Source: an uncultured Syntrophaceae bacterium
GTDB lineage: Bacteria > Desulfobacterota > BSN033 > UBA1163
Assembly (NCBI GenBank): GCA_964390545.1
Contig: CAYMJV010000003.1
Coordinates: 127-64,126, forward strand
Reading direction: 5' to 3'
DNA length: 64,000 bases
Part shown: positions 1 through 64,000 of the stretch, piece after piece
Layout of the letters: each line of letters opens with the position of its first letter
How positions within the stretch are numbered: the first letter of the stretch is position 1
Program-made: the position numbers and the translations under genes
The notes under the pieces: generated by a model
Told to the model about the DNA's origin: nothing
What the model saw: the letters and a program-made list of their open reading frames with translations, nothing else
Databases searched by the model: none

Positions 1-749
1 CGAGTCTGAAGGTCATCACTTATGGTGCAGCTCCCATGCCCTTTGAGGTCATCAAGAAGGCCATCAAGATGATGCCATGGGTTAAATTTATCAATGCCTT
101 TGGGCAGACAGAGACGGCCTCTACCATAACAACATTAGGTCCTGAAGACCATGTAATTGAAGGTACGGAGGAGCAAAAAGAGAAAAAATTAAAAAGGCTT
201 TCCTCCTCTATTGGTAAGCCCTTACCCGATGTGGAAGTGAAAATTGTCGATGAAGAAGGAAAGGCGTTACCATCGCTGGATGTAGGGGAGATCTGGGCCA
301 GAGGTCCCCGGATCATGACAGGCTATTGGCGTGACGAGCAAAAGACCTCTCAGGTGATGACTCGAGATGGGTGGCTCCGCACAGGGGATATGGGATGGAT
401 GGATGAGGAAGGTTATATCTATTTGGCAGGCCGCGGGGATGATATGATCATTCGAGGGGGTGAGAATATCTCGCCAGAAGAGGTTGAAAACGTCCTTCAT
501 TCTCATCCCAAGGTTGAAGAGGCGGCAGTTATTGGAGTGCCTGATCCGGAGTGGGGGCAGGAGCCTCGAGCGGTGGTCGTCCTGAAAAAAGGCAAGGCCG
601 CTACTTCAGAGGAGATTATAGAGTACTGTCGGTCAAAGTTATCCGGGTTCAAGCGACCCAGGTCAGTTGTCTTTTTAGATTCTTTACCACGTAATCCAAT
701 GGGTAAGGTTTTAAGAAAAAAGCTTCGCGAGGAATATGGACAGCCCTAA
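1..749 (+). CDS. AMP-dependent acyl-CoA synthetase/ligase, C-terminal part (5' end outside window)
   Basis: Frame open from window edge (SLKVITYGAAPMPFEV..). Adenylate-forming motifs FGQTE and TGDMGWMDEEGYIYLAGRGDDMIIRGGENISPEEVE, plus C-terminal PRNPMGKVLRKKL. Confidence 0.9.
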   Translation, partial: SLKVITYGAAPMPFEVIKKAIKMMPWVKFINAFGQTETASTITTLGPEDHVIEGTEEQKEKKLKRLSSSIGKPLPDVEVKIVDEEGKALPSLDVGEIWARGPRIMTGYWRDEQKTSQVMTRDGWLRTGDMGWMDEEGYIYLAGRGDDMIIRGGENISPEEVENVLHSHPKVEEAAVIGVPDPEWGQEPRAVVVLKKGKAATSEEIIEYCRSKLSGFKRPRSVVFLDSLPRNPMGKVLRKKLREEYGQP

Positions 750-800
750 GTGAGGCTGAGGCTGGGGTTAAGGACAAGAAAAAACTTAATTCTTTAGGTA

Positions 801-858
801 TATAGGGTCGGCCACCGTGCCGATCCTGCATTTGGGCAGGCACAGTGGCCTGCCCTAC
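801..858. repeat. REP-like intergenic element with two adjacent GC-rich hairpins
   Basis: GGGTCGGC(804-811)/GCCGATCC(818-825, one G-T pair) and perfect GGGCAGGC(833-840)/GCCTGCCC(848-855). Same two-hairpin layout as 7458-7523 and 10731-10785. Confidence 0.6.
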
Positions 859-879
859 AATTAAGGAGGTATGACAGAA

Positions 880-999
880 ATGGCGAATCAAGTTGGGAAG
901 AGGTATGTGTGTAAGAAATGTGGTTCAGAGTTTATCGTGACAAGAGGTGGTAATGGGACAGTCCACTGCTGCGGGCAACCGATGGAACTAAAGAAATAG
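880..999 (+). CDS. desulforedoxin-type small metal-binding protein (39 aa; alternative ATG at 871)
   Basis: Below the 60-aa ORF-track cutoff. AAGGAGG at 863-869. MANQVGKRYVCKKCGSEFIVTRGGNGTVHCCGQPMELKK has the C-x2-C-G ... C-C-G-x-x-M pattern and spacing of desulforedoxin / desulfoferrodoxin N-terminal domain. Confidence 0.7.
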   Translation: MANQVGKRYVCKKCGSEFIVTRGGNGTVHCCGQPMELKK

Positions 1000-1092
1000 A
1001 CCTATTATAGGCTGAGGTTAAGGCTAAGGTTAAGGCTAAAAAAAGACGAACCTCAACCTCAACCTTCTTGTTTCTGTTGGAGGTGATAGATA

Positions 1093-1233
1093 ATGAGTCA
1101 ACTTGGAAAGAGATATCGTTGTTCGGTATGTGGGACAGAGATTCTCTGTACCAAAGCCGGTGAAGGCAATCCAGTTTGTTGTGACAAGGAAATGGAAGTC
1201 CAGGACCCCAGACCTCTCCCTTCGTCTGATTGA
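1093..1233 (+). CDS. second desulforedoxin-type small protein (46 aa)
   Basis: GGAGGTG at 1079-1085 with a 7-nt spacer to the ATG. MSQLGKRYRCSVCGTEILCTKAGEGNPVCCDKEMEVQDPRPLPSSD has the same Cys spacing, with CCD instead of CCG. Confidence 0.6.
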   Translation: MSQLGKRYRCSVCGTEILCTKAGEGNPVCCDKEMEVQDPRPLPSSD

Positions 1234-1307
1234 TGACAGCTAGGATTGGCTCTCCTCTGTAATAATTGCCTTCGCACCTGGTGTTCTGGTAGAAAGAATG
1301 AAATGTT

Positions 1308-1326
1308 ATGAACAATATTTGTTCAT
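1308..1326. repeat. 19-nt palindrome ATGAACAA-tat-TTGTTCAT
   Basis: Perfect 8+8 inverted repeat in the gap between mini-ORF 2 and the TetR gene. Function unknown; could be a binding site or a hairpin. Confidence 0.4.
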
Positions 1327-1432
1327 CAAAATCAGAATACTATTACTCCGCAATCGCCGGAACCCGCTAGATCCGAAAAAACCCGCTAAACCATTAATCC
1401 GCTAACAAATTCGGGGAGACCTCAATTTCTGC

Positions 1433-1474
1433 TTGACAGGACTATGGTTTTTTGCTATAAACCAACCGGTTGGT
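1433..1474 (+). promoter_or_regulatory. sigma70-type promoter with overlapping candidate TetR operator
   Basis: TTGACA (1433-1438), 17-nt spacer, TATAAA (1456-1461). A perfect 14-bp palindrome ACCAACCGGTTGGT (1461-1474) starts at the last base of the -10 element, 24 nt before the TetR start codon. Confidence 0.65.
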
Positions 1475-1497
1475 GGATGGTTCGGGCTTAAGAAATC

Positions 1498-2061
1498 ATG
1501 CGAGATAACAAGCAAAAGCAAATATCCGCAGTTGCCGCAGACTTAATCAGTAGCGAGGGCTATCAAGGCACCTCGTTACAAAAAATTGCCGATAAAGTCG
1601 GAGTACACAAGAGCACGCTTTTTCACTATATAAAAAGCAAAAAGGACTTACTGGTCCATATCCTTGAGCAATCTGGTAATAATCTCACCGCAAATTTGGA
1701 AAGGATCTCCAGTTTAGATAAATCGGAGCCTGCAGAAAAGCTCAGAGCGGCTTTCGAAAATCATCTCAGTTCAGTGATTGAAGATATAGGTGGTTTGAAT
1801 ATTTATCTGAATGAGATGAAAATGTTGCCACCGAAATATAGAAAAATGTACACACAGAACCGCAAGAATTATGAAAAATATTTTGAAAACATTGTTACTG
1901 AAATGAAGGAGAGGGGGTATTTTGAAGGCTTAGATGCAAAGATCGTCACCTTTGGTATCCTAGGCATGCTTAATTCGATTCCAAGATGGTATAGACCAGA
2001 AGGACGGTTGACTATAAAAGAAGTTTCTGAGATACTGTTCAAAATCATTGTGAAAAAATAG
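1498..2061 (+). CDS. TetR/AcrR-family transcriptional regulator
   Basis: 187 aa. N-terminal HTH GTSLQKIADKVGVHKSTLFHYIKSKKDLL is typical of TetR_N. Confidence 0.9.
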   Translation: MRDNKQKQISAVAADLISSEGYQGTSLQKIADKVGVHKSTLFHYIKSKKDLLVHILEQSGNNLTANLERISSLDKSEPAEKLRAAFENHLSSVIEDIGGLNIYLNEMKMLPPKYRKMYTQNRKNYEKYFENIVTEMKERGYFEGLDAKIVTFGILGMLNSIPRWYRPEGRLTIKEVSEILFKIIVKK

Positions 2062-2100
2062 TACGGAGAGATTCACTATCAAATCTTTAGGAGGTGAAAG

Positions 2101-3690
2101 ATGGAGAAGAAAGGACTGCGGAAACTAGGTATTGGTTTTTCTCTCATTATGATTTTGACACTGTCGCTATGCGTGGTGGGTCCTGTTCAATCTGCACCCG
2201 TCCCTACTGGCACCGTGGTTGTAGGCATGTCTTCTTTGCACGAGGAGACTTTCCTGCCTTGGAACGGTGGTGGGCCGCGTAAATATTATCTGGACCCGAT
2301 CTATGAATATTTGATTTACCTGGATCCAGAAACCCGCCAGACGAAGCCCGGACTGGCTGCAAAATGGGAGATGTCGAAGGACGGCAAGACCTGGGCCTTC
2401 TGGATCCGTCAAGGGGTCCAATTCCATGAGGGCTATGGGGAACTTACTGCGGAAGATGTTAAGTATTCTCTTGAACGATTGATAGATCCTAAATCCATTG
2501 TTGGACCATCATCCTCAATGCGAAGGCTAATAGACAAAGTTGAGGCACCGGAGAAATATAAGGTCGTCGTCACATTGAAAGTGCCCGATGTTGAGTTTGA
2601 CCGTGGTTACATGTCTAATGGTTTGTGTCTACAAATCGTATCTAAGAAGTATCTGGAAACGAAAGGGGACGAAGCAGCAAATGCTCATCCTATCGGGACA
2701 GGCCCCTTTACTTTGGCAGAGCATAAAAAAGGAGTATCTATTAAACTGAAGACGATTGAAGGTATCGAAAAGCATTGGCGCGTCAAACCGGACTTCCAGA
2801 ATATCACCTTCTTAGTGGTACCGGAAGAGTCAACCCGGTTAGCGATGCTGAAAACGGGTGAAGTTGATCTGGTTCCGATTAACTACGATTCCATCGAATC
2901 CATAAAAGCCTCGGGGCTGAACGTATTTTCTGTTAAGAATAACTGGGTTCCCGTCATCAGATTAGGAGGACTCATAAAGACATCGCCTAAATTTTATAAC
3001 CCCAACGTTCCTTGGGCTGATAAAAGGGTACGGCAAGCACTGAACTATGCTATTGACAGAGAGGGTATTGTCAAAAACATATTTCATGGTCAAGCAACAC
3101 CAGCGGCAGTGAGTATTCCAGCTTCGGAGTGGTTTGACATCCTGGCCTATCCCTACAACCCACAAAAGGCAAAACAGCTCTTGGCAGAGGCAGGTTACCC
3201 GAATGGTTTCGAAATCACTCTGAAGACTTTTACGACAACCCCTGGAGCTGAGCTTCCGATGATCGGCGAGGCTGTAGGTATGTATTGGCAGGCAGTGGGA
3301 CTCAATGTTAAAATCGTCCCGACGGACTGGACCTCTGTTAGAGGCGCCTGGACAAGTGCCAAGGCAACTGATTATGTCTGGACGCATCGAGGGCTTGCAT
3401 TTACCAACACGGTTAGCGGGTTGCAGGCAGATAATAATTCTAAGAGCGTATTTGCAACCTATGCGACAGAGGAGACAGAGGCTAAGGTCCTCGAAATTGA
3501 GAAGGAATTAGACCTGAAGAAAAGAAGTGTCCTTATTAAGAAGTTTGGTGAATTTCTCAGGGATGAGGCTGCCTGTGCTTACTTGGTATTTGCTAACGAG
3601 CCTTATGGTGCCAGCAAGAAATTGGCAAAATGGCCAACCCTAAGTGAGTACGCTACTAATGTCGACCTCATCACTCGCTCTAAGCAGTAA
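2101..3690 (+). CDS. ABC transporter substrate-binding protein, family 5 (DppA/OppA/NikA type), copy 1
   Basis: 529 aa. AGGAGG RBS, signal peptide (..LTLSLCVVGPVQSA), length and conserved blocks typical of family-5 SBPs. Followed by cognate permease and ATPase genes. Confidence 0.85.
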   Translation: MEKKGLRKLGIGFSLIMILTLSLCVVGPVQSAPVPTGTVVVGMSSLHEETFLPWNGGGPRKYYLDPIYEYLIYLDPETRQTKPGLAAKWEMSKDGKTWAFWIRQGVQFHEGYGELTAEDVKYSLERLIDPKSIVGPSSSMRRLIDKVEAPEKYKVVVTLKVPDVEFDRGYMSNGLCLQIVSKKYLETKGDEAANAHPIGTGPFTLAEHKKGVSIKLKTIEGIEKHWRVKPDFQNITFLVVPEESTRLAMLKTGEVDLVPINYDSIESIKASGLNVFSVKNNWVPVIRLGGLIKTSPKFYNPNVPWADKRVRQALNYAIDREGIVKNIFHGQATPAAVSIPASEWFDILAYPYNPQKAKQLLAEAGYPNGFEITLKTFTTTPGAELPMIGEAVGMYWQAVGLNVKIVPTDWTSVRGAWTSAKATDYVWTHRGLAFTNTVSGLQADNNSKSVFATYATEETEAKVLEIEKELDLKKRSVLIKKFGEFLRDEAACAYLVFANEPYGASKKLAKWPTLSEYATNVDLITRSKQ

Positions 3691-3694
3691 AGCC

Positions 3695-3775
3695 CTCTGC
3701 TCCTGCCCCCTGCCTACCGGCAGGCCCTGAACCTAGCATGGTACAGGGCAGGCAGGCGGTCCCGAACGAGGGGTG
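3695..3775. repeat. GC-rich inverted-repeat element between the two SBP genes
   Basis: CCTGCC(3709-3714)/GGCAGG(3719-3724) and GCCCTG(3724-3729)/CAGGGC(3744-3749). CAGGGCAGGCAGG offers an alternative pairing with the upstream CCTGCC-rich tract. Confidence 0.45.
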
Positions 3776-3871
3776 GGACATGGAGGGAAATTGGGTATTG
3801 AGATTAGGTTCAGAAAGGGTCCGGTTGTCTAGTGGCCTAGGACAACGGATCAAACCCTAAGGAGGTGCGAG

Positions 3872-5464
3872 ATGAAGGAGAAAGAAGTGCGGAAGCGATG
3901 TACTGGTTTTTCTGTCATTTTGATGTTGGCACTGACGCTTTGCTTGGTGGGTCCTGCTCAATCTGCACCCGTCCCTGCTGGCACAGTGGTCGTAGGGATG
4001 TCTTCTTTACATGAGGAGACTTTGCTGCCCTGGAATGGCGGAGCGGCGCGCAAGTATTATCTGGACCCGATCTATGAGTATTTGATTTATCTGGATCCAG
4101 AAACCCGCCAGGCTACGCCCGGGCTGGCTACAAAATGGGAGATGTCGAAGGACGGCATGACCTGGACATTCTGGATTCGTCAAGGAGTTCAATTTCACGA
4201 GGGTTACGGGGAACTGACTTCTGAGGATGTCAAGTATTCTCTCGAAAGATTAATCGATCCGAAATCCGTTGTTGGCCCGGCATCTACAATGCGGAGATTG
4301 GTGAAAAAAGTCGAGGCGCCAGAAAAATATAAGGTTGTTGTTAGCTTGAACGTACCCGATATTGAGTTTGATCTTGGATACATGTCCAACGGTTTGTGTC
4401 TGCAAATTGTGAGCAAGAAATATCTCGAAGCGAAAGGGGACGAAACAGCAAACGCACACCCGATCGGAACAGGTGCCTTTACTCTGGTTGAGCATAAAAA
4501 GGGAGTGTCTGTTAAGCTCAAGGCGATCGAAGGTGCCGAAAAGCACTGGCGGGTCAAGCCGGACTTCCAGAATATTACTTTCTTGGTGGTCCCGGAGGAG
4601 TCAACCCGGATAGCGATGCTGAAAACGGGAGAGGTGGATCTGGTTCCTATTAACTATGATTCGATTGATTCCTTAAAAGCATCGGGGCTTAATGTCTTTT
4701 CTGTAAAATATAATTGGGTTCCTATCATCAGGTTGGGTGGGCTGATAAAAACAGACCCTAAGCGTTACAACCCCAACGCTCCCTGGGCTGATAAGAGAGT
4801 ACGTCAGGCTCTGAACTATGCTGTTGACAAAGAAGCGATTGTTAAGAACATATTTCGTGGCGAGGCAAAACCAGCGGCGAGTGATATTCCAGCTCGGGAG
4901 TTTTTTGATGTGGCGGCCTATCCGTATGACCCACAAAAGGCAAAGCAGCTTTTGGCGGCTGCAGGCTATCCGAATGGTTTTGAAATCACTCTAAAGACCT
5001 TCACAACCACCCCTGGAGCTCAGCTTCCAATGATTGGCGAGGCGGTAGGCATGTACTGGCAAGCAGTAGGCCTCAAAGTCAAAATAGAACCCACTGAATA
5101 CCCTAGCCTAAGGCAAGCCTGGACAGGAGGACAGGGCAAGGCAAATGACTATGTATGGACACATCGAGGACTTGCGTTTACCAATACGGCTTCAGGGATG
5201 CAGACTGTCGTTATTGCTAAAAGTGTATTTGCAACCTATGTAACAGAAGAGACAGAGGCCAAAATGCTTGAGGTTGATAAGGAGGTGGATGTTAAGAAGA
5301 GAAGCGCCCTTCTTAAGAAGTTTTGCGAATATCTACGGGACGAGGCTGCCCATGTTTTCTTAGTATTTGCTAACGAGCCATATGGCGCCAGCAAGAAATT
5401 GGCAAAATGGCCAACCTTAAGCGAGTACGCTACGAATATTGACCTCATTACGCGTTCTAAGTAG
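3872..5464 (+). CDS. ABC transporter substrate-binding protein, family 5, copy 2 (tandem paralogue)
   Basis: 530 aa. Collinear with copy 1 over the full length with high identity by eye. Has its own AAGGAGG RBS and signal peptide. Confidence 0.85.
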   Translation: MKEKEVRKRCTGFSVILMLALTLCLVGPAQSAPVPAGTVVVGMSSLHEETLLPWNGGAARKYYLDPIYEYLIYLDPETRQATPGLATKWEMSKDGMTWTFWIRQGVQFHEGYGELTSEDVKYSLERLIDPKSVVGPASTMRRLVKKVEAPEKYKVVVSLNVPDIEFDLGYMSNGLCLQIVSKKYLEAKGDETANAHPIGTGAFTLVEHKKGVSVKLKAIEGAEKHWRVKPDFQNITFLVVPEESTRIAMLKTGEVDLVPINYDSIDSLKASGLNVFSVKYNWVPIIRLGGLIKTDPKRYNPNAPWADKRVRQALNYAVDKEAIVKNIFRGEAKPAASDIPAREFFDVAAYPYDPQKAKQLLAAAGYPNGFEITLKTFTTTPGAQLPMIGEAVGMYWQAVGLKVKIEPTEYPSLRQAWTGGQGKANDYVWTHRGLAFTNTASGMQTVVIAKSVFATYVTEETEAKMLEVDKEVDVKKRSALLKKFCEYLRDEAAHVFLVFANEPYGASKKLAKWPTLSEYATNIDLITRSK

Positions 5465-5514
5465 CCAATCATTAGGCATATAGACATTGATCTGAAATCG
5501 TAACAAAAAATCGG

Positions 5515-5556
5515 CCTCTTCCCTGATAATTCAGTCTATCAGGGGAGAGGTTTTTT
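5515..5556 (+). terminator. Rho-independent terminator after SBP copy 2
   Basis: 14-bp stem CCTCTTCCCTGATA(5515-5528)/TATCAGGGGAGAGG(5537-5550) with one mismatch, 8-nt loop, then TTTTTT (5551-5556). Confidence 0.8.
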
Positions 5557-5605
5557 GTGCCGACATCGCCCATTTGTGTAAGGGGAGTCATAAGAGCATA
5601 AAGCA

Positions 5606-6532
5606 ATGCAGCGATATATCTCGAGACGTCTTATTCAGATGATGATCGCGCTGTTTTTGATGAGTGTGATTGTCTTTCTGCTAGGGAGATTGACCGGTGA
5701 TCCCGTATCGATGCTGTTGAGTCAATATAGTACAGAAGAAGACAGGGTCCGTATAACAGAACAACTTGGGCTGAACAAACCCGTTCTAGAACAATATGGC
5801 ATCTTTATGTTCAATGCGCTGAAAGGAGACCTCGGTAAATCGGTGGCCGGCGACAACCGGCCTGCACTTACCTTGATCCTGGAGAGGTTCCCTGCCTCCT
5901 TGAAACTAGCGTTGGTAGCACTGATCATAAGCATCCTCATTGGAATACCACTAGGAGTTCTGTCAGCTGTAAAAAGAGGGTCGTTTGTGGATGCATTAGC
6001 AAGGTTGTTAGCTTTGCTGGGACAGTCATTGCCGGCTTTTTGGCTTGGGATTGTCTTCATGTATTTCTTCAGTGTGAAACTTCGTTTGTTACCCACTTCC
6101 GGGTACGGAGGCATACGACATTTTATTTTGCCCGCGGCTACAATGGGCTTATTCACAGTGGCCGCTGTGACACGCTTGACCCGGTCAAGTATGTTGGAAG
6201 TTCTCGACAGCGAATACATAAAACTCGCCCGGATCAAGGGGGTATCAGAAGCGATCGTGATCTGGAAGCACGCCTTAAGAAACAGTCTGATGCCCGTCAT
6301 TACCTTTATGGGTACTTTTTTCGCGACGATGATTACTGGAGCCGTGGTGATTGAGACAGTTTTTTCGTGGCCTGGAATTGGTCGTCTCGCTTATGAATCA
6401 ATCTTAAACCGAGACTTTCCTGTGATGCAAGGAGTCATCCTATTTATGACGACGCTCTATATCCTGGCCAACCTCATCGTTGACGTCCTTTACGCTTGGG
6501 TTGATCCTCGTATCAGATACACGAATGAGTGA
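5606..6532 (+). CDS. ABC transporter permease (DppB/OppB-like)
   Basis: 308 aa, multi-TM. EAA-loop region EYIKLARIKGVSEAIVIWKHALRNSLMPVIT. Confidence 0.9.
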   Translation: MQRYISRRLIQMMIALFLMSVIVFLLGRLTGDPVSMLLSQYSTEEDRVRITEQLGLNKPVLEQYGIFMFNALKGDLGKSVAGDNRPALTLILERFPASLKLALVALIISILIGIPLGVLSAVKRGSFVDALARLLALLGQSLPAFWLGIVFMYFFSVKLRLLPTSGYGGIRHFILPAATMGLFTVAAVTRLTRSSMLEVLDSEYIKLARIKGVSEAIVIWKHALRNSLMPVITFMGTFFATMITGAVVIETVFSWPGIGRLAYESILNRDFPVMQGVILFMTTLYILANLIVDVLYAWVDPRIRYTNE

Positions 6533-6589
6533 AAGTTTGAAAGAGTGATGAGATTGATTCCTGCAAAGGGCGGTTGGGAAAATTGAAGT

Positions 6590-7432
6590 ATGCTTTTTAA
6601 TAAAGCAGTCGTTGCCATAGCGGTCTTTATATTGTTGGTCTTAGTGTTCACAGCCCTATTGGCCCCGTTTCTCGCTCCTTTTGATCCCAAGGTGGGTTCA
6701 TTAGGCGAGCGTTTAAAGCCGCCTTGCTGGCAGAACGGAGGAAGCAGGGCACACATTTTAGGCACTGACTTGCTAGGCAGGGATGTCCTGAGCAGACTCA
6801 TCTATGGTGCGAGAATTTCGTTGGCAGTATGTGTGCTCGCCATCGTTGTTGCTGGATGTATCGGTTCACTGTTAGGGATTGTCTCTGGTTATCTTGGGGG
6901 TTGGGTGGATACCATCATCATGAGGGTAGTCGACCTGGCGCTTTCCCTCCCGATCATCCTGCTCGCCCTGCTCTTCGGCGTCCTGTTTGGACCAAGTTTT
7001 TCTAATATTATTCTGATCATCAGCTTGGTGCTTTGGTCACAATATGCGAGGATGGCCAGAGGCGAAACATTGAAAATCAAAGGGAGAGATTACGTAGACT
7101 TGGCTAGAACGGCCGGGTGTTCTGATGCAAGCATCATGCTGAGGCACATCTTGCCGAACGTGGCGGGTTCTCTTATTATCCTGGCGACCCTCCAGGTGGG
7201 CACCGTGATTATCATTGAGTCATCCCTCAGTTTTCTGGGTGTTGGGATTCCACCCCCAACACCCTCGTGGGGTTCTATGATCGCCGAAGGCAGGTCGTAC
7301 GTTGTCTCTGCGTGGTGGCTCTGTATGATTCCAGGATTGGCCATTCTATTCACGGTCCTTTCAGTGAACGTCTTGGGTGATACCCTTACAGAGTTACTCA
7401 ATCCAGCCCTCCGGCGTGAGTACGTTACGTAA
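6590..7432 (+). CDS. ABC transporter permease (DppC/OppC-like)
   Basis: 280 aa, multi-TM. DYVDLARTAGCSDASIMLRHILPNVAGSLI. The upstream in-frame ATG at 6548 runs into a stop codon. Confidence 0.9.
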   Translation: MLFNKAVVAIAVFILLVLVFTALLAPFLAPFDPKVGSLGERLKPPCWQNGGSRAHILGTDLLGRDVLSRLIYGARISLAVCVLAIVVAGCIGSLLGIVSGYLGGWVDTIIMRVVDLALSLPIILLALLFGVLFGPSFSNIILIISLVLWSQYARMARGETLKIKGRDYVDLARTAGCSDASIMLRHILPNVAGSLIILATLQVGTVIIIESSLSFLGVGIPPPTPSWGSMIAEGRSYVVSAWWLCMIPGLAILFTVLSVNVLGDTLTELLNPALRREYVT

Positions 7433-7553
7433 TACAAACGCATTTTGCTCCATGACGAATCTGTAGGGCATGATCCCCGATCATGCCATCGGCGGTGCGT
7501 TCGGGGAACGCACCCTACAGATTATGTAAAATCGTTTATTGCGTTTGTTCATT
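7431..7553. repeat. MITE/REP-like nested inverted-repeat element
   Basis: Outer IR ACAAACGCA(7434-7442)/TGCGTTTGT(7540-7548). Middle IR AATCTGTAGGG(7458-7468)/CCCTACAGATT(7513-7523). Two inner perfect 9-bp hairpins: GGCATGATC-ccc-GATCATGCC and GGTGCGTTC-ggg-GAACGCACC. Confidence 0.7.
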
Positions 7554-7575
7554 GGGGCAGTGATGATCTGAGGCA

Positions 7576-8553
7576 GTGATGGGAACAAAGATCCTCGAGG
7601 TGATCGATCTTAAAACTCATTTTGTTGGTAAGCATTCCGTCGTCAAGGCGGTAGATGGCGTTAGCTTCTATGTAAATGACAATGAGACGTTGGGGATTGT
7701 GGGTGAATCAGGATGCGGGAAGACCATGACTTGTCTCTCCATCTTGAGACTTGTCCCTCAGCCTAAGAACCACAGGATCACCGGGAAAATATTATTCGAG
7801 GGCAAGGACATTTTGACGATGAGCAAGAGAGAGTTGCGAAAGCTTCGCGGACGAGAAATCTCCATGATCCTTCAGGACCCGATGATGTCCCTAAACCCGG
7901 TGTTTGCTATCGGTGATCAAATAAAAGAAGCGATCGTCACCCATGCCTATGAGAAAGATGGCTTAACTGCCAATGTGGTGGAAGTGTTAAGGCGGGTCAG
8001 AATTCCTTCACCGGAGATGCGCGTCAGAGATTATCCCCATCAAATGAGCGGCGGCATGAGGCAACGAGTGGTTGGAGCCATTGCCATATCCTGCCAGCCG
8101 CGTCTTCTCATTGCTGACGAGCCCACCACATCTCTTGATGTGACCATCCAGGCACAATACCTGCAACTCCTCAAGGATATTCAACGGGAGTTGGGCATGG
8201 CGCTCATCTTTATTACCCATGATTTTGGAATTGTGGCACACATGTGTGATCGGGTGTGCGTCATGTATGCCGGGGCCATGATAGAGAGCGCTCCGGTGAG
8301 AGACATTTTCAAAAGACCTGCACACTGGTACACGGCTGCTCTGATAGGGGGAGTTCCGAAATTGGGAATAAAGATAGACCGATTGATCTCCATCTCAGGT
8401 TACCCGCCCAAACTCGACCGATTGCCGACCGGATGCAGATTCTCTCCTCGTTGTGCCAATGCCAAAGAAAGATGCGTTCAGGAGGAACCTTCTCAGGTGG
8501 CAGTGGGGGAAGATCACCATGTAAGTTGCTGGTATCCACTGGAGCACCAATGA
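7576..8553 (+). CDS. ABC transporter ATP-binding protein (DppD/OppD-like)
   Basis: Walker A GESGCGKT, signature MSGGMRQRV, Walker [14 protein letters not shown]-terminal oligopeptide-transporter domain GCRFSPRC. Start is GTG 7576 or ATG 7579. Confidence 0.9.
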
Positions 8554-9521
8554 GCGAAGCTTATCTGGAGACTCGTGCCCTTAAGAAATACTTTCCTGTG
8601 ACAAGGGGGATTCTATTCGGGAAAGTAGCAGGTTGGGTAAAAGCGGTTGACGGTGTGGATTTGTCGATTGGAGTGGGAGAAACCCTGGGTCTTGTGGGAG
8701 AGTCCGGATGTGGGAAGACAACGGTGGCCAAACTCGTCCTTTTATTGGATAAGCCAAACGAAGGCTCTATTCTATTTAACGGTAAGGATTTGAAAGAGTT
8801 CAATAGAGAAGACCTTGAGCAGTTTCGGAAGTGCGTGCAACCTGTTTTTCAAAACCCGTTTTCCTCCCTTGACCCAAGGATGAAAGTAGGAAGCATCATC
8901 AGTGAGCCGATTTCGGTGGATAGCGCTCTTGACAAAAAAGAGATCGGGAATCGGGTTGCAACTGTACTGGAGGCAACAGGACTCGATCCAAGCGATGCCA
9001 GGAAATATCCCCACGAATTCAGTGGGGGACAAAGGCAGAGGATAGCCATTGCCAGGGCCCTGGCTTCTGACCCACGACTGATCATCCTCGATGAGCCGGT
9101 CTCCTCTCAAGACATCTCTATTCGAGCTCAAATTTTGAATCTCCTCAAGGACCTCCAGAAGAGGCTTGGGATAAGTTATCTCTTCATCGCCCATGATCTG
9201 GCTACCGTGAGGTATATGAGTACCCGAATCAGTGTAATGTACCTTGGGAGGATTGTTGAAACTGCAGCAAGTGACGATTTATGCTCAAATCCGTTACATT
9301 CCTATACGAAGGCGCTATTCTCCGCGTGCCTCCCCGATGATCCTGATGCAATACGTGGAGAATGTGTCATTTCAGGAGAGGTGCCCAGTCCCCTGAATCC
9401 TCCCAGTGGGTGTCGGTTTCATACCCGATGTTCCAATACGAGGCAAATCTGTTCTGAAACCGAACCCACACTGAAAGAGGTTGCTCCTGGTCACTATGTG
9501 GCATGTCTGCGCTACGAATGA
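8550..9521 (+). CDS. ABC transporter ATP-binding protein (DppF/OppF-like)
   Basis: Start chosen at the ATGA overlap with the upstream stop ([17 protein letters not shown]). Walker [39 protein letters not shown]. The track ORF from 8256 is an out-of-frame overlap artefact. Confidence 0.9.
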   Translation: MSEAYLETRALKKYFPVTRGILFGKVAGWVKAVDGVDLSIGVGETLGLVGESGCGKTTVAKLVLLLDKPNEGSILFNGKDLKEFNREDLEQFRKCVQPVFQNPFSSLDPRMKVGSIISEPISVDSALDKKEIGNRVATVLEATGLDPSDARKYPHEFSGGQRQRIAIARALASDPRLIILDEPVSSQDISIRAQILNLLKDLQKRLGISYLFIAHDLATVRYMSTRISVMYLGRIVETAASDDLCSNPLHSYTKALFSACLPDDPDAIRGECVISGEVPSPLNPPSGCRFHTRCSNTRQICSETEPTLKEVAPGHYVACLRYE

Positions 9522-9584
9522 AAGAGATTGGTCACTGGGTGAGTGGGACCATCGACTTCCGTAATATGATATACGGAGTAACAA

Positions 9585-10715
9585 ATGGGAAATAGCAGCG
9601 ATAAGGAAATATTGTTCTATGCGGTTGGAGATGTCGCTCCCTGCAGGGAAGATCCCGCCTCTATCTTCAAAAATGTGACCCGTACACTGGGCCAAGCTGA
9701 TACGACATTTTGCCAGCTTGAAATTAATATCTCTGAAAGAGGGACTCGCCTGCCGCAGGCAAGGCATACGACACGGGCCAATCCAAAGACAGCCCGAGCC
9801 ATCAAGGAGGCTGGTATTCGTGTGGTTTCGTTCGCTGGCAATCACTGTATGGACTGGGGACAAGAAGCCTTTTTTGATACCATCGAGGCTTTGAAAGGGG
9901 AGAGGATTTCAGTCATAGGGGTTGGCAAGAATATTGAAGAAGCTCGCAAGCCAGCTATCCTTGAGTCTAAAGGCAGTCGAGTGGCATTTCTGGCTTACAA
10001 CACGATCCTGCCCATGGGATATTGGGCCGATGCTAACAGGCCAGGCTGCGCCCCGATGAGAGCATGGACCTTGTATGAACAGATCGAGCACGACCAACCC
10101 GGCACACCTTGCCGGATCCACACCTTCCCCAACAGGGAAGACCTCGAAGCGATGAGTGAGGATATTAAAAAGGCCAAGACGCAGGCAGATGTTGTCATCT
10201 TGTCAATGCACTGGGGTATTCATTTTATACCTGCTGTACTGGCAACTTATCAAAGAGACATGGCCCATGTCGCTATTGATTCTGGAGCAGACTTAATCTT
10301 AGGCCATCACGCTCACATATTGAAAGGCATTGAAATCTATCAAGGGAAAGCGATCTTCTATAGCCTCTGTAATTTCGCAGTGGACCTTCCCTTTACGAAG
10401 GAACATGCCGAAAGCAAAAGCTTCAAGGAAATACAGAAGCTCAACCCGGATTGGATCCCAGACTTTGAATGCCTCTATAATTTTCCGACGGATTCCCAAA
10501 AGACGATTATTGTGAAATGTATCATTTCCAACGGCACAATAAAAAGCGTCTCTTTCCTGCCCACCTATGTCGACAAAAAGACGGCTGAGCCGGAGATTCT
10601 CACTTCAAAGGATAAACGGTTCGGGGAGGTCGTCAGGTACATGGAAGAAGTGACAAGGAATGAGGGGGTTGATACGAAATACGACATCAACGGAGATGAG
10701 GTGGTCCTGTTATAA
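9585..10715 (+). CDS. CapA/PGA_cap-family (metallophosphatase-fold) protein
   Basis: 376 aa. FAGNHCMDWG, VAFLAYN, SMHWG and LGHHAH blocks are typical of the CapA family. Confidence 0.7.
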   Translation: MGNSSDKEILFYAVGDVAPCREDPASIFKNVTRTLGQADTTFCQLEINISERGTRLPQARHTTRANPKTARAIKEAGIRVVSFAGNHCMDWGQEAFFDTIEALKGERISVIGVGKNIEEARKPAILESKGSRVAFLAYNTILPMGYWADANRPGCAPMRAWTLYEQIEHDQPGTPCRIHTFPNREDLEAMSEDIKKAKTQADVVILSMHWGIHFIPAVLATYQRDMAHVAIDSGADLILGHHAHILKGIEIYQGKAIFYSLCNFAVDLPFTKEHAESKSFKEIQKLNPDWIPDFECLYNFPTDSQKTIIVKCIISNGTIKSVSFLPTYVDKKTAEPEILTSKDKRFGEVVRYMEEVTRNEGVDTKYDINGDEVVLL

Positions 10716-10730
10716 CCCGATTCGAAAGAT

Positions 10731-10790
10731 GGGTAGGGGCGACTTCAGTCGCCCTGATTTCGGGAGGCTGAAGCCTCCCCTACCCGAAAC
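10731..10790. repeat. REP-like element with an outer stem enclosing two hairpins
   Basis: GGGTAGGGG(10731-10739)/CCCCTACCC(10777-10785). Inner hairpins GGGCGAC-ttca-GTCGCCC and GGGAGGC-tgaa-GCCTCCC. Alternative stem TTTCGGG/CCCGAAA. Confidence 0.65.
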
Positions 10791-10921
10791 GGACAAGGAC
10801 GAGATTGCCGCGCCCTTTGCCCTGGACACCATGCGTTGTAGGGCTTCGGGTTCGCAATGACTGTAACGATAGTTATTTCGTTTGTATTAGTTTGAAGGCA
10901 GCTTAAAGGTGGGAATCAATA

Positions 10922-12298
10922 GTGAATGAATCTTTAACCCTGGCCAAGAATATCGTTGACACCGACTATGATGATATCCCCAGGGAAGTTGCAGCGGTGA
11001 CGAAAAAGAGTCTTTTAGATGCCATCGGTGTCATATTAGCTGCAGGCAAGCTGGGTGAGGGGTGCAAACAGTTTGTCACCTTGGCGATCGAGCAGGGTGG
11101 AAAAAAGGAAAGCACAATCCTTGGTTTCGATGCTAAGGTACCGGCGTGCATGGCGGCATTTGCTAACGGTTCGATGTCCCACGCCTTGGATTTTGAGGAT
11201 ACTCATGATAGGGCACTTGTTCATCCGAACGCAGCAGCCATACCTGCTGCCCTTGCAATAGCTGAAAGTCTAGGAAACGTGAGCGGCAAAGATTTCATTG
11301 CCGCGCTCACCCTTGGAAGTGACCTGGTTGCAAGGTTGGGTCTTGCTGTTAAAGAGAATGCGGTTGAGTACGGCTGGTATATGCCACCGATCTTGGAAGC
11401 TTTTGGAGCAACGACCGCTGGCGGCAAGTTGTTAAAGCTCGATGCGGAACAGATACGAAATGCTTTTTCGTTAACCCTGTGTCAGGCAACCTGCAGTGCC
11501 GAATTGATCTATAGTTCTAATTCAATGATCAGAGCCATTCGAGATGCTTTTTCGGCAAAGGCGGGCCTGCTATCGGCACTTCTTGCGCAAAAAGGTATTA
11601 CAGGGTTTGAGCACCCCTTTGAAGGGAGGGCAGGACTGTTCAATATTTATTCAAGAGGTAAATGGGATCCGCTCTCACTAACGAACGGGCTTGGAAAAAT
11701 CTTTGAGGGTGCTCACGTCAGCTTCAAACCATGGCCGAGTTGCAGGGGCACCCATGCTTATATCGATGCAACACTTCAAATCTTGGAGAAGCATCATCTA
11801 AAACCAAGTGAGATAAAGGAAATTCGTTTGACCGTCAGCCCCGTGAACAAAATGCTTTGTGAACCCTTAGAAAATAAAATGAATCCCGTCACAGCCATCG
11901 AGGCTAAGTTCAGTTTACCCTTTACTGTTGCCACAGCGGTCGTGCACGGGAAAGTAACTTTAGATCATTTTAATCCGCGCGCCTTATCCGATCCGATGGT
12001 CCTTGAGTTGGCTCGGAGAGTTTTATATCGAGTGGATGAAAAACTGAGCCTGCGGCAGGCGACGCAAGGCTCCCTGCAGATAGAGGCTAAGAACGGAAGG
12101 ACCTATTCGAAAAGCTTAGAATTTGCTTGTGGGCATCCGGATAACCCTATGAGTGATGAGGCAGTTGTATCTAAATTCATGGATTGCGCCAAATATTCAG
12201 CAAAAAAGTTTTCTAAGAGGACTTTAAATAAGATCGTGGCGCTAGCCTTGAACCTGGAAGAAATCAAGGACATGTCTGAGTTCACGAAATACCTATAG
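10922..12298 (+). CDS. MmgE/PrpD-family protein (2-methylcitrate dehydratase superfamily)
   Basis: 458 aa with a GTG start. Family-typical N-terminus (DYDDIPREVAAVTKKSLLDAIGVILAAG), SHALDFEDTH, and SFKPWPSCRGTHAYIDA. Confidence 0.85.
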   Translation: MNESLTLAKNIVDTDYDDIPREVAAVTKKSLLDAIGVILAAGKLGEGCKQFVTLAIEQGGKKESTILGFDAKVPACMAAFANGSMSHALDFEDTHDRALVHPNAAAIPAALAIAESLGNVSGKDFIAALTLGSDLVARLGLAVKENAVEYGWYMPPILEAFGATTAGGKLLKLDAEQIRNAFSLTLCQATCSAELIYSSNSMIRAIRDAFSAKAGLLSALLAQKGITGFEHPFEGRAGLFNIYSRGKWDPLSLTNGLGKIFEGAHVSFKPWPSCRGTHAYIDATLQILEKHHLKPSEIKEIRLTVSPVNKMLCEPLENKMNPVTAIEAKFSLPFTVATAVVHGKVTLDHFNPRALSDPMVLELARRVLYRVDEKLSLRQATQGSLQIEAKNGRTYSKSLEFACGHPDNPMSDEAVVSKFMDCAKYSAKKFSKRTLNKIVALALNLEEIKDMSEFTKYL

Positions 12299-12404
12299 TC
12301 CATTACTGTCCAAATTAGACTGAGATGTTCAAAAAACAGGTTGATTTCATAAAGGTTTTTGATAAATAGCTTGGCTTTTCGAGATTCAGGTTTCTTCTTT
12401 CCAA

Positions 12405-12475
12405 GTCATGCTGAACTTGGTTCAGCATCTCACGAAATAAGGCATTTTGAGACCCTGAAACAAGTTCGGGGTGAC
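12405..12475. repeat. REP-like pair of hairpins
   Basis: Perfect ATGCTGAAC-ttg-GTTCAGCAT (12408-12428) and ACCCTGAA-acaag-TTCGGGGT (12452-12472, one G-U pair). Confidence 0.6.
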
Positions 12476-12514
12476 AGGACAGGGGAAATCTCAAACCTAA
12501 TTTGGACAAGAGTG

Positions 12515-13657
12515 ATGGGTATTTCTCAGATGGAACTATTCAAACCCTTTCATGATGTCGTTCAGGATCGGCACCGGTATGCGAAAGACTGGAAGGCCAA
12601 AACCGGCGGTAAGGTCATCGGCTATTTTTGCACCTATGTGCCTGAGGAGATCATTTATGCCGCAGGCATGCTTCCTGTGAGGATCGTAGGCAACAATGAA
12701 TCACAAACGATCACCGACGAATATTGCTCTCGGAATAAGTGGTGTCCCTTTAGTCGTAACTGCTTGGCTGAGGGGCTCCGGGGACATTACGATTACCTCG
12801 ATGGCTTGGTCATCGGGGCTTCCTGTTTTCATACCCAGGAGGTTTTCTCGGCCTGGGTGAAACATATTCCTGTCCCCTTCTGGCACTATTTATTTGTTCC
12901 CGGCTGTATTCAGAGCAGATCGGCGGACGCGTGTCTCACGGGGGAATTTGAGGAATTCAAGAGTGCACTTGAGACGTGGAACGGCAAGACCATCACGGTA
13001 GATGCATTAGACAGATCGATCGGAACCTATAACGGGAACCGTCAATTGATGAAAGAATTGTATGCATTCAGAAAGAATGAACCACCCCTGCTCTCAGGGA
13101 CAGAGGCTATGGAAACGGTATTGGCGAGCCAGCTCATGGATAAAGGTGAGCATAATGAGATCATGAGACCGGTGATTGCTGATCTGCCCGGCCAAAAGAA
13201 TAGGATAAGCCCCGGGATCAGATTAATGATCTTAGGCAGCGAGAACAACGACATTGAGCTCTTAAGGGCCATAGAATCATGGGGTGCAAACATCGTCATT
13301 GATGATCATTGTGTAGGGAGCAGATATTTCTGGGGCGAGATTATCCCTGGAGAAGACCGGCTTCGAGCCATGGCCAACCGATATGTTCAAAGACCCCCGT
13401 GTCCTGCCAAGGATTTCCCGGAGAGACGGCGCTTACCTCATGTGCTCCGTCTCGCAAAGGAGTACAATATTCAGGCCGCTGTTATCGTATTGCAGAAGTT
13501 CTGCGAGCCTCATCAATTTGATACGCCGAGTATTGAGTCTGCACTGAACAAACTGAATATTCCGACTGTGGTTGTAGAGATAGATGCCCCTATCTCTTTG
13601 GGACAAGTTCGCATCAGGATAGAATCCCTTCTCGATATGATACGAATCGAAACATGA
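12515..13657 (+). CDS. BcrC/BadD/HgdB-family subunit (2-hydroxyacyl-CoA dehydratase / benzoyl-CoA reductase superfamily), pair 1
   Basis: 381 aa from ATG 12515. The track ORF start at 12359 runs through the REP element. GYFCTYVPEEIIYAAGMLP and VLQKFCEPHQFD motifs. Confidence 0.8.
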   Translation: MGISQMELFKPFHDVVQDRHRYAKDWKAKTGGKVIGYFCTYVPEEIIYAAGMLPVRIVGNNESQTITDEYCSRNKWCPFSRNCLAEGLRGHYDYLDGLVIGASCFHTQEVFSAWVKHIPVPFWHYLFVPGCIQSRSADACLTGEFEEFKSALETWNGKTITVDALDRSIGTYNGNRQLMKELYAFRKNEPPLLSGTEAMETVLASQLMDKGEHNEIMRPVIADLPGQKNRISPGIRLMILGSENNDIELLRAIESWGANIVIDDHCVGSRYFWGEIIPGEDRLRAMANRYVQRPPCPAKDFPERRRLPHVLRLAKEYNIQAAVIVLQKFCEPHQFDTPSIESALNKLNIPTVVVEIDAPISLGQVRIRIESLLDMIRIET

Positions 13658-13823
13658 CAGATGTCATAAGGGTCTCTGTCCCGAACCAAGAGGACCACAG
13701 GTTCTAGCCGTGGGCGGATTGGTCCTCTGGTACGGGATGTTCGCCCCTTATGGGCGTCTCTTGGGAACCACGGACTTTTCCCGTGGGGCTCCATCCATAG
13801 TAGAGGGTGCTGTGGTGGGAAAT

Positions 13824-15128
13824 ATGAAGAAATATAAAACAAAAAGACTTGATTGCTGGCCCATGATGAAAGAATTGCGCAGGGCCCATTTCAAGCATAC
13901 CTGGGAAGCACGGGACAAGGGTGATTTGGTTGTGATGGGTATCTTCGAATGGTTTCTTGCGCTGTGTGCAGGATTTGGGGATTATGCAAACCCTTCGTAT
14001 GGGCCTTACTATACCCAGATGCTGCGTGATAAGGAGAAAGCCCTTAAGTGTTTCGAAGTCGCCGAGGCAAAAGGGTTCCGGCGGGATATTTGTGCCTCCA
14101 TGCGATGCCACCTTGGGCAGTTGTATATGGGTTTAACGCAGCGAGGACCTAAGGGAGAGATCGTGAAACCTGATTTTATTCTTCAACCGGCAGCGTGTTA
14201 TTCCATGAGTAAGACCGGCCAGATCGTGAGCGAGGAACTTCAGGTCCCCTATCTCAACCTCGAATTTCCCACGAAAGATACGAAAAACACGCGGGCCTAT
14301 CTCCTGACCGAAATGGAAGAGGCCATTGACTGGATGGAGAAGAAAACAGGAAGACCGTTCAGCGATGAGAAATTCATTGAGGCGGTTCAGAACGAGTGGG
14401 AATGTATGGTGCTTTGGGCCAAGACATGTGAACTCAACAAAGCGATCCCTGCTCCGCTGGACTACAGGCAAATGTGGTCCCTCAGGATCCCTAGTATCAC
14501 GTCCAGATATAAGAACGACACAGTCAAATTCTATCAGATACTCTTAGAAGAGGTGAAGGATAGGGTAGCCAATGAGATTTCGGCAAACGCGTATGAGACA
14601 GCCCGGCTATTCCATCAATTCCTGCCGCCTTTTTATGGGCTGGACATCTTCAAAGCGCCTTTGAAGTATGGCGCATCGTTCATCGGGGGAGACGGAGTAT
14701 TTTCGTCTATGGGAGCCTGGGTGATTCATGGCGACGGCACTTGGGAGGCTGCCAAGACGCCTCTTGATCGAGGCATTGAACTTCAAGATAGAGAAGACGC
14801 GCTGGAGGCACTGGCGGACCTCTATCTTGGTTACTTACCTGCTTCGAGGTGTACCACGTCGGCAAACCCAAAAGAAGTTATAAAAATGGTGCAGGACTGG
14901 CACGTCGACGGCGTTGTGCTGATGATTGACCGTGGATGCAAAACCTTATCTGCAGGACAGGAAGAGCAAATTGTGGAGCTGAAGGAAGCAGGAATACCGA
15001 GGATGGTCTATGAAGGCAGTCACGCTGATTTTAGGGATTTCGATGAAGGGACAACCTTACGTCGATTCGATCTATTCCTGGAAAATTTAGGTTTAACGAA
15101 ACTAGAGGGAATAAAGAAGGAGAAATGA
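13824..15128 (+). CDS. BcrB/BadE/HgdA-family subunit, pair 1
   Basis: 434 aa from ATG 13824 (MKKYKTKRLDCWP..). DICASMRCHLG, and a C-terminal DRGCKTLSAGQ..YEGSHADFRDF that resembles the BcrB C-terminal region as I recall it. Confidence 0.75.
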   Translation: MKKYKTKRLDCWPMMKELRRAHFKHTWEARDKGDLVVMGIFEWFLALCAGFGDYANPSYGPYYTQMLRDKEKALKCFEVAEAKGFRRDICASMRCHLGQLYMGLTQRGPKGEIVKPDFILQPAACYSMSKTGQIVSEELQVPYLNLEFPTKDTKNTRAYLLTEMEEAIDWMEKKTGRPFSDEKFIEAVQNEWECMVLWAKTCELNKAIPAPLDYRQMWSLRIPSITSRYKNDTVKFYQILLEEVKDRVANEISANAYETARLFHQFLPPFYGLDIFKAPLKYGASFIGGDGVFSSMGAWVIHGDGTWEAAKTPLDRGIELQDREDALEALADLYLGYLPASRCTTSANPKEVIKMVQDWHVDGVVLMIDRGCKTLSAGQEEQIVELKEAGIPRMVYEGSHADFRDFDEGTTLRRFDLFLENLGLTKLEGIKKEK

Positions 15129-16379
15129 ATGCTCGACAGCTCAAAGACTAATACGAAGATCGAAGGCTTGCTGAGTGGCATTAGGGCGATTGAGTGGGCA
15201 ACGTTTGGTAATGGGCCCATTATTGGTGTCATCCTGGGAGACCTGGGAGCCGAGGTCATCAAATTAGAAGATCGCGTTGCTGGAGATCCTTCCCGTGGCA
15301 TCTCGGCCTTTCAAGGGGTGGGAACGAAGAGCCCCGAAGGAATCAACCTGGTATTTGAGAGTAGTAACCGAAATAAAAAAAGTATGCGAGTGGATTTGAA
15401 CAAAGAAAAAGGGAGAGAAATCATTCATAGACTTGTGGGAAAATCGGATATCTTTTATACCAATTATCGAAAGAGCGTCGCCAAACGGCAGCGGATGGAT
15501 TATGAGACCCTTTCGAAATACAATCCCATGCTGATCTATGGGAGAGCCTCGGGATTAGGACCGGAGGGGCCCGAAAATGAAAAACGTGCTTTTGATCCGG
15601 TTGGCCTTGCGCGCTCAGGCCTGATGAGTGCCGCCGGGGAGCGTGAAAGCCCTCCCGGGCAGATCGTAGGAGCAATCGTTGATACCATGGGTGCAACCAT
15701 GGCTGCCTTTGGGATCGTCGGTGCATTGTTTGCCAGGGAACGCTTCAACATCGGTCAAGAGGTCGATGCCTCGTTACTTGGGGCCGGTATGTGGGCCCAG
15801 TTTAGTAATATATCCCTTACTCTATTACGTGGCCGAACCATGGCAAGACACTCCAGAGCAAGGGCGAGGAATCCCTTGGCAAACGTCTATCAGTGTAAGG
15901 ATGGCGAGTGGTTGTCATTGGCCGAGCCACAGTCTGATAGGTACTGGCCTCAATTCTGCAAAGTGATGGGTATCGAGTCTCTGGAAAAGGATCCGAGGTT
16001 CTCTGACGAATGGAAAAGAAGGGATCATTGTGAAGAGTTCGTTTCGATTTTAGACAAGATCTTTGCTGAGAAGACCCGAGCGGAATGGGCTGAAATTTTT
16101 CGGAGACAAGGCAAACAATTTGTTGCTTGGGAATGTGTCCAGACTATTCCAGACCTCGTTCATGACCCACAGGTCATAGCAAACCGCTACCTTGTTGATT
16201 TTGACCATCCTGTTCTTGGCAACATTAAGGTTCAACCCTTCCCAATAGGGTTTAGCAAATCACCTGTTGGACCTAGAAGCCACGCACCTGAATTCGGCCA
16301 GCATACTGAAGAAGTTCTCTTAGAGATAGGGTACACCTGGGATGATATCACCCGGCTTCAGGATGAAGAGGTGATTTGA
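15129..16379 (+). CDS. family III CoA-transferase (CaiB/BaiF/Frc type)
   Basis: 416 aa. The ATG directly abuts the preceding TGA. GPIIGVILGDLGAEVIKLEDRVAGDPSR signature N-terminus. Confidence 0.9.
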   Translation: MLDSSKTNTKIEGLLSGIRAIEWATFGNGPIIGVILGDLGAEVIKLEDRVAGDPSRGISAFQGVGTKSPEGINLVFESSNRNKKSMRVDLNKEKGREIIHRLVGKSDIFYTNYRKSVAKRQRMDYETLSKYNPMLIYGRASGLGPEGPENEKRAFDPVGLARSGLMSAAGERESPPGQIVGAIVDTMGATMAAFGIVGALFARERFNIGQEVDASLLGAGMWAQFSNISLTLLRGRTMARHSRARARNPLANVYQCKDGEWLSLAEPQSDRYWPQFCKVMGIESLEKDPRFSDEWKRRDHCEEFVSILDKIFAEKTRAEWAEIFRRQGKQFVAWECVQTIPDLVHDPQVIANRYLVDFDHPVLGNIKVQPFPIGFSKSPVGPRSHAPEFGQHTEEVLLEIGYTWDDITRLQDEEVI

Positions 16380-16409
16380 AGTTTACAATCAGTTAGCCGG
16401 AGGTAAGAG

Positions 16410-17609
16410 ATGGTTCTCAAAGGCATACGCGTGGTAGATTCGACAAGATGGGCTTTCGGCCCTTATGCTGCCACCTGTCTGGCGGATATGGGTGCAGAAG
16501 TCATCAAGGTGGAGGATCCTGTTTCAGGTGATGGTTCAAGATATGTCCATAAGACCCGTGAGCTTTCCATGGCGGCCAGCAACCCCATGTTTGATCTCCT
16601 CAACAGGGGCAAGAGGGGTTTTGCCGTAAGCCTCGACAAGGAGAAAGGCAGGGAAGTGTTCAGCCGGTTAATCAAGACTGCGGATGTTTTCATGACGGCG
16701 CAGCGCCCCCATTCTCTCAAAAAACTGGGGATCGACTACGAAACGCTTAGGGCGATTAACCCGCGCCTGATCTATGCGGTCTGTGGGGCCTTCGGAGAGA
16801 AGGGACCCCAGGCTGACAAGCCTGCCTGGGACGGTTCTGCCTTCGCCCGGTCAGGGCTCATGTACATCATGCAAGATAAGCAGGGTTGTCCGCTTCCGCC
16901 CCCGCAGGGTATGGGTGATCTTGTTGCCTCCGTCACCATGGCCTATGGGATCATGACGGCTTTGTTCCATCGTGAGAGAACAGGCCAAGGCCAGAAGGTG
17001 GATGTCTCCCTCCTCGGCACAATGGTGACGGTCATGGAGGCCCTCTGCATGCAGATTACCCTTTCAACCGGTACCGATTTTCCGCAGTTCGATAGCAGCC
17101 ATCCTACGAATCCACTGAACCATACCTATCGGACAAAAGACGGAAGATGGCTCTTATTAAATATGCACCATACCGATCCGTTCTGGCATACCTTCTGCGA
17201 GACCGTTGGGATCACTGAGTTCGAACATGATAAGCGCTTCAGCAAACATGAAGCACTCTGTGATCATTCTCGTGACATGGTGGCCATTCTTCAAGAAGTT
17301 TTTGCCCAGAAAGAGCTGTCCGAGTGGGTCAAGATCCTCGGGAAAACTGACATGGTCTGGGCCCCGGTTCAGACCTTACAGGAAGCACACAACGACCCGC
17401 AGGTCGTAGAAAATGAGTTTGTCGCATCCGGTGACGATGCTGAAGGATTACCGAAAACCGTTGGATTTCCTCTGAAACTGAGCGGGGTGTCCCTCAAGAG
17501 TAATTACACGGCTCCCCAATTGGGTCAACATACGGAGGAAATACTTCTTGAGTTAGGGTTTAGCTGGAAAGAGATTGAACATCTTAAAGATGAGCGAGTG
17601 ATCATTTGA
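16410..17609 (+). CDS. family III CoA-transferase
   Basis: 399 aa. GPYAATCLADMGAEVIKVEDPVSGDGSR. GGAGG RBS. Confidence 0.9.
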   Translation: MVLKGIRVVDSTRWAFGPYAATCLADMGAEVIKVEDPVSGDGSRYVHKTRELSMAASNPMFDLLNRGKRGFAVSLDKEKGREVFSRLIKTADVFMTAQRPHSLKKLGIDYETLRAINPRLIYAVCGAFGEKGPQADKPAWDGSAFARSGLMYIMQDKQGCPLPPPQGMGDLVASVTMAYGIMTALFHRERTGQGQKVDVSLLGTMVTVMEALCMQITLSTGTDFPQFDSSHPTNPLNHTYRTKDGRWLLLNMHHTDPFWHTFCETVGITEFEHDKRFSKHEALCDHSRDMVAILQEVFAQKELSEWVKILGKTDMVWAPVQTLQEAHNDPQVVENEFVASGDDAEGLPKTVGFPLKLSGVSLKSNYTAPQLGQHTEEILLELGFSWKEIEHLKDERVII

Positions 17610-17719
17610 ATGGAACCCGACGGGTTAAAGGCCCGGGTTTTCTCCACACGCTTTGAAGGGCAGGGCCCTCCGATGCCTTCCCCACTGCGCACCTAATGAG
17701 CTTCTAGGGTTTCCCCGCT

Positions 17720-18829
17720 ATGAGCAAAGCCCAACTTCTGGAGGAGCGCCAAACCAGGGTTCTCAAGGCTATTGCCCTTGAAAAACCTGATCGAACTCCA
17801 GTTGTCTTGGAATATGCTGGGTTCGCGGCTAAGGTAACCAACACACCAATGCCCGAATTTCTAGGTTCGCTCTCTAAGTCTGTCGATGTGATGATCAAGG
17901 CCTTCCATATCGTTGGAGATGGAGATGGGATTGATTATGGTTCATATTCCCCATATTCTCTCGCTTATGGTTGGATGTCCAAGGTGAAACTCCCTGGAGT
18001 TGAATTACCTGACGACGTCATGTATCAGGTTGCCGAAGCTGAACTCATGAAGACCGAGGACTATGATCGCATTCTGCACCAGGGTTGGCGTGACTTCTAT
18101 CGCCTTTTTATGCGGGAGCGGGTTCTGAACGACGTGCCGCCGGAGCGCCTGCCTTCGGCCCAACCCTTCATGGACGTCCGTGCCGCATGGGCCTCCCAGG
18201 GCATTCCGGTTCTGAGCGGTGGCACGGTGAGCCTGCCCTTCGAGCTGCTCTGCGGAGCACGTTCCTTGAACAGTTTCTTCATTGATCTCATGACCATGCC
18301 GGACAAAATCCAGGAAGTCATGGATGCTATGATGCCCCACCTCGTTGGTCATATCTGTAAAAAGGCCAAGACAGAAGGTTATCCCGCCGTTTGGATTGGT
18401 GGCTGGCGGTCAGCAAGTAACATGATTTCACGCCCTCTGTGGGAGCGTTTTGTCTGGCCCTATTTTGAAAAGGCGGTCGACGAGGTTGTCAACTCAGGAC
18501 TCATTGCTCTTCTGCATCTCGATTCAGATTGGACACGCGATTTAGGTTTTTTTAGATCCCTGCCCAAGGCCAAGTGTATCGTGGCTACTGATGGTCAAAC
18601 CGATCTGTTTAAGGCTAAAGAGATCCTAAGCGGCCACATTTGCCTTATGGGCGATGTGTCGGCGACGATGTTAGCCTTTGGCACGCCTGACGAGGTCTAT
18701 GAGTACAGTATCAAACTAATCAAGGAACTGGGTCCCGAAGGCTTCATCCTTCATTCTGGATGCGATATCCCCACGGACGCCAGACTTCCCAATGTTCAGG
18801 CAATGGTGGCGGCAGCCACAGGCAGATAG
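17720..18829 (+). CDS. uroporphyrinogen decarboxylase (URO-D)-family protein
   Basis: 369 aa. N-terminal LLEERQTRVLKAIALEKPDRTPV and C-terminal FILHSGCDIP blocks are typical of the URO-D/MtaA fold. The HxC zinc motif of MT2 methyltransferases is not seen (HLDSD). Confidence 0.65.
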   Translation: MSKAQLLEERQTRVLKAIALEKPDRTPVVLEYAGFAAKVTNTPMPEFLGSLSKSVDVMIKAFHIVGDGDGIDYGSYSPYSLAYGWMSKVKLPGVELPDDVMYQVAEAELMKTEDYDRILHQGWRDFYRLFMRERVLNDVPPERLPSAQPFMDVRAAWASQGIPVLSGGTVSLPFELLCGARSLNSFFIDLMTMPDKIQEVMDAMMPHLVGHICKKAKTEGYPAVWIGGWRSASNMISRPLWERFVWPYFEKAVDEVVNSGLIALLHLDSDWTRDLGFFRSLPKAKCIVATDGQTDLFKAKEILSGHICLMGDVSATMLAFGTPDEVYEYSIKLIKELGPEGFILHSGCDIPTDARLPNVQAMVAAATGR

Positions 18830-18949
18830 AAGGCCGCAAACGATCCCAGTGATCCTGGCGATAAGGAAGACGACAGGGAGACAATGGGAGATTAAAAATG
18901 GACCGGGAGAGAAGGTCCTGAATGGTCATGATTTTGAAGGAGCGAATCC

Positions 18950-19921
18950 ATGATTGAAGAGGTCGGAACCCATCTGTACAGGATCGAAATTCCTCTTCCG
19001 AGGAATCCTCTGAGAGCTCTGAACTCCTATGCGATCAAGAGCCCAGAGCGAAATTTAATTATTGATACAGGGTGGAATCAACAAGAATGTATGGATGCCA
19101 TGCAAGCAGGGTTGAAGGAACTTGAAATCGATATCAGGAAGACAGACTTTTTTATTACGCATCTCCATACCGATCATCTCGGACTCGTCTCAAACCTTGT
19201 CACAGATACGTCGACGATTTACTTTAATCAGCCAGAGGCTGACCGGATTCAGTCTGGCGTCGTCCTGGATGATCTTATGAACTTTGTTCGCTTGAATGGT
19301 TTCCCGGAAAAAGAACTTCAGGGGATCCCTCATACCCATCCCGGTTTTAAGTTTAGATCAAAAGGACCGTTAAGTTTCCATATTTTGAAAGAAGGCGACA
19401 CGCTTCGTGTCTCAGATTACGTGTTCCGCTGTGTTGAAACGCCAGGTCATTCAAAGGGCCATATGTGTCTCTATGAGCCGGACAAGAAGATCTTGGTGGC
19501 TGGAGATCATATTCTTAGGGATATAACGCCCACCATCTCATTATTAGATGGTGACTGGAATCCTTTGAAGGAGTATCTGGAAAGCCTCGACAAGGTATAT
19601 CAACTCGATATTGAACTGGTATTACCGGGCCATGGGGAGGTTTTCAGGAACCCTAAAGAGAGAATTCAGGAATTGAAAGATCATCACCAAAAGAGGCTGG
19701 ATGAGATTATTGCTATTTTAAAAAAAGGCAAGATGAATGCTTTCCAAGTAGCGTCCCAGATGACTTGGGATATTACGTATGATTCTTGGGATCTATTTCC
19801 TGTTTCGCAAAAATGGTTTGCCACCGGGGAGGCGATTTCCCACCTGAAATACCTTGAGGAAAAAGGGGCAGTTCGCAAGGAAATGCGGCAACACAAGAGA
19901 ATTTACTTATTGAATTCCTGA
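18950..19921 (+). CDS. MBL-fold metallo-hydrolase
   Basis: 323 aa. HxHxDH motif (THLHTDHLG), TPGHSKGH, GDHIL, LPGHG. Confidence 0.85.
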   Translation: MIEEVGTHLYRIEIPLPRNPLRALNSYAIKSPERNLIIDTGWNQQECMDAMQAGLKELEIDIRKTDFFITHLHTDHLGLVSNLVTDTSTIYFNQPEADRIQSGVVLDDLMNFVRLNGFPEKELQGIPHTHPGFKFRSKGPLSFHILKEGDTLRVSDYVFRCVETPGHSKGHMCLYEPDKKILVAGDHILRDITPTISLLDGDWNPLKEYLESLDKVYQLDIELVLPGHGEVFRNPKERIQELKDHHQKRLDEIIAILKKGKMNAFQVASQMTWDITYDSWDLFPVSQKWFATGEAISHLKYLEEKGAVRKEMRQHKRIYLLNS

Positions 19922-19999
19922 GGAATCCGAGGGTATGGTTGTTTGAGAATGTTGCGGGGGATCATTCCGGATGATAAATTTGCTGTGAGAGCCAAGAAG

Positions 20000-20830
20000 A
20001 TGATGCCGAAACATGCCTACCTGGAAATCAAGGGCCTTCGACTCCATTATCTGGATTGGGGAAAGAATGAGAAGGAGCCGATGTTGCTGCTTCATGGTTT
20101 CATGGCCCACGCTCATGCGTGGGATGAGTTTGCTTCAGGTTTTCGAGATCGATATCATATCATCGCTCTGGACCAGCGAGGTCATGGAGAAAGCCAGTGG
20201 TCAGAAGATGAGGCTTATTCGCTCGACGATCATTTCTCAGATATCGCTAATCTCATCGAATTTCTGGAGTTGAAGGATTTGATTCTTGTGGGGCACTCTA
20301 TGGGAGGCCGAAACGCCTTATTTTACACGGCATGCCACCCTCAAAACGTGGGGAGGCTGATTCTCGTTGATGCGCGCCCGGCAGACAGTGTAAAGGCTTC
20401 TGAGAGGCTAAAACACGATCTCCTTCATCTTCCGCTCCAGGCCAGTTCCTTGGATGAAATCGCACAAGCGATGCGAATGCTTTATCCCTCGTTATCAATT
20501 GAAATTTGCCACGATTTGGCATCCCACGGCTACAAGGAAGAGGGGTTGGGTGGACCATTTGTTCCAAAATACGACACGAGAATGAGTTTCCATTCTGAAC
20601 AGATGGGGTGCATGACGGAGGACCTTTGGCCTTTCATGAAAAATGTCGCTTGTCCTACGCTAATCGTTCGAGGAGAAGAAAGTCCTTTTCTATCCCGGGA
20701 AGATGCCCAAAAGATGAGCGTTATCTTTCCTCGGGCAGAATGGGTGGAAATCCCTCAAGCGACGCACATGCCGGTCCAGGAGAATCCGGTGGTATTCAAA
20801 AGGGTGATTTCAGATTTCTTGAGCAAATGA
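20000..20830 (+). CDS. alpha/beta-fold hydrolase
   Basis: MMPKHAYLEIKGLRLHYLDWG.., HGF oxyanion region, nucleophile elbow GHSMGG. Start is uncertain; the track ORF begins at 19943. Confidence 0.85.
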   Translation: MMPKHAYLEIKGLRLHYLDWGKNEKEPMLLLHGFMAHAHAWDEFASGFRDRYHIIALDQRGHGESQWSEDEAYSLDDHFSDIANLIEFLELKDLILVGHSMGGRNALFYTACHPQNVGRLILVDARPADSVKASERLKHDLLHLPLQASSLDEIAQAMRMLYPSLSIEICHDLASHGYKEEGLGGPFVPKYDTRMSFHSEQMGCMTEDLWPFMKNVACPTLIVRGEESPFLSREDAQKMSVIFPRAEWVEIPQATHMPVQENPVVFKRVISDFLSK

Positions 20831-20898
20831 CAGAGGGTTTTCTCATTTTACTAATCAGTCCGTTACTGAAAAGACACACTTCAGAAAATCTCCCCTGT

Positions 20899-20945
20899 CC
20901 CCTCTTTGCCAAAGAGGGGAAATTCCTCCCTTTTGCAAAGGGAGG
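20899..20945. repeat. tandem perfect 9-bp hairpins (REP family)
   Basis: CCCCTCTTT-gcc-AAAGAGGGG (20899-20919) and CCTCCCTTT-tgc-AAAGGGAGG (20925-20945). Confidence 0.7.
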
Positions 20946-21017
20946 AAAGGAGGGATTAGAGGGCCGATGTCTGGACAATTATGGACTCCTTAGTAAAGCA
21001 CAATGAATCTATAAACC

Positions 21018-21701
21018 ATGACCCAACGTATGCTGTTCAATCTCGAAAAAGAATCATTGCTGGCATCGGGCCTCAAGGATAATCGTCGACTCGTTGAGTA
21101 TAGAAGGAAGCTTGACCAATTAACCAAGCAATTCATCGGTCAGATGAAACCCCCTCATGAACCTGTGGAAAAGGCGAGAGTTCTTTTCGACTGGCTATGG
21201 GAAAGAAAACCAGGTCGGTACGAACCTCACGGTCATTTCAGATTAAACGACGTCATCGATGCCGAGCTGAGTAAGGAGAGCCGGACTGTCGGAAACTGCC
21301 TTGGTCTAACACTCCTCTATCAATGTCTGCTTAAGAAGATGGGCATTCATGCAGACGCACTCTATCTTGAGAATGCTTTTGGAATGGGTCCTCATGTACT
21401 GACTCTTCTTCAAACTGGCGCATCAGCGATCGATATTGAAAGTATTCTGCCAGAAGGATTCGATTATAAAGGACATCTGAATAATCCATCAAGAACGAAA
21501 TGGAGAGATAAGGAATTGGTAGCTGATATTTATCATAGCTTGGGTAACGAATGGTTCGAAAAAGGGGAACTGGCTAAAGCATTGAACAACTACGAGATGG
21601 CCATCAAACTAAATCCTCAATATGAGAAAGCGCACTTAAATAAAGCTATTTTGATGGACAAGCTCGGAGCAGGAAGGTATGACAGAATCATCAAACAGTG
21701 A
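21018..21701 (+). CDS. transglutaminase-like (Cys-His-Asp) protein with C-terminal TPR
   Basis: 227 aa. GNCLGLTLLYQCLLKKMGIHA .. GPHVLTLL .. AIDIES layout. TPR segment LGNEWFEKGELAKALNNYEMAIKLNPQYEKAHLNKA. Confidence 0.6.
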   Translation: MTQRMLFNLEKESLLASGLKDNRRLVEYRRKLDQLTKQFIGQMKPPHEPVEKARVLFDWLWERKPGRYEPHGHFRLNDVIDAELSKESRTVGNCLGLTLLYQCLLKKMGIHADALYLENAFGMGPHVLTLLQTGASAIDIESILPEGFDYKGHLNNPSRTKWRDKELVADIYHSLGNEWFEKGELAKALNNYEMAIKLNPQYEKAHLNKAILMDKLGAGRYDRIIKQ

Positions 21702-21703
21702 AG

Positions 21704-21848
21704 CTCCCCGCCCAGAGGGCGAGGCTTCACGGATAGCCGAGACTTTCCAGTCTCGGCGAAAATGCGGTTGCCGGACAATCCCGCCTTAGCGGGACGGCCT
21801 ATCGCGTTTTTGAAATCGTTGCATTCATCCGCGCCCAAAAGGCGGGGC
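21704..21848. repeat. about 145-nt multi-hairpin intergenic element
   Basis: Outer CCCCGCC(21706-21712)/GGCGGGG(21841-21847). Inner perfect GCCGAGACT-ttcc-AGTCTCGGC (21736-21757) and TCCCGC-ctta-GCGGGA (21779-21794). Confidence 0.6.
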
Positions 21849-21884
21849 ATTCTGTAGCATTTTCGTAGAAGGAATCGAGGTTCA

Positions 21885-22844
21885 TTGATAAAAAGAACGC
21901 GGGTTTGTGATCTCCTTCAAATCGAGTATCCCATTATTCAAGGGGGCATGCTTTGGCTTTCCACGGCTGAGCTTGCTGCGGCTGTTTCCAATGCAGGAGG
22001 ACTGGGTGTCCTTAGCCCTTTTGCAGGAATGGAGAAAAATGGAGATGCTTTAAGAAATCTAAAATTTCAGATAACCAAAGTCAGGGAACTAACGCAAAGA
22101 CCTTTTGCAGTGAATATTCCGCTCTATCTCCAACAGAGCGGAATTCTTATGGATGTGATCCTGAAGGAGGAAGTTCGAATTGTCATAACCTCGGGAGGAG
22201 ATCCCGGTGATTTTACTGAACTTCTGCATCAAGCAGGGGTGACGGTTCTCCATGTTGTCAGTTCAGTAGGACAGGCTCAGAAGGCAGAGTCCTGTAAAGC
22301 GGATGCCCTCATCGTTGAAGGAGTTGAGGCAGCGGCTTATGTGGGGTTTGACGAAATACCTCTTTTCTCTTTGATCCCTCAAGTCGCTGATGCTGTCTCT
22401 ATTCCCATTATTGCAGCAGGTGGGATTGTCGATGCAAGAGGGGTTGTAGCGGCCTTTGCGCTCGGAGCTGAGGGTGTGCAGTTAGGTACCCGATTTGTGG
22501 CAGTCGAGGAGAATATTGCAAACCCAAATTATAAACAGGCTATTATAAAGGCAAAAGATACGGATACGGTCATCACTTGTCGGAGGCTATTACCTACGAG
22601 AAGCCTTAAGACAGAGTTTACAAGGCGATTATTAGAGTTGGAGGCGGCAGGGGCTTCGGCTGATGCAATCAGAGATTTTCTCGGTACGAGTCGGGCGAGA
22701 AAAGGGCAGATAGAAGGTGATCTGGTCAATGGAGAAGCCTACTGTGGATCCTCTGCCGGATTGATCAAGGAGATACTCCCTGCAGCCACAGTGATTCAAA
22801 GACTGGTTGATGGGTTTCAAGAAATTGTTAAGAAAATGGCTTAG
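21885..22844 (+). CDS. NAD(P)H-dependent flavin oxidoreductase (nitronate monooxygenase / FabK-like)
   Basis: 319 aa with a TTG start. IEYPIIQGGMLWLSTAELAAAVSNAGGLGVL and IIAAGGIVDARG are typical of the NMO family. Confidence 0.85.
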   Translation: MIKRTRVCDLLQIEYPIIQGGMLWLSTAELAAAVSNAGGLGVLSPFAGMEKNGDALRNLKFQITKVRELTQRPFAVNIPLYLQQSGILMDVILKEEVRIVITSGGDPGDFTELLHQAGVTVLHVVSSVGQAQKAESCKADALIVEGVEAAAYVGFDEIPLFSLIPQVADAVSIPIIAAGGIVDARGVVAAFALGAEGVQLGTRFVAVEENIANPNYKQAIIKAKDTDTVITCRRLLPTRSLKTEFTRRLLELEAAGASADAIRDFLGTSRARKGQIEGDLVNGEAYCGSSAGLIKEILPAATVIQRLVDGFQEIVKKMA

Positions 22845-22871
22845 GTGGTTGAAGTGCACCCACATCAGTAC

Positions 22872-22960
22872 TAATACAAACGCATTAAATCTCGTTACGT
22901 TCAAGAGAATTACCCCTCACCCCATCCCTCTCCCCAGCGGGGAGAGGGGAGGGTGAGGGG
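22872..22960. repeat. 15-mer TAATACAAACGCATT plus a long interrupted GC hairpin
   Basis: The 15-mer at 22872-22886 is identical to 7430-7444. CCCCTCACCC(22913-22922)/GGGTGAGGGG(22951-22960) encloses CCCTCTCCCC-agc-GGGGAGAGGG (22926-22948). Confidence 0.7.
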
Positions 22961-22964
22961 GGCA

Positions 22965-24185
22965 ATGATGAAAACGAGAGACCCAAACATGAACCTTCTG
23001 GAAGACATACGAATACTGGATTTGGCAGATGAAAAGGCGAGCTTTTGCACCAAGCTTTTGGCGGATATGGGGGCAAGCGTCATCAAAGTGGAAAGACCAG
23101 GGGGAGATCTTTCTCGAAAAATAGGGCCGTTCTTAGGAAACTGTCCTCATCCAGAGCGGAGTCTGTTTTTCCTCCATCATAACACCAACAAATTGGGTAT
23201 CACCCTTAATCTAGAACACAGTGAAGGCAAAAAGATCTTTCGCAAACTGGTAGACAGGGCTGATGCTGTTGTAGAGAGCTTTTCTCCAGGATACCTTAAA
23301 GACCTTGGGTTGAGCTTTGAAATATTGAGCAGGACAAACCCCAAACTCATTTTGGTTTCAGTGACAGGTTTCGGACAAGATGGCCCCAGCAGCCAATACA
23401 AATCCTGTGACTTGGTAGCTTCCGCATTTGGGGGACAAATGTACGTGTCGGGTTCTCACTCAACTCCACCTCTTAAGCCTTTTGGAGAGCAATCTTATTA
23501 CACTGCTTCGCTCTTTGCTGCCATTGGTATTCTTTTAGCCCTTAGGAAGCGAAATCGCAGCGGAGAGGGGGAACATATCGACATCTCCTTGCAAGAGGCT
23601 GTGGTTTCTACCTTGGAACATGTCCTAATCCAATACTTTTATGAGAAGACCGTACCTAAGAGACAGGGAAGCCTCCACTGGAATAATTCTTTTTGTATTT
23701 TACCTTGTAAAGATGGTCACATTCTCGTGAGTCTGTTCCAACAATGGGAGACTTTAGTTGAGTGGATGGATAGCGAAGGGATGGCTGAGGATTTAAGAGA
23801 TGAAAAATATAAGGGGGAGGAATTTCGACAAAACCATTTTGATCATATTATTGAAGTATTGCAACGATGGATTAAAACACATACCGCGAATGAGCTTTTC
23901 GAATTAGGACAGCTGATGCGATTTCCATGGGCGCCGGTCTATTCTGCCAAAGAAGTTCTGGAAAGTCCCCAGCTGAAATCGCGGGGATTTTTCGTTGAGG
24001 TGGGTCACCCGGAGCTTGGAACATTCATTCAGTATTCTGGGGCTCCCTATAAGTTCGATGGTTGTTCATTGGATCGGTTGGAACGTGCACCGCTCATTGG
24101 CGAAGACAACATGGAGATTTATCAGGGGGAATTGGGCTTTTCTGAAGAAGAGTTAAAAAGGCTTTCTTCTATTGAAGCCATCTGA
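22965..24185 (+). CDS. family III CoA-transferase
   Basis: ATG 22965 is preferred over the track start at 22953, which lies inside the hairpin. ASFCTKLLADMGASVIKVERPGGDLSR. Confidence 0.9.
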   Translation: MMKTRDPNMNLLEDIRILDLADEKASFCTKLLADMGASVIKVERPGGDLSRKIGPFLGNCPHPERSLFFLHHNTNKLGITLNLEHSEGKKIFRKLVDRADAVVESFSPGYLKDLGLSFEILSRTNPKLILVSVTGFGQDGPSSQYKSCDLVASAFGGQMYVSGSHSTPPLKPFGEQSYYTASLFAAIGILLALRKRNRSGEGEHIDISLQEAVVSTLEHVLIQYFYEKTVPKRQGSLHWNNSFCILPCKDGHILVSLFQQWETLVEWMDSEGMAEDLRDEKYKGEEFRQNHFDHIIEVLQRWIKTHTANELFELGQLMRFPWAPVYSAKEVLESPQLKSRGFFVEVGHPELGTFIQYSGAPYKFDGCSLDRLERAPLIGEDNMEIYQGELGFSEEELKRLSSIEAI

Positions 24186-24194
24186 AGGATACTA

Positions 24195-25382
24195 ATGAAT
24201 CAGGGGATCCTTAAGGGATTGAGAATATTAGATTTTACATGGGTTTTGGCGGGCCCCTATGCCACAAGAATCCTTGCTGACTTTGGAGCGGAGGTGATTA
24301 AGATTCAGTCGAATAAAACAGCTGGGGGTACTGAGTCTAATCTAACGGGATATTTCAGTCATTGGAATCGAAATAAGCGAAGCATTGCCCTGGATATGAG
24401 TCATCCCGAGGCAAAAGAGATTGTCTTAAGATTGGCAAGAATAAGTGATGTGGTCATTGAGAATTTTTCTACTCGAGTGATGTCGAATTGGGGACTGGAT
24501 TACGAGAGGCTGAAGGAAGTGAGACCCGATATCATTATGGTAAGCATGTCAGCCATGGGACAAACGGGTCCCTGGAAAGATTTTGTGGCTTTTGGACCAG
24601 CGCTTCAGGCACTTTCAGGACTGACCTATCTTACTTCTTTTGCTGAAGAATCTCCTCTAGGGTTGGGCTATGCTTATGCAGACCCAGTGGCAGGTCTTCA
24701 TGCTGCATTAGCTATTTTGGCAGCCTTGGAATTCCGAGATCGAACAGGAAAAGGGCAATACATCGATTTATCGCAATACGAAGCAATGTGCACATTGCTG
24801 GGCCCCGCTCTCTTGAATGCATCGGCAAATTATAAAGAGTTTTCTCCTCAGGGTAATCATTCAGATAGTGTCCCAGCCGCTCCCTACGGATGTTACCAAT
24901 GCTCCGGCGTAGATCGGTGGTGTGTGATTGGTGTGTTCAATGAGATAGAATGGGAAACCCTCTGCAATATCTTAGGTTGGCCTGATTGGACGAGGGAGGA
25001 AAGGTTCTCTGATCTGCCAAAACGAAAGGAGAATAAGGAAGATTTGGATAGGTTCCTTGAACAATGGACGCTGCAACACAGTCCAGAAGAAGTGGTAAAT
25101 CTTCTCCAACAAGGGGGCGTTGCAGCAGGAATCGTTCAGAACGCTGAAGACCTTGCAAATGATCCTCACCTTATTGCAAGAGATTTTTTTATTCCATTAG
25201 AGCATCCAGTTCTTGGGAAAACCGTTGCAGATGCCTCCCCTATAAAATTCAAAAAGAATTCAAGGGACAAATGGAGAGCTGCTCCTTTGTTGGGCGAAGG
25301 CAATCGATATGTCTATACGGAATTATTAGGTTTCACAGAAGGTGAGCTGTCCTCTTATATTGAGAAGGGAATTATTACTTAG
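24195..25382 (+). CDS. family III CoA-transferase
   Basis: 395 aa. GPYATRILADFGAEVIKIQ. Confidence 0.9.
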   Translation: MNQGILKGLRILDFTWVLAGPYATRILADFGAEVIKIQSNKTAGGTESNLTGYFSHWNRNKRSIALDMSHPEAKEIVLRLARISDVVIENFSTRVMSNWGLDYERLKEVRPDIIMVSMSAMGQTGPWKDFVAFGPALQALSGLTYLTSFAEESPLGLGYAYADPVAGLHAALAILAALEFRDRTGKGQYIDLSQYEAMCTLLGPALLNASANYKEFSPQGNHSDSVPAAPYGCYQCSGVDRWCVIGVFNEIEWETLCNILGWPDWTREERFSDLPKRKENKEDLDRFLEQWTLQHSPEEVVNLLQQGGVAAGIVQNAEDLANDPHLIARDFFIPLEHPVLGKTVADASPIKFKKNSRDKWRAAPLLGEGNRYVYTELLGFTEGELSSYIEKGIIT

Positions 25383-25441
25383 CTCATTTGATCCCATACC
25401 ACTTCTCCATCAAGGATCGTCATTTCCACCCCGATATCCTT
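25379..25441 (-). pseudogene. 3'-terminal remnant of an amidohydrolase gene (paralogue of 62790..64000)
   Basis: Minus strand reads KDIGVEMTILDGEVVWDQMS*, against KDIGVEMTILNGEIAWDKMC* at the end of the intact gene. Shares the 23-nt core AGGATCGTCATTTCCACCCCGAT. No homology upstream of about 25441. Confidence 0.75.
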
Positions 25442-25442
25442 T

Positions 25443-25943
25443 GAAATCCTCCATAAATCGGATGTCTCCGGTGTAAGAATAGGCATTAGAAACTCAAAGG
25501 AGTTGAGATCTCTTTATGAAGAGATGATATCCAAGGTCTTTCATCGAGTCCCCGATGCTACGATCAAAGGAGTAATGATTCAAAGAATGGTAATAGAGGG
25601 GAGAGAATTGATCCTGGGAGCCAAAAGAGACCCCCAGGTTGGACCCGTGATCATTTTTGGATGGGCTGGGGTTTACACGGAATTATTGAAAGATTTCTCC
25701 TGCGGGATTCCTTCCATAACGCTTCGGGAGGCTGAAGAAATGATTTCATGCACGCAGGTATCAAAACTCTTGGAAGGCTTTAGAGGCGAACTTCCCTCGG
25801 ATCGAGTTTTCATAAAGGAGTGCATCCTCCGACTCTCCCAACTTATCTCCGAATTTCCAGAGATTACGGAGATAGACATAAATCCATTGAAAGTCTTCCC
25901 TAAAGGCGGTGTCGCTATAGATGTCAGAGCTGTGGTTCAATAA
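25443..25943 (+). pseudogene. truncated ADP-forming acyl-CoA synthetase (ATP-grasp_5 domain fragment)
   Basis: Begins mid-domain at EILHKSDVSGVRIGI.. (the ILHKSDVGGV motif) and runs to ..EIDINPLKV... All upstream CoA-binding domains are absent. The fragment starts exactly where the amidohydrolase remnant ends. Confidence 0.65.
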
Positions 25944-26343
25944 ATTCATTATCTTTTCAATCAACCAAAGAAAATCAATTTGGCAAATCTGGTGTCCCAA
26001 AAGTTTCGGGAGAACCTCAGTCTTAGTGGCCTATAGACATTAAACCATCCCCAATAGCCAAAGCTCTTCCACTTTGAACTCCGTAAATGTTAGATGTACA
26101 AGCATTGAGAAAATATGGGAAATCGCCGTTTCAAATTTCCCGTGTTAAACCCCTCAGTCCTCTCAAGCAGGTTAAGCTCCACTAGATCACTTACTGGTCT
26201 CATCGGCCACGATTCAGCGGTCAAAATGGGAAACACCTAAAAAATGACACACCGAAAAAAACCGCTTGACAAAAAATATAATTTAATATATGAACAAGTC
26301 TAAATAAATAAATGTCATTTATAATCTGAATTTCATTCATAAT

Positions 26344-26979
26344 ATGGGTATACGGGAAAGGAAAGATCGAGAAAAAGATTTGAGGCGGCAACAGATACAA
26401 GAGGCTGCCAAAGAGCTATTTTTATTAAAAGGTTTGAATTCAACCACCATGGAAGATATTGCAAAAAAAGCGGAATTAAGCCCTGCCACTATCTATTTAT
26501 ATTTCAAAAACAAGGATGAACTTTATGTTTCACTCAATTTAAGTTCCATCCAATACTTCACGAATAACATCAAGAAAATTCATGATGATAGTAAACTATC
26601 AGTGGAGGAAAAAATACTCAAGATTAAAGACGCAATGTACAACATGTATAAGCACGACCCGCTCATGTTGCGTAACATTATGCATATCCAAATGGAAGAT
26701 ACCTTATTGAACATTTCCAGAGACTTGGTCGACAAGATTAACAATCTTGCGGCAGAAGTCATGGAGATGATCGCCCATATTTACGAGGAGGGGGTCCGTC
26801 AAGGGAAATTGAAGAGCGGCCGTAGTATGGCTCTTGCAGATATTATGTGGGGAATTTTTACGGGCCTAGTCATGTGGGAAGAATCAAAGAGAAGATTCAA
26901 TCCTAAAAAAGATTTTCTTAAACCCACCTTGGATAAAGCCTTTGATATTTTCTTGAAAGGAATTAGAAAAGGTCGGTAA
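26344..26979 (+). CDS. TetR/AcrR-family transcriptional regulator
   Basis: 211 aa. HTH TTMEDIAKKAELSPATIYLYFKNKDELY. AT-rich upstream region. Confidence 0.9.
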   Translation: MGIRERKDREKDLRRQQIQEAAKELFLLKGLNSTTMEDIAKKAELSPATIYLYFKNKDELYVSLNLSSIQYFTNNIKKIHDDSKLSVEEKILKIKDAMYNMYKHDPLMLRNIMHIQMEDTLLNISRDLVDKINNLAAEVMEMIAHIYEEGVRQGKLKSGRSMALADIMWGIFTGLVMWEESKRRFNPKKDFLKPTLDKAFDIFLKGIRKGR

Positions 26980-27057
26980 TTCACCTCTACGAGGTTCGTT
27001 CCAGCAGCGTTCATGAGGTGACAATCTACTGAAATCTGGATTGAAGAGACCATTACC

Positions 27058-28167
27058 TTGATATCACTCGACAGGACATCGGTGTTGGATTGCACAACCC
27101 TTTTGCCCGGTCCTTACTGCACCATGATGCTGGGTGAATTGGGGGCGGAAGTGATAAAAGTCGAAAAGCCTGGGAAGGGGGATCTTCTGCGAGGTATATG
27201 GCCAGAGTGCTTTCGCTACTTAAACGGTCACAAGAAGCTCATCACCCTGGACTTAAAGCAAGAGGAAGGCCGAAATACCCTTTTGGGATTAGCCTCCAAG
27301 ATCCATGTCTTTGTTGAAGGATTCAGGCCCGGCATTGCCGCTGATTTGGGGATTGATTTTGATACCTTCAAGAAAGTTAATCCATCGATAATCTATTGCT
27401 CAATTTCAGGATACGGCCAAGACGGACCGTACGCCCGTCTTCCCGGGCATGATATCAACTATCAAGGGCTCAGTGGGCTCCTTAGCATCTCCGGCGATCC
27501 TGAATCTGGCCCAGAATTCCATTGTGGATTTGCAGTAGCTGATTTGAGCGGTTCCATGTTCGCTTTAGTTTCAATCCTGGCGGCACTTCTGAGACCCGAT
27601 AGCCATTCCACAGCAATCCATCTAGATATCTCTATTGCAGAGAGTTTAGGGATGTGGATGATTCCGGGATTCCTGGAATTCGTTGGTCTAGGTCGACCGC
27701 CGAAGGCTGAATTCAGGGGGCGAGGCCCTTACGGAATTTTTGAAACGCGGGATAAGAAATACCTCACTCTGGGTGTCGTCGAGGATCATTTTTGGTTCAA
27801 TCTATGCAAGGCTCTCGGATTAAATGATCTTGCTTCAGACAAGGGGTTCAATAGCTGGCAGTCGAGGAACACGAACAGGGGGCGAATCGTCCCTAGACTT
27901 AGGGACGCGTTTAAAGAGGATGACTTGGAATCTTGGATTAAGAAGCTGAGAGAAATGAATGTACCCGTTGCGCCAGTGTTGGATTTTAACAATTGGATGG
28001 ACGATCCCCAATTTGTCCATCGGGGTTTCATACCTAAAACTGAAAAGGGGACAGTCGATCTGGGAAACCTGAGACGTTTTCTGATAACCTCGCTCTCAAG
28101 ACGGCAAGACGATAAGGAACAGCCTCTAACCTTAGGAAGGGATAACGGGACTGTACTTCAAAAGTAG
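27058..28167 (+). CDS. family III CoA-transferase
   Basis: 369 aa with a TTG start. GPYCTMMLGELGAEVIKVEKPGKGDLLR. Confidence 0.85.
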   Translation: MISLDRTSVLDCTTLLPGPYCTMMLGELGAEVIKVEKPGKGDLLRGIWPECFRYLNGHKKLITLDLKQEEGRNTLLGLASKIHVFVEGFRPGIAADLGIDFDTFKKVNPSIIYCSISGYGQDGPYARLPGHDINYQGLSGLLSISGDPESGPEFHCGFAVADLSGSMFALVSILAALLRPDSHSTAIHLDISIAESLGMWMIPGFLEFVGLGRPPKAEFRGRGPYGIFETRDKKYLTLGVVEDHFWFNLCKALGLNDLASDKGFNSWQSRNTNRGRIVPRLRDAFKEDDLESWIKKLREMNVPVAPVLDFNNWMDDPQFVHRGFIPKTEKGTVDLGNLRRFLITSLSRRQDDKEQPLTLGRDNGTVLQK

Positions 28168-28255
28168 GCGTAGATAATATCGCCATACTTAAGGAGAAGG
28201 GTGTTATAGCGTTTTTTAAACGTCTTAGGAAGACATCATACGGTGAGTAAAAGCT

Positions 28256-29404
28256 ATGGATTTTCAGCTTAATGAAGAGCAGAGGATTCTGCAAAAGGAA
28301 ATCAAGAGGTTCTTAGAGAAGGAGATTGCTCCTCTGGTTAATGAATATGAATATGAACGAAAACCTCTAACCAAAGAAATCATTAAGAAATTGGAACCGT
28401 TTGGATTCACTCGGGCGATTGTACCAGAAGAAAGGGGAGGGCTTGGAGATCTTGTCAGTTATTTTATTATGATCGAGGAACTCAGCAGGGTCTGGGGCTC
28501 TCTGCGGACGCTCATTAGTGTCAGTTCCCTTGCTGCATATACAATAGCGATGAGAGGGACAAAAGAACAGAGAGAGAAGTTTTTGCCAGGTCTGTTCTCG
28601 TTGGACATCCTGGCCTGTTTTGCTCTGACAGAGCCCAATGTGGGATCTGATGCAGGTGCTGTTGAGACAACAGCCGAAAGAAAGGGTGATCACTATCTCA
28701 TCAATGGTTCGAAGACGATGATTACCGGTGGTAGTATGGCTGATGTAGTATGCTTGTACGCCACGGTGGATCGATCGAAGAAAGAAAAGGGCATCACTGC
28801 GTTTCTGGTCAAAAAAGGCGAGTCGGAGTTTGAAGCATCGAATATCAAAAAGATGGGGATGCATTCGTCCGTGTTGTCGGAACTCTCCTTCGACGACTCC
28901 CGCGTGCCGATTGAAAATCGACTAGGAGAAGAAGGTGAAGGTCTAAGAATTGCTCTTATTGGACTGAACATCGGCCGTGTTGCTGTATCGTTTGGCGCTG
29001 TCGGCATAGCGCAGGCTGCCTTGGATGCTGCGATCCGTTATGCCAAAAAACGAGTTCAATTTGGCAAACCGATCGGTGGCTTCCAGCTTGTTCAAGAGAT
29101 GATTGTGGATATGGCATTGAAAGTGGATGCGGCGCGGTTATTGAGTTTAAGGGCCGCTGAATTACTGAACAGAGGTGCCGAATGCAGACGTGAAGCTTCA
29201 TTCGCCAAGTTGTTTTCCACGGAAATGGTGATGGATGTCGCCAACAAGGCCATTCAGGTACACGGGGGGTACGGATATACAGAAGAGTACCCTGTTGAGA
29301 GGTATTATCGTGACGGACGCCACTTGACCCTGGCAGAGGGCACCAGTGAAATACAGAAACTTATTATTGGCCGAGATATCTTAGGAATCTCTGCGATTAC
29401 TTAG
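28256..29404 (+). CDS. acyl-CoA dehydrogenase
   Basis: 382 aa. ALTEPNVGSDAG, and YRDGRHLTLAEGTSEIQKLIIG containing the catalytic Glu region. Confidence 0.9.
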   Translation: MDFQLNEEQRILQKEIKRFLEKEIAPLVNEYEYERKPLTKEIIKKLEPFGFTRAIVPEERGGLGDLVSYFIMIEELSRVWGSLRTLISVSSLAAYTIAMRGTKEQREKFLPGLFSLDILACFALTEPNVGSDAGAVETTAERKGDHYLINGSKTMITGGSMADVVCLYATVDRSKKEKGITAFLVKKGESEFEASNIKKMGMHSSVLSELSFDDSRVPIENRLGEEGEGLRIALIGLNIGRVAVSFGAVGIAQAALDAAIRYAKKRVQFGKPIGGFQLVQEMIVDMALKVDAARLLSLRAAELLNRGAECRREASFAKLFSTEMVMDVANKAIQVHGGYGYTEEYPVERYYRDGRHLTLAEGTSEIQKLIIGRDILGISAIT

Positions 29405-29654
29405 TGGACCAACCCAGCGTTTCTGTAGAAAAATCATGGCGTTGGTATTCCGACACTTCTCATATCCATGAGAGTTCAGGATGTTTAGGGTTTTGTTTAA
29501 AGGAAAAGCGCCGCAGATAATTTGAATTCGTAAGATAGGACCAGCAGGAGCGATCCGGGCTCAAAAGACTGTGTATGATCGTGATGGCGCGCCGGACTAA
29601 AGATGCTCGAGAACCATAATTCTTAAGTTAGTTTAGAGCAAAAAGGAGGAATAA

Positions 29655-31034
29655 ATGAGGAAGATCAGTCTCGGTTCAGGATCAGGATATTGGGGTGAAC
29701 CTCTTGATCTCACGAAAGAATTAGCAGAAAGGGCGGATCTCGACTATATAGGGTTGGAACTCTTGGCCGAATTAAGTATGTCAATCCTGCAGGGTTGGAA
29801 GGCAAAAGATCCTTCTAAGGGATATGTTCCAGATTTGCTTGAACAGTTGAGATTGATCCTGCCACATACCTCCAAGAAGGGTACGAAAATCATTACAAAT
29901 GGAGGTGGGACCAATCCCAAACAGGCTGCTGAAGAGATTGCCAAACTGATCAAAGAGCTGCGTCTTCCTCCGATGAAGATAGGAATTATAGAGGGAGAGG
30001 ACTTCTATCATCAGATAGACAATATGCTATCAAAAGGGATTGAATTAGTGAATTTGGACACCGGGGAGAGGGACATTAGAGTGATTAGAGATAAGATTGT
30101 GGCGGCTCACGCTTATGTAGGCTCAGAGCTGATTATAGAGGCATTGAAGCAAGGTGCAGATATGGTCATTTCGGGAAGGGTTTCAGATAACGCTCTATAT
30201 GTTGGACCTATCATGTACGAATTTGGGTTGAGTTTCGAAGATCCTGACTGGGAGAAGATTGGGGCAGCAATAACGATCGGTCACATTATCGAATGCGGCG
30301 AGGCTGTAACCGGGGGTTTGTCCAATTTCTGGAAGGATAATAAGGAGCCTTGGAATATGGGGATGCCCATCGCTGAAGTGAGTGAAACTCTCGAAGAAGC
30401 GATCATTACAAAAACCCCCAAATCGGGTGGTCAGATGACCGTCAATACGGTTAAAGAGCATCTGGTCTATGAGACCCACGACCCCAAGAATTACCTTATG
30501 CCAGACGGCGTGGCAGATCTTACAACACTAAAGCTGGAACAAGTTGGAGAAGACAGAGTCAGAGTGACCAACATGAAGGGGGGTAAGAAAAGGCCTGATA
30601 CCTTGAAGTGTCAGATAGGTTATGAAGAGAGCTGGATGGCGACGTCGGAGGTCATACTTGCGTGGCCTGAAGCTATCACAAAGGCCAAGTTTTATGAGCA
30701 GATTGTGAGAGAAAGATTTAAGAAATATCGGATCGAGCCATTAGAAATAAGGTTTGACTGGATAGGGATAAATGGGGCGCATGGAGCGGTTGCACCAATC
30801 CCAGAGGACGAGGATTCCGTTAATGAGATTCTTGTTCGGTGTGCTGCCAAATTTAAAGATAAGGCAGAGGCTAACCAAGCGAGAAGGTTCTGTATGATGG
30901 GATCGTTAGTCCTTGCACCCATAGGCCTAACTCATGGGATGCCTAGTCCCTCGCGGAGGGTCATTGGTCTATGGCCCACCCTCATTCCTAGGGAAGAGAT
31001 TAAACTCAGTTTGACGATGAGGGAGGTGAAATAA
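29655..31034 (+). CDS. AtuA-like protein (DUF1446, acyclic terpene utilisation family)
   Basis: 459 aa with an AAGGAGG RBS. The N-terminus ISLGSGSGYWGEPLDLTKELAERADLDYIGLELLAELSM matches the DUF1446 signature as I recall it (IG.G.GF.GD ... LDYL.FE.LAE). Confidence 0.7.
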   Translation: MRKISLGSGSGYWGEPLDLTKELAERADLDYIGLELLAELSMSILQGWKAKDPSKGYVPDLLEQLRLILPHTSKKGTKIITNGGGTNPKQAAEEIAKLIKELRLPPMKIGIIEGEDFYHQIDNMLSKGIELVNLDTGERDIRVIRDKIVAAHAYVGSELIIEALKQGADMVISGRVSDNALYVGPIMYEFGLSFEDPDWEKIGAAITIGHIIECGEAVTGGLSNFWKDNKEPWNMGMPIAEVSETLEEAIITKTPKSGGQMTVNTVKEHLVYETHDPKNYLMPDGVADLTTLKLEQVGEDRVRVTNMKGGKKRPDTLKCQIGYEESWMATSEVILAWPEAITKAKFYEQIVRERFKKYRIEPLEIRFDWIGINGAHGAVAPIPEDEDSVNEILVRCAAKFKDKAEANQARRFCMMGSLVLAPIGLTHGMPSPSRRVIGLWPTLIPREEIKLSLTMREVK

Positions 31035-31035
31035 A

Positions 31036-31356
31036 ATGAAGAGAAAGGTGCAATTGAGAAATCTTGCTTGGGCAAGATCCGGAGATAAGGGCGACATATC
31101 AGATTTGGGCATCATGCCCTTCAACGAGAGGAACTACGAGATACTCAAAAGAGAGGTTACCCCTGAGAAAGTGAAAGCCTTTTTTAAGGAGGATGTTAAA
31201 GGCGCCGTAGAAGTTTACTGGATGGATAATCTTCCTGCCATTAAGGTGGTCATGCATAATGCTTTAGGAGGCGGAGCCACCAAGACCCTCAGGTGGGATG
31301 AGACAGGAAAAGCAATGGCAACTGCGATTTTGAGAATGGAAGTAGAGGTGGATTAG
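31036..31356 (+). CDS. small AtuA-associated protein (probably the detached C-terminal module of long AtuA proteins)
   Basis: 106 aa. The ATG is 1 nt after the AtuA-like stop. ARSGDKGD and ALGGGATKTLRWDETGKA blocks. Assignment made from memory only. Confidence 0.4.
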   Translation: MKRKVQLRNLAWARSGDKGDISDLGIMPFNERNYEILKREVTPEKVKAFFKEDVKGAVEVYWMDNLPAIKVVMHNALGGGATKTLRWDETGKAMATAILRMEVEVD

Positions 31357-31487
31357 CCTTTCTTGGTTTTAGAAAGGGTAATCCATTGAATTCCTAAAAC
31401 TGCGAATTTCCACAACTGCGTTCCCAGTTGAGACAAAGTAGAGGGGATTCATGTTAGGCGGGTTGGAGCAGTTAGGGGCAACTGGTT

Positions 31488-33068
31488 ATGGGACAGTGGA
31501 TGGATGGGTTCACGAAGCGATTAGATGCGATCAGAAAAGCAGGTATCGAAGGGGGAGGGAGAGATCGAGTTGAAATCCAGCACAAATTAGGGAAGTTGAC
31601 TGCGCAGGAGAGGATCCAGCGGTTATTTGATCGAGGGAGTTTTCAACCATTAGGCACACTGGTAGTGGAACAGCAGGAGATAGCAGTCGTCGATGCGGGC
31701 GAGGTCAAAAGGAAGGGGCGAAGCGGCAAGAAGAGCCCGAGTGACGGCGTCGTCATAGGCTTTGGCAAGGTGAATGGGAAAAAGGTTGCTGCATACGCGA
31801 CAGATTTTATCGTTATGTCGGGGAGCGTTGGGGATCAAGGATCCTGGATGATTTCCGACATGATTTCGATGGCCGGGAAAATGCGGATTCCATTAATTGC
31901 GATGTACGATTCTGCTGGTTTGAGAGGCACATTTACGAATGGCAGGCCGGGATACGATGGGATTGGCAGAATCTTGAAATACCATTCACTGTATTCTGGT
32001 GTGATTCCTCAGATAGGACTATTGCTCGGGCCTTGTGTGGGTCTGATGGCATATGCTCCTGTTCTTTGCCATTTTCTTATTATGAATGGAAAAAACGCTT
32101 TCCTGTGGCTTGGAGGAGAAAAAGAATCAGATGGAGCGGGCAGCGCCCAACAACATATGATGGAGTCGGGGCAATGTGACTTTGTTGTAGATAGTGATGA
32201 AGCGGCAATAGATAAAGCAAAAGAGCTCCTACGATTCTTGCCACAGAACTGTTGGGAGAATCCACCTCGCCTCGAGACGAGTGATCCAATAGACAGGCAG
32301 GAAGAAGACCTTGTTGAGGTAATGCCAAACGATCCCAAGTTCACCTATGACATACATGAAATCATCAGCAGGATCGTGGACGATGGCTATTATCTCGAGC
32401 TCAAAAAGGATTTCGCGACTCATTTCGTTATTGGTTTTTGCTCGTTCGGGGGGAAGGTGGCAGGGCTTGTTGCCAATAACCCTGATGAGCTGAGCGGAAT
32501 ATTTGAGCCTGATTGCTCCGATAAATATGATAGGTTTATGAATTTCTTGGATGCCTTCAACATACCGCTGATCACCTTATCAGATACCACAGCTTTCGTG
32601 CCGGGTGATAGGTGGGAGAGAAAGGGTGTGATTAGACATGGGGCCAAGTTGCTTCATTCCTATGCAAGATTTACGGCGCCCAAAATAACCATGCCTCTCA
32701 GACGCTTTTACGGGGGTGGACAGGTAGTGATGGGTGCGCACGGAATGGCCCCTGATCTTATTTATGGTTGGCCTACTGCTGAGTTTGCACCTGCAGGGCC
32801 TGAAAATATTGTACAGACGATATTTCATAAGGAACTGAAGAAAGCCAAAGACGAAGGCAATTATCAGGAGGTTCATGACAAACTTTTAGCTCAGTTGGTT
32901 CAGGAATGCAGTGTCATGACACGGGCAAGGAGTTGGACTGACGTATATACCGTTCAAGAAGTCATTGACCCAAGAGAGACCAGGCCGACACTGTGCAGGG
33001 CTTTAGAAGTGTTAGAGGGCAAGGAGGAGAAATTGCCTGATAATAAGAGATCGATTAAGCCGGCTTAG
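31488..33068 (+). CDS. acyl-CoA carboxylase carboxyltransferase subunit (PccB/AccD5/AtuC type), paralogue 1
   Basis: 526 aa. QHKLGKLTAQERIQRLFDRGSF, and DTTAFVPGDRWERKGVIRHGAKLL. Confidence 0.9.
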   Translation: MGQWMDGFTKRLDAIRKAGIEGGGRDRVEIQHKLGKLTAQERIQRLFDRGSFQPLGTLVVEQQEIAVVDAGEVKRKGRSGKKSPSDGVVIGFGKVNGKKVAAYATDFIVMSGSVGDQGSWMISDMISMAGKMRIPLIAMYDSAGLRGTFTNGRPGYDGIGRILKYHSLYSGVIPQIGLLLGPCVGLMAYAPVLCHFLIMNGKNAFLWLGGEKESDGAGSAQQHMMESGQCDFVVDSDEAAIDKAKELLRFLPQNCWENPPRLETSDPIDRQEEDLVEVMPNDPKFTYDIHEIISRIVDDGYYLELKKDFATHFVIGFCSFGGKVAGLVANNPDELSGIFEPDCSDKYDRFMNFLDAFNIPLITLSDTTAFVPGDRWERKGVIRHGAKLLHSYARFTAPKITMPLRRFYGGGQVVMGAHGMAPDLIYGWPTAEFAPAGPENIVQTIFHKELKKAKDEGNYQEVHDKLLAQLVQECSVMTRARSWTDVYTVQEVIDPRETRPTLCRALEVLEGKEEKLPDNKRSIKPA

Positions 33069-33163
33069 ATGTGAGTTGTAAAAGGAGGTAGATCATTTTA
33101 GCAATTCCGATGTAGGTCAAAGTACTTAGTAACCCTATCGTTTCAAAACCCGAGAGGGCGCAG

Positions 33164-34735
33164 ATGGACCAGATTTTGAAAGAAGCAACCGAAAGATTAA
33201 AAAAGCTGAGAGCAGGGAATCTCTTGGGGGGAAGTGAAAATGCGCTGGAAAGGCAGAGGAGTCTGGGAAAACTGCCTGTAAGAGAACGAATCGACTACTT
33301 CTATGATCCAGATACCTTTCAGGAATTAGGGTCTGCGGTCACATCGACGGGAATACGTATTGATGGCAAAGTGAATGTAACTCCTGCGGATGGGGCAATT
33401 GTGGGGACCGGCAAAGTCGATAAGAGAGCTGTTGCCATGTACGCCAGCGACTTCAGCGTCCAAGCTGGTTCAATGGCCACACAACACATACAGAAATTTT
33501 TTTGCATCACCGGCTGGGCCGGAAAATGGGGGATCCCTATTGTATGGTTGATAGATTCCGCGGGGGGGAGACTCGGCGAATATGACATATCCACGGTTGG
33601 TGTTGAGTGGTTTTTTTATTATGAGTCCCGGTTTTCAGGGGTCGTTCCACAGGTTCACGTTCTACTGGGGCCCTGTGTGGCTGGACAGGCATATGCACCC
33701 TGTCTGTGCGATTTCCTGATCATGGTGAGAGGGACGTCCTACTTGTGGCTTGGAGGTCCAAGGCTAACCTCGTCTGCCACATCAGAAGAGATGGATTCGG
33801 AAGTTGGAAGCGCCGACTATCACATGAAACTCACCGGATCTGTCGATTACGTGGCAGTCGATGACCGCGACGCTCTTAGAATCGCAAGGAAGTTGCTTAG
33901 CTACCTGCCTTCTAACTGGAGGGAAGAACCGCCTGTGTTTAATCCCGGAGGGGAGGATGCTGGCAGAGATACATTTGAGCTCTATAAGATCGTGCCTGGG
34001 GATGTTTCCAAGAAATATGATATGCATGACGTCATTAAGGTGATTGTGGATCATGGTGATTACTTAGAGCTGAAAGATGAGTATGCCAAAAATCTGATTA
34101 CGTGCTTTGCGCGTATTGACGGCCGTTCGGTGGGTATTGTGGCTAACAATCCGAGTGAACCAGGCAGCATTCTGGAGCGCAATTCTTGTGATAAGTATTA
34201 CCGGTTCCTATCCGTCCTTGATGCGTACAACATCCCTCTGATTAATCTCGTTGACACACCTCCCTATGTACCCGGCGAAAATGAAGAAAAATTGGGCTTA
34301 CTGAGACATGGGGGAAAGATCATTGATCTCTACGCAACGACAACCATACCCAAGATAAGTATTGTCTTAAGACAGGCGTATGGGGATGCGGGAGCTTTCA
34401 TTATGGGGGTATCAAAAAGCATGGGTGCTGATATTTGTTATGCTTGGCCGAATGCGATCATGGCAGTAGAGATATCAGAAATGAATATCCATAAAGCCTA
34501 TATGGGAGGTGGAGTTGAAAAAGACGCCTATGAATCCTACCTAGGGGAAGTGCGGGAGAAAGTAAGTGTATTTGACGTGGCCAATACATGGACTGCAAAT
34601 GTCATTGACGAGGTCATTGACCCCGGCGAGACAAGGAAAAAGATAATCGAGGCCATTGAGGTAACGAAGAACAAGCAAGAGATATTACCTATGTTTCCGA
34701 AGAGCAAAAAAGGCCACGGGGCACCTCCTGGTTAA
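33164..34735 (+). CDS. acyl-CoA carboxylase carboxyltransferase subunit, paralogue 2
   Basis: 523 aa. RQRSLGKLPVRERIDYFYDPDTF, and DTPPYVPGENEEKLGLLRHGGKII. Confidence 0.9.
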   Translation: MDQILKEATERLKKLRAGNLLGGSENALERQRSLGKLPVRERIDYFYDPDTFQELGSAVTSTGIRIDGKVNVTPADGAIVGTGKVDKRAVAMYASDFSVQAGSMATQHIQKFFCITGWAGKWGIPIVWLIDSAGGRLGEYDISTVGVEWFFYYESRFSGVVPQVHVLLGPCVAGQAYAPCLCDFLIMVRGTSYLWLGGPRLTSSATSEEMDSEVGSADYHMKLTGSVDYVAVDDRDALRIARKLLSYLPSNWREEPPVFNPGGEDAGRDTFELYKIVPGDVSKKYDMHDVIKVIVDHGDYLELKDEYAKNLITCFARIDGRSVGIVANNPSEPGSILERNSCDKYYRFLSVLDAYNIPLINLVDTPPYVPGENEEKLGLLRHGGKIIDLYATTTIPKISIVLRQAYGDAGAFIMGVSKSMGADICYAWPNAIMAVEISEMNIHKAYMGGGVEKDAYESYLGEVREKVSVFDVANTWTANVIDEVIDPGETRKKIIEAIEVTKNKQEILPMFPKSKKGHGAPPG

Positions 34736-34739
34736 AAGA

Positions 34740-35087
34740 TTGAAGTTGGAAATGTTGGGACTTTTTTCTGCATCGATAGACGGTGGGAAATGGAATTTTC
34801 ATAAATGTCCGCTAAAAAAAGTTGTGTCTAGAAATGAATGGAGGAAAACAGTGGAAGTGAGAGCGCTCATGTCCGGAGTATTCTACAGAAAACCTACCCC
34901 TGAAGCACCCCCCTACGTGGAGGTAGGGGATCAAGTAAAGAAAGGGCAGGTACTGGGTCTTTTGGAGACGATGAAGGTGTTCCAGAAAATTAAGGCTCCG
35001 GTGGATGGAAAAGTTGTTGAAATTCTTGCCGAGAATGAGGGTTTGATTAAGGACAACCAAGTTATCTTCGTGATAGAAGCAGCTTAG
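34740..35087 (+). CDS. biotin carboxyl carrier protein (biotinyl domain only)
   Basis: Biotinyl-lipoyl fold VRALMSGVFYRKP..VEVGDQVKKGQVLGLLETMKVFQKIKAPVDGKVVEI, with Lys in E-T-M-K-V. Start is uncertain (TTG 34740 or ATG 34752). Confidence 0.8.
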   Translation: MKLEMLGLFSASIDGGKWNFHKCPLKKVVSRNEWRKTVEVRALMSGVFYRKPTPEAPPYVEVGDQVKKGQVLGLLETMKVFQKIKAPVDGKVVEILAENEGLIKDNQVIFVIEAA

Positions 35088-35093
35088 AATGAT

Positions 35094-36473
35094 GTGAAAA
35101 GGGAAATGATGTTTTCAAAAGTACTTGTTGCCAACAGAGGAGAGATCGCCGTTAGGGTAATAAGAGCTCTAAGAGAGTTAGGTATAGCGAGCGTTGCAGT
35201 CTATTCCGAAGCTGATAAGAACTGCTTGCATCTTGAGTTGGCTGACGAGAAAGTGTGTATTGGTCCATCTATCAGTGCTAAAAGCTACTTAAATATTGAG
35301 AACATCATCAGGGCAGCGAAGGAGACAAAGGCCGAGGCCATTCATCCCGGTTATGGATACTTGGCTGAGAGTGGGGAATTTGCCAAGGAATTAGAGAAAG
35401 AGGGTTTTGTCTTTATTGGGCCCAGTCCTGAGAATCTTCAACTGGCTGGTGATAAGCTTATTGCGAAGAAAATAGTGAAGAGCGCAGGTGTACCCATCAT
35501 ACCGAGCAGCCCGGATGGGGTCGGTACGATTGAGGAAGCAAAGAAAATTTGTGGCACGATCGGATACCCGGTGATGATCAAGGCATCCGGAGGAGGCGGC
35601 GGATGCGGAATAAGGATCTGTGACAACGAGGAAGCCCTGATGGAGGAATTCCCCGTGGCCAAAATGGAAGCACGTGCTGCGTTTGGGAATGGTGAACTCT
35701 ATATTGAGAAATATGTTGTTGAACCGCGGCATATCGAATTTCAGGTGTTGGCTGATGCGTCGGGGAATGTGATCCACTTGGGCGAGCGCGAGTGCAGCAT
35801 CCAGCGGCGGTACCAGAAGCTGATTGAAGAATGTCCTTCTCCCCTGCTGACGCCCGAAATGCGAAAGGCCATGGGCGACGCGGCGATCGCTGCGGCAAAG
35901 GCGGTGAAGTATCTTAACGCTGGCACGATGGAATTTCTCGTGGATAAAGCAGGCCGTTTCTATTTTATGGAAATCAATGCGAGAATTCAAGTTGAGCATC
36001 CAGTGACAGAACTTGTGACGGGTGTGGACCTTGTCAAGGAGCAGATCAGGCTCTCCTCAGGAGGTCAACTGGAGTATTCCTTCGATGATTTGATCAGAAG
36101 GGGATGGGCTATAGAATGCAGGATCAATGCAGAAGATCCTGATAGGAACTTCGCCCCCTCTCCGGGGACTGTTGAGGAATATCAGGCGCCCGGGGGGTTT
36201 GGAGTGAGGTTGGATACTCATCTGTATCAGGGTTATGAAATACCTGTCTATTATGATTCTCTGATCGCCAAACTCATTGCCTTTGATCTAACGCGAGACC
36301 GCGCAATCCAAATCATGAAAAGGGCACTCGGCGAACTCAAGATAAGCCCTATCAAAACCACCATACCCCTTTACCTAAGAATCATGGATGATCCCCAGTT
36401 CCGGCAGGGTGAATTCAACACCGGCTTTCTTAAAAACTACTTGCTAGGAAAGGATGAGGAAGAGGAGTTTTAG
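35094..36473 (+). CDS. biotin carboxylase (AccC-type ATP-grasp)
   Basis: 459 aa. KVLVANRGEIAVRVIRA, GYPVMIKASGGGGGCGIR, and EINARIQVEHPVTE. Confidence 0.95.
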   Translation: MKREMMFSKVLVANRGEIAVRVIRALRELGIASVAVYSEADKNCLHLELADEKVCIGPSISAKSYLNIENIIRAAKETKAEAIHPGYGYLAESGEFAKELEKEGFVFIGPSPENLQLAGDKLIAKKIVKSAGVPIIPSSPDGVGTIEEAKKICGTIGYPVMIKASGGGGGCGIRICDNEEALMEEFPVAKMEARAAFGNGELYIEKYVVEPRHIEFQVLADASGNVIHLGERECSIQRRYQKLIEECPSPLLTPEMRKAMGDAAIAAAKAVKYLNAGTMEFLVDKAGRFYFMEINARIQVEHPVTELVTGVDLVKEQIRLSSGGQLEYSFDDLIRRGWAIECRINAEDPDRNFAPSPGTVEEYQAPGGFGVRLDTHLYQGYEIPVYYDSLIAKLIAFDLTRDRAIQIMKRALGELKISPIKTTIPLYLRIMDDPQFRQGEFNTGFLKNYLLGKDEEEEF

Positions 36474-36535
36474 AAACAAATGACACGGTCCCATGTTGTC
36501 ATCAATGTAGATTGTAGCTCAGAAGGGGATTCCAT

Positions 36536-37951
36536 ATGACAGGAATAAAATCTTGTGGAGCGTATATTCCCACCTACAGGCTGAGTAGAGGCGAGATTTC
36601 GAGAGCCATGGGGATCTCTTCTCTAGGTGGGGAAAGGTCTGTGGCAAATTTTGACGAAGATACCATCACGATGTCTGTTCAGGCAGTTAGAGATACGATC
36701 ACCGATGCAGATGTCGGAGAGATAGATGCCCTTTTTTTTGCAAGTACCACGCCACCCTATCATCAGAAGGAATCTGCAAGTACTGTGGCCACGGGGGCAG
36801 ATTTGAAAGAAGATATCCTAACGTCTGATTTGCTGAGTTCCCCGAGGGCAAGTGTGTCGGCGTTGAGCTTAGCCATGGACAGGGTGAAGAGCGGATCTGC
36901 TTCTAACATCTTAGTTGCTGCGTCCGACTGCCGATTGGTTCCTGGGGGATCGGAGCTCGAGCAGTCCTATGGAGACGGTGCGGCAGCGGTTTTGGTTGGG
37001 TCGGACAACCTCATTGCAAGATTTGAGGCAGAGTATTCCGTTAGTGATGATTTCATTGATGTGTGGCGAACCGCTGAGGACAAGTTTGTCAAATCATGGG
37101 AGGACAGGTTTATTAAAACAGAGGGATACCATAAAAACGTGACCAGAGCGGTAAGGGGTCTGTTACAAAAATATGGACTATCTCCTTTGGATTTCCAGAA
37201 GGCCGTCATTCCTGCTCCCGATATGAGATCGCTTCGGGAAGTGGGTAAAAGCCTTGGTTTTGATCTCAAGACGCAAATCCAGGATCCTCTATTCAGCACG
37301 GTGGGGGATACGGGTACAGCCCAGCCGCTACTCCTGTTGACTGCGTGTTTAGAAGAAGCAAAGCCGAACGATAAAATACTTTTGGTAGGTTTCGGTGATG
37401 GAGCCCAAGCCTTGGTTTTTTCTGTGACGGAGAAAATAAGAGAAAAAGGGAAGCATACCATTGCAGACTGTGTGGCATCCAAGATGCTTTTGAATAAGTA
37501 TGAGGAGTATCTGAAGTTTAGAAACCTCATGACAACGGAAGCTGCGAGAAGACCGAGCTATCCATCCTCGGTGCCTTATATGTGGAGAGAAAGGAACTAT
37601 TTCACGAGGTTCCATGGAAGCAAGTGTTTGAACTGTGGTACCGAGCAGTATCCCAGACACAGAATATGCTACGAATGTAAGAGCAAAGATAGGTTCGAGG
37701 AAATAAAACTGGCTCGCAGAAAAGGTCACGTGATTACGTACACGAAGGATTATCTTTTTCCATCGACCGTCCCGCCCCATGTCCAAGCAGTGGTAGAGCT
37801 TGAAGGAGGATGTAGGGTGTACATGATGATGACAGATGTAAACCCTGATAAAGTGAAAAGCGAGATGTCGGTCCAAATGGTTTTTAGGATGCTTCACGAT
37901 CGTGGGGGATTCTTCCACTACGGGTGGAAGGCCAAGCCCTTGGATCAATAG
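36536..37951 (+). CDS. HMG-CoA synthase-like (thiolase-fold) domain fused to a DUF35 OB-fold/zinc-ribbon domain
   Basis: 471 aa. The N-terminal roughly 340 aa are collinear with archaeal/bacterial HMGCS (CGAYIPTYRL, NFDEDTITM, YGDGAAAVLVG, GDTGTAQPLL, GFGDGA). The C-terminus has CLNCGTEQYPRHRICYECKS plus an OB fold. Confidence 0.75.
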   Translation: MTGIKSCGAYIPTYRLSRGEISRAMGISSLGGERSVANFDEDTITMSVQAVRDTITDADVGEIDALFFASTTPPYHQKESASTVATGADLKEDILTSDLLSSPRASVSALSLAMDRVKSGSASNILVAASDCRLVPGGSELEQSYGDGAAAVLVGSDNLIARFEAEYSVSDDFIDVWRTAEDKFVKSWEDRFIKTEGYHKNVTRAVRGLLQKYGLSPLDFQKAVIPAPDMRSLREVGKSLGFDLKTQIQDPLFSTVGDTGTAQPLLLLTACLEEAKPNDKILLVGFGDGAQALVFSVTEKIREKGKHTIADCVASKMLLNKYEEYLKFRNLMTTEAARRPSYPSSVPYMWRERNYFTRFHGSKCLNCGTEQYPRHRICYECKSKDRFEEIKLARRKGHVITYTKDYLFPSTVPPHVQAVVELEGGCRVYMMMTDVNPDKVKSEMSVQMVFRMLHDRGGFFHYGWKAKPLDQ

Positions 37952-37963
37952 GAGGTGGGTTCA

Positions 37964-39127
37964 ATGCCTGCTGGAAACATTAAGGATAAGGTCTCTATCG
38001 TTGGCATGGGATGCACCAAATTTGGTGAGAACTGGGAGATGAGCGCTGATGATATGATCATTGATGCTGCCTATGAGGCCTTTGAAGATGCCGGCATTGA
38101 TCCTAAGGATATCCAAGCAGCCTGGGTTGGGGTAACCTCTTCCGGTGCTTCCGGTGCGACTCTGGCAAATCCTTTGAAGCTTGATCGGATCCCGATCACA
38201 AGAGTGGAGAATTACTGTGCTACGGGACAGGAGGCAATAAGAAATGCGGCATTCGCCGTGGCCTGTGGCATGTATGATATCGTCCTAGCCTTGGGGTATG
38301 AGAAACTGAAAGATACAGGCGCCCGTGGACTTCCTTTTGTCAGCATGGTGGACCCCGTGATTGGATTGGGTGCAACGCCGCCTGGACTTTTCGGCGTTCC
38401 ATGGGTCACCTTTTTTGAGAAGTATGGAGTGACTAAGGAGACATTGGCCAAGATTGCCGTCAAGAATCACTATAACGGATCAATGAATCCAAAAGCCCAT
38501 TTCCAGAAAGCGATCACACTGGAGGACGTAATGAAGGCGCCGATCATTGCCTGGCCTCTGGGGGTCTTTGACTGTTGTCCTACCACAGATGGTGCCGCTG
38601 CCGCCATACTGGTCAGCAGGGAAATGGCCAGAAGCTTTCGGGAAGATTACATAAATATCAAAGGACTTTCTGTAATGGTTGATCCTCTCTATCCTGGTTA
38701 TAGGCCAAAACACGATTTTTCGAGCTGGCCTGCTACAGCCCGAGCTGCGGAGGATGCATACCGACAGGCCGGTATAACCCATCCCAGAAAAGAGCTGGAC
38801 CTGGTTGAACTTCATGATTGTTTTACGATAACTGAACTGGTTACTTATTGTGATCTTGGCCTGTGTGAGAAAGAAGAAGTTAAAGATTGCGTCGACTCAG
38901 GGGTTTTTGAACTGACAGGTGACCTGCCTGTTAATGCCAGCGGAGGTTTGAAGTCTTGTGGCCATCCTGTTGGCGCAACCGGCGTCAGGATGGTTTATGA
39001 GCTCTATAAGCAGATGCAGGGGAAGGTCGAAAGCAAAAGGCAGATCAAGGACGCTGCATTGGGATTGGCCCATAACCTGGGTGGGGCCCCGCAGGTGGCC
39101 AGCGCTATTATTGTAGGGATCGATTGA
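37964..39127 (+). CDS. SCP-x/thiolase-like protein (DUF35-partnered thiolase)
   Basis: AGGAGG at 37950-37955 favours ATG 37964. Catalytic Cys region VENYCATGQEAIRNAA, and NASGGLKSCGHPVGATG. Confidence 0.85.
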   Translation: MPAGNIKDKVSIVGMGCTKFGENWEMSADDMIIDAAYEAFEDAGIDPKDIQAAWVGVTSSGASGATLANPLKLDRIPITRVENYCATGQEAIRNAAFAVACGMYDIVLALGYEKLKDTGARGLPFVSMVDPVIGLGATPPGLFGVPWVTFFEKYGVTKETLAKIAVKNHYNGSMNPKAHFQKAITLEDVMKAPIIAWPLGVFDCCPTTDGAAAAILVSREMARSFREDYINIKGLSVMVDPLYPGYRPKHDFSSWPATARAAEDAYRQAGITHPRKELDLVELHDCFTITELVTYCDLGLCEKEEVKDCVDSGVFELTGDLPVNASGGLKSCGHPVGATGVRMVYELYKQMQGKVESKRQIKDAALGLAHNLGGAPQVASAIIVGID

Positions 39128-39215
39128 CAATCAATGGACGATGGAATGGTTTTTGGAAATCCCTTTCCGCAGGAATGTGATAAAGAGGAAGTGAGAAATC
39201 AGAAAGGAGGATGAC

Positions 39216-41612
39216 ATGACTCAAAGAACAAGAGACCTTATGCTAAGTACGCCTATTAAGTCAACTCAGATTGCTCAAAAATTTATTGCCGACGATATAA
39301 GGGCGAATAGACCAGGAATGAAGTGGGTCTATGAACTTGAGAGAGCGAGGTTGCTGACAGAATCCTATAAGCAGACTGAAGGGGAGCCTATGGTGCTAAG
39401 AAGGGCAAAGGCCTTAGCATACATTTTAGAGCATATGACGCTCTATATTCGCCCAGGTGAATTGATTGTTGGCTGCTTCGCCTCAGGGCCGGACTCTTGT
39501 GCCCACTATCCTGAGCTTCAATATAAATGGGTTGAAAGAGAGACAGGGTCCGGTATGGTTTATTCCGACTTGCTGAACGATGAGGAGAAGAAGGAACTTA
39601 AGGAAATAGACAGTTATTGGGAGAAGTATGCAGTCCATCACATTTTCAATAGATACCTTCCTGCAGATTTGCTTGATGTGACTTTTATGTTTGGCTTTGA
39701 GTATCAAACGCCAAACTACGAAAAGATTCTCCACAAAGGTTTAAAGGGGTTAATTGAAGAAGCTTTGAACAGGAAAGAGAGACTGGTAAAGGAATTGTGG
39801 GATCAAACTATATCCGAGGTAGAGTATGTGAAAAAAAAGGATTTCTTGGACTCCACGATCATCGTTTTGAATGCGGCAATTAACTGGGGGAAGAGATTTG
39901 CAAAATTAGCAAGGGAAATGTCTGAAAAAGAGAGAGACCCCAAGAGAAAAGGCGAATTGAGGATCATCGCAGAGAATTGTGAATGGGTGCCAAAGAATCC
40001 AGCACGCACACTCCGTGAGGCAATACAATGCTATTGGTTCATCCACCTTATTGTCAATTACATTGAGCTTCCTTGCGTGGGAGATGGGATAAGGTTTGAT
40101 GTTTGCATGAACCCCTTCTATGAGAAGGATTTAAAGGAGGGCAGAATAACCAGGGAAGATGCTCAAGAGCTGGTTGAGTGTGTATTTGTAAAATCTCAGG
40201 AAACAGGTTTCTTGCATCCACCCATATGGTCGGGTACAGGTGGAGGTGCCTTAGGGTTCCAAACGATGACCATTGGTGGAATGGATGCCAATGGTGACGA
40301 TGTTTCTGGTGAGATGAGCCTGATCGTTATGGATGCCATGAAAACCGTTAGAACGATAACTCCTCCGTTGGCTCTAAGATGGCACGACAAGATGCCAAAG
40401 AAACTGATTGACAAGAGCATCGAGTGCTGGGCCAGTGGCATGCCTCAGCCCGCCCTTTTCAATGATAAGGTAAACATCTTGAGATTGGCTGGTCTCGGGA
40501 TTCCTATTGAAGAAGCCAAAAATTATTCCATCTTGACTTGCATGATCCCGACCATACCGGGGAAAAACCTTACTCGGATTTCACCCACGTACATACCTGT
40601 TCCTTTATGTCTGACAGCGGCGTTAGGACTTGATGTATTGCCCGGTTTTTGGAAAAGACCGGTTGGAAATCCAGTCCCAGACCTGGAGAAAATTAGCTCG
40701 ATCGAACAGCTTATGGATGCCACGATAGAAAATTATAAGTGGATTATGCACGCGTGGGCTATTATGTCAAACATAGGTGAGGCTTTGTATCGAGAATATG
40801 TGCCCAGGCCATTCCTCTCAGCCTTACTGGACGATTCTATTGAGAAGGCCCAGGATTTCAGAGAATGGCAACATTGGCAAGGCTATCGAGAGGTCTATAT
40901 CATAGGTCTCAACAATCTTGCCGACTCCCTCGCTGCTATCAAGAAAGTCGTCTTTGAGAATAAGAAGGCTACCCTGTCTGAGCTCATCCAGGCCTTGAAG
41001 AAGAATTGGGAAGGTTATGAAGAGCTGAGGCAGATGTGCCTTGAGGCACCAAAATTTGGCAACGATGATGACTCTGTTGACCTCCTATCACGAGAGATGG
41101 GAAAAAGAATTGCCAAGGAGACGACGAAGTTTAAGACAATTTTCGGAAGTCACTACATTACGGATGGGACGGTAGCGTCAGCCTTTTACCTTCATGGGGC
41201 CACCTGCCCTGCTACGCCCGACGGAAGGAAGGCGAGAGAACCTTTCCATGATGGAAGTATTTCTCCTATGGGTAGCAGAGACCATAAGGGGCCGACAGCG
41301 GTGTTAAAGTCGGTTTCAAAGGTCGACCCATTGGTAACCTGGAATCACCTCTTTAACCAGACCTTCATGCCCCAGTATCTTGTAGGCCACAATGCGGAGC
41401 TCTTTGCTCAATACCTTGACACATGGAATGATTTAGGGATTCATCACATCCAATTCAGTGTCGTTAGCAGGGAAACTCTCATAGACGCCCAAAAACATCC
41501 TGAGAAATACAGCGACTTGATGGTCAGGGTCTGTGGCTACTCTGCTTACTTTGTGGACCTCAACAAAGGGCTGCAAGATCAGATTATTTCCAGGACCCCG
41601 CAATGTTTATGA
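39216..41612 (+). CDS. glycyl radical enzyme (PFL2 / 'dehydratase-type' architecture, unknown reaction)
   Basis: 798 aa with an AGGAGG RBS. ERARLLTESYKQTEGEPMVLRRAKAL, FGNDDDSVD, glycyl radical motif RVCGYSAYF (Gly774), and a predicted Cys loop YSILTCMIPTIPG (Cys442, codon 40539-40541). Confidence 0.9.
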   Translation: MTQRTRDLMLSTPIKSTQIAQKFIADDIRANRPGMKWVYELERARLLTESYKQTEGEPMVLRRAKALAYILEHMTLYIRPGELIVGCFASGPDSCAHYPELQYKWVERETGSGMVYSDLLNDEEKKELKEIDSYWEKYAVHHIFNRYLPADLLDVTFMFGFEYQTPNYEKILHKGLKGLIEEALNRKERLVKELWDQTISEVEYVKKKDFLDSTIIVLNAAINWGKRFAKLAREMSEKERDPKRKGELRIIAENCEWVPKNPARTLREAIQCYWFIHLIVNYIELPCVGDGIRFDVCMNPFYEKDLKEGRITREDAQELVECVFVKSQETGFLHPPIWSGTGGGALGFQTMTIGGMDANGDDVSGEMSLIVMDAMKTVRTITPPLALRWHDKMPKKLIDKSIECWASGMPQPALFNDKVNILRLAGLGIPIEEAKNYSILTCMIPTIPGKNLTRISPTYIPVPLCLTAALGLDVLPGFWKRPVGNPVPDLEKISSIEQLMDATIENYKWIMHAWAIMSNIGEALYREYVPRPFLSALLDDSIEKAQDFREWQHWQGYREVYIIGLNNLADSLAAIKKVVFENKKATLSELIQALKKNWEGYEELRQMCLEAPKFGNDDDSVDLLSREMGKRIAKETTKFKTIFGSHYITDGTVASAFYLHGATCPATPDGRKAREPFHDGSISPMGSRDHKGPTAVLKSVSKVDPLVTWNHLFNQTFMPQYLVGHNAELFAQYLDTWNDLGIHHIQFSVVSRETLIDAQKHPEKYSDLMVRVCGYSAYFVDLNKGLQDQIISRTPQCL

Positions 41613-41622
41613 CAAAGAGGAG

Positions 41623-42567
41623 ATGCATTACTGTTTGAATAAGCGAGAATCATTCTGGTGTAACGACTTGGACGGAATCGTATTTGATATTCAAAGGTAC
41701 AGTATCCATGACGGCCCTGGAATCAGAACAACGATCTTTCTGAAAGGGTGCCCGTTAAGATGTAAATGGTGTGCTAACCCAGAATCGCAGGATTTACGCA
41801 CTGAGATTTTCCTCAGGAAGTCCAAGTGTGATGGATGCGGGAAATGCGTAAAGACCTGTCCACCGGACGCTATTATTTTGAACAATGGGGGTATAGAGAT
41901 AGATAGGGGGCGCTGTGATCGGTGCATGAAGTGTGTGGATATTTGTCTCACACACGCCTTAAGCCGCGCAGGAGGTAGGAAGACCGTGCAAGAAGTTGTG
42001 GAAGAGGTTGGCAAAGATGAATTGTTTTACCGAAATTCAGGGGGTGGCGTAACCCTATCCGGTGGTGAGCCCCTTTTCCAGCCGGAATTTACTCTCGCTT
42101 TGTTGCAGGGATGTAAGAAGAGGTCGCTACATACTGCTTTAGACACGTGTGGTTTTGCCAAGTGGGAGATCTTGGATAAGATTTTAGATTACACGGACGT
42201 TGTCCTCTACGATATTAAACATTTAGATCCGATGCAACATGTTTCTGAAACGGGCGTCCGCAATGAGCTTATTATTGAAAATCTCGAGCGTACCGTTAGA
42301 AAAAAGAAAAGAATATGGATAAGAGTTCCCGTTATTCCTAACAGCAATGATTCAGAGCAGCACATGAGCAATTTGGCTAGATTTCTGTCAAGGATGTCTA
42401 TCGAAAAGGTTAGTCTCTTAGGTTACCACGAGTGGGGTCGAAGCAAGTATGAGGCCTTGGGCAGAAATTACCTGACGGACGAGTTATCCCCGTTGAAGGA
42501 GGAGGCGCTCAATCACTTGAAGGATATCCTGGAATCGTTTTCACTCAAGGTTTCTATTGGATATTAG
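41623..42567 (+). CDS. glycyl radical enzyme activating enzyme (radical SAM, ferredoxin-insert type)
   Basis: 314 aa from ATG 41623 (RBS AAGAGGAG). CPLRCKWCANP (CX3CX2C), CDGCGKCVKTCP and CDRCMKCVDIC clusters, and GGVTLSGGEP. Confidence 0.9.
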   Translation: MHYCLNKRESFWCNDLDGIVFDIQRYSIHDGPGIRTTIFLKGCPLRCKWCANPESQDLRTEIFLRKSKCDGCGKCVKTCPPDAIILNNGGIEIDRGRCDRCMKCVDICLTHALSRAGGRKTVQEVVEEVGKDELFYRNSGGGVTLSGGEPLFQPEFTLALLQGCKKRSLHTALDTCGFAKWEILDKILDYTDVVLYDIKHLDPMQHVSETGVRNELIIENLERTVRKKKRIWIRVPVIPNSNDSEQHMSNLARFLSRMSIEKVSLLGYHEWGRSKYEALGRNYLTDELSPLKEEALNHLKDILESFSLKVSIGY

Positions 42568-42634
42568 AGACGGCGAAGACAATCGATCGAGGAAGGCCTA
42601 AGTCAGGAGTACAAAACTTCGGGGGCGGATTCAG

Positions 42635-43405
42635 ATGGGAGTCAACAGTTCAATACTAAAGATAGAAAACATATCACTTGATTTCGGCTCGGTCCGGGCG
42701 CTGTTGGATGTGTCCTTCGAGGTTTACGGAGAGGAGATACTGGCTCTCATAGGGCCCAATGGTGCTGGAAAAACTTGCGTCTTAAACTGCATTAACGGTT
42801 TCTATTCTCCGAACAGAGGGAGGATCTTCTTGAGCGACCAGGAGATCACTCGCTTTTCGCCAAGCAAGCGGGCCAGGTTTGGAATATCGAGAACCTTTCA
42901 AAATATTGAGCTTTATACAGGCCTCACTGCTCTCGATAACCTGATGGCCGCCCGACATCATTACCTCAAATATGGTCCGATGGCCGGGTGTTTGTTTTTT
43001 GGGAGAGCCCGTCGCGAAGAAATTCGAAATCGCCATGTCGTGGAAGAAATTACTGATCTATTAGAGATAAGAGAGGTTCGCTATCAGGTGGTTGGAAGTC
43101 TCCCCTTTGGCCTCAGGAAACGAGTTGACCTTGGAAGGGCTCTGGCCCTTGAACCCAAAGTCCTATTGTTAGATGAACCCATGGCTGGTATGAACGTGGA
43201 AGAAAAAGAGGATATGGCCCGTTTTATACTCGATATTCAGGAACTAAGACATATTCCCATCGTTATTGTTGAGCATGACATGGGTGTTGTGATGGACATT
43301 GCCGACAGGGTCGTTGTGTTAGATTTTGGAAACAAGATTGCTGAAGGAATCCCCGCGGAAATCAAGAGGAATGAAAAAGTGATCCAGGCTTATCTGGGCA
43401 GATAA
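42635..43405 (+). CDS. branched-chain-amino-acid-type ABC transporter ATP-binding protein (LivG-like)
   Basis: 256 aa. Walker A GPNGAGKT and Walker B LLLDEPMAGMN. Confidence 0.9.
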   Translation: MGVNSSILKIENISLDFGSVRALLDVSFEVYGEEILALIGPNGAGKTCVLNCINGFYSPNRGRIFLSDQEITRFSPSKRARFGISRTFQNIELYTGLTALDNLMAARHHYLKYGPMAGCLFFGRARREEIRNRHVVEEITDLLEIREVRYQVVGSLPFGLRKRVDLGRALALEPKVLLLDEPMAGMNVEEKEDMARFILDIQELRHIPIVIVEHDMGVVMDIADRVVVLDFGNKIAEGIPAEIKRNEKVIQAYLGR

Positions 43406-43437
43406 TCGCCGGATACTTAGGGAGGGTCAAGGAAAAA

Positions 43438-45354
43438 GTGATCGATGCGCCGCATTTAGCAGAAAATGAAGACACACTTCCCAAGCTCCTTCTCAAAAAC
43501 TATCGCAAGCATGGTTCAAGCCAGGTGGCGATTCGTGAAAAGGATATGGGGATTTGGCAGAGTTATTCCTGGGCAGATTACTATGAGCTTGTCAAACATC
43601 TCTGTCTGGCATTTGTTTCTATGGGGCTCAAACCCGGTGAATGCGTGTCTGTCATTGCTGAAAATAAACCCCATGCTTACTGGTTTGAGTTGGCAGTGCA
43701 AGCGGCCGGAGGCGTGTTTGTCGGTGTTTTTGCTGACTGCACGCCCCCTGAGGTTGAGTATTTTGTGAATCAGTCGGAATCCCGTTTCATCGTGTGTCAA
43801 GACCAGGAACAGGTGGATAAGGTTCTTGTGATCAAGGAAAAGATACCGACGGTGCAAAAGGTGATCTATTGGGATCCGAAAGGTCTCTGGAGTTATTCTG
43901 ACCCCATTCTCATTAACATGGATCAGATGCTTGAGATGGGCAAAGCTGTGGAGAGAGATCGTCCTGGTTCATTCGAAGGCTGTGTTACGAAGACCAAGGG
44001 GGAGGACACGGCCGTCTTTTTCTACACTTCCGGAACAACGGGCCAACCGAAGGCGGCTGTGGTAAAGCACAAGGCTTTAATTGGTATGGCTAGGTCGTTC
44101 CATGCCGTAACCGCCTATAAGGAAAATGAGGACTATGTATCGTTTATGCCCCCGGCATGGAGCGCGGAGCAAGTATTCGGGGTGGCCTGCTCCCTGATCT
44201 TTTGTCTGCGAGCCAATTTCCCCGAGGAATCGGAAACAGTTCAGGAGAACATTCGCGAGATTGGGCCTCAAGTTGTCCTTTTCGGCCCACGCCTATGGGA
44301 GAATATTTTTCGAATGATTCAGGCTAAAATCGAGGCTTCATCATGGCTTAACCGCCTGTTTTATAGGGCCGCAGTAAGAATTGGTGAACGGATGGCCGAT
44401 TTCTCTATGTTCGGCAGGAAACCCGGCCCTTTGTTTTCTGTCCTCGGTTTTCTGGCTGATCTATCTGTTCTTAGACCTTTGCGCGACCGCCTTGGCTTAC
44501 GTAAGACCCGGATCGCTTTTACCGCAGGCTCGGCTGTAAGCCCGAGCCTGATTAAGTATTTTCATGCAATCGGCGTAAATATTAAACAGATGTACGGGGG
44601 CTCTGAGGTGGGAATAATAACCGGCCACCTGGATAAGAAGATTAAACCCGAGACATGCGGCCCTCCATTACCCCAGGTTGATATCAAGCTTTCTGACGAG
44701 GGGGAGATCATGGTGTCCACCCCCAACATGTTTTCGGGTTATTTCAAGGATGAGCAGAAATCAGCACAACAGGTAAAGGACGGCTGGTATTATACCGGGG
44801 ACTTTGGCTATTTGGACAAGGACGGTCACCTTGTTGTTATGGACCGGATGACGGACCTATCGAACTTAGCTGGAGGGCAGCGGTTTTCTCCCCAGTACTG
44901 CGAGACCCAGCTTCGCTTCTCTGTATCTATCAAAGATGCGATGGTTTTGGCACGAGAGACTGAGACCCTCATCGGGGCGCTGGTCAATATTGATCTGGAC
45001 ACCGTAAGTCAGTGGGCCGAATCGAAGCACATCCCTTATACCACATTCGCTGACCTCTCTCAGAAACCAGAGGTCATAGAACTGATTCGAAAGGAGATAT
45101 CAAGAATCAATGAAAAACTCCCAGAGTTTTCCCGTATCAGAAAATTTATCAATCTCCACAAGGAGTTTGATCCGGACGAGGGGGAGATGACGCGTACACG
45201 AAAGATTCGGCGGACTTTAGCAGAAGAACGCTTCAAGGAGATGATTGACGCTATTTTCGGCGAAAAAGAGCAATTAGAGGTTATGACACAGATCACCTAT
45301 CGGGACGGCCGGACTGGTACGACCAAGATTAGGGTCACAGTAAACACCGTCTAG
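43438..45354 (+). CDS. long-chain-type AMP-dependent acyl-CoA synthetase embedded in the ABC operon
   Basis: 638 aa. FFYTSGTTGQPKAAVVKH, YGGSEVG, and WYYTGDFGYLDKDGHLVVMDRMTD. Confidence 0.9.
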   Translation: MIDAPHLAENEDTLPKLLLKNYRKHGSSQVAIREKDMGIWQSYSWADYYELVKHLCLAFVSMGLKPGECVSVIAENKPHAYWFELAVQAAGGVFVGVFADCTPPEVEYFVNQSESRFIVCQDQEQVDKVLVIKEKIPTVQKVIYWDPKGLWSYSDPILINMDQMLEMGKAVERDRPGSFEGCVTKTKGEDTAVFFYTSGTTGQPKAAVVKHKALIGMARSFHAVTAYKENEDYVSFMPPAWSAEQVFGVACSLIFCLRANFPEESETVQENIREIGPQVVLFGPRLWENIFRMIQAKIEASSWLNRLFYRAAVRIGERMADFSMFGRKPGPLFSVLGFLADLSVLRPLRDRLGLRKTRIAFTAGSAVSPSLIKYFHAIGVNIKQMYGGSEVGIITGHLDKKIKPETCGPPLPQVDIKLSDEGEIMVSTPNMFSGYFKDEQKSAQQVKDGWYYTGDFGYLDKDGHLVVMDRMTDLSNLAGGQRFSPQYCETQLRFSVSIKDAMVLARETETLIGALVNIDLDTVSQWAESKHIPYTTFADLSQKPEVIELIRKEISRINEKLPEFSRIRKFINLHKEFDPDEGEMTRTRKIRRTLAEERFKEMIDAIFGEKEQLEVMTQITYRDGRTGTTKIRVTVNTV

Positions 45355-45366
45355 GGAAAGGGCAGT

Positions 45367-46242
45367 ATGCTTACTCTGCAATTTTTCACAACAGGTCTTC
45401 TGGTTGGGGGCATTTATGCCCTCATCGCTGTGGGCATTGTCCTTGTTTATAAAGCCACGCGGATCTTTAACTTTGCTGTGGGAGAGCTGTTGGCTCTTGG
45501 GGGCTTCTTCTGTTACACGTTTTTTGTCTTGTTCCATTTTCCTTTATGGCTGTCTGCCCTTGGGACTCTTATCATGGCGGTTATCACTGGGTCTCTGGTG
45601 GAACGGCTGGTCCTCCGGCCTTTGCTAAGTCAATCGATTCTAACCATTATCATGGCCACTCTTGCTTTATCCTGCATTTTAAGAGGCCTGATGCTTATGC
45701 TCTGGACCGGTTATTCCCTATCGTTTCCAGAGCCGCTGCTACCTCGAAAGCCTTTTATTGTGAGGGATATCGTTATGCCCCAAGAGATGATGTGGGGTTT
45801 TATCATAGCGATGATAGCGTTTATTGTCTTGGCCTACTTCTTCCTCAAAACAAGAACCGGATTGAGAATGCGAAGCGTCTCCGAGGACCATGAACTTTCT
45901 ATGGCCTGCGGGGTGAATATCACTCGCATTTTTGCTTTGACCTGGATTTTTGCCGCAGTTCTGGGCGCCCTGGGAGGCGTCCTGCTAGGCAATCGGATTG
46001 GCTTATCAGCCGTTCTTACGCCTCCGATTGCACTCAAGGCCTTTCCCGCTGTCCTCTTCGGTGGTGTGGAATCAATTTCAGGAGCTATTGTAGCCGGGCT
46101 CATCACCGGCATCATAGAAAACCTCGTGGGAGGATTGATTGATCCAAGCCTGGGAGAGATCTCACCCTATGTGATCCTTCTGCTGGTTCTTATCTTAAGG
46201 CCGACAGGCCTGTTTGGATTAAAGCGTGTGGAGAGGATCTAA
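45367..46242 (+). CDS. ABC transporter permease (LivH-like)
   Basis: 291 aa, multi-TM. N-terminus QFFTTGLLVGGIYALIAVGIVLVY is typical of LivH. Confidence 0.9.
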   Translation: MLTLQFFTTGLLVGGIYALIAVGIVLVYKATRIFNFAVGELLALGGFFCYTFFVLFHFPLWLSALGTLIMAVITGSLVERLVLRPLLSQSILTIIMATLALSCILRGLMLMLWTGYSLSFPEPLLPRKPFIVRDIVMPQEMMWGFIIAMIAFIVLAYFFLKTRTGLRMRSVSEDHELSMACGVNITRIFALTWIFAAVLGALGGVLLGNRIGLSAVLTPPIALKAFPAVLFGGVESISGAIVAGLITGIIENLVGGLIDPSLGEISPYVILLLVLILRPTGLFGLKRVERI

Positions 46243-46244
46243 CC

Positions 46245-47309
46245 ATGTGGCGACCTTGCGGAACCTTTGATGATACCTATGAAAAGAATATCAGCATTGT
46301 CAGGACTCCTGCCCAGTGGATCATTACGATCGCTAGCTTAGTTGCTTTGGCACTGGTACCGGAATTTGCAAGTGGCAGGGTTATCGTTACGGTCAATCTG
46401 ATAGGCATTTCCATCATCAGTGCTCAAGGGCTCAATGTGCTCACGGGTATGACCGGGCAGATCTCCTTGGGACAGGCAGCCTTTATGGGAGTTGGAGCAT
46501 TTACCCAGATGATGTTGATGAACCACTTGGGGTTTCCTTTCTGGCTTGCCCTTCCTTTTGCAATGTTCTTCACTGGCCTCATGGGTGTTTTCTTTGGCCT
46601 CCCCTCCCTCCGCATCAAGGGCTTTTACCTGGCTATGGCCACCCTGGCCGCTCAGTTTCTTGTCCCTTGGATGATCATACATATCCGGCCCGACATCACC
46701 GGCGGCACCAACACAATTACCATAAAACCTGCCAGCTTGCTCGGCCTCTCTCTTTCTTCCCAGTCAAGGGTATATTATGTGATCATGTTTTTCACTGTGG
46801 TTGTTATCTATTTGGTGCGCAACTTGGCCAGATGCAAAATCGGGCGCGCCTTTATAGCCATTCGAGATAACGATCTCGCGGCTGAGGTCATGGGCTTGGA
46901 AATTTTTCGGTACAAACTCCTCTCCTTTTTTATCTGCTCGCTTTTGGCTGGCTTGGCCGGGGGGCTTTGGACGATTTGGATGGGTTCGGTTAATGTAGAC
47001 ATCTTTACGCTGGAGGAGTCTGTCTGGTATCTGGGCATGATCATTGTGGGAGGACTGGGTTCTGTACCCGGGGCTGTATTTGGTGTCATCTTTATCAGGT
47101 TATTATATCTTTTTATCATTATTTGGGCACCGACGGTCAGCGGTTTTTTCCCAACTGTCTTTGCGGCTTCCGTAGAAAAGGGATTGCATCCCTTGCTCTT
47201 TGGCCTGATCATCCTGCTGTTTCTCATTTACGAGCCGCGCGGCATGAGCCATCGGTGGGAGATTATCAAAAACTGGTACAGGAGTTGGCCTTTTTCTCCT
47301 GGGGTGTGA
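46245..47309 (+). CDS. ABC transporter permease (LivM-like)
   Basis: 354 aa, multi-TM. GLNVLTGMTGQISLGQAAFMGVGAF. Confidence 0.9.
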   Translation: MWRPCGTFDDTYEKNISIVRTPAQWIITIASLVALALVPEFASGRVIVTVNLIGISIISAQGLNVLTGMTGQISLGQAAFMGVGAFTQMMLMNHLGFPFWLALPFAMFFTGLMGVFFGLPSLRIKGFYLAMATLAAQFLVPWMIIHIRPDITGGTNTITIKPASLLGLSLSSQSRVYYVIMFFTVVVIYLVRNLARCKIGRAFIAIRDNDLAAEVMGLEIFRYKLLSFFICSLLAGLAGGLWTIWMGSVNVDIFTLEESVWYLGMIIVGGLGSVPGAVFGVIFIRLLYLFIIIWAPTVSGFFPTVFAASVEKGLHPLLFGLIILLFLIYEPRGMSHRWEIIKNWYRSWPFSPGV

Positions 47310-47497
47310 AAACTTAATGGTCAGCTTGATTGTCGAGCTGAATGAGAGGCCGTGGGTCAATGAGCATTGATCAGAAAGCTCATCAAAGAAAGGGGGTGCC
47401 TCACAAAGCGTCGTTGGCTAAGCAGGTACGGGTGAATCCAAGAGGTTTCGTTATCATCTTAATCTTGGGAAATTAGCTTTTAGTAAAGGAGGGTCAA

Positions 47498-48739
47498 ATG
47501 AGGAATCAAAGCAATAGGTGGTTGAAGAGGATTGTGGCTATCTCGATATCCGTCAGCTTAGGGCTGATCCTTGGATTCTCTTCCGAGTGTCCAGCCCAAA
47601 AACCTGAAGTTCTCAATTTTCCTATGATTGGCGCCATTTCCGGGCCCTACATCCAAATCGTAGGCCCCGCCGTGCCGGCCCTTGAGGATGCCTGTAGTTA
47701 TGTGAATACTGAACTTGGAGGTGTCCACGGGGTAAAAATCAATCCCGTCATTCGGGATATGGGTGGTGTTGTGGCTACAGGAGTACAACAGTATGAGGAA
47801 ATCATTCGCTTGAAACCCAAGCCTTATTTTGTTTATTCGGTCTTTTCTCCATTGGCCGAGGCGATCAGGGATAAATTTGTAACCGATAACGTGATCGGTT
47901 TGGTCGGCGGTACTTTCGGTAGCGTTTATCCCTTGGGCAACGCGTATTCCATGTATGCTTTATATGTCAACATGACGGCTGCAGGATTGAAGTACTTCAA
48001 GGACAACTTCAAAGAACAGCGCAACGTTCGGGCGGCTATCGTTACTTGGGACACATCTTATGGACGGTGCATCCTGGTGCCAGAGTTTGACGATTACTGC
48101 AAGAAAATCGGAGTGGACATTGTAGCCAAGGAGCTGTTTGGCATGCGGGACATAGATCTTACCACCCAAATGGTTCGCATCAGGGCAAAAAATCCAGATC
48201 TCTTGATTACTGCAAGTACAGGCCAAGGCCCTATCTCCATTATGAAGGCTGCGAAGGAGCTGGGCATGGATATCAAGTTATTAAACAGTGAGGGCGGCGA
48301 TTGGGGAACGGTGCGACTCAATCCAGAACTATTCGAGGGGTGCATTGTCGTTGTGCATTGTCAATCTTACGATGATGTGAATCACCCTGGGATGCAGAAG
48401 GTGCTCTCCTACATGAGGAAAAATAAACGTACCGAGGCAGAACAAACGGCTCTGGCTATATCCTCTTGGCAGAACATTCTGTTGTTCCATAAAATAATGA
48501 CAGATGCTGTCAACAAGGTTGGCTGGGATAAACTGGATTTTCAAGTTCTTAAAAAAGAGCTTAATCAGCTTACCAACTGGGAACCCCTTAATGGGATTGT
48601 TAAAATTACATACAGAGAAAAGCAGCGGTTTCCCTTAACGGGAGGCATCATGAAGGTTCAAAAGGGTAAGTTCGTCAATGTAGTCGGTTCCGGAGTCCTT
48701 GTTGACCTCCCGGATCTTACACCGGCCGAATATCGTTAA
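47498..48739 (+). CDS. periplasmic substrate-binding protein (type 1 PBP, Leu/Ile/Val-binding family)
   Basis: 413 aa with an AAGGAGG RBS and a signal peptide. Position within the liv-type operon supports the call. Confidence 0.8.
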   Translation: MRNQSNRWLKRIVAISISVSLGLILGFSSECPAQKPEVLNFPMIGAISGPYIQIVGPAVPALEDACSYVNTELGGVHGVKINPVIRDMGGVVATGVQQYEEIIRLKPKPYFVYSVFSPLAEAIRDKFVTDNVIGLVGGTFGSVYPLGNAYSMYALYVNMTAAGLKYFKDNFKEQRNVRAAIVTWDTSYGRCILVPEFDDYCKKIGVDIVAKELFGMRDIDLTTQMVRIRAKNPDLLITASTGQGPISIMKAAKELGMDIKLLNSEGGDWGTVRLNPELFEGCIVVVHCQSYDDVNHPGMQKVLSYMRKNKRTEAEQTALAISSWQNILLFHKIMTDAVNKVGWDKLDFQVLKKELNQLTNWEPLNGIVKITYREKQRFPLTGGIMKVQKGKFVNVVGSGVLVDLPDLTPAEYR

Positions 48740-48868
48740 TCTCCAGACGGAGGCTTTTTAGGACTGTATGACATGTTTGCAACAATGAGGCGGGGTAGGC
48801 CAAGAGGGAAGTGGCGCTTCGTTGCAACCATCAATGCTACGAGAACGTCATTGTAAAGACATCAAGGC

Positions 48869-48905
48869 GACGAGGCGATCTCACCCAAAATGGGATTGCT
48901 TCGTC
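48869..48905 (+). repeat. strand-specific 12-bp hairpin (REP-like)
   Basis: GACGAGGCGATC / GATTGCTTCGTC pair with two G-U wobbles on the + transcript. On the minus strand these would be A-C mismatches. Confidence 0.45.
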
Positions 48906-49000
48906 CACCTTGAAGAATTCAAGATATTTGGGGCAAGAATTTTGAGGAGGTTTGCATCTACAAAAGGAACATCGTTTCAATCCAGACACTAATTTAGGGG

Positions 49001-49804
49001 GTGAGTGCTATCTTAGAGGTTAATCAAATAGAGGTATTTTATCATAATGTGATTCAGGTTCTGAAAGGAGTCTATCTGCAGGTGAAAGAGAAGCAGATAG
49101 TTTCTTTGTTAGGAGCCAACGGCGCAGGGAAAACCACCACCCTAAAGGCAATATCCGGCCTTCTCAAGGGCCAGGCAGGTCAAGTGACCGATGGCTATAT
49201 AACCTTTTTAGGTGAGAGGATTGAGGATAAATTGCCTTATGAAATTGCAAGGATGGGTATAATCCAGGTGCTTGAAGGAAGGCGGCTATTTGGTCATCTC
49301 ACCGTGGAGGAAAACATGCGTGTGGGGTTTTTAGGGAGTGGAGGTGAGAGAGAACTCCAGAAGGGTCTTGAAAGGGTCTATAGTCTCTTCCCTCCGCTAC
49401 TTCGTATGAGAGATCGCACAAGCGGTTTTCTATCTGGAGGAGAGCTCCAGATGCTCTCTATTGGAAGGGCTCTCTTGTCAAATCCCAAAATAATGCTTCT
49501 GGATGAACCTTCACTTGGCCTTGCACCTCTTGTCATGCAAGCCATCTTTCAAAATATCAAGCAGATGAATGAAGAGAGAAACATAACCATACTGCTTGTG
49601 GAACAAAATGCTTTGGCGGCTCTACAAATCGCGAGTTATTCCTACGTAATGGAAAACGGCCGTATCGTGATGGATGGGCCAGCTGAGAAGCTCAAGGAAA
49701 ATGAAGACATCAAGGAGTTCTATCTAGGCCTGAGTAAAATTGGAACTCGCAAGAGCTATAAGGACGTAAAGCATTACAAAAGGCGGAAACGCTGGCTGTC
49801 GTAA
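49001..49804 (+). CDS. ABC transporter ATP-binding protein (LivF-like)
   Basis: 267 aa with a GTG start. GANGAGKTT, LSGGELQML, and MLLDEPSLGLAP. Confidence 0.9.
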   Translation: MSAILEVNQIEVFYHNVIQVLKGVYLQVKEKQIVSLLGANGAGKTTTLKAISGLLKGQAGQVTDGYITFLGERIEDKLPYEIARMGIIQVLEGRRLFGHLTVEENMRVGFLGSGGERELQKGLERVYSLFPPLLRMRDRTSGFLSGGELQMLSIGRALLSNPKIMLLDEPSLGLAPLVMQAIFQNIKQMNEERNITILLVEQNALAALQIASYSYVMENGRIVMDGPAEKLKENEDIKEFYLGLSKIGTRKSYKDVKHYKRRKRWLS

Positions 49805-49924
49805 TGTCATGATTCATTTGTGCCTTTAACAAAACTTCGAGATCCATTGGGCGAAGGGAGTGCTCTTCGGGTATCAGAGGGGGAAAGGATTCTCATCTCC
49901 TCACAGAACTAAAGGGAAAAAGTT

Positions 49925-50803
49925 ATGAAAATTAAGAAGATATTTGTAGTGGGAGCTGGCTTAATGGGAAGTGGAATAACACAAGTTTGCGGCCAGGCGG
50001 GGTATTCGGTAGTCATGGAGGATGTGACAGATACCGCTGTAAAAAAAGGGCTCGATGCCATTCGATGGTCGGTGAACAAGTTTGTTGAAAAAGGAAAAGT
50101 GAAGGGTACGGTCGATGAGGTTATGGGAAGGATTGCAACCAGCACGGATATGGCTGACGCAAAGGACGCGGACTTTGTATTCGAGGCCGTGTTTGAAGAC
50201 CTTAAGGTCAAACATGAAGTGTTTTCAAAGTTGGATGAAATCTGTCCATCCCATACTATCCTGGCTACGAATACCTCAGCGATTCCCATAACCGAAATAG
50301 CCGCAGCCACAAAACGAGCGGAAAGGGTGATAGGAACGCATTTCTTCAGTCCTGTGCCCATGATGCCTGTAGTGGAGGTCATCCGTGGCTTATGTACATC
50401 TGATGAGACAATGCAAGCGACCAAGGAGCTGTGTCAATCCATTGGCAGAGAGCCTATCACCTGCAATAAGGATGTGGCAGGTTTTCTTTTTAGCAGGCTC
50501 AATGCAGCTGGCAATATTGAAATCATAAAACTGGTAGAGCAGGGAGTCGGTACCGTTGAGGAGATTGACAAAGGGGTAAGGTTAGGACTCGGGAGAGCGA
50601 TGGGGCCATTTGAAACGGGTGATCTTACGGGCTTAGATGTATCTTTGAACGCTTACATGAACATTTACAACGAGACCAAGGATCCAAAGTTCTTTCCACC
50701 GATGCTGTTGAGGAGAAAGGTTAAGGCTGGGCATCTGGGGAAAAAGGTGGGAATAGGGTGGTATCGGTATGATGATAAAGGAAATCGTATTGGGCCGGCA
50801 TAG
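49925..50803 (+). CDS. 3-hydroxyacyl-CoA dehydrogenase (Hbd type)
   Basis: 292 aa. Rossmann motif KIFVVGAGLMGSGITQ, plus HFFSPVPMMPVVEVI. Confidence 0.9.
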   Translation: MKIKKIFVVGAGLMGSGITQVCGQAGYSVVMEDVTDTAVKKGLDAIRWSVNKFVEKGKVKGTVDEVMGRIATSTDMADAKDADFVFEAVFEDLKVKHEVFSKLDEICPSHTILATNTSAIPITEIAAATKRAERVIGTHFFSPVPMMPVVEVIRGLCTSDETMQATKELCQSIGREPITCNKDVAGFLFSRLNAAGNIEIIKLVEQGVGTVEEIDKGVRLGLGRAMGPFETGDLTGLDVSLNAYMNIYNETKDPKFFPPMLLRRKVKAGHLGKKVGIGWYRYDDKGNRIGPA

Positions 50804-50821
50804 GAAGGGGGAGGAAGTGCT

Positions 50822-51601
50822 GTGGGAGAACCGGTAACGTATCGATTGAGTAGTGGGATTGCAGTGGTAACGATCGACAATCCACCGATGAATGCTTTAA
50901 GCGGACAGGTAAAGAATGTTTTAGAAACTGTGTTTGAAGAACTCAATGCCAGGATAGAAGAGGTCAAAGTGGTGATCCTCACTGGAGCTGGGGGGAAGGC
51001 GTTTGTTGCAGGTGCAGATATCAAGGAGCTTCCAGGTCTCAATCCAGAGAAGGCAAGAGTGAGATTCAGGAGATCGCGCCAACTTTTTTTGAACATAGAG
51101 AGATTTGATAGACCTGTGATCTGTGCGATAGATGGACTCTGTCTTGGTGGGGGTTTAGAGTTGGCGATGTGCTGTGATATTCGAATTGCAACAGAAAAGT
51201 CTACAATCGGACAGCCCGAAATAAATCTAGGGATTCTACCAGGTGGGGGTGGAACTCAGCGTCTTCCGAGGCTGGTGGGAATGGGTATTGCGAAGGAACT
51301 CATCTTTACAGGTAGATTGATCACGGCAAAAGAGGCTAATAATATTGGCTTGATTAATCTCGTGGTCCCTTCGGGGGAGCATATGATTAAGGCTGAGGAA
51401 ATAGCTCAAGTTCTTTGTGAAAAAGCCCCCCTGGCCCTTAGAGCTGCAAAGGAGGTTATAGGGAGAGGGATGAATATGACCCTGGATAATGGATTGATCC
51501 TTGAGGCAGACTTGGGGAGTTTCCTGTACGGAACTGAGGATCAGAAAGAAGGGGCACTTGCGTTTCTCGAAAAAAGGAAACCTGGCTTTAAAGGAAAATG
51601 A
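50822..51601 (+). CDS. enoyl-CoA hydratase/isomerase (crotonase)
   Basis: 259 aa. VVILTGAGGKAFVAGADIKEL, DGLCLGGGLELAMCCDIRIA, and GQPEINLGILPGGGGTQRL. Confidence 0.9.
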   Translation: MGEPVTYRLSSGIAVVTIDNPPMNALSGQVKNVLETVFEELNARIEEVKVVILTGAGGKAFVAGADIKELPGLNPEKARVRFRRSRQLFLNIERFDRPVICAIDGLCLGGGLELAMCCDIRIATEKSTIGQPEINLGILPGGGGTQRLPRLVGMGIAKELIFTGRLITAKEANNIGLINLVVPSGEHMIKAEEIAQVLCEKAPLALRAAKEVIGRGMNMTLDNGLILEADLGSFLYGTEDQKEGALAFLEKRKPGFKGK

Positions 51602-51743
51602 CTAAACTACTTCATGTACACGCATGCGTCAGATCCAGTTGGATCCCAATAGGTAAAGGGTCTGATGGTTTAAGGTCCATCTAAAGACTAATGAAGCACT
51701 CTCTATTCTGGCACACCGGAGCGGTCAAAAGACCGATCATGAT

Positions 51744-52223
51744 ATGAGCCAGGAAGAGGAGAAGATTTTGAGCAGTAGCCGGAAAAGAATTCCTGTGCAA
51801 GAAGGATTCTGGGCAGAGCCATCAAGCCCTGGTGAGCGGCCACAATTACTTGGGCACAAGTGCCGTGACTGCGGTGAAATCTTCTTTCCCAGAAGGAATA
51901 ACGGAATCTGCACACATTGCCAGTCGAGGAACCTAGTGGAGATGAAACTTAGTTCAAAAGGCAAAATCTATAACTACACCATCGTGGAGCAAAAACCACC
52001 TGCCTACTATAAGGGTGAGGTTCCATACGCTTTAGGGTTCATTGAGCTGCCGGAGGGTGTGAGATTGAGATCTCTTTTCACAGGATGCAACCTGAATGAC
52101 CTCAAGGTAGGGATGGAAGTAGAGATCGTGATCGAAAGGTTGTTTGAAAATGACGAGGGCGACGAAATTATCACTTACAAATTCAGACCTATACATGCAT
52201 CTTTAGAAGGTAAGAACCAATGA
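51744..52223 (+). CDS. DUF35 OB-fold/zinc-ribbon protein (BbsA-like thiolase partner)
   Basis: 159 aa. CRDCGEIFFPRRNNGICTHCQS followed by an OB-fold segment. The stop overlaps the next start (ATGA). Confidence 0.85.
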   Translation: MSQEEEKILSSSRKRIPVQEGFWAEPSSPGERPQLLGHKCRDCGEIFFPRRNNGICTHCQSRNLVEMKLSSKGKIYNYTIVEQKPPAYYKGEVPYALGFIELPEGVRLRSLFTGCNLNDLKVGMEVEIVIERLFENDEGDEIITYKFRPIHASLEGKNQ

Positions 52224-53365
52224 GGGATGTGGCAATTGCCGGTGTTGGTCTATGCCGGTTTGATCTTTATGATGGATTGAAGGGGCGTCCTGAAAAACAG
52301 TATTATGAACTGGGAGGTGAGGCAATCCTCAACGCTTTAGATGATGCTGACATGGACTGGAAGCAAATTCAGGCGGTATTTAACGGCAATGTCAATGGTG
52401 GATCTGCCACCGGACACATGGCAACTAAGAGAATTGGGATGACGGGAATACCCATTGTCAATGTAGAAAATGCCTGCTCCAGTGGGCAGTCAGCTCTTCG
52501 ACTTGCTTATCTCATGATTGCTCACGGAGTTTATGATGTAGTTCTTGCGAGTGGTGTTGAAAAGGTGCCTAAGGGTCTTTTGCCATCTGAGGGGTGGAAC
52601 ATTTGGGAAAAATTAATGGGATTCAATGTGATGCCCGCCATGTATGCTCTTGAAACCGTAAGGTACATGGAGGATACAGGAGCTACAATAGAAGATTTCG
52701 CCAGAGTAACAGTGAAAAACCGAAAAAACGGGGTACTCAACCCGTATGCGCGATTTCAGCAACCTGTCACTATTGAAGAAGTTCTTTCGTCACGTATGAT
52801 TGCAAAACCTCTTCGCTTCTTGAATGCCTGTCCCCTTGGCGATGGAGCGGCTGCCGTTATTCTTTGTAGTAAAGATAAATTAAAGTCAAAAGAAAAAATT
52901 GTGACGGTGGCTGTAGCAGTTTTGGCCAGCGGGACATACGGACATGACTACGGATTTGCTAGCGTTAGGATTCCGCCTACAAACATCATAGAATTTTCTG
53001 CAAAGCAGGCTTACGAGTTATCAGGCATAGGGCCGGATGACATAGATGTAGTTCAAGCCTATGATGCGATGTCCTCAGGAGAGCTTTGGGATATAGAGGA
53101 GTTAGGTTTCTGTAAAAGGGGAGAGGCTTTTCGCTTGCTGAGGGAGGGAACATTTGACCTGGGGGGAAGGCTCCCCGTAAATACGGACGGAGGACTGATG
53201 GCGAGAAGCCATCCCGCGGGCGCTACCGGTCTGGCTCAAGTCATAGAAATTCACAGGCAAATTCGTGGAGAGGCAGGAGCTAGGCAAGTTCCCGGGGCCA
53301 AAGTTGGCTTGGCACATTCAATGGGTATCGGCCTCAATAGTTCCATCACCATATTGAAGCGATAG
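52220..53365 (+). CDS. SCP-x/thiolase-like protein (BbsB-like)
   Basis: 381 aa. VENACSSGQSALRLAY and NTDGGLMARSHPAGATG. Confidence 0.85.
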   Translation: MRDVAIAGVGLCRFDLYDGLKGRPEKQYYELGGEAILNALDDADMDWKQIQAVFNGNVNGGSATGHMATKRIGMTGIPIVNVENACSSGQSALRLAYLMIAHGVYDVVLASGVEKVPKGLLPSEGWNIWEKLMGFNVMPAMYALETVRYMEDTGATIEDFARVTVKNRKNGVLNPYARFQQPVTIEEVLSSRMIAKPLRFLNACPLGDGAAAVILCSKDKLKSKEKIVTVAVAVLASGTYGHDYGFASVRIPPTNIIEFSAKQAYELSGIGPDDIDVVQAYDAMSSGELWDIEELGFCKRGEAFRLLREGTFDLGGRLPVNTDGGLMARSHPAGATGLAQVIEIHRQIRGEAGARQVPGAKVGLAHSMGIGLNSSITILKR

Positions 53366-53435
53366 TGTCTTTTCGGGGTTTGGTTGCTATGTTGAAGGCT
53401 TTCTTCTCCTATTCGATTAAGGAGGTTATTTCGCT

Positions 53436-54212
53436 ATGCCTGAGACGCTAACCTTCGAGAAAAAAGATCGTATCGCATACCTTACTTTGAACAGACCAGA
53501 GCAGAGAAACGCACTTACCATCGAAATGTGGAACATGCTGGAGAAGTATTGGGATAAAGTAAATGAGGACGATGACGTGAGAGCGGTCATCGTTACAGGC
53601 GCAGGGGATAAGGCGTTTTGTGCTGGTATGGATCTTAAAGAAGTTGAGCGGTTGCGTAAGGAAGGAAAAGATAATGTTCTCAAATTGGTCGATGATCCGT
53701 TCATGCAGAAGATGCGAAAGGTGAATAAGCCTATCGTTGCGGCCATCAATGGCAGTGTCTTTGCTGGCGGGTTTTTGATTGCGTTGAATTCGGATATTAG
53801 AGTCTGTATTCGGGACACCACTTTTGCGATTACGGAAGCAAAGGTTGGTAGAGGGTCTCCGTGGGCAATGCCCCTTCTATGGATGCTCCCTTTGGGTATC
53901 ATCATGGAGTTGACTTTGACCGGGGAAGCTATTTCCGCTGAGAGGATGTATCAAATGGGGTTTATTAACCGATTAGTTGGAAGAGAAGAGTTGATGCCCA
54001 CAGCGATTGGTATAGCAGAAAGCATAAGGGACAATGCGCCTCTCTCCGTTAGGGCGGCAAAGGAGTCTCTCCTGAGGGGCATGGATTTAGGACTCAAGGC
54101 TGGGTTTGAAAAGGCTATGGAGATTTATCAATCCGTCTACGAAAGTGAGGATGCACAGGAAGGCCCCAGGGCATTTGCAGAAAAGAGAAAGCCTAAATGG
54201 AAGGGCCGTTAA
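53436..54212 (+). CDS. enoyl-CoA hydratase/isomerase family protein
   Basis: 258 aa with an AAGGAGG RBS. AVIVTGAGDKAFCAGMDLKE and AAINGSVFAGGFLIALNSDIRV. Confidence 0.9.
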   Translation: MPETLTFEKKDRIAYLTLNRPEQRNALTIEMWNMLEKYWDKVNEDDDVRAVIVTGAGDKAFCAGMDLKEVERLRKEGKDNVLKLVDDPFMQKMRKVNKPIVAAINGSVFAGGFLIALNSDIRVCIRDTTFAITEAKVGRGSPWAMPLLWMLPLGIIMELTLTGEAISAERMYQMGFINRLVGREELMPTAIGIAESIRDNAPLSVRAAKESLLRGMDLGLKAGFEKAMEIYQSVYESEDAQEGPRAFAEKRKPKWKGR

Positions 54213-54463
54213 CCTTTCCTGTATTTTCCATCCATTTCTGAGCAATGGCCTGTCTAAACAAATCGTTAGATCACAAGAGCGTTAATCTAAAGATTCTAAT
54301 CGAGGCAAAGAGGCGAGTTCCGATTCACTAAAAAAGAGGTCGGATGAAGAGACAAGAGCTGCTAAGCGTCCTATGCAGCATGTAAGCCCAAAAATGAAAT
54401 TAAAGACCTTTAAAAGATGGACCCCTCAGGAAAAATCTGGTTACAAAAATAGAGGAGAGAAGA

Positions 54464-55267
54464 ATGAAAGGATATTCGACGATTATTCTAGGTAAAAGAG
54501 ACGGGATATATACGCTAACACTCAATCGCCCTGATAAGTTTAATGCAATCAACGGGGAAATGAGCAACGAATTGTTGGATGCTATGGAAAATGTTTCTCA
54601 GGATGATCAAGCGAGAGTTTTGATCCTTACTGGTGCTGGATCGGCATTTTGTACTGGAGCCGATATCACGTGGTTCGGCAGTGTTATGGAAGCGAGGAAG
54701 AGGGGAGAAAAGGTACAAACGGATCTCGTCGCCTGGGCAGTCAAATTCGTATTACTGTGCAGAAGGATGCCCATACCCATGATTGCGGCAATAAACGGAG
54801 TCGCTGCTGGTGGCGGCGCTACGATCCCGTTGAGTTTCGACATAAGAATTGCTGCCGAGGGTGCGAAAATATCTATGCCCTTTGTCTCTAGGTTAGGTAT
54901 TGTGCCAGAGTCCGGATCAACTTATTTACTGCCTAGACTCATAGGTATAGCCAAGGCTTGTGAATTGATATTCACCGGAAGAACTATTTCAGGCAGAGAA
55001 GCTAAGGAAATAGGTTTAGTGAACGACGCTGTTCCATCAGAGAAGCTGCAAGAAACTGTCAATGATTTAGCCGAGACGATAGCCAATGGAGCCCCTCTGT
55101 CCGTTCGCCTTAGCAAAAGGGGGTTGTATCAAGGATTAGAAATGAGTCTTCAATCTCAGTTGCTTTGGGAAGAGAGAGAACTTAACGGAATATTTGACTC
55201 AGAAGACCACGCAGAAGCCATGAAAGCTTTTTCTGAGAAGCGGAAACCTGTTTTTCAGGGAAGATAG
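54464..55267 (+). CDS. enoyl-CoA hydratase/isomerase family protein
   Basis: 267 aa. VLILTGAGSAFCTGADI and AAINGVAAGGGATIPLSFDIRIA. Confidence 0.9.
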   Translation: MKGYSTIILGKRDGIYTLTLNRPDKFNAINGEMSNELLDAMENVSQDDQARVLILTGAGSAFCTGADITWFGSVMEARKRGEKVQTDLVAWAVKFVLLCRRMPIPMIAAINGVAAGGGATIPLSFDIRIAAEGAKISMPFVSRLGIVPESGSTYLLPRLIGIAKACELIFTGRTISGREAKEIGLVNDAVPSEKLQETVNDLAETIANGAPLSVRLSKRGLYQGLEMSLQSQLLWEERELNGIFDSEDHAEAMKAFSEKRKPVFQGR

Positions 55268-55384
55268 TGCGGGATGATTTGCGGTGTATTATTCGTCGGG
55301 CACTGTTAGGAGCTTCTTCGGGAGCCGCATTATGATGGGATGCGATTGATAACCGGCAAAGGACTGTTTCGTGAGGAATATTAA

Positions 55385-56908
55385 ATGGGACTTTATGATT
55401 TTACTTTTTATGATGTGATCATTCGTAATGCATTGTCTTTTAAGAATCGAGACGCATGGTTGGAAGTTGATGATAACCGGATGATGACCTTTTCACAGTA
55501 CAAGGAAAACGTGGATCGTCTGGCTGCGGGTCTTCAATACTCAGGGATCGAAAAGGGGGACCGCATTGGCGTTTGGGGGAAGAACAGCCTTGAATATTTT
55601 CTGCTCTACGGTGCTGCGGCAGCCCTAGGTGCTATCATGGCGCCCATCAACTGGAGGCTTTCTGCTAATGAGGTGAGGTTCAATCTCAATGATTGCGAAC
55701 CCAAACTGGTGTTTGTGGACCAAGAATTCCAGGAAACTGCCGAGAGAATAAAGGAGAAGCTTCCGTTTGTGGAGAAATATTTCAGTCTTGGGCTGGAAAA
55801 CGGCAGGTTTTCAAGCTTTGGAACTTTGCTTGATAACCGAGCTGATTTTGAACCAGCCGAGGTATCCACAGATGATGGTTTTGTTATTGTCCATACGGCG
55901 GCCGTGGCGGGCAGGCCCAGGGGGGCTTTGTTGAGCCATGGCAATATCCTGTGCGCGGATATGCATTTTGATTATCTTTGCCATATCACTTCTCAGGATG
56001 TCCATCTGAATCTCCTTCCCCTTTTTCATGCGGGCGGTCTCCTCGGGGCAACATCAAGTTTTCACGCAGGAGCCTTGAATGTCAATATGAGCAAATTCGA
56101 TGCGGCAACAGCCATGATGCTCATACAGGAAAAAAGGGTTTCTTTTATAATTAACTTTTCTCCTATTCTCTCCTTAATATTAGAACAACATGAGAAAACA
56201 GGGATGGATATCCGTTCACTGAAGGCTGTGGTTGGTTTAGAAACTACTGAGACAATTGAGAAGTATCAAAAAATCACTGGAGGCACGTACTATTGCATTT
56301 ATGGTCAGGCTGAAACCTCCTGTGTGGCTACCCTTAGTGCCTATAATGACAAGCCCGGATCGGCAGGGAAGACGCTGCCTCTCGCGGAAGTAAAGCTCGT
56401 GGATGATTATGATCGTCCCGTGCCCATTGGCCAGGTGGGCGAGATTACCGTGAAAGGGCCCATGGTCTTTAAGGGTTATTGGAACCTTCCCGAAGATACT
56501 GAATACACCTTCAGAGATGGATGGCATCATACCGGAGACTTGGGCCATTTTGATGATGAAGGCTTCCTTTGGTATTCCGGACGCAAAGCAGAAAAAGAGC
56601 TGATTAAGCCCGGAGGAGAAAATGTGTATCCCGCCGAGGTGGAAAAAGTGATTCTCCAGCATCCTGCGGTGGAAAGAACGGTGGTTTTTGGAGTAGCAGA
56701 TCCCAAGTGGAAGGAAGCGATCAAGGCTGTTTGTCAATTGAAAGAGGGACAGAACCTTGATCCGGAAGAATTGATCGATTTTGTTGGCGAACGGATAGCG
56801 CGGTACAAGAGACCGCGATATGTAAGATTTGTAACCGATTTCCCTGTTCTTGAGGATGGTTCACCTGACAGGAGCAAGATTAAGGAATTGTACGGAGGAG
56901 ACGCCTAA
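55385..56908 (+). CDS. AMP-dependent acyl-CoA ligase (medium-chain/aromatic-acid size class)
   Basis: 507 aa. YGQAETS, WHHTGDLGHFDDEGFLWYSGRKAEKELIKPGGENVYPAEVE, and IARYKRPRYV. Confidence 0.9.
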   Translation: MGLYDFTFYDVIIRNALSFKNRDAWLEVDDNRMMTFSQYKENVDRLAAGLQYSGIEKGDRIGVWGKNSLEYFLLYGAAAALGAIMAPINWRLSANEVRFNLNDCEPKLVFVDQEFQETAERIKEKLPFVEKYFSLGLENGRFSSFGTLLDNRADFEPAEVSTDDGFVIVHTAAVAGRPRGALLSHGNILCADMHFDYLCHITSQDVHLNLLPLFHAGGLLGATSSFHAGALNVNMSKFDAATAMMLIQEKRVSFIINFSPILSLILEQHEKTGMDIRSLKAVVGLETTETIEKYQKITGGTYYCIYGQAETSCVATLSAYNDKPGSAGKTLPLAEVKLVDDYDRPVPIGQVGEITVKGPMVFKGYWNLPEDTEYTFRDGWHHTGDLGHFDDEGFLWYSGRKAEKELIKPGGENVYPAEVEKVILQHPAVERTVVFGVADPKWKEAIKAVCQLKEGQNLDPEELIDFVGERIARYKRPRYVRFVTDFPVLEDGSPDRSKIKELYGGDA

Positions 56909-57159
56909 AGCATCTTAAGACCCAAATGATGTCGTCCCGGAGCACGTATCTGTAAAAAATAAGGAGAGGAAAAGGGGAAGGATCTCCAAGTCCTAAATTT
57001 CCAAGAGGTCGGTGATATTCGAACTTTATAATTCACGCAAGTCTAGCATTGCTGAGAAAAGAGGACAAGACAGGGTGGATTTTCGCTGTCGATCCCGCGA
57101 CCCCTTTTAGTAGGGGGCGCCATCCTTTATTAGAATATTCGCTTATACCCTACGTAAGA

Positions 57160-58431
57160 ATGAAAATTGTCACAGCAGAAGAGGCTGTCGCTTTGATTCC
57201 CCCGGACGGGGTGATAGGTCTGGGGAACGCATGCGGTGAGCCCCAGACCCTTATTGAAGCGCTGATAGAAGCTTGCACCCGTTTCAAAGGTGCCCAGCTT
57301 ATAGGGATGATTCAGTTCAGTTCTCAGCGCATTTGGAAAACGGATCGAGGGACGCATTTCACATGGAAGACATTTATGATGGATCCTTTCTTAGTCGAAG
57401 CTGCGAGGGAGGGGAAGGCTGATTATATCCCATGTCGCTATTCCGAGATCCCTCTTCTATTTAGTGAAAAGATACTTCCCTTGGATGTGGCCTTAGTTTC
57501 GGTCTCCCCCCCTGGCCCGGATGGAAGCATGAGCCTCGGAGTTTCTGTAGACCACACTTTTGCTATGGCCAAGGCTGCGAAGATGGTCATCGGTGAAATT
57601 AATCAACAGATGCCATGGGTAGAAGGGGAGACTTTTTTGTATCCATCCCAAATCCACTACGCGATTCAAACGGATCGATCCCTTCCTCAAGTCAATACCG
57701 AGCCACTCACTGAAGCAGACCGCAAGATTGGCAACTACATTGCTAGCTTGATTCCCGACGGAGCTACTATCCAGTTTGGGATCGGCAAGATATCCCACTC
57801 CTTCTTAGCATCGCTGAGAGGGAAGAAACATTTGGGGATCCACTCGGGACTTCTGGTCGATGAAATCGTTGACCTAGTTGAGTCAGGGGCCATTGATAAT
57901 TCACTAAAGGTTCTCCACCGCGGGAAAATTATTGGTACCACAATGATCGGTACGGATCGACTTTACCGATTTGTCGAGCGAAATCCCGACGTGGAGTCCT
58001 ATCCGAGTTCTTACACCCACAATGCTGCGATCCTGGCTCAACTGAATCATTTTTATTCCATCAACGGAGCCCTGCAGGTGGACCTCTCCGGACAGGTCAA
58101 TGCTGAGACCGTGAGCGGAGTCCAAGTTAGTGGGATTGGTGGCCAATCAGATTTTGTGCAAGGGGCTCGCCTCTCCAGAGGAGGGAGATCGATTATCGCT
58201 TTATTGTCCACCACCCCGGAAGAAAAAACTTCCCGGATCGTAGCTCATCTCGAACGGGATGCGGCTGTGAGTTCCCTGCGACACGATGTCGATTATGTGG
58301 TAACAGAGTATGGAATAGCTTCTCTTCAGGGTAAAAGCCTGGGAGAGCGTGCTCGGGCCTTGGTAGAAATTTCCCATCCTTCTTTCAGAGAGACCCTCGA
58401 GGCTGAGTCTTTGAAAATCTTCTCTAAATAG
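57160..58431 (+). CDS. acetyl-CoA hydrolase/transferase family protein (4-hydroxybutyrate CoA-transferase-like, family I)
   Basis: 423 aa from ATG 57160 (MKIVTAEEAVALIPPDGVIGLG). GIGGQSDFVQGA motif. The track ORF start at 57049 adds a non-homologous extension. Confidence 0.85.
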   Translation: MKIVTAEEAVALIPPDGVIGLGNACGEPQTLIEALIEACTRFKGAQLIGMIQFSSQRIWKTDRGTHFTWKTFMMDPFLVEAAREGKADYIPCRYSEIPLLFSEKILPLDVALVSVSPPGPDGSMSLGVSVDHTFAMAKAAKMVIGEINQQMPWVEGETFLYPSQIHYAIQTDRSLPQVNTEPLTEADRKIGNYIASLIPDGATIQFGIGKISHSFLASLRGKKHLGIHSGLLVDEIVDLVESGAIDNSLKVLHRGKIIGTTMIGTDRLYRFVERNPDVESYPSSYTHNAAILAQLNHFYSINGALQVDLSGQVNAETVSGVQVSGIGGQSDFVQGARLSRGGRSIIALLSTTPEEKTSRIVAHLERDAAVSSLRHDVDYVVTEYGIASLQGKSLGERARALVEISHPSFRETLEAESLKIFSK

Positions 58432-58469
58432 AAAACTAAATCTCTGATGTGCAATGGAAGGAGCTTTGA

Positions 58470-58568
58470 ATGACAAGTGTTTTATATGAGAAGAAAGGCA
58501 AGATTGATTATATCACACTGAACAGAGAGAAAAGGATATTACAATGGGGAGAAGGCTATGAATTTTGA
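58470..58568 (+). pseudogene. N-terminal remnant of an enoyl-CoA hydratase gene
   Basis: 32-codon ORF with a GGAAGGAG RBS. MTSVLYEKKGKIDYITLNREKR reads as a crotonase N-terminus (..ITLNRPEKRNA..), then diverges and stops inside the next gene. Confidence 0.55.
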
Positions 58569-59739
58569 TCTGACAGAAGAACAAAGGGTCATGGTTCAGA
58601 TAGTCAAAGATTTTCTCACAAAAGAAATTGCTCCCAATCTAAAAAGAGAAGAGTTTGATCGAGAACTGGTAAGGAAAATGGGATCTCTAGGCTTTTTTGG
58701 CTGTGCATTTCCTATCGGTATGGGAGGATCGGATATGGGTTTCCTAGCCCATTCCATCGTCTGTGAGCAGGTCTCTACATACGATTCGGGATTGCGCAGC
58801 CTTTTCAACCTTCAAGCTCTTACCGTACCTTACACTATAATGGAATGGGGCAACGATATAGGGCGAAAGAAGTATGTCAAGCCTTTAGTATTGGGCGAAA
58901 AGCTAGGTTGCACCTGTTTCTCAGAGCCTAATGCCGGGTCAGACATTGCAGCTATCGAGACTGAAGTTGTAGATAAGGGAGATTATTACCTGATCAACGG
59001 AACCAAAACATGGATCTCTAATGGAACAGTTGCTGATTACGCTGTAGTCTATTGCACTTTCAACAGATCTCTCAAGCATAAAGGCCTCTGTGCCATCGTT
59101 GTTGAGACGGATCAGCGTGGCTGGCAAGCCAAGGATATTCCCAAGCTGGGAGATAAATCCTCACCTATTGCAGAAGTTTTTCTTGAGGACGTCGTGGCGC
59201 CAAAAGAGAACCTCTTAGGTGAGTGGGGGGGTGGTTTTAAGGTGGCCATGACTGCTTTGGACAGAGGCCGGATCAGTGTAAGTAGCGGAGCTTTAGGAAT
59301 TTGTCAGGCCTGCCTGAATGCCTCATTGAAGTACGCGAGAGAACGTGTACAGTTTGGACGCCGCATTCAGGATTATCAGATGGTCAAACATATCATTGCA
59401 GATATGGTTACATATACGGAGGCAGCTCGTTTATTGGTCCGGTGGGCGGCTTGGTTGAACGATCAGGCGCGGCCCTTTACTCGAGAGATCGCTGTTGCTA
59501 AGTATTTTGCTGGAGAGGCCGCCGTACGTACTGCAGGGTGGGCCATGGAGATCCATGGGGGTATGGGGTATTCTTTAGATCTTCCTGTTGAAAAATATTA
59601 CCGCGACTCAAAGCTCTACCAAATCGGTGAGGGGACAGCCAATATCATGCGTCTGCTCATCGCTGACGATGCCTTAGGAATTAAGAAGGCCAATCGCCCT
59701 CGGCTAAAGATCCCTAGTGATTTCAGAGATTTGAGTTAA
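58558..59739 (+). CDS. acyl-CoA dehydrogenase
   Basis: 393 aa. CFSEPNAGSD and YRDSKLYQIGEGTANIMRLLIA. Confidence 0.9.
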   Translation: MNFDLTEEQRVMVQIVKDFLTKEIAPNLKREEFDRELVRKMGSLGFFGCAFPIGMGGSDMGFLAHSIVCEQVSTYDSGLRSLFNLQALTVPYTIMEWGNDIGRKKYVKPLVLGEKLGCTCFSEPNAGSDIAAIETEVVDKGDYYLINGTKTWISNGTVADYAVVYCTFNRSLKHKGLCAIVVETDQRGWQAKDIPKLGDKSSPIAEVFLEDVVAPKENLLGEWGGGFKVAMTALDRGRISVSSGALGICQACLNASLKYARERVQFGRRIQDYQMVKHIIADMVTYTEAARLLVRWAAWLNDQARPFTREIAVAKYFAGEAAVRTAGWAMEIHGGMGYSLDLPVEKYYRDSKLYQIGEGTANIMRLLIADDALGIKKANRPRLKIPSDFRDLS

Positions 59740-59978
59740 TGTCTCTGGTCTACAGAATTCAAAGGAAAAGTGTGGGAAAAGGGGTCAGTCCGTGAATTTA
59801 GGAATTTGTCATCAACTGGTGTCTTCCATAAAAAAGTTGGCCGGCTCCAATTTCAGATTTCACGTTTTAGATTTCAGATTGAATAAGATTCGGCGGCTGG
59901 TCTTCGCTATTGACAACATTAAAGACAGCAGTGGGCATAGTATAGCCTACAGAACGCGTTCAAAGCAGAAAAACCTTT

Positions 59979-61058
59979 ATGCAAAAAAATGAGACTGGGA
60001 ACCAAGACAGATTCGGTTGGCTGTGCTCCTATACACCCATAGAGATCTTAATAGCCGCAGGCTTGGTGCCCACTCGTTTAAATGCAGGTGACCTGTTCCT
60101 GCACAGGCCCAATCCCAACCTCTATCAACTCATCTGTCCTTATGTCAGGGCGGTATTTGAGAAGGCTCAAGAAGACCGCTTTGACCGTCTTGAGGGCGTC
60201 GTCTTTGTTAAGTGCTGCGACGCTATGTTGCGGCTTTATGATCTTTGGAAGGCTCATCTGCCAAATCAAAGGACCTATATCCTCTCCCTCCCTAAGATAC
60301 AGTCTTTCGAAGCCACAAGGTATTTTGCTAACGTATTGAGGCGTTTTTCCGAGGTTCTCGGGACAGAGCGTGGAACACTGGTTACCGACCAAGCCTTAGG
60401 CGACGCAATTCTTGAACAGAACCAACTGCGGATGGCGCTCAGGAAACTTTACCGAATGCGTCTTGACAATCCTTTAATCTTGCCCTATTCAAAACTCTGT
60501 TTTCTTACACGCGATTGGCTTTCTGTAGCCCCGGCTCAAGCTTTGCCGGGCGTTGAAAAGGAGCTAAAAGGATTCGAGGAGATACCTTCTGAGAAGTCAT
60601 CACCTCTCCCCAAAGTCGTGATCTCCAGCTCGACCTTGGATCAGATCGAAATAGTAGAAATCATCGAAAGGGCAGGCATGACGGTCATTGCAGATGATCA
60701 CTGCTGCGGATTGCGCCATTTTGATGACCTGGTTTCCGAAGACGGAGACCCCTACTTGAATCTGGCGCAGCGATATTTGAATCGCTGGCCGTGCCCGCGT
60801 ATGCAGGCCAATCCTTCTCACCTCCAAAGGCTGATCCAAAAGATCGATGAGGTGGGTGCGAACGGTGTCATCTATGTGGGACTGAAGTACTGTGACCAGT
60901 CAGGTTTTGAGCTCCCCCGTCTGCAGACCCAGTTGAAAGAGCTCCACGTTCCTTTCCTATATATCGAGCATGACTATACTGCCACAGGTTTGGCCCAGAT
61001 GAAGGTCCGAATTGAAGCTTTCGCTGAGATGCTATCGAATGAGTTCGAGGAGCTTTAA
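59979..61058 (+). CDS. BcrC/BadD/HgdB-family subunit, pair 2
   Basis: 359 aa. GWLCSYTPIEILIAAGLVP and VGLKYCDQSGFE. Confidence 0.8.
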   Translation: MQKNETGNQDRFGWLCSYTPIEILIAAGLVPTRLNAGDLFLHRPNPNLYQLICPYVRAVFEKAQEDRFDRLEGVVFVKCCDAMLRLYDLWKAHLPNQRTYILSLPKIQSFEATRYFANVLRRFSEVLGTERGTLVTDQALGDAILEQNQLRMALRKLYRMRLDNPLILPYSKLCFLTRDWLSVAPAQALPGVEKELKGFEEIPSEKSSPLPKVVISSSTLDQIEIVEIIERAGMTVIADDHCCGLRHFDDLVSEDGDPYLNLAQRYLNRWPCPRMQANPSHLQRLIQKIDEVGANGVIYVGLKYCDQSGFELPRLQTQLKELHVPFLYIEHDYTATGLAQMKVRIEAFAEMLSNEFEEL

Positions 61059-61059
61059 T

Positions 61060-62280
61060 ATGCGGAGCATTTACGAGGGTTACCTAAAATATGCTGACCA
61101 GAAGTTGTCATGTGGCCCTAACGCCAGGGCTATGTTATACAAGGCGATCGCTGGTTTGGGATTATCTGCTTTTGAGGCAGAAGCAAGAGTCGTTTGGACG
61201 ACAGGTTACTCTATTCCGATGGTTCTATATCAACCATTCGATTTGGTTCCTTTTGATTTCGAGTACGCGGCTGTGGATCTGGTTGCAAGTGGCAGGGCAG
61301 CTCAATCCCTTGCCGCTTCCAACCGATTAGGATATCCGGTAGATACCTGCTCGGCTCATAGGGTCGCCCTGGGTGCGCAAGCACTGGGGCTCTTTCCGCC
61401 CCCGGATTTGCTCATTAGCACAACTCACTTTTGTGACGGTAAGCCAAAATGTAACGAGATCTTCAAGGAAGAATATCATGTCCCATTTTATCTTGTAGAT
61501 GTACCTTTAGAGAAGGACGAACGGGCTCTCGACTATGTGGAAAGCCAGCTTAGACATGTCTTCTCCGCCCTTTGCAGACTTACCGGGAGAGAAGAGAATG
61601 AGTCGGTTCTCGTTGAACCTATTCGAAACTACAATCGGGTATTATCCCTCATGATGGAGATCAATAGGCTCAGATGCCAAAAACCCGCACCCTATTTACC
61701 CGCCAATCGGGGCCTCACGATGAGTATGGTAGGGAGCAGGCTTTTGGGTCGACCAGAGTTGATCTCGATTTACGAAGAGTTTTTGAGAGAGCTGAGGAGA
61801 GCTCCCAGAGAAGACGGCCCTGACGGCGGAGAGCGGGTCCGTTTACTGTGGTTGTTGGCAAGTCCTGTTTACCCAACCAACATTTTCGACACATTAAGCG
61901 AATTTGGTGCGCGGATTGTGGCAGAGGAATTCACGTTTGAACTAATGCACCCCTTGTCCGAAGAAAAACCGCTACGATCGATTGCTGAATGGATCTTAGA
62001 CAGCCGTTTTATAAGGCCTGTTGAGGAAAGGATAAATAATATTCTCAAGTGGGTTGACGATTATCAGGTGGATGGTGTCGTTTCTTTTACTCACTTACCT
62101 TGCCGACAGGGTAATGGAGCACTCAGTCTTATAAAGCAAGCGTTGAACGAAAAGGGTGTTGTTCTCATGAACCTTGAGGGCGATATCTGTGACCCAACCA
62201 TGTTTTCCCCGACCAGAATGAGAAGAGAAATTGAGAATTATGTACAGATTTTGTTGGATAGGGGAAGGATGGTGCACTAA
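61060..62280 (+). CDS. BcrB/BadE/HgdA-family subunit, pair 2
   Basis: 406 aa from ATG 61060, 1 nt after the preceding stop. DTCSAHRVALG, and C-terminal THLPCRQGNGAL..NLEGDICDP. Confidence 0.75.
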   Translation: MRSIYEGYLKYADQKLSCGPNARAMLYKAIAGLGLSAFEAEARVVWTTGYSIPMVLYQPFDLVPFDFEYAAVDLVASGRAAQSLAASNRLGYPVDTCSAHRVALGAQALGLFPPPDLLISTTHFCDGKPKCNEIFKEEYHVPFYLVDVPLEKDERALDYVESQLRHVFSALCRLTGREENESVLVEPIRNYNRVLSLMMEINRLRCQKPAPYLPANRGLTMSMVGSRLLGRPELISIYEEFLRELRRAPREDGPDGGERVRLLWLLASPVYPTNIFDTLSEFGARIVAEEFTFELMHPLSEEKPLRSIAEWILDSRFIRPVEERINNILKWVDDYQVDGVVSFTHLPCRQGNGALSLIKQALNEKGVVLMNLEGDICDPTMFSPTRMRREIENYVQILLDRGRMVH

Positions 62281-62465
62281 AGGAATCACCGCCCCTGAAG
62301 GAAACAGGCCAAAAGCCATTATGAATGACCTAACACCCGCATATGATTTCTCTCTCTCTTATTCTCCACACTAGAAGTCCGAATCTTTTTCGTCCGAAAA
62401 TCAAGGAAAGACCTTTAACCTTCGGTCTGTGACGGCACATTGGGAATCAAATTCTTTCGATTTTC

Positions 62466-62789
62466 TTGGGGGTCATAGTGACCTTCGGAGATTTTCCTAA
62501 AAAATGGGGAATCTATCTGGTGTCGATGAAGTGTCTACTGGAGCGATCTCCAGTTATGAGATGCTGCGAGATGTTGGGAGGAATGCAACGAGTTTTTGAG
62601 ATAGTATTAGATTATGCTCAAAAGAGACATCAGTTTGGTCGGCCTCTTTCCGCTTTTCAGGCAATTCAACATTATTGCGCAGACATGGCCATTAAATTGG
62701 AATGTTCCAGGTTAACTCATCAGGCCGCCTGGAGAGTTAGGTTTAACAGAGGGCAAGTTGTTTTCTTACATCGAGAAAAGGATTATTGG
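62466..62789 (+). pseudogene. internal fragment of an acyl-CoA dehydrogenase gene
   Basis: ..CCEMLGGMQRVFEIVLDYAQKRHQFGRPLSAFQAIQHYCADMAIKLECSRLTHQAAWRV.. matches only the ACAD C-terminal helical domain. The N-terminal and middle domains and the catalytic-Glu end are missing. The frame runs into the converging amidohydrolase gene. Confidence 0.7.
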
Positions 62790-64000
62790 TTAACACATTT
62801 TATCCCAAGCTATTTCCCCATTCAGGATCGTCATTTCCACCCCGATGTCTTTTATCTCATCGATTGGAGCTGCGGTTGGATCACGACTCAAAACCACCAG
62901 GTCGGCCAGTTTGCCAGGCTCAATCGATCCTTTGACCCTCTCTTGGGAGGTGGCTTTAGCCGCGTCCTGCGTATACATCTTTAAGGCTTCCAAGGGAGTG
63001 ATCTGCTCGTCAGGTAAAACGAAGTCTCCGGCCTCGGTCTTCCGAGAGATAGCTGAATAGACACCCAGGATTGGATTTGCCGGAACCACGGGACAATCCG
63101 AACTTCCAGCAACTCCAACGCCATTCTTGATGAGGGTAGATAGGGGGTATAAATGTTCCAGATTTGGTTTCGGGACGGTTTTGAGATACCGATCTCCATT
63201 ATAATAAATGAAAGAAGGCTGGGTAACCACCATAATTCCCAAAGAAGCTAAACGCTTTGCTAACGAGGGAGTGCAGACAGAACAGTGTTCGATTCGGTGT
63301 CTATGATCGGATCTCGGGGATTTCTTTAATGCATATTCTATCGCATTGCAGGCAGCCTCAATGGTTTTGCCTTCAATGGCATGGAGAACGGCCTGCAAAC
63401 CAGATCGATGAATGTCAAGAACCATCTCATTCAATTCTTCTTGGGTCGGATAGAGCCGTCCGGTGGTTTCATGCAGAATAACCTTTAGACCTTGAACCCT
63501 GAGGCGATTTTCATCGATTTGAGCTTGAAAGGGATGCTTTCGATATTCCTCATAACCTTCCATACCAAGGGCCATGCACACCCTCAATCTCAGCAGTCCA
63601 CTCTCTATCCAGCGTTGGAAAATTTTCCAGCGGCTAAGATCATTCCGAGGGGAAGCGTCGTGAATCGATGTTATCCCAAAAGAAGATAGCTGTTTATTTG
63701 CAAGCTTAACTCCTCGTTCCATCTGATCATGGTCAATTGGAGGTATGAGTTTGGCAAGATAACCACCCATCCCATAGAGTAACCCGGTTGGTTCCCCGGT
63801 TTGAATATCCCGATCGATAAGGCCATCTGTTGGATCGGCTGTTTCCTTTGAAATATTAACGAGTTGTAAGGCTAGACTATTTAAGACGTGTGCACGTCCT
63901 GAGCGATGTGTTAATTTTATTGGGTGAGTGGAAGTCGCACCATCAAGATCCCATCGTGTGGGGTGTCTTTTTTCAGCAAGATAGAATTCATTGTACCCTG
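62790..64000 (-). CDS. amidohydrolase-family (YtcJ-like, Amidohydro_3) protein, N-terminus outside window
   Basis: The minus-strand frame stays open from 63770 to the window edge (GYNEFYLAEKRHPTRWDLDG...GLLYGMGGYLAKL). Contains HRIEHCS, VTQPSFIY and GSDCPV, and ends ..VEMTILNGEIAWDKMC*. Confidence 0.85.
   Translation of the reverse strand, partial: GYNEFYLAEKRHPTRWDLDGATSTHPIKLTHRSGRAHVLNSLALQLVNISKETADPTDGLIDRDIQTGEPTGLLYGMGGYLAKLIPPIDHDQMERGVKLANKQLSSFGITSIHDASPRNDLSRWKIFQRWIESGLLRLRVCMALGMEGYEEYRKHPFQAQIDENRLRVQGLKVILHETTGRLYPTQEELNEMVLDIHRSGLQAVLHAIEGKTIEAACNAIEYALKKSPRSDHRHRIEHCSVCTPSLAKRLASLGIMVVTQPSFIYYNGDRYLKTVPKPNLEHLYPLSTLIKNGVGVAGSSDCPVVPANPILGVYSAISRKTEAGDFVLPDEQITPLEALKMYTQDAAKATSQERVKGSIEPGKLADLVVLSRDPTAAPIDEIKDIGVEMTILNGEIAWDKMC

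What the first reader, a model, noticed from the sequence alone, without database searches (positions are those of the whole stretch)
12515..17609. BcrC/BcrB-like pair directly coupled to two family III CoA-transferases, with no ATPase activator
Two subunits of 381 and 434 aa belong to the 2-hydroxyacyl-CoA dehydratase / class I benzoyl-CoA reductase superfamily. They occur in the bcrC-bcrB order and size pattern.

Every characterised member needs an ATP-dependent electron-injecting partner. These partners are BcrA/BcrD, HgdC, HadI or FldI, all of the BadF/BadG/BcrA/BcrD ATPase family. Here the position where bcrA/bcrD would follow is occupied by a family III CoA-transferase whose ATG (15129) abuts the TGA (15126-15128). 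A second CoA-transferase follows.

None of the 53 CDS in the window looks like an activator ATPase, even though the window carries two such pairs.

The had/fld operons of clostridia also couple a family III CoA-transferase to a dehydratase, but they include an activator. A paired transferase recalls BbsE/BbsF.

Two readings are possible. The activator may be supplied in trans, or the module may be reduced in some other way. The second would be mechanistically novel.
Basis: partly seen in the sequence, partly recalled or inferred. Interest (0 to 1): 0.65.

Follow-up and report, generated by a model that had tools for sequence, protein, structure and literature searches.

The report
Bzd-like Fe-S enzyme pair, CoA-transferases, no ATPase
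A conserved four-gene operon joins the two catalytic subunits of a benzoyl-CoA-reductase-like iron-sulfur enzyme, with a rebuilt active site, to a pair of CoA-transferases instead of the usual ATP-driven electron pump. It is an uncharacterised variant of a known enzyme family, and its energy supply is probably encoded elsewhere in the genome.

Summary
Genes at 12515(12530)-13657 and 13824-15128 are the closest relatives of BzdN and BzdO, the catalytic subunits of Azoarcus-type class I benzoyl-CoA reductase (PDB 8s02, E 9e-104 and 6e-77). Two family III CoA-transferases follow, the first with its ATG abutting the TGA. No BcrAD/BadFG-type ATPase occurs in any of the six frames of the 64 kb window.

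The N-O-CoAT-CoAT order recurs in six lineages (65-99% O-subunit identity), never with an ATPase within the 10 kb or less of flank available.

It is not a benzoyl-CoA reductase. The N subunit keeps all six Cys ligands of the [8Fe-9S] cluster, and the O subunit keeps its three [4Fe-4S] Cys. However, O has lost the catalytic Glu65 and His131 and the thioester-binding Tyr97, Gln274 and Tyr298. Both subunits score below the NCBIfam bzdN/bzdO cut-offs.

A more distant relative (L026) has a homologous transporter, N, O and both CoA-transferase types plus two ATPase genes. Supply of the ATPase in trans is therefore the likeliest reading, but no whole genome could be searched. An ATPase-independent enzyme is not excluded.

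This is a new variant of a known kind. The substrate is unknown and the interest is moderate.

The parts
12515..13657 (+). BzdN-like electron-storage subunit (N-like). The probable true start is ATG 12530, giving 375 aa.
   Evidence: PF06050 E 4.7e-76. Best PDB hit is BzdN 8s02_B, E 9.3e-104. All six [8Fe-9S] Cys ligands (BzdN C36/73/100/263/293/327) and R53, R267, R290 and H330 are conserved (residue list from PMC11971306). TIGR03190 gives 366.6 bits against a cut-off of 453.8. The start codon is inferred from the alignment with L013, L014 and L017.
13824..15128 (+). BzdO-like substrate-binding subunit (O-like) with a remodelled active site.
   Evidence: PF06050 E 1.7e-38. Best PDB hit is BzdO 8s02_A, E 5.7e-77. 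It keeps C95/C128/C380 and Trp46. Glu65 is absent, and there are the substitutions H131M, Y97S, Q274L, Y298G, L302S and E381K. An extra invariant Glu42 sits next to the Trp. TIGR03191 gives 272.5 bits against a cut-off of 448.6.
15129..16379 (+). Family III CoA-transferase subunit 1 (CoAT_1). Its ATG abuts the stop codon of the O-like gene.
   Evidence: PF02515 E 4.4e-99. The catalytic Asp (D185) aligns with the active-site Asp of its solved relatives. Of the two benzylsuccinate CoA-transferase chains, it matches 9fn0_B better (1.6e-35 against 2.5e-23 for chain A).
16410..17609 (+). Family III CoA-transferase subunit 2 (CoAT_2).
   Evidence: PF02515 E 2.6e-108. It is 38.6% identical to CoAT_1 and keeps the catalytic Asp D170. 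It matches 9fn0_A better than 9fn0_B (4e-33 against 3.2e-25). It is syntenic with CoAT_1 in all related loci.
17621..17635 (+). Terminator-like hairpin 12 nt after the CoAT_2 stop. It may mark the end of the operon.
   Evidence: Consensus scan only. This is weak evidence, because the number of such sites in the region is no higher than in shuffled sequence.
9585..10715 (+). PGA_cap (CapA-family) protein, a recurrent neighbour of the module.
   Evidence: PF09587 E 1.7e-66. It lies next to N/O/CoAT genes in L013-L018, L023, L024, L006 and L025. It has weak similarity to the metal-dependent epimerase MslH (NF038314, 100.6 bits against a cut-off of 700).
10922..12298 (+). MmgE/PrpD-family protein, a recurrent neighbour.
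   Evidence: PF03972 and PF19305. It lies directly upstream of N-like in close relatives and is also present in L006. It scores far below the PrpD equivalog cut-offs.
1498..2061 (+). TetR regulator with a TetR_C_24 C-terminal domain, the candidate regulator of the cluster.
   Evidence: Pfam. Homologous TetR_C_24 genes sit directly upstream of N-like in L003, L004, L011 and L025, and upstream of the transporter genes in L005.
2101..9521 (+). Opp-type ABC importer: two SBP_bac_5 binding proteins, two permeases and two ATPases. It is the presumed substrate uptake system.
   Evidence: Pfam. SBP5 homologues precede N-like in L005 and L020. In L026 the SBP5 is 51% identical. Other relatives use TRAP or Liv-type transporters instead.
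17720..18829 (+). URO-D-like protein. It is syntenic downstream in close relatives.
   Evidence: PF01208 E 1.8e-22 over the C-terminal half only. It is syntenic in L013, L014 and L016. A URO-D gene also lies near the ATPase-less N/O pair of L008.
18950..19921 (+). Metallo-beta-lactamase-fold hydrolase, a recurrent neighbour.
   Evidence: PF00753. A homologue 47% identical follows the two CoA-transferases in L025 and L012.

Best explanation
The four genes form a self-contained catabolic module for an imported carboxylic acid that has not been identified.

Step 1, inferred from family and synteny. CoAT_1 and CoAT_2 form a two-subunit family III CoA-transferase, as in benzylsuccinate CoA-transferase BbsEF. 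It loads the acid onto CoA, using succinyl-CoA or the pathway's own product thioester as donor.

Step 2, shown at sequence level. The thioester is handled by a Bzd-type heterodimer. The N subunit carries a double-cubane [8Fe-9S] cluster for electron storage and transfer. The O subunit carries a three-Cys [4Fe-4S] cluster with an open iron site.

Step 3, shown. The O active site is not that of benzoyl-CoA reductase. The Glu65/His131 proton-donor pair and the Tyr97/Gln274/Tyr298 thioester clamp are gone, and a new invariant Glu42 sits beside the conserved Trp. The chemistry is therefore a different low-potential radical reaction on a substrate other than benzoyl-CoA.

Step 4, inferred. The low-potential electron is injected by a BzdPQ/HgdC-type ATPase encoded elsewhere and probably shared among several N/O paralogues.

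I rate a redox-neutral, electron-recycling reaction (dehydration or elimination, following the FldABC logic) and a stoichiometric two-electron reduction as about equally likely. I lean slightly to the first, because the ATPase, the ferredoxin and the ferredoxin reductase are all missing in cis.
For: Homology and cluster ligands: with the residue roles taken from PMC11971306.

Active-site replacement. It is identical across the clade (window, L003-L006, P0121-P0135). In contrast, the partners with BzdPQ next door (L009, L010, Aromatoleum) keep the canonical residues.

Family thresholds. Both subunits score below the NCBIfam bzdN/bzdO cut-offs.

Synteny. The order N-O-CoAT_1-CoAT_2 is found in six lineages at 65-99% O identity, mostly with a TetR- or MarR-family regulator and an uptake system alongside.

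Transferases. Both keep the catalytic Asp and show a reciprocal best-match pattern to the two BbsEF chains.

Support for an ATPase in trans.
- L026 carries an SBP5 51% identical, a CoAT_1-like gene (45.5%), N (44%), O (39%), then two BcrAD_BadFG genes, then a CoAT_2-like gene (36.6%).
- In a rough NJ tree the L026 lineage is sister to the radiation that contains the window clade.
- The window N and O keep 77% and 78% of the positions that are invariant among ATPase-linked relatives.
- ATPase-less N/O pairs often come two per locus (window, L006, L025/L012).
- Fuchs et al. state that BzdPQ and BzdNO probably form only a transient complex (PMC11971306).

Support for low electron demand.
- Canonical clusters carry PQ plus ferredoxin plus a large oxidoreductase in cis, whereas this module has none of them.
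- Dehydratases recycle the electron, so their ATPase acts only as an activator (PMC7317905).
Against: No ATPase was found in 64 kb of window, nor within up to 10 kb on either side of about a dozen related loci. Supply in trans is therefore assumed, not observed.

No complete genome of a clade member could be searched.

Retention of the full [8Fe-9S] cluster, which is thought to accumulate two or more electrons, fits a reductase better than a dehydratase. Known dehydratases have reduced this site to [4Fe-5S].

The L026 O subunit has yet another active-site signature, so it may act on a different substrate with a different energy requirement.

Physical or functional coupling of the transferases to N/O rests on synteny alone.
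Confidence: 0.55

Rival explanations
1. The enzyme is truly independent of any ATPase. The N/O pair works without an archerase in one of three ways: its substrate is reducible by ordinary reduced ferredoxin, it runs physiologically in the oxidative (for example aromatising) direction, or it catalyses a radical isomerisation or elimination that stays primed.
For: Isolated BzdNO, without BzdPQ and without ATP, catalyses the viologen-dependent re-aromatisation of dienoyl-CoA (PMC11971306).

Absence of an ATPase in cis is the rule, not the exception, across the non-canonical radiation: window pairs 1 and 2, L003, L005, L006 (two pairs), L008, L025 (two pairs), L027 and L028.

The proton-donor pair needed for the energetically extreme Birch step is gone.
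Against: Every characterised member of the superfamily uses an ASKHA-type ATPase (PMC7317905). The homologous L026 system retains two ATPase genes. Conservation of the cluster environment argues that the electron-input route is unchanged. Absence from flanks of 10 kb or less is weak evidence about a whole genome.
Confidence: 0.2
2. It is an ordinary Bzd-type benzoyl-CoA reductase whose bzdPQ genes simply lie elsewhere, and the CoA-transferases make benzoyl-CoA from benzoate.
For: The best database and PDB matches are BzdN and BzdO. JGI annotation of homologues reads 'benzoyl-CoA reductase subunit B/C'.
Against: The catalytic Glu65 and His131 and the residues that contact the benzoyl thioester and ring (Tyr97, Gln274, Tyr298, Leu302) are all replaced, and the replacement is the same throughout the clade. 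Scores are 87 and 176 bits below the NCBIfam equivalog cut-offs. Identity to BzdO is only about 36%. No dienoyl-CoA hydratase, ferredoxin or BzdV-type partners are adjacent.
Confidence: 0.04
3. The adjacency has no functional meaning. The CoA-transferases serve another pathway of this CoA-transferase-rich island, and the N/O pair is an unrelated or decaying paralogue.
For: The window holds five family III CoA-transferases and many acyl-CoA enzymes, so some adjacency would arise by chance.
Against: The exact order N-O-CoAT_1-CoAT_2, with orthologous transferases, holds in six lineages whose flanks differ. The stop and start codons abut. All nine Cys ligands and about 77% of family-invariant positions are retained, so the pair is not decaying.
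Confidence: 0.06

Closest known systems
BzdNOPQ, the Azoarcus/Aromatoleum-type class I benzoyl-CoA reductase (structure of BzdNO: PDB 8s02; PMC11971306)
   Same: Gene order N then O. Subunit sizes. The six-Cys [8Fe-9S] site with its Arg and His second sphere in N. The three-Cys [4Fe-4S] site and the Trp46 equivalent in O. It is the best sequence match in PDB and NCBIfam.
   Different: No bzdP or bzdQ, no ferredoxin and no BzdV-type reductase in cis. O lacks Glu65, His131, Tyr97, Gln274, Tyr298 and Leu302. Both subunits score below the equivalog cut-offs. Two CoA-transferases occupy the position of bzdPQ.
Phenyllactate dehydratase FldABC with activator FldI from Clostridium sporogenes, and the related Had, Hgd and Lcd 2-hydroxyacyl-CoA dehydratases
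   Same: A family III CoA-transferase is genetically coupled to a PF06050 heterodimer, which is the Fld logic of recycling CoA between product and substrate (from my knowledge of the family, not tested here). The electron-recycling chemistry needs the ATPase only as an activator (PMC7317905).
   Different: Sequence relatedness is much weaker (HadB 96 bits and HadC 179 bits against cut-offs of 750 and 700). The small subunit here is a six-Cys double-cubane type, not [4Fe-5S]. There are two transferase subunits rather than one. No activator gene is adjacent.
Succinyl-CoA:(R)-benzylsuccinate CoA-transferase BbsEF (PDB 9fn0)
   Same: Two paralogous family III subunits are encoded side by side. CoAT_1 matches chain B best and CoAT_2 matches chain A best.
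   Different: The relationship is distant (E 1e-33 to 1e-35), and SUGCT and formyl-CoA-transferase-like proteins score higher. Both subunits here keep the catalytic Asp. The genomic partner is an Fe-S radical enzyme, not a beta-oxidation set.
L026 cluster (contig CAYWZO010000005.1, assembly GCA_964462865.1), uncharacterised
   Same: Homologous SBP5/Opp importer, CoAT_1-like and CoAT_2-like genes and an N/O pair with a non-canonical O active site.
   Different: It has two BcrAD_BadFG ATPase genes between O and the second transferase. Its O signature differs from that of the window clade.
Double-cubane cluster protein DCCP with its reductase DCCP-R (PDB 6eno, 7yyl)
   Same: The six-Cys double-cubane motif in the N-like subunit.
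   Different: DCCP is a homodimer with no CoA channel and has its ATPase gene adjacent. NF040772 gives 166.6 bits against a cut-off of 350.

Membership tests
BCR-I/HAD superfamily (Pfam PF06050, HGD-D) | Both subunits match PF06050 above the gathering score. | tested here: met
   257 and 133.6 bits against a cut-off of 28.4.
Bzd-type class I benzoyl-CoA reductase (BzdNOPQ) | The N subunit has six Cys ligands for the [8Fe-9S] cluster (C36/73/100/263/293/327). | tested here: met
   All six are conserved, as are R53, R267, R290 and H330 (residue list from PMC11971306).
Bzd-type class I benzoyl-CoA reductase (BzdNOPQ) | The O subunit has three Cys ligands for the aqua-[4Fe-4S] cluster (C95/128/380). 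| tested here: met
   All three are conserved.
Bzd-type class I benzoyl-CoA reductase (BzdNOPQ) | The O subunit has the catalytic Glu65 and His131 and the benzoyl-thioester binding residues Tyr97, Gln274 and Tyr298. | tested here: not met
   Glu65 is absent, and there are the substitutions H131M, Y97S, Q274L and Y298G. The pattern is identical in 15 or more clade members, while the canonical residues are present in the PQ-linked L009, L010 and Aromatoleum proteins.
Bzd-type class I benzoyl-CoA reductase (BzdNOPQ) | Scores reach the NCBIfam equivalog cut-offs TIGR03190 (bzdN) and TIGR03191 (bzdO). | tested here: not met
   366.6 against 453.8 bits, and 272.5 against 448.6 bits.
Bzd-type class I benzoyl-CoA reductase (BzdNOPQ) | ATPase subunits BzdP and BzdQ (PF01869) are encoded with N and O, together with a ferredoxin. 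| tested here: not met
   None in the window by Pfam or by the six-frame custom HMM, and none in related loci. They are present in L009 and L010. Their presence elsewhere in the genome could not be tested.
2-hydroxyacyl-CoA dehydratases (Hgd, Had, Fld, Lcd) | Close sequence relationship to a characterised alpha/beta pair. | tested here: not met
   HadB 96 bits and HadC 179.3 bits against cut-offs of 750 and 700. PDB 3o3m gives E 6.5e-19 and 3e-42, far weaker than BzdO and BzdN.
2-hydroxyacyl-CoA dehydratases (Hgd, Had, Fld, Lcd) | A dedicated activator gene (HgdC, HadI or FldI) lies in the operon. | tested here: not met
2-hydroxyacyl-CoA dehydratases (Hgd, Had, Fld, Lcd) | Dehydration of an (R)-2-hydroxyacyl-CoA through a ketyl radical. 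| not testable with these tools
   Needs enzymology.
Double-cubane cluster proteins (DCCP) | NF040772 equivalog score; homodimer with an adjacent reductase gene. | tested here: not met
   166.6 bits (N) and 56.7 bits (O) against a cut-off of 350. The pair here is heteromeric.
Family III CoA-transferases (PF02515) | Full-length PF02515 match and a conserved catalytic Asp. | tested here: met
   332.5 and 362.9 bits. D185 and D170 align with the Asp in the equivalent 'vamtD' motif of the best-matching solved homologues.
Two-subunit family III CoA-transferases (BbsEF type) | The two paralogous subunits form a heteromer. | tested here: inconclusive
   Strict co-occurrence and fixed order in all loci, and a reciprocal best match to the two 9fn0 chains.

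The most novel reading that the evidence does not exclude
A branch of Bzd-type [8Fe-9S]/[4Fe-4S] radical enzymes has dispensed with the ATP-hydrolysing electron pump altogether. It is fed directly by a dedicated two-subunit CoA-transferase and carries out low-potential radical chemistry, or its reverse, using only ordinary cellular reductants. This would be the first ATPase-independent member of the BCR-I/HAD superfamily.
Probability: 0.18. Interest if true: 0.85.

Novelty: new variant of a known kind. Interest (0 to 1): 0.55.

Why it matters
[quoted passage not shown] Only a handful of their substrates are known.

This module defines a conserved and rare sub-family. The pattern scan, which detects only fairly close relatives of the O subunit, found it in 2 of 185,579 species-representative genomes. 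The electron-storage subunit is intact, the catalytic pocket has been rebuilt, and the ATPase genes are replaced in the operon by CoA-transferases.

It belongs to a wider radiation of BzdO-like proteins. Of 71 full-length cluster representatives (clusters at 50% identity), 49 lack the canonical Glu65/Tyr97/His131 triad, and none of the 49 has been studied.

Characterising the module would yield either a new radical reaction on a CoA thioester with a shared, modular ATPase, or an exception to the rule that the ATPase is obligatory. It also shows that annotation as 'benzoyl-CoA reductase subunit B/C' over-predicts anaerobic aromatic degradation in metagenomes.

Tried and rejected
1. Finding the source genome. 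Exact-protein look-ups returned only 1.5-3.2 kb Logan contigs from ERR3804376. A genome-wide search for an activator was therefore impossible.

2. Riboswitch or RNA clue to the substrate. Rfam at the E-value threshold over 9000-19000 gave only chance-level hits.

3. Candidate TetR operator. The perfect palindrome at 12408-12428 occurs once in the window and in no related locus except the identical L001. It lies in a strain-specific insertion, so it is not a conserved operator.

4. Promoter and terminator scans. Counts were no higher than in shuffled sequence. Only the hairpin after CoAT_2 is mentioned, as weak evidence.

5. Profile search of the representative library with alignment A1.

6. 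Literature. Four searches for ATPase-less Bzd/Bcr-like pairs coupled to CoA-transferases found no description.

7. Filing the pair as true BzdNO, as a Had/Fld dehydratase or as DCCP. All three were rejected on the membership tests.

8. The idea that the CoA-transferases functionally replace BzdPQ as electron donors. This was rejected because both match only PF02515, which covers them almost end to end, and no redox or nucleotide-binding Pfam domain was found.

9. Structure prediction was not run. Sequence matches to 8s02 are already decisive for the fold, and the tool returns no coordinates from which to measure active-site geometry.

Full report
**1. The observation**

The + strand carries four consecutive genes:
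- 12515-13657, PF06050/HGD-D, E 4.7e-76
- 13824-15128, PF06050, E 1.7e-38
- 15129-16379, PF02515 family III CoA-transferase, E 4.4e-99
- 16410-17609, PF02515, E 2.6e-108

The TGA of the second gene (15126-15128) is followed directly by the ATG of the third, with an AAGGAG ribosome-binding site upstream. A second HGD-D pair lies at 59979-62280.

I scanned 51 ORFs with Pfam: 50 of at least 150 aa on the + strand and the amidohydrolase ORF on the - strand. The remaining overlapping antisense ORFs were covered only by the six-frame search below. None matched PF01869.

I then built an HMM from five BzdP, BzdQ and activator proteins taken from loci L009 and L010. I searched it against every six-frame segment of at least 40 aa. 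It scored 410-458 bits on its own sources, and its best hit in the window had E = 1.6. No ferredoxin-type Cys motif occurs apart from the one in the glycyl-radical activase.

Two details need adjusting:
- In close relatives the first gene starts at the position equivalent to ATG 12530 (MELFKPF..., 375 aa).
- The pair is of the bzdN-bzdO type rather than the Thauera bcrC-bcrB type.

**2. What the two Fe-S subunits are**

The best solved relatives are BzdN (8s02_B, E 9.3e-104) and BzdO (8s02_A, E 5.7e-77). These are far better matches than 2-hydroxyisocaproyl-CoA dehydratase, MbdNO or the double-cubane protein DCCP.

The structure paper for BzdNO (Fuchs et al. 2025, PMC11971306) names the functional residues.
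- BzdN binds an [8Fe-9S] double cubane through Cys36/73/100/263/293/327, with Arg53, Arg267, Arg290 and His330 around it.
- BzdO binds an aqua-[4Fe-4S] cluster through Cys95/128/380.
- Glu65 and His131 act as acid/base catalysts.
- Tyr97, Gln274 and Tyr298 bind the thioester oxygen.
- Trp46, Leu302 and Leu383 line the benzoyl pocket.

In a MAFFT alignment, the window N-like protein keeps all six Cys and all four second-sphere residues. The O-like protein keeps the three Cys and the Trp. Otherwise it differs: there is no residue at Glu65, and it carries H131M, Y97S, Q274L, Y298G, L302S and E381K. It also has an extra, invariant Glu (Glu42) immediately before the Trp.

The same signature is found in every clade member examined: L003-L006 and P0121-P0135, at 62-94% identity. 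In contrast, the O subunits that have bzdPQ next door (L009, L010, Aromatoleum) keep the full canonical set.

NCBIfam agrees. The scores are 366.6 bits against a cut-off of 453.8 for bzdN, and 272.5 against 448.6 for bzdO. HadB, HadC and the double_cubane model score far lower. Identity to Aromatoleum BzdN and BzdO is about 43% and 36%.

Conclusion: this is a Bzd-type scaffold with an intact electron-storage subunit and a rebuilt substrate site. It is not a benzoyl-CoA reductase.

**3. The module is conserved, and so is the missing ATPase**

Homologues of the N-like protein fall from 94-64% identity (P0001-P0006) straight to about 55% or below.

I recovered gene contexts by exact look-up, by a genome scan (2 loci among 185,579 species representatives) and by a metagenome scan (12 loci). 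I mapped them with phmmer against the window proteins. The order N, O, CoAT_1, CoAT_2 appears in six lineages:

| Lineage (loci) | O identity to window | Context |
|---|---|---|
| L013-L019, L023, L024 | 93-99% | Window type |
| L005, L020 | 83% | AMP-ligase, TetR, Liv ABC transporter and SBP5 upstream |
| L003, L004, L011 (Deltaproteobacteria MAG JAFGNJ01) | 79% | TetR directly upstream |
| L012, L025 | 73-75% | PGA_cap, TetR, then N-O-CoAT-CoAT, MBL, TRAP, and a second N'-O'-CoAT |
| L021 | 67% | Short contig |
| L006, L007 | 65% | MarR, N-O-CoAT_1, PGA_cap, CoAT_2, N'-O'-CoAT, MmgE/PrpD |

None of these loci has an ATPase within the available flanks. The neighbours that recur are a TetR_C_24 regulator, an uptake system (Opp/SBP5, Liv or TRAP), PGA_cap, MmgE/PrpD and an MBL-fold hydrolase.

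More distant N/O pairs with yet other O signatures also lack ATPases: L008, L027 and L028.

**4. A relative that does have the ATPases**

L026 (P0173; contig CAYWZO010000005.1, assembly GCA_964462865.1) encodes the following, in order:
- a glycyl-radical enzyme
- a CoAT_1-like gene (45.5% identical)
- an SBP5 (51% identical to the window SBP5) with an Opp-type importer
- N (44%) and O (39%)
- two BcrAD_BadFG genes
- a CoAT_2-like gene (36.6%)

In a rough NJ tree of O subunits, the L026 group is sister to the large radiation that contains the window clade, and the canonical BzdO clade lies outside both. The same kind of system therefore exists with its electron pump in cis, and the state without the ATPase genes appears to be derived.

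The window N and O keep 77% and 78% of the positions that are invariant among four ATPase-linked relatives. Nothing suggests relaxed constraint.

**5. The CoA-transferases**

CoAT_1 and CoAT_2 are paralogues, 38.6% identical. Both keep the catalytic Asp.

Their best solved relatives are SUGCT and formyl-CoA-transferase-like enzymes that act on dicarboxylates. Against the two chains of benzylsuccinate CoA-transferase they show a reciprocal preference: CoAT_1 matches 9fn0_B best and CoAT_2 matches 9fn0_A best. This fits a BbsEF-like heteromer but does not prove it.

**6. How it most likely works**

Shown at sequence level:
- a double-cubane N subunit
- a three-Cys open-site [4Fe-4S] O subunit with a pocket that is not the benzoyl-CoA pocket
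- two catalytically competent transferase subunits fixed in the same operon
- no ATPase, ferredoxin or ferredoxin reductase in cis

Inferred:
- An imported acid is converted to its CoA thioester by the transferase pair.
- The N/O pair then transforms it by one-electron radical chemistry.
- The priming electron comes from a BzdPQ/HgdC-type ATPase encoded elsewhere.

The last inference rests on three points: L026; the statement that BzdPQ and BzdNO probably form only a transient complex (PMC11971306); and the frequent occurrence of two or more ATPase-less N/O paralogues per locus, which a shared ATPase would explain economically.

The reaction itself could be redox-neutral or a stoichiometric reduction.
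[quoted passage not shown] The absence of the whole electron-supply chain and the loss of the proton-donor pair favour this option.
- Retention of the [8Fe-9S] cluster and the two-gene ATPase of L026 favour a stoichiometric reduction.

I leave this at roughly even odds.

**7. Rivals**

An enzyme that is truly independent of any ATPase cannot be excluded. Isolated BzdNO catalyses the reverse (aromatising) reaction without ATP, and absence of the ATPase in cis is pervasive across the radiation. I give this about 0.2.

A genuine benzoyl-CoA reductase, and chance adjacency of the transferases, are both unlikely for the reasons given above.

**8. Comparison with what is known, and novelty**

The module works like a hybrid. 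It has the Bzd-type scaffold and cluster set, and the Fld-type genetic logic of a family III transferase fused into a radical-enzyme operon. It fails defining features of BzdNOPQ, of the Had/Fld dehydratases and of DCCP (see the membership table).

A search of 1.84 billion cluster representatives (clusters at 50% identity) found only 95 with E of 1e-30 or better to the O subunit. I aligned the 71 full-length sequences among the best-scoring representatives. Twenty-two carry the Glu65/Tyr97/His131 triad and 49 do not. The window clade is therefore one branch of a sizeable radiation of unstudied proteins.

Four literature searches found no description of such a module.

Verdict: a new variant of a known kind. 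Interest is 0.55, rising to about 0.85 if ATPase independence were demonstrated.

**9. Limits**

- No whole genome could be searched, so 'in trans' against 'none' is unresolved.
- The substrate is unknown.
- The tree is a distance tree without support values.
- Coupling of the transferases to N/O rests on synteny.

Noticed in passing
window 12299-12517 (palindrome at 12408-12428): A roughly 216-bp insertion lies between the MmgE/PrpD stop codon and the N-like start. It carries a perfect 9-3-9 palindrome, ATGCTGAAC-TTG-GTTCAGCAT. It is absent from metagenome contigs L013, L014 and L017, whose O-like protein is 93-99% identical to the window's and where the two genes are 11 nt apart. It is present only in the identical Logan contig L001. 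It could be a strain-specific promoter or operator, or a small mobile element.
   Followed up: partly
window 13658-13823: The 166-bp spacer between N and O contains an inverted repeat (13689-13697 and 13720-13728). The spacer is shared by L015, L016 and L018, is different in L013 and L014, and is almost absent in L017. This makes it an indel hot-spot inside an otherwise tightly packed operon.
   Followed up: partly
window 59979-61058 and 61060-62280: A second PF06050 pair, also without an ATPase. N2 keeps all six double-cubane Cys (H330 is replaced by Ser) and O2 keeps three Cys. It is much more distant from BzdNO (E 9e-41 and 4e-13). It sits after an AMP-ligase, an acetyl-CoA hydrolase/transferase-family gene and an acyl-CoA dehydrogenase, and before a minus-strand amidohydrolase. 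These neighbours recall the thn (tetrahydronaphthoyl-CoA) operon listed in PMC6849830.
   Followed up: partly
window 39216-42567; L026 1-1208: A glycyl-radical enzyme (798 aa) with its activase. Its closest solved relatives are B12-independent glycerol and diol dehydratases (E 9e-130 and 9e-129). The ATPase-bearing relative L026 also has a glycyl-radical enzyme next to its N/O cluster (38% identical over the C-terminal 400 aa).
   Followed up: partly
window 15129-28167: Five family III CoA-transferase genes lie within 13 kb (starts at 15129, 16410, 22953, 24195 and 27058). Only the first two are close paralogues (38.6% identical); the others are 27-31% identical to each other and to the first two.
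   Followed up: yes
window 9585-10715: The only NCBIfam hit of the PGA_cap protein is the metal-dependent C-alpha epimerase MslH (100.6 bits, far below the cut-off of 700). Together with the MmgE/PrpD protein, this suggests a stereochemical preparation step for a carboxylic-acid substrate.
   Followed up: no
window 29655-39127: A run of AtuA, two carboxyltransferases, a biotin carboxylase, a fused ACP_syn_III/OB-fold (DUF35-like) protein and a thiolase. AtuA-like 'acyl-CoA:acetate lyase' genes are listed in the naphthalene thn operon (PMC6849830). L008 carries a similar ACP_syn_III/OB-fold protein and thiolase pair, and a URO-D gene, near its ATPase-less N/O genes.
   Followed up: no
window 62466-62984: A 172-aa ORF matches only part of the acyl-CoA dehydrogenase C-terminal domain (profile positions 8-77 of 150). 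It overlaps the 3' end of the minus-strand amidohydrolase gene and is probably a gene remnant.
   Followed up: no
window 25383-26343: This 961-bp stretch has no long gene. It holds one 146-aa TTG-start ORF (25503-25943) that was not analysed with any tool.
   Followed up: no
L027 1-21302: A BzdO-like and BzdN-like pair in the reversed order (O then N) and without an ATPase. It lies among three OYE-like flavoenzymes (Oxidored_FMN plus Pyr_redox_2), an aldehyde:ferredoxin oxidoreductase and two family III CoA-transferases. The gene content suggests an aryl-CoA reduction cluster.
   Followed up: no

Follow-up and report, generated by a model that had tools for sequence, protein, structure and literature searches.

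The part of the window (the whole 64,000-nucleotide stretch of DNA analysed here) between positions 26344 and 39127, probably together with 49925-54212, can be read as a TetR-controlled catabolic module for acyl-CoAs in which a beta-branch blocks beta-oxidation, a reading that we give about an even chance. If it is true, CO2 addition, hydration and cleavage would take place as in the terpene and leucine pathways of Pseudomonas, but via different enzyme lineages. The gene order reported in a preliminary description, running from the TetR regulator through a CoA-transferase, an acyl-CoA dehydrogenase (ACAD), AtuA with its small partner, two carboxyltransferases (CTs) and the biotin carboxyl carrier protein (BCCP) to biotin carboxylase (BC), is exact; Pfam confirms every gene, all on the same strand, and the profile searches proposed for DUF1446 and the small partner bore out both assignments (Table 1).

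Table 1. Features of the window, with the matches on which each assignment rests
Feature	Position	Strand	Basis
TetR-family regulator	26344..26979	+	PF00440 58 bits; TetR_C_5 (Pfam)
Family III CoA-transferase	27058..28167	+	PF02515 286 bits
Acyl-CoA dehydrogenase (ACAD; short-chain/glutaryl-CoA-dehydrogenase-like)	28256..29404	+	All ACAD Pfam domains matched
AtuA/ThnQ-type C-C lyase, large subunit (putative)	29655..31034	+	AtuA/DUF1446 PF07287 400.7 bits, E 1e-119
Lyase small subunit (putative), 106 aa (ThnS/CmlB counterpart)	31036..31356	+	PF23544 AtuA_ferredoxin 90 bits
Carboxyltransferase CT1	31488..33068	+	PF01039 (Carboxyl_trans) 369 bits
Carboxyltransferase CT2	33164..34735	+	PF01039 (Carboxyl_trans) 340 bits
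Stand-alone biotin carboxyl carrier protein (BCCP)	34740..35087	+	PF00364 60 bits
Biotin carboxylase (BC; ATP-grasp) subunit	35094..36473	+	NCBIfam TIGR00514 accC 663 bits, above cut-off
HMG-CoA-synthase-like domain, apparently dead, fused to DUF35 zinc-ribbon/OB fold	36536..37951	+	PDB matches
Archaeal-type thiolase	37955..39127	+	NCBIfam NF004810 504 bits, above cut-off
Glycyl radical enzyme (GRE) and activase	39216-42567	+	
Probable accessory set: 3-hydroxyacyl-CoA dehydrogenase, crotonase (hydratase candidate), DUF35, second SCP-x/BbsB-like thiolase	49925..53365	+	Pfam
Second crotonase, alternative hydratase candidate	53436..54212	+	PF00378 185 bits
HgdAB/BCR-like proteins	12359-15128		

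In the order of steps that we infer, the family III CoA-transferase or a nearby AMP-ligase would make the CoA ester, and the ACAD would form a 3-substituted 2-enoyl-CoA. A four-part biotin enzyme (BC, BCCP and CT1:CT2) would spend ATP to add CO2 at the gamma carbon, and the resulting 3-substituted glutaconyl-CoA would be hydrated by a crotonase to a tertiary 3-hydroxy-3-substituted glutaryl-CoA. A two-subunit lyase of the AtuA/ThnQS type would split off acetate to leave a 3-oxoacyl-CoA, from which the archaeal-type thiolase, held on a dead HMGCS::DUF35 scaffold, would release acetyl-CoA. Candidate substrates would be isovalerate or another 3-methyl acid, or else Thn-type alicyclic acetic acids. 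The block itself encodes no hydratase, the nearest lying 12 kb downstream, and the crotonases that Pfam detects in the window are found only downstream of the block (at 50822, 53436 and 54464). The earlier statement that the block lacks both an AtuE-type hydratase and an HMG-CoA lyase is therefore correct for the hydratase; the notion of a missing lyase, on the other hand, is at odds with the AtuA pair.

The large AtuA subunit is 51% identical to ThnQ of strain NaphS2, whose gene is within the thn operon, and the small partner is 50% identical to the thn counterpart ThnS. An AlphaFold model of AtuA (pLDDT 89.9) has a single strong Foldseek match, to the solved citramalate lyase 9evf_A (E 7e-26, TM 0.75), with which it shares its fold, and a profile search matches 9erq_A. 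The likeness to ThnQ and ThnS, coupled with the exclusive structural match to citramalate lyase, suggests that AtuA and its 106-residue partner can be read as a two-subunit C-C lyase, and hence as the enzyme thought to be absent. The host genome (85% complete) offers no canonical alternative to the module, as it contains neither another full-length PCC/MCC-family CT nor an HMGL protein of HMG-CoA-lyase size. The gene for the small subunit begins 1 nt after the AtuA stop codon and adjoins AtuA in 67 of 68 species-level loci with a split AtuA. These same loci contain a crotonase in 55 cases, an ACAD in 46 and a BC or CT in 40, and the link between lyase and carboxylase is thus a general one.

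The genes preceding the lyase are compatible with a catabolic role. TetR is encoded by the first gene of the plus-strand run, behind an AT-rich region containing TTGACA, and is probably the local repressor of the module. The family III CoA-transferase, which has a 55% identical orthologue in module locus L038, probably serves in substrate activation or CoA shuffling; a CoA_transf_3 gene also lies at the edge of L033. Each module locus also encodes an ACAD, 33-43% identical to the one here, for which the best-scoring NCBIfam models, AcrC (370 bits) and the non-decarboxylating glutaryl-CoA dehydrogenase (346 bits), both stay below cut-off. The surroundings of the block hold TetR, CoA-transferase and AMP-ligase genes and an uptake ABC system.

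The carboxyltransferases are not of the AtuC/LiuB type. Against PDB chains, CT1 and CT2 score about 310-370 bits to PCC/MMD/12S-type proteins and 130-180 bits to GCC/MCC beta; taken together with the single CT of related operons, the ranges are 370-511 bits to PCC/MMD/ACC structures and 130-250 bits to MCC/GCC. In a tree with only five canonical anchors, CT1 and CT2 are sister paralogues (support 100/100 for each clade; CT1 orthologues 56-63% identical) placed beside the canonical PCC beta anchors and far from MCC-type CTs, and the AtuA-linked CTs form a clade of their own (100/99). Relative to the single-CT relatives, CT1 has a conserved C-domain motif and an altered N-domain motif, while CT2 has a conserved N-domain motif and a two-residue insertion in the C-domain motif. 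That complementary halves are altered suggests that the two form a heteromeric carboxyltransferase. The AtuA-linked CTs look specialised, with MCC-like residues in 4-5 of the 27 discriminating columns; in the first single-CT group, four of the five fall in catalytic motifs. Instead of the oxyanion-hole motif CAGGAVY for the acyl-CoA, CT1, CT2 and the single CTs related to them have CAAGQ(A/G)Y, C(V/I)AGQAY or CxGLxAY. The carrier protein has the biotinyl-lysine motif ETMKV and orthologues of 56-75% identity, and its true start is probably internal because those orthologues are 81-91 residues long; BC orthologues from module and phylum loci are 61-73% identical.

To our knowledge, the lineage of CT1 and CT2 is known only for alpha-carboxylation of saturated acyl-CoAs, and gamma-carboxylation is without precedent there. 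The regiochemistry cannot be read from sequence, and gamma addition is proposed here from the pathway logic. A rather unlikely alternative is that BC, BCCP and the CTs make up an ordinary alpha-carboxylase for propionyl-, acetyl- or butyryl-CoA, which would dispose of a short acyl-CoA end product or supply (methyl)malonyl-CoA, the AtuA substrate being already carboxylated as in Thn. The bit scores and the position next to the canonical anchors are in accord with this, as is the fact that the thn operon works without a carboxylase. In addition, the CT1-CT2 pair often occurs without AtuA: among the 28 of 401 genomes of the phylum that have a CT2 orthologue with adjacent CT1, AtuA is absent from 20. 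However, the annotated operons contain no methylmalonyl-CoA mutase or epimerase gene, the AtuA-linked CTs are a separate clade with changed oxyanion-hole motifs, and in aerobes the same operon position is occupied by a true MCC beta (that of Xanthobacter scores 646 bits to 3u9r), its place in Desulfobacterota being taken by a PCC-lineage CT in minimal operons of the form AtuA-Fd-CT-BCCP-BC-ECH-thiolase-ACAD. Moreover, the neighbours of the CT1-CT2 pair consistently include a crotonase and an enzyme that cleaves C-C bonds, which is AtuA or BKACE. The preliminary description had regarded grouping of the CTs with the propionyl- or acetyl-CoA carboxylases of central metabolism, combined with conservation of the block in organisms that lack branched-chain catabolism, as evidence against its reading. 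In line with the first half of this, the CTs do fall on the PCC side, yet as a clade of dedicated catabolic rather than central-metabolism enzymes. BKACE follows CT2 directly in 14 of 18 fetched CT1-CT2 loci of the phylum. Since BKACE acts on a beta-keto acid and not on a tertiary alcohol, the carboxylase product may differ from that predicted by the Atu logic.

The thiolase and HMGCS-like genes directly after the block are where the preliminary description had placed them, and the thiolase is intact, its catalytic Cys and His being aligned and conserved; HMGCS activity is not to be expected. In the fusion protein the Glu/Cys/His triad of HMGCS has become Thr/Pro/Pro, and it is likewise lost in all 6-7 orthologues, while the CxxC...CxxC pattern is kept throughout, which marks the domain as catalytically dead on sequence criteria. 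The best PDB matches of the fusion are to PhlA (9skh, 140 bits; 5m3k, 127 bits), followed by archaeal HMGCS (6esq_I, 119 bits) and DUF35 (6esq_E), and it is probably a PhlA-like scaffold for the thiolase. The latter matches acetoacetyl-CoA thiolases best (7yvy and 6esq_A, 216-222 bits), its orthologues (52-84% identical) always adjoin the pseudo-HMGCS, and it probably acts as a 3-oxoacyl-CoA thiolase after the lyase. That the pair might instead make HMG-CoA from acetyl-CoA, within a biosynthetic block serving as an alternative isovaleryl-CoA or mevalonate entry, is highly improbable: the resemblance to the archaeal complex (6esq/6et9) and a score of 228 bits to NCBIfam model NF003274 (cut-off 244) point that way, but the residue losses largely refute it, the module also includes a lyase that would break the product down again, and the neighbouring genes are catabolic.

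The module core comprises AtuA with its Fd partner, the CT pair, BCCP and BC, and the pseudo-HMGCS plus thiolase; an ACAD gene and either an ECH or a MaoC gene accompany it. This set recurs in no fewer than six independent loci from metagenomes or MAGs (L032, L033, L036/37, L038, L039 and L041), and the arrangement is therefore not a chance juxtaposition. Orthologues of the accessory set lie directly upstream of AtuA in L038 and L042 (DUF35 45-47%, thiolase 56-58%, ECH 41%), and the second crotonase has orthologues of 45-46% identity in L032 and L041.

The anaerobic setting that had been proposed is confirmed by a strict-anaerobe context, and oxygen-sensitive families are indeed nearby, namely the GRE/activase pair and the HgdAB/BCR-like proteins. 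The host is an uncultured anaerobic sediment bacterium; bbs-like and BCR-like/HgdAB-like genes also occur in the window. The GRE does follow the thiolase, as previously described, but it is not part of the conserved module. It is distinctly unlikely that the block continues a pathway started by the GRE, for example through fumarate addition to a hydrocarbon, with the CTs in the role proposed for anaerobic alkane degradation. The GRE and its activase begin 89 bp after the thiolase on the same strand, the bbs-like genes would suit such a pathway, and of the 14 MAGs that carry a close homologue of the GRE, five are also represented among the 80 best AtuA loci. Against this, none of about 90 AtuA loci has a GRE, AtuA and the carboxylase are both missing from each of the 15 GRE loci (most of which retain the activase along with FabK/NMO-like, crotonase and ligase genes), and a transcarboxylase role would need no ATP-dependent BC.

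Nothing specific speaks for the isoprenoid-type substrate once suggested, and ThnQS, the closest relative to have been characterised, acts on an intermediate with an alicyclic ring. The same chemistry might be applied to an alicyclic substrate with an acetyl-CoA side chain (cyclohexylacetate, naphthenic-acid type), the ring carbon next to the branch being carboxylated and hydration and ThnQS-like ring cleavage giving a 3-oxo-dicarboxylyl-CoA for the thiolase. We consider this unlikely. Cleavage of a cyclohexane ring by ThnQS, the similarity of the ACADs to dehydrogenases of cyclohexanecarboxyl-CoA and glutaryl-CoA, the presence of BCR-like/HgdAB-like and bbs-like genes, which are characteristic of organisms that degrade ring compounds, and the Amidohydro_2 (ThnN-like) gene accompanying related operons all favour it, whereas the thiolase is most like acetoacetyl-CoA thiolases and the minimal operons of relatives hold only four Liu-type functions, enough for isovalerate.

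The beta-branched acyl-CoA module proposed here has features in common with several known systems. Like Pseudomonas atuRABCDEFGH and liuRABCDE, it combines an AtuA-family protein with a TetR regulator, an ACAD and an acyl-CoA carboxylase that depends on ATP and biotin, and the overall logic is also the same: carboxylation next to the blocked beta-carbon, then hydration, then removal of a C2 unit. The logic of the Atu parallel first drawn for this DNA thus fits the conserved synteny. Membership does not: the CTs are duplicated and of PCC lineage rather than MCC/GCC-type, BC and BCCP are separate, unlike the fused alpha subunit AtuF, AtuA is split into two genes, the AtuB/AtuG dehydrogenases and AtuE hydratase are absent from the block, a thiolase/pseudo-HMGCS::DUF35 pair is added, and the host is a strict anaerobe. 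In Thauera linaloolentis, the canonical Atu/Liu proteins also operate during denitrifying growth (PMC4847356). The thn operon (ThnO-ThnP-ThnQ-ThnS-(ThnV)) of the sulfate-reducing naphthalene degraders N47 and NaphS2 (PMC12016498, PMC13689101) likewise has a two-subunit AtuA-like lyase, with CoA-transferase and ACAD genes ahead of it and a thiolase gene behind, in an anaerobic Desulfobacterota host; the lyase, whose activity is cited in a review as unpublished results, acts on a tertiary 3-hydroxyacyl-CoA whose neighbouring carbon bears a carboxyl group. Since this group is present in the substrate from the outset, the thn operon lacks a carboxylase; moreover, ThnP belongs to family I (acetyl-CoA hydrolase/transferase type) and not to family III, and there is no pseudo-HMGCS scaffold.

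Citramalate lyase CmlAB (PDB 9ERQ/9EVF; the Raoultella planticola enzyme was used in bioRxiv 10.64898/2026.01.16.699985) has the same fold and two subunits, is labelled AtuA family, and cleaves a tertiary alcohol to a ketone and acetate, much as proposed for the present lyase; it differs in having only 16% sequence identity, in acting on a free acid rather than a CoA ester and in lacking a carboxylase link. The three-part architecture of thiolase, HMGCS-fold and DUF35 zinc-ribbon/OB proteins is that of the archaeal complex (6ESQ/6ET9) and PhlACB (5M3K/5MG5). The thiolase most resembles the archaeal acetoacetyl-CoA thiolase, scoring only 101 bits to PhlC, whereas the HMGCS-fold protein most resembles PhlA, in which the nucleophilic Cys is missing as well. 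Here, however, HMGCS-fold and DUF35 are fused in one chain, HMG-CoA synthesis is not possible, and the setting is catabolic, beside a lyase with a predicted 3-oxoacyl-CoA product. Finally, canonical PCC, methylmalonyl-CoA decarboxylase and 12S transcarboxylase beta chains (1VRG, 1X0U, 1ON3, 3N6R, 7W5U) are the proteins that CT1 and CT2 match best in sequence, and share the two-domain crotonase-fold CT and a multi-subunit organisation with separate BC and BCCP, but CT1, CT2 and the related single CTs form a sister clade with an altered oxyanion hole, and CT1 and CT2 are obligatorily paired paralogues that always occur in catabolic operons together with a crotonase and an enzyme for C-C cleavage.

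The genes that the preliminary description read as an acyclic terpene utilisation (Atu)-like set occur in the order and at the coordinates it gave, as borne out by ORF listing and Pfam/NCBIfam scans, and they lie on one strand throughout with short gaps between them; profile matches confirm the assignment of AtuA/DUF1446 and of its small partner (see the table). Orthologues of the biotin carboxyl carrier protein (BCCP) have 81–91 aa, so the true start of the window gene, which encodes 115 aa from a TTG codon, is probably internal; its biotinylation motif differs from the usual (A/E)MKM. The biotin carboxylase (BC) gene is followed on its 3′ side by an HMGCS-like/DUF35 fusion, a thiolase, a glycyl radical enzyme (GRE) with its activase, a Liv-type ABC system and a bbs-like set with three crotonases, and on the 5′ side of the module lie further CoA-transferases and HgdAB/BCR-like proteins. 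The flanks at 10922–17609 and 59979–62280 hold a PrpD/MmgE protein, paired family III CoA-transferases and two HgdAB/BCR-like pairs without activator ATPase. The 64-kb window combines several acyl-CoA operons in a mosaic. It was correctly noted that the block contains no hydratase and that crotonases lie downstream: these are found only at 50822, 53436 and 54464, and no ECH or adh_short domain, as expected of an AtuE-type hydratase or of AtuB/AtuG short-chain dehydrogenases, occurs between 26344 and 39127. Consensus promoter and terminator matches do not exceed in frequency those in shuffled sequence, and an Rfam scan of 25300–43000 returned zero RNA families.

Genes of the carboxylase module and those directly 3′ of it
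Feature	Start	End	Strand	Basis
TetR	26344		+	ORF listing, Pfam/NCBIfam scans
Family III CoA-transferase	27058		+	ORF listing, Pfam/NCBIfam scans
Acyl-CoA dehydrogenase (ACAD)	28256		+	ORF listing, Pfam/NCBIfam scans
AtuA/DUF1446	29655	31034	+	PF07287, 400.7 bits
AtuA small partner, 106 aa	31036	31356	+	PF23544 AtuA ferredoxin-like domain, 90 bits; separate gene adjoining AtuA
Carboxyltransferase CT1	31488	33068	+	ORF listing, Pfam/NCBIfam scans
Carboxyltransferase CT2	33164	34735	+	ORF listing, Pfam/NCBIfam scans
BCCP	34740	35087	+	Biotinyl-lysine motif ETMKV
Biotin carboxylase	35094		+	ORF listing, Pfam/NCBIfam scans
HMGCS-like/DUF35 fusion	36536	37951		
Thiolase	37955	39127		
GRE with activase	39216	42567		

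The closest homologues of the window AtuA are metagenomic proteins (63–77% identity). The naphthalene-degrading delta proteobacterium NaphS2 has a protein that is 51% identical to it over 100% of the length, next to a counterpart of the small partner (50% identity), and since this locus matches the thn operon gene for gene, the large homologue is ThnQ and its small neighbour ThnS. In the thn order the CoA-transferase ThnP, the ACAD ThnO and the hydratase ThnL act before the AtuA-like step and the thiolase ThnV after it, with assays of ThnQS cited as unpublished (PMC12016498); in 2026 an "AtuA-like aldolase" was favoured once more (PMC13689101). The window AtuA and its partner lie back to back with a gap of 1 nt, and the pairing is found in 67 of 68 species-level loci encoding the two-gene (split) form of AtuA. 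Compared with the PDB, an AlphaFold model of the window protein (pLDDT 89.9) strongly matches one structure only, that of citramalate lyase (9evf_A; E 7e-26, TM 0.75), and the AtuA family profile also reaches 9erq_A. Citramalate lyase CmlAB converts citramalate directly to pyruvate and acetate (bioRxiv 10.64898/2026.01.16.699985). When the predicted reaction is compared with those of ThnQS and CmlAB, the common chemistry of the three would be the conversion of a tertiary alcohol to a ketone and an acetate-type carbanion. Given the fold match and this literature, the AtuA pair is best read as catalysing the retro-aldol cleavage of a tertiary 3-hydroxyacyl-CoA. The block had been said to lack an HMG-CoA-lyase homologue; a canonical lyase is indeed absent, but the shared chemistry implies that the "missing" enzyme would be the AtuA pair itself.

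The module is conserved at six independent loci with the closest AtuA proteins (56–77% identity; L032, L033, L036/L037, L038, L039 and, from a Bacillota MAG, L041), where the small partner, BCCP, BC, ACAD and a crotonase or MaoC dehydratase recur. Orthologues of both CT1 and CT2 (56–63% identity) are present except at contig ends; L039 has one, more distant carboxyltransferase (39–40%) at a contig edge. The HMGCS-like fusion (38–68% identity) and the thiolase (52–84%) are shared as well. Orthologues of the DUF35/thiolase pair at 51744–53365 are found directly upstream of AtuA in L038 and L042, and those of the crotonase at 50822 and the CoA-transferase at 27058 also in L038, so the module is larger than the coordinates first assigned to it. 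At the BC position of L036 (16610–16861) and L037 (14403–14654) there is an 83-aa remnant matching both Biotin_carb_N and a DDE transposase, which suggests that an insertion element broke the BC gene.

A minimal operon, found in a wider Desulfobacterota set, comprises AtuA, its partner, one PCC-lineage carboxyltransferase (511 bits to 1vrg), BCCP, BC, crotonase, thiolase and ACAD. In Thermodesulfobacteriota, minimal AtuA-carboxylase operons (L129 and L130, at about 15300–21400) are accompanied by an Amidohydro_2 (ThnN-like) gene, as in the thn operon. Across the 68 split-AtuA loci, BC or a carboxyltransferase is found at 40, a crotonase at 55, an ACAD at 46 and a GRE at none. Aerobes have a true MCC in the same operon position, which indicates that the couple of lyase and carboxylase has been kept while the carboxyltransferase lineage was exchanged; of the arguments for a carboxylase that feeds the lyase, this one is the strongest. 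In the Xanthobacter autotrophicus locus (L105:15362–18580), fragments of a group II intron RT/maturase and a Mutator-family transposase lie directly 3′ of the MCC alpha gene.

Genome contigs were searched with an AtuA alignment, a single-sequence search having given no matches. The window's own assembly (85% complete) contains no other full-length PCC/MCC-family carboxyltransferase, AccD, AccA and one fragment apart, and no HMG-CoA-lyase-sized HMGL protein; within it there is neither a canonical MCC nor an HMG-CoA lyase that would make the module redundant. The literature on DUF1446 and on AtuA with a carboxylase yielded papers on the thn operon and canonical Atu only, and no description of the module. 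Other anaerobes do have canonical Liu enzymes: Desulfococcus multivorans growing on isovalerate forms Mcc and HmgL (PMC5109826).

The preliminary description implied a carboxylase of the AtuC type. Both CT1 and CT2 match PCC/MMD/12S-type structures at about 370 bits, as against 148 and 180 bits, respectively, for GCC beta (5ikl) and 132 and 175 bits for MCC beta (3u9r), and phylogenetic placement also sets them apart from the MCC type, so that this part of the comparison does not stand. The tree was built from carboxyltransferases adjoining split AtuA in other genomes, five canonical sequences of the PDB, taken from HMMER alignments, and MCC-type carboxyltransferases anchored by a Xanthobacter protein scoring 646 bits to P. 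aeruginosa MCC beta. CT1 and CT2 form sister clades arising from one duplication (100/98) and nested in a 21-row clade (100/99) of AtuA-linked carboxyltransferases from anaerobes. The sister group of that clade is formed by the canonical PCC/ACC/MMD sequences, represented by five anchors only (join 97/98, with 100/99 either side). Well apart from it lie the MCC type, a second AtuA-linked clade of Chloroflexota and relatives, and a divergent lineage in L032 and L041. The members of the latter (L032:11923–13398 and L041:13280–14890) are third carboxyltransferases between the AtuA pair and BCCP, absent from the window; they were considered as MCC-type and rejected as such, being 26–31% identical to PCC-, MCC- and AtuA-linked enzymes alike and on a long branch.

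Membership of CT1 and CT2 in the canonical PCC/ACC/MMD group itself was also rejected, given the sister position to the five anchors and the alteration of the canonical oxyanion-hole motifs CAGGAVY and YGGAY. The canonical PCC motif CAGGAVYSP becomes CAAGQ(A/G)YSP in the AtuA-linked clade, YGGAY becomes YGGGN in CT1 and in the single-carboxyltransferase group closest to CT1/CT2, and FLPG becomes FVVG in that closest group and ITVG or ILVG in a second. At the 27 columns separating PCC anchors from MCC-type enzymes, the single-carboxyltransferase relatives have the MCC residue at four or five, and in the first group four of the five MCC-like residues fall in these catalytic motifs. This is suggestive, and no more, of a remodelled substrate site.

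The motifs are divided between the two window subunits. CT1 keeps the C-domain motif GGGN/Q of its single-subunit relatives and has an insertion and a Gly-to-Leu change in its N-domain motifs; CT2 keeps the N-domain motif AGQAY and has a two-residue insertion in that of the C domain. Per-domain identities agree modestly with this pattern, CT2 being closer to the single carboxyltransferases in its N domain (47.9%) than in its C domain (41.3%), and the CT1 clade being less conserved in the N domain (64.1%) than in the C domain (72.2%). Active sites in this enzyme family, as established for PccB, 12S and AccD5, combine the N domain of one subunit with the C domain contributed by the other. The split pattern therefore fits a CT1:CT2 heteromer, which would probably have one conserved site (CT2-N with CT1-C) and one degenerate site.

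When 401 genomes of the phylum were scanned with CT2, orthologues (52–60% identity) with an adjoining CT1 were found in 28, only eight of which have any AtuA; in G297, G117 and G083 a fused, distant AtuA lies beside the pair. A BKACE (C–C cleavage enzyme, PF05853) gene immediately follows CT2 in 14 of 18 fetched loci, usually with a crotonase next. Together with BCCP and BC, the CT1-CT2-BKACE-crotonase cassette occurs widely in the phylum, and most of the genomes concerned have no AtuA (loci L146–L162, from G360, G195, G316, G142, G101, G024, G065, G165, G140, G045, G297, G083, G225 and G037). Three BKACE genes are encoded on other contigs of the window's own genome (C87:171–1058, C21:23349–24233 and C297:47–856). 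On this evidence the CT1-CT2 carboxylase is a unit of its own, and its partners are BKACE alone, a fused AtuA with BKACE or, in the window clade, a ThnQ-like split AtuA with the thiolase and the HMGCS-like fusion. BKACE enzymes act on a beta-keto acid and acetyl-CoA, not on a tertiary alcohol. A single chemistry serving both the AtuA- and the BKACE-linked versions was sought and none could be derived, which lowers confidence in a gamma-carboxylation step.

The thiolase/HMGCS-like module directly after the block was only partly as described: the thiolase is intact, but the HMGCS-like gene has no catalytic triad. The best solved relatives of the fusion are PhlA proteins (140 and 127 bits) and then an archaeal HMG-CoA synthase (119 bits) that belongs to a thiolase/HMGCS/DUF35 complex, whose DUF35 subunit matches the C-terminus of the window protein; PF01796 also matches the fusion. 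Aligned to 6esq_I, the catalytic Glu, Cys and His of HMGCS are replaced by Thr, Pro and Pro. The triad is missing in all 6–7 orthologues, and all have the DUF35 zinc ribbon CxxC-N10-CxxC. An HMG-CoA synthase reading, and with it HMG-CoA synthesis, is ruled out by this loss, and the protein appears from its sequence to be a conserved pseudo-enzyme scaffold. The thiolase is closest to archaeal acetoacetyl-CoA thiolases (216–222 bits; BbsB 158 bits, PhlC 101 bits), and alignment with 7yvy and 6esq_A shows that it keeps the catalytic Cys and His. By analogy with ThnV, it would naturally take a 3-oxoacyl-CoA made by the lyase.

The GRE had been noted among the genes following the set; conservation does not tie it to the module: no GRE lies beside AtuA in about 90 AtuA loci, and neither AtuA nor the carboxylase occurs in any of 15 loci (L131–L145) encoding GREs 50–65% identical to that of the window. 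The activase is mostly kept in the latter, and many retain an FabK/NMO-like flavoprotein, a crotonase and an AMP-ligase like those at 21885, 54464 and 55385; in the window these partners are spread over 35 kb. A locus-level link between GRE and module, as in an X-succinate-synthase pathway, was rejected, the GRE never being conserved with the module. The GRE is a member of a different conserved set, which happens to be interleaved with the module in the window. Of the 14 MAGs with such a GRE, five encode a close split AtuA as well, on a separate contig; a shared niche is no more than hinted at by this.

Anoxic sediments, digesters and oil-impacted sites commonly contain beta-branched acids, which block ordinary beta-oxidation; among them are isovalerate from leucine fermentation and isoprenoid, alicyclic and naphthenic acids. 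To our knowledge, the Atu/Liu pathway of aerobes and denitrifiers is the one solution that has been worked out; canonical MCC and HMG-CoA lyase are used by a few sulfate reducers. The spread of CT1-CT2 (28 of 401 genomes) and of BC or carboxyltransferases near split AtuA (40 of 68 loci) shows that a different set of enzymes, for what seems to be an equivalent task, is present in many strict anaerobes. No evidence singles out the isoprenoids first proposed as substrate, and acids of the isovalerate or alicyclic type are no less likely. None of the ACADs, crotonases, ligases and CoA-transferases scores above an NCBIfam equivalog cut-off, so these scans do not narrow the substrate. The set has an ACAD and a TetR, candidate counterparts of citronellyl-CoA dehydrogenase (AtuD) and AtuR, and the nearest models for the ACAD, AcrC and glutaryl-CoA dehydrogenase, are both below cut-off.

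A tentative, and on balance doubtful, joint reading has three parts. A PCC-lineage carboxyltransferase would have independently gained vinylogous (gamma) carboxylation of 3-substituted enoyl-CoAs; duplication would have led to a CT1:CT2 heteromer that is obligate and has, in each dimer, one active site conserved and the other degenerate; and the lyase product would pass to a thiolase mounted on a dead HMG-CoA-synthase scaffold. If true, this would be a further origin of gamma carboxylation besides the MCC/GCC and glutaconyl-CoA decarboxylase lineages, and the archaeal HMG-CoA-forming complex would have been rebuilt for the breakdown direction; together with the BKACE versions it would constitute a widespread, undescribed anaerobic route for beta-branched acids. 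Three directly testable predictions come from the module itself: the AtuA family, long unassigned, would have a substrate class; carboxylases of the PCC lineage may have a new regiochemistry; and a pseudo-enzyme scaffold would have a role. When metabolism is reconstructed from anaerobic MAGs, these carboxylases should not be annotated as propionyl-CoA carboxylase, nor should the fusion protein be labelled HMG-CoA synthase.

Taken as a whole, the module belongs to a known kind of pathway, of which it is an uncharacterised variant. The Atu logic first proposed holds in being Atu/Liu-like, but the carboxylase is not of the AtuC/AtuF type, the HMGCS-like gene is a dead scaffold and the GRE is unrelated to the conserved module. 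The functions encoded by the minimal operon are just those of a Liu-type pathway, AtuA taking the place of HMG-CoA lyase. The window shares with the archaeal complex, PhlACB and BbsAB a thiolase with catalytic Cys and His and a DUF35 zinc ribbon and OB fold, a likeness at the level of sequence. With the Pseudomonas Atu cluster it shares a PF07287 protein and a ferredoxin-like domain, which here is on a separate gene. In contrast to that cluster, it has no AtuE hydratase or AtuB/AtuG within the block, its CT1 and CT2 are not of the MCC/GCC lineage of AtuC, and it has no counterpart of AtuF: the Pseudomonas protein is a fused BC-BCCP alpha subunit, as is the 657-aa alpha of the aerobic Xanthobacter locus, whereas BC (459 aa) and BCCP (at most 115 aa) are encoded here by separate genes.

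Follow-up and report, generated by a model that had tools for sequence, protein, structure and literature searches.

A glycyl radical enzyme with an X-succinate synthase-like cysteine loop and its activase in a CoA-ester gene run of an uncultured Syntrophaceae bacterium

Among the X-succinate synthases (XSS), a group of glycyl radical enzymes (GREs), both BSS and MASS require beta and gamma subunits for solubility and turnover (PMC13450708). GREs of Asgard archaea with 29–33% identity to AssA/BssA have been annotated as Ass/Bss (Zhang et al. 2021, ISME J; PMC8163825), the assignment being made from BLAST similarity and modelling only. A 2026 review of the superfamily describes no class with a C-M-[I/V]-P-type loop, and whole clades as well as all archaeal GREs are still uncharacterised (PMC13450708). 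The GRE described here is encoded within a 64,000-nucleotide stretch of DNA from an uncultured Syntrophaceae bacterium, hereafter the window.

The gene pair and its local signals

Positions 39216–42567 of the window hold two genes, one for an intact GRE catalytic subunit and one for the activase dedicated to it (Table 1). An earlier note, made from the sequence alone, had described this pair, and it is confirmed by the ORFs, Pfam, TIGR02494 and the positions of the motifs. The catalytic subunit matches the Pfam families PFL-like (E 2e-161) and Gly_radical (E 8e-28) and scores below the cut-off of every NCBIfam equivalog model (PFL2-3, 519 versus a cut-off of 678). Its AF2 model (pLDDT 86.7, pTM 0.90) resembles all solved GREs with TM-scores of 0.85–0.91, of which the highest, 0.91 to MasD, has a small margin over the other GREs. 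Gly774 in RVCGYSAYF and Cys442 in T-C-M-I-P lie where the earlier note had placed them. Moreover, when the protein is aligned by phmmer or HMM with BSS, MasD, CutC and glycerol dehydratase, Cys442 always comes out as the loop cysteine, which excludes a different loop cysteine with a GCVE or CC motif.

The ATG of the activase at 41623 lies 10 nt past the TGA stop codon of the GRE (41610–41612). With 373 bits the activase clears the TIGR02494 cut-off of 174, and it displays the Pfam domains Radical_SAM, Fer4_12 and Fer4, a CX3CX2C motif at residues 43–50 and two CX2CX2CX3C motifs at residues 69–79 and 98–108. Its best NCBIfam matches are the HypD, HpsG and CutC activase models, all of them under cut-off. 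On the other side, 88 nt separate the stop of the thiolase gene (39127) from the GRE start; this gap, the AGGAGG ribosome binding site and the lack of a visible terminator had all been pointed out before and are borne out. A scan found no terminator-like site in either intergenic gap flanking the GRE, nor one between the CoA-ester genes of the same strand, and together with the Pfam assignments it upholds the tight packing of the GRE, on the same strand, amid CoA-ester and uptake genes. No small-subunit candidate ORF of at least 30 aa adjoins the GRE.

Table 1. Features of the window around the glycyl radical enzyme gene (RBS, ribosome binding site; GD, glycerol dehydratase).
Feature	Position	Strand	Evidence
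TetR-family regulator ahead of the gene run, possible operon regulator (inferred)	26344-26979	+	Pfam TetR_N
Family III CoA-transferase	27058-28167	+	Pfam, NCBIfam
Acyl-CoA dehydrogenase	28256-29404	+	Pfam, NCBIfam
AtuA	29655-31034	+	Pfam, NCBIfam
AtuA ferredoxin-like protein	31036-31356	+	Pfam, NCBIfam
Two carboxyltransferase paralogues, biotin carboxylase system	31488-33068, 33164-34735	+	Pfam, NCBIfam
BCCP	34740-35087	+	Pfam, NCBIfam
Biotin carboxylase	35094-36473	+	Pfam, NCBIfam
Archaeal-type HMG-CoA-synthase-like/DUF35(OB) fusion	36536-37951	+	Pfam, NCBIfam
SCP-x-type thiolase, directly upstream of the GRE	37955-39127	+	Pfam, NCBIfam
RBS AGGAGG, 5 nt before the GRE ATG	39205-39210	+	Sequence read directly
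GRE catalytic subunit, 798 aa, uncharacterised clade	39216-41612	+	ORF/translation, Pfam, NCBIfam, AF2 model
Cys loop T441-C442-M443-I444-P445 (Cys442 codon 40539-40541)	40536-40550	+	Alignment to CutC, GD, BSS, MasD
Arg454-Ile455; position 455 corresponds to BSS Arg508 (fumarate anchor) and GD Asp447	40575-40580	+	MAFFT L-INS-i, family HMM
Glycyl radical motif R-V-C-G774-Y-S-A-Y-F (Gly774 codon 41535-41537)	41526-41552	+	Sequence motif
GRE-activating radical-SAM enzyme, 314 aa, ferredoxin-insert type	41623-42567	+	TIGR02494, Pfam, motifs
Liv-type ABC uptake system: ATPases, two permeases, Peripla_BP_6 protein (47498-48739)	42635-49804	+	Pfam
Acyl-CoA ligase, 638 aa, inside the ABC system	43438-45354	+	Pfam
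Beta-oxidation set: 3-hydroxyacyl-CoA dehydrogenase, three enoyl-CoA hydratases, DUF35, thiolase	49925-55267	+	Pfam
DUF35 and SCP-x thiolase, in the beta-oxidation set	51744-52223, 52220-53365	+	Pfam

Cysteine loop, family and phylogenetic placement

The loop had been called non-canonical. This holds relative to the C-x-E enzymes, where CutC and glycerol dehydratase carry G-C-V-E-P in place of T-C-M-I, but the C-M-S-P loop of the XSS matches. A precedent for the loop therefore exists: the solved XSS have C-M-x-P as their Cys loop, with L-C-M-S-P in BSS and A-C-M-S-P in MasD, as taken from the sequences of PDB entries 4pkc and 9o8u, respectively. Nor is the enzyme an isolated oddity. At least 120 clusters at 90% identity, 56–88% identical to the window protein, constitute one family, which ranges over Asgard archaea (Hermod-, Hod-, Thor-, Loki-, Jord- and Promethearchaeota), Chloroflexota/Dehalococcoidia, Desulfobacterota and others. 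Among the at least 120 homologues listed, the exact T-C-M-I-P loop is found only in the window protein; its two closest relatives have T-C-M-V-P and S-C-M-I-P, and N-N-C-M-V-P is present in 111 of 120. The Cys, Met and Pro of the loop are invariant across the 120 homologues listed, and both the Gly of the glycyl motif and Arg558 are invariant in the family. At almost every locus of the family, the GRE gene has an activase gene beside it. The family is coherent and uncharacterised, with a C-M-[I/V]-P loop and no acid/base residue after the Cys.

In a bootstrapped neighbour-joining tree (100 replicates; distance-based and unrooted), the family received a support of 100, its union with the C-M-W-P and C-M-Q-P sister clades 99 and a wider Glu-less superclade 89, while the split that separates this superclade plus XSS-like proteins from the C-x-E enzymes received 99. 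Judged by sequence distance, the family is thus placed in a wider Glu-less GRE clade that groups with the XSS, away from the C-x-E enzymes. The unnamed metagenomic sister clades, with the loops S-N-C-M-W-P, N-H-C-M-Q-P, x-C-M-R-W, N-N-C-M-S-W and G-C-V-Y-L-D, are 38–52% identical to the window protein and share with it P-G-K after the loop and D-G-[ST] at 650–652. They differ from the window family in loop residues +2/+3, and several form tandem paralogue arrays. Nearly all have Arg at the 455 column and CoA-ester gene neighbours are frequent; all are uncharacterised and so provide no functional anchor.

Homologues are named 'formate C-acetyltransferase', 'choline trimethylamine-lyase' or 'PFL/glycerol dehydratase family' in the database, and the best PDB sequence matches are glycerol/diol dehydratases (E 1e-130; 437 and 434 bits versus 354–358 for XSS). 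Identity to glycerol dehydratase is 34.6%, and the GRE resembles the glycerol/1,2-propanediol dehydratases (PDB 1R8W, 5I2A) and other C-x-E enzymes (CutC, HypD, IslA, HpsG, YbiW/PflD, HplG) in length class, single subunit and kind of activase. Nevertheless, the automatic annotation as formate C-acetyltransferase, glycerol/diol dehydratase or choline TMA-lyase is hardly credible and effectively refuted at the sequence level. Neither the Cys-Cys pair nor C-x-E is present; His164, His281 and Ser282 of glycerol dehydratase are replaced by Tyr163, Cys287 and Val288, and its Asp447 by Ile455 (HMM alignment) or Thr458 (MAFFT). Furthermore, all equivalog models stay far under their cut-offs, and the 99% bootstrap split sets the protein apart from the C-x-E enzymes. 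By the class definitions (PMC13450708), the absence of both the Cys-Cys pair of PFL and the Glu that eliminases, isomerases and decarboxylases use in catalysis makes these chemistries unlikely, as the earlier note had argued for PFL chemistry and Glu-assisted elimination.

Very unlikely, too, is a decarboxylase which, in the manner of HPAD, PAD or IAD, would make a hydrocarbon from an organic acid taken up by the cell. Acid-uptake genes do adjoin the GRE, the family-invariant Arg558 together with His/Arg454 could hold a carboxylate, and in PAD, too, the loop Glu is missing, the essential Gln484 of that enzyme suggesting a C-x-Q loop (PMC13450708). However, the family is unrelated to the decarboxylase clades (NCBIfam 369/1100 for IAD and 272/1150 for HPAD), a different clade, P0195, carries the PAD-type signature with Q at +2 and W at +13, the HPAD gamma subunit is absent, and release of a hydrocarbon makes little sense in a catabolic CoA operon. 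The signatures of eliminases, formate-lyases and decarboxylases thus all fail in the GRE.

Comparison with X-succinate synthases

Comparison with the alpha subunits of BSS (PDB 4PKF/5BWE) and MASS (MasD, PDB 9O8U) reveals a common C-M-x-P loop devoid of the catalytic Glu, an activase of the same ferredoxin-insert type and a close match of the predicted fold (TM 0.89–0.91), although sequence identity is only 32–33%. In contrast to the XSS, the GRE is 50–80 residues shorter, has no N-terminal extension and lacks the Trp613/Asn615, Gln707 and Arg382/Glu383 motifs; within the loop, Ser495 of BSS is Ile or Val in the family. Both MAFFT L-INS-i and the family-HMM alignment assign the fumarate-binding Arg508 of BSS to column 455, which is occupied by Ile in the window protein. 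For the fumarate-binding residues, to which the earlier note had drawn attention, the likeness to XSS accordingly extends to the C-M-x-P loop but not to Arg508, Gln707 and Trp613/Asn615, the equivalents of which are missing.

At column 455, Ile is found in the window protein and 77 of 120 homologues, and Arg in 39 of 120, including Asgard-type members, several bacterial members and the 88%-identical relative. Arg at the Arg508 column appears to be the ancestral state of the superclade, and a third of the family retains it. Since this Arg is present in nearly all sister clades as well as in that third of the family, and since Glu162 of the GRE aligns with Glu189 of BSS, a carboxylate-anchoring ancestry common to the family and the XSS is plausible. 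Due to Ile455 in the window protein and the family's own invariant Arg558, classical fumarate binding of the toluene or alkane type is not expected to be conserved, and the anchor for acceptor or substrate probably differs from that of the XSS.

As the earlier note had stated, no beta/gamma genes lie beside the GRE. Genes for beta, gamma or delta subunits were found neither at the window locus nor in any of the 17 family loci, although both beta and gamma genes are evident at a bss locus used as control. A B12 mutase, as in the alkylsuccinate pathway, was not found in the 64-kb window.

A genuine fumarate-adding XSS (alkyl-, terpenyl- or aryl-succinate synthase) working without accessory subunits, as proposed for the Hermodarchaeota 'Ass/Bss', would produce a substituted succinate, which the bbs-like set of the window (family III CoA-transferases, acyl-CoA dehydrogenase, hydratases, dehydrogenase, DUF35 and thiolase) would degrade. 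Such an enzyme would agree with the loop, with the XSS side of the tree and with the Arg retained by part of the family. It would also agree with the gene content of the window, which includes five family III CoA-transferase genes, two DUF35/SCP-x thiolase pairs, acyl-CoA dehydrogenases and hydratases. Like the Hermodarchaeota proteins (PMC8163825), the family includes Asgard GREs that have only one loop Cys, are about 30% identical to AssA/BssA and are encoded next to a ferredoxin-insert activase; its members are 32–33% identical to BSS and MasD. However, an identity of about 30% to AssA is typical of any GRE, with glycerol dehydratase scoring higher, and the Hermodarchaeota paper describes Gly before the Cys where the window family has Asn (PMC8163825). 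Together with Ile455, the missing equivalents of Gln707/Glu690 and Trp613/Asn615, the lack of beta/gamma genes and a position inside the XSS clade in 0 of 100 bootstraps, this makes a true XSS unlikely.

Gene neighbourhood and proposed reaction

The operon context, previously taken as a clue to function, is real in the window but cannot define the function of the family, the carboxylase/HMG-CoA-synthase-like/thiolase arrangement being common only to the 88%-identical relative. The earlier observation itself is confirmed, and its interpretation is partly supported. Locus L001 has the same HMG-CoA-synthase-like/thiolase order upstream of the GRE, and the ABC/acyl-CoA ligase module is syntenic in L001 and partly so in L007, where a thiolase/thiolase/DUF35 trio follows the GRE. 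CoA-ester genes lie near 20 of 33 superclade loci versus 7 of 41 other GRE loci (Fisher p = 2e-4), an enrichment confounded by taxonomy; none were found at the loci of Asgard members. Recurrent partners in other family loci are a FabK-like enoyl reductase, an OYE/FadH-like reductase, a CrtI-like flavoprotein, SCP2 lipid-carrier proteins and enoyl-CoA hydratase, which suggest unsaturated or isoprenoid lipid-like substrates.

Given the XSS-like catalytic loop, the family probably performs acid/base-free radical chemistry. Our tentatively favoured explanation is a Glu-independent hydrogen-atom abstraction, with XSS-like hydroalkylation or isomerisation of a branched or unsaturated, isoprenoid-like substrate that feeds the surrounding CoA pathway. 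The activase would place the radical on Gly774, which in turn would generate the thiyl radical on Cys442. Because the catalytic Glu is lacking, the following step would most likely be pure hydrogen-atom transfer as in the XSS. The molecule attacked would be hydrophobic, isoprenoid-like and either unsaturated or methyl-branched, and the thiyl radical would take hydrogen from one of its weak C-H bonds, be it tertiary, allylic or alpha to a carboxyl. The carbon radical might then add to an olefinic acid in a fumarate-type hydroalkylation or be re-quenched elsewhere, resulting in isomerisation, and Cys442 would return hydrogen to the product radical. The product could enter the neighbouring CoA route by CoA transfer or ligation and pass through acyl-CoA dehydrogenase, Atu/Liu-like gamma-carboxylation of beta-methyl branches, HMG-CoA-synthase-like/thiolase cleavage and DUF35/SCP-x-thiolase beta-oxidation.

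The radical substrate might instead be an acyl-CoA thioester, or an acid bound likewise, undergoing for instance C-C cleavage, formation or rearrangement on a branched acyl-CoA in an Atu/Liu-like pathway. The location of the GRE between thiolase and acyl-CoA ligase/ABC module, kept in L001 and partly in L007, and the enrichment of CoA-ester genes around the whole Glu-less superclade point in this direction, as does the replacement of the fumarate-anchoring Arg by Ile; moreover, the case of PFL demonstrates that the CoA thiol may enter a GRE (PMC13450708). Since there is no GRE precedent, Asgard members are without CoA-ester neighbours, and a neighbourhood tells the pathway rather than the step, we regard this as doubtful, on a par with a true XSS.

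Less probable still is a co-substrate-free radical isomerase, whose thiyl radical would take an allylic hydrogen and return it to another carbon, or add and eliminate reversibly, thereby shifting or flipping double bonds of isoprenoid or polyene acids for the hydratases and reductases. A loop free of acid/base residues and the lack of a conserved dicarboxylate anchor in the window protein would suit such an enzyme, as would AtuA in the window and the recurrence near the family of a CrtI-like flavoprotein (carotenoid isomerase/desaturase family), FabK-like and OYE-like ene-reductases, SCP2 and hydratases. However, this reading is purely inferential, enoyl-CoA isomerases normally act without radicals, and the known GRE isomerases all retain C-x-E and cleave C-O or C-N bonds (PMC13450708).

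Against the favoured explanation stand Ile455 at the Arg508 column, the missing XSS motifs and beta/gamma genes, the lack of a B12 mutase in the window, the Asgard loci devoid of CoA-ester genes and the higher raw sequence scores of the diol dehydratases. The ABC importer and the acyl-CoA ligase directly downstream of the gene pair point to an acid and not a hydrocarbon as substrate, which likewise speaks against it.

Glycyl radical enzyme and Cys loop

The glycyl radical enzyme (GRE) of the window matches PF02901 (E 2e-161) and PF01228 (E 8e-28) in Pfam and displays the features of its superfamily, a PFL-like barrel with a C-terminal glycyl domain carrying the RVxG motif, the loop Cys and a nearby activase. 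The latter scores 373 against TIGR02494, exceeding the cut-off of 174, and carries a CX3CX2C motif together with two ferredoxin-type Cys motifs. The upstream thiolase gene is separated from the GRE gene by 88 nt, and a terminator scan detected no terminator-like site in either intergenic gap flanking the GRE gene. As read from the sequence, the radical relay has all its components intact (activase, Gly774 and Cys442), and the Cys is not followed by any acid/base residue. In conclusion, the two genes encode a real and intact GRE with its activase. An AF2 model of the GRE reaches TM-scores of 0.85-0.91 against all solved GREs, with MasD at the top; since this range covers every solved GRE, the fold comparison cannot assign the enzyme to a class.

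Features of the window and of loci around related GREs
Feature	Position	Strand	Basis
GRE catalytic subunit, 798 aa	39216-41612	+	ORF; Pfam PFL-like and Gly_radical
Glycyl motif R-V-C-G-Y-S-A-Y-F	Gly774 codon 41535-41537	+	sequence read
Cys loop T-C-M-I-P	Cys442 codon 40539-40541	+	sequence read
AGGAGG	5 nt upstream of GRE ATG	+	sequence read
Radical-SAM activase, 314 aa	41623-42567	+	ATG 10 nt past GRE stop
Desulforedoxin-type ORFs, 42 and 46 aa, tandem	871-999, 1093-1233	+	PF06397, C-x2-C...C-C
HGD-D gene pairs (2-hydroxyacyl-CoA dehydratase or benzoyl-CoA-reductase-like), two	12359-15128, 59979-62280	+	
146-aa ORF	25503-25943	+	ATP-grasp_5 positions 78-220 only
TetR gene, preceding the gene run	26344	+	domain search
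HMG-CoA-synthase-like, archaeal-type, C-terminal DUF35/OB (ChsH2_C) fusion	36536-37951	+	PRK04262 228 bits, cut-off 244
Acyl-CoA-dehydrogenase C-terminal fragment	62466-62984	+	
Amidohydrolase, sole minus-strand gene of the window	62790-63770	-	
CrtI/carotenoid-isomerase-family and PaaE-like ferredoxin-reductase fusion, 883 aa	L004 17520-20171, L008 16887-19535; homologues in L015, L017		
Tandem GRE array, locus L002	14137-22403		
Tandem GRE array, locus L003	7634-12800		
Tandem GRE array, locus L028	9875-20685		
931-aa protein, locus L092	5400-8195	-	

Gapless phmmer matches place the window segment N-Y-S-I-L-T-C-M-I-P-T-I-P-G opposite D-Y-C-L-M-G-C-V-E-P-Q-K-S-G of CutC and D-Y-G-I-I-G-C-V-E-P-Q-K-P-G of glycerol dehydratase (GD), which identifies Cys442 as the catalytic Cys and Ile444 as the counterpart of the Glu found two residues past the Cys in C-x-E enzymes. 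In the alignments Cys442 is located opposite C489 of CutC, C433 of GD, C493 of BSS and C477 of MasD. Previous work has shown that eliminases and isomerases, among them GD, PD, CutC, HypD, IslA, HpsG, YbiW, PflD and HplG, need the C-x-E motif, with Glu acting as base or hydrogen-bond partner, and that formate lyases need a Cys-Cys pair (PMC13450708). The window loop (C442-M-I444) lacks the C-x-E motif, and none of the 120 homologues has Glu at position 444, which is occupied by Val or Ile throughout. The Cys pair of PFL/TdcE is likewise absent (T441-C442; TIGR01255 120, cut-off 994). All NCBIfam equivalogs, and likewise the PFL2-3 subfamily model, remain below their cut-offs for the window GRE (HpsG 480/1000, HypD 451/1100, CutC 431/1050, PRK09983 409/1109). 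His164, His281 and Ser282 of GD correspond to Tyr163, Cys287 and Val288, and Asp447 to Ile455 (HMM alignment) or Thr458 (MAFFT). Family members are 35-37% identical to GD and 32-33% identical to BSS and MasD. A ranking by raw similarity, with dehydratases first, was dropped as a guide to function, as the catalytic residues are not conserved. A dehydratase, lyase or PFL is thus scarcely credible.

Decarboxylases of the types HPAD, PAD, IAD and AAD were considered as well. HPAD and IAD possess a loop Glu (E505 and E502, respectively), HPAD additionally a gamma subunit, and in PAD Gln484 and Trp495 are essential (PMC13450708). The window loop shows neither Glu or Gln at +2 nor Trp at +13, and the decarboxylase models stay below cut-off (IAD 369/1100, HPAD 272/1150). 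PAD-type chemistry was set aside, the Q(+2)/W(+13) signature belonging to an unrelated clade, and decarboxylation of any kind is very improbable.

The loop does find a counterpart among the X-succinate synthases (XSS). In the PDB sequences, the solved members BSS (4PKC) and MasD, the alpha subunit of MASS (9O8U), read N-V-L-C-M-S-P-G and H-M-A-C-M-S-P-N. Because both contain C-M-S-P, C-M-x-P represents an XSS-type loop, from which C-M-I-P of the window GRE and C-M-V-P of its family differ solely by the exchange of Ser for Ile or Val. In XSS, one of the two fumarate carboxylates sits in an oxyanion hole provided by the backbone of this loop (PMC12358834). An earlier note had described a GRE with a non-canonical T-C-M-I-P loop and an activase 10 nt downstream, and had argued against eliminase and PFL chemistry. 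ORF, Pfam and TIGR02494 agree on the gene pair, and the absence of both Glu and Cys-Cys, together with the equivalog scores, upholds the second point. The loop is, however, non-canonical only in comparison with eliminases and PFL; its likeness to BSS and MasD had been missed.

The C-M-[VI]-P family and the X-succinate synthases

A search of 5.8 billion proteins found the window GRE in identical form in a JGI metagenome, together with more than 120 clusters that share 56-88% identity with it. The resulting C-M-[VI]-P family (at least 120 clusters, clustered at 90% identity) includes, where a source is named, homologues from Lokiarchaeia, Hermod-, Jord- and Promethearchaeota, Chloroflexi, Smithellaceae and Thermodesulfobacteriota, to which a GTDB scan added Hod- and Thorarchaeota, Dehalococcoidales, Desulfobacteraceae and NPL-UPA2. 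C442, M443, P445, G449 and K450 are invariant in the 120 homologues, 111 of which read N-N-C-M-V-P. The window GRE and its two closest relatives form a small subclade with the loop I-L-[TS]-C-M-[IV]-P, which also lacks two residues (A-W) after Ser456. Family members bear only generic PFL, choline-lyase or dehydratase names, and no SSN-based functional prediction for the clade was found in the literature. Five chemistries cover all characterised PFL-like GREs. A 2026 review names no class whose loop reads C-M-[VI]-P and describes whole clades, as well as all GREs of archaea, as uncharacterised (PMC13450708).

Scanned exhaustively with HMMER, 1.84 billion representatives yielded 1,776 GREs at E<=1e-30. 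The 50% clusters nearest to the family are other Glu-less GREs with the loops S-N-C-M-W-P, N-H-C-M-Q-P, G-C-V-x-W and G-C-V-Y-L. In distance-based, unrooted neighbour-joining (NJ) trees with 100 bootstraps, support is 100 for the family, 99 for the family with its C-M-W-P and C-M-Q-P sisters, and 89 for the larger Glu-less superclade around them. A further split, supported at 99, separates the superclade and the XSS-like enzymes, including BSS and MasD, from the C-x-E enzymes. The family and the XSS-like enzymes formed a single clade in none of the 100 bootstraps. Judged by these unrooted NJ trees, the window GRE is situated on the XSS side, yet it is not an XSS.

Published fumarate contacts comprise the Cys-loop oxyanion hole, Arg508 (MASS Arg492), Gln707 (MASS Glu690), Trp613/Asn615 and Tyr197/Ser199 (PMC12358834, PMC4848970). 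The Arg on strand beta6 (BSS Arg508, MASS Arg492) forms a salt bridge with the second fumarate carboxylate (PMC12358834). Two independent alignments, one by MAFFT L-INS-i with bridging sequences and one to the family HMM, agree in assigning BSS Arg508 to family column 455; this placement was adopted over that of MAFFT --auto, which set it opposite a family Ala, and the MasD alignment is ambiguous in this segment. GD Asp447 falls into the same column of the HMM alignment. The window GRE, with R454-I455, lacks the fumarate-anchoring Arg. Ile occupies column 455 in 77 of the 120 family members, and Arg in 39, among them all Asgard types and the 88% relative (K-R); almost all sister clades also have Arg. 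Gln707 of BSS has no equivalent, its column being held by the invariant Thr652 of a D-G-T motif, and the P-N-G-W-H-N motif (Trp613/Asn615) is missing from the window GRE. The Asn615 column contains a family-invariant Arg558, and that of BSS Glu189 a conserved Glu162.

In XSS, the gene of the alpha subunit is accompanied by genes for HiPIP-like beta and gamma accessory subunits, which BSS and MASS require for solubility and turnover (PMC13450708). No candidate ORF for a small subunit adjoins the window GRE, and in an all-versus-all comparison of the window and 16 other family loci the only conserved small ORFs near the GRE were antisense shadows of the activase gene. At a control bss locus of Desulfobacula, Cys-rich ORFs of 58 and 68 aa flank bssA.

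Taken together, the Arg508, Gln707, Trp613/Asn615 and subunit results do not support XSS membership. A classical fumarate-adding XSS, to which loop and tree position point, is accordingly unlikely, although common ancestry with XSS of a Glu-less, carboxylate-anchoring active site is plausible from the residues compared. The C-M-[VI]-P clade is best described, on sequence grounds, as uncharacterised, widespread and XSS-related but subunit-free.

Two leads were discarded. The tandem desulforedoxin-like ORFs, situated in a 748-nt gap before a TetR gene, were ruled out as analogues of the rubredoxin-like MASS delta, since 38 kb separates them from the GRE and they show no conservation with the family. 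Limonenylsuccinate synthase, suggested by AtuA and terpene metabolism, is 61% identical to BssA and has beta/gamma subunits (PMC12583861); as a bona fide XSS it belongs to another clade.

The distinction bears on annotation. Zhang et al. (2021) relied on 29-33% identity to AssA/BssA, the presence of a single Cys and modelling when naming Hermodarchaeota GREs 'alkyl/benzyl-succinate synthases' (PMC8163825); these GREs were compared with the C-M-[VI]-P family by this published description only. Since family members show 32-33% identity to BSS and MasD but 35-37% to GD, some 30% identity to AssA/BssA does not discriminate. Sharing of the XSS loop without most other hallmarks calls for caution with this annotation, the more so as the clade is phylogenetically broad and spans several Asgard phyla, whose GREs have been cited on weak evidence as proof of hydrocarbon degradation.

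Gene context and proposed chemistry

All but one of the approximately 54 window genes are encoded on the plus strand. Behind the TetR gene that precedes the run follow a family III CoA-transferase, an acyl-CoA dehydrogenase, AtuA and an AtuA ferredoxin-like protein, then two carboxyltransferase paralogues, BCCP and biotin carboxylase. The HMG-CoA-synthase-like/DUF35 fusion and an SCP-x thiolase directly precede the GRE and its activase. Downstream come the genes of a Liv-type ABC importer, which include a Peripla_BP_6 binding protein at 47498-48739 and enclose an acyl-CoA ligase of 638 aa; they are followed by a 3-hydroxyacyl-CoA dehydrogenase, a hydratase, DUF35 and thiolase genes and two further hydratases. 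Farther upstream, a FabK-like NMO, four more family III CoA-transferases and 2-hydroxyacyl-CoA-dehydratase-like genes are found. A B12 mutase of the alkylsuccinate pathway (methylmalonyl-CoA-mutase-like) was sought and is not among the 54 window genes. Against the background of the established Atu/Liu pathways, the run may be read as Atu/Liu-like removal of a beta-methyl branch combined with beta-oxidation and acid uptake. The embedding in CoA-ester metabolism and the lack of adjacent small-subunit genes, both recognised in the earlier note, are borne out by the gene run and by ORF inspection around the GRE; its interpretation had overlooked that the loop is of XSS type and that the family is large.

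The order biotin carboxylase, HMG-CoA-synthase-like protein, thiolase, GRE, activase, ABC importer and ligase is common only to the locus of the 88% relative. A 66% relative retains GRE, activase, two thiolases, DUF35, binding protein, NMO, ABC importer, ligase and an OYE-type reductase. In the main bacterial group (Chloroflexi, Dehalococcoidales, Thermodesulfobacteriota) the FabK-like NMO occurs at eight family loci, seven besides the window, and OYE/FadH-like reductase, enoyl-CoA hydratase, SCP2 proteins and Fe-ADH also recur. The CrtI-like/PaaE-like fusion flavoprotein is located near family GREs in four lineages. Conserved neighbours at the Asgard loci are the activase and a Thioredox_DsbH-like gene only, the latter (about 690 aa, 57-60% mutual identity of the proteins) upstream of the GRE in five of five MAG loci (L006, L010, L011, L013 and L014). 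CoA-ester genes are present within 10 kb at 20 of 33 superclade loci versus 7 of 41 other GRE loci (Fisher p = 2e-4), a comparison confounded by taxonomy and by the use of window proteins as probes. The common thread of the neighbours seems to be acyl or isoprenoid compounds that are hydrophobic, unsaturated or branched.

In the mechanism proposed, the window GRE would remove an H atom from a branched or unsaturated substrate at a weak C-H bond. The substrate radical would either add to an olefinic acid, in an XSS-like hydroalkylation, or be re-quenched elsewhere, amounting to isomerisation; Cys442 would give the H back, and the neighbouring gene products would process the product as a CoA ester. 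Ile in the Arg508 column and the family-invariant Arg558 let a binding mode unlike that of BSS and MASS be expected. This general reading, Glu-independent abstraction followed by hydroalkylation or isomerisation with the product entering a CoA route, is preferred tentatively and may well be wrong. A further reading, in which a subunit-free GRE applies an XSS-like, acid/base-free thiyl mechanism to an acyl-CoA or isoprenoid acid and not to hydrocarbon plus fumarate, is rather doubtful. That a CoA thioester itself serves as radical substrate would suit the surrounding CoA-ester genes and is improbable. An isomerase acting without co-substrate, which would correspond to the re-quenching route in an enzyme devoid of the C-x-E motif, is more improbable still. 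The remaining probability falls to something not considered here.

If the acyl-CoA or isoprenoid-acid reading were true, the enzyme would be without precedent, either as a GRE whose radical substrate is a CoA thioester or as a hydroalkylase or isomerase that works standalone. It would assign a function to a clade that Asgard archaea share with Chloroflexota and Desulfobacterota, and would thereby indicate that branched or isoprenoid lipids in sediments are broken down by an anaerobic route not recognised so far. A subunit-free hydroalkylase would also be of value for biocatalysis, where the use of XSS is hampered chiefly by the accessory subunits and by the insolubility of the alpha subunits. 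The window GRE thus offers a concrete, testable way into one uncharacterised GRE clade; its operon is unusually informative, and the ligand of the binding protein could reveal the substrate.

Other features of the window and of related loci

The HMG-CoA-synthase-like fusion and the neighbouring SCP-x thiolase represent the archaeal thiolase/HMGCS/DUF35 complex in a bacterial, fused form. Two family III CoA-transferase genes lie behind the first HGD-D pair, and no activator ATPase for the HGD-D pairs is visible in the window. The 146-aa ORF, followed by a 400-nt non-coding gap, probably represents what is left of a truncated gene for an ADP-forming acyl-CoA synthetase. The acyl-CoA-dehydrogenase fragment overlaps the 3' end of the amidohydrolase gene. 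GC skew is positive across the entire window.

At L004/L005 and L008, two SCP2 proteins accompany the CrtI-PaaE fusion. L002 and L003 each contain a family GRE with the loop D-S-C-M-I-P, followed by three and two tandem GRE paralogues, respectively (827-828 aa, loop Q-S-C-M-A-P). No activase lies beside these arrays, the nearest radical-SAM gene being 4 kb upstream. The array of L028, from a Chloroflexia MAG, consists of four paralogues with one activase; their G-C-V-Y-L-D loop marks another uncharacterised Glu-less clade of the same superclade. At L092, a protein combining HMG-CoA reductase and squalene-hopene-cyclase-like domains is encoded divergently from a family GRE, beside UbiA, carotenoid-synthase-like and FMN-dehydrogenase-like genes.
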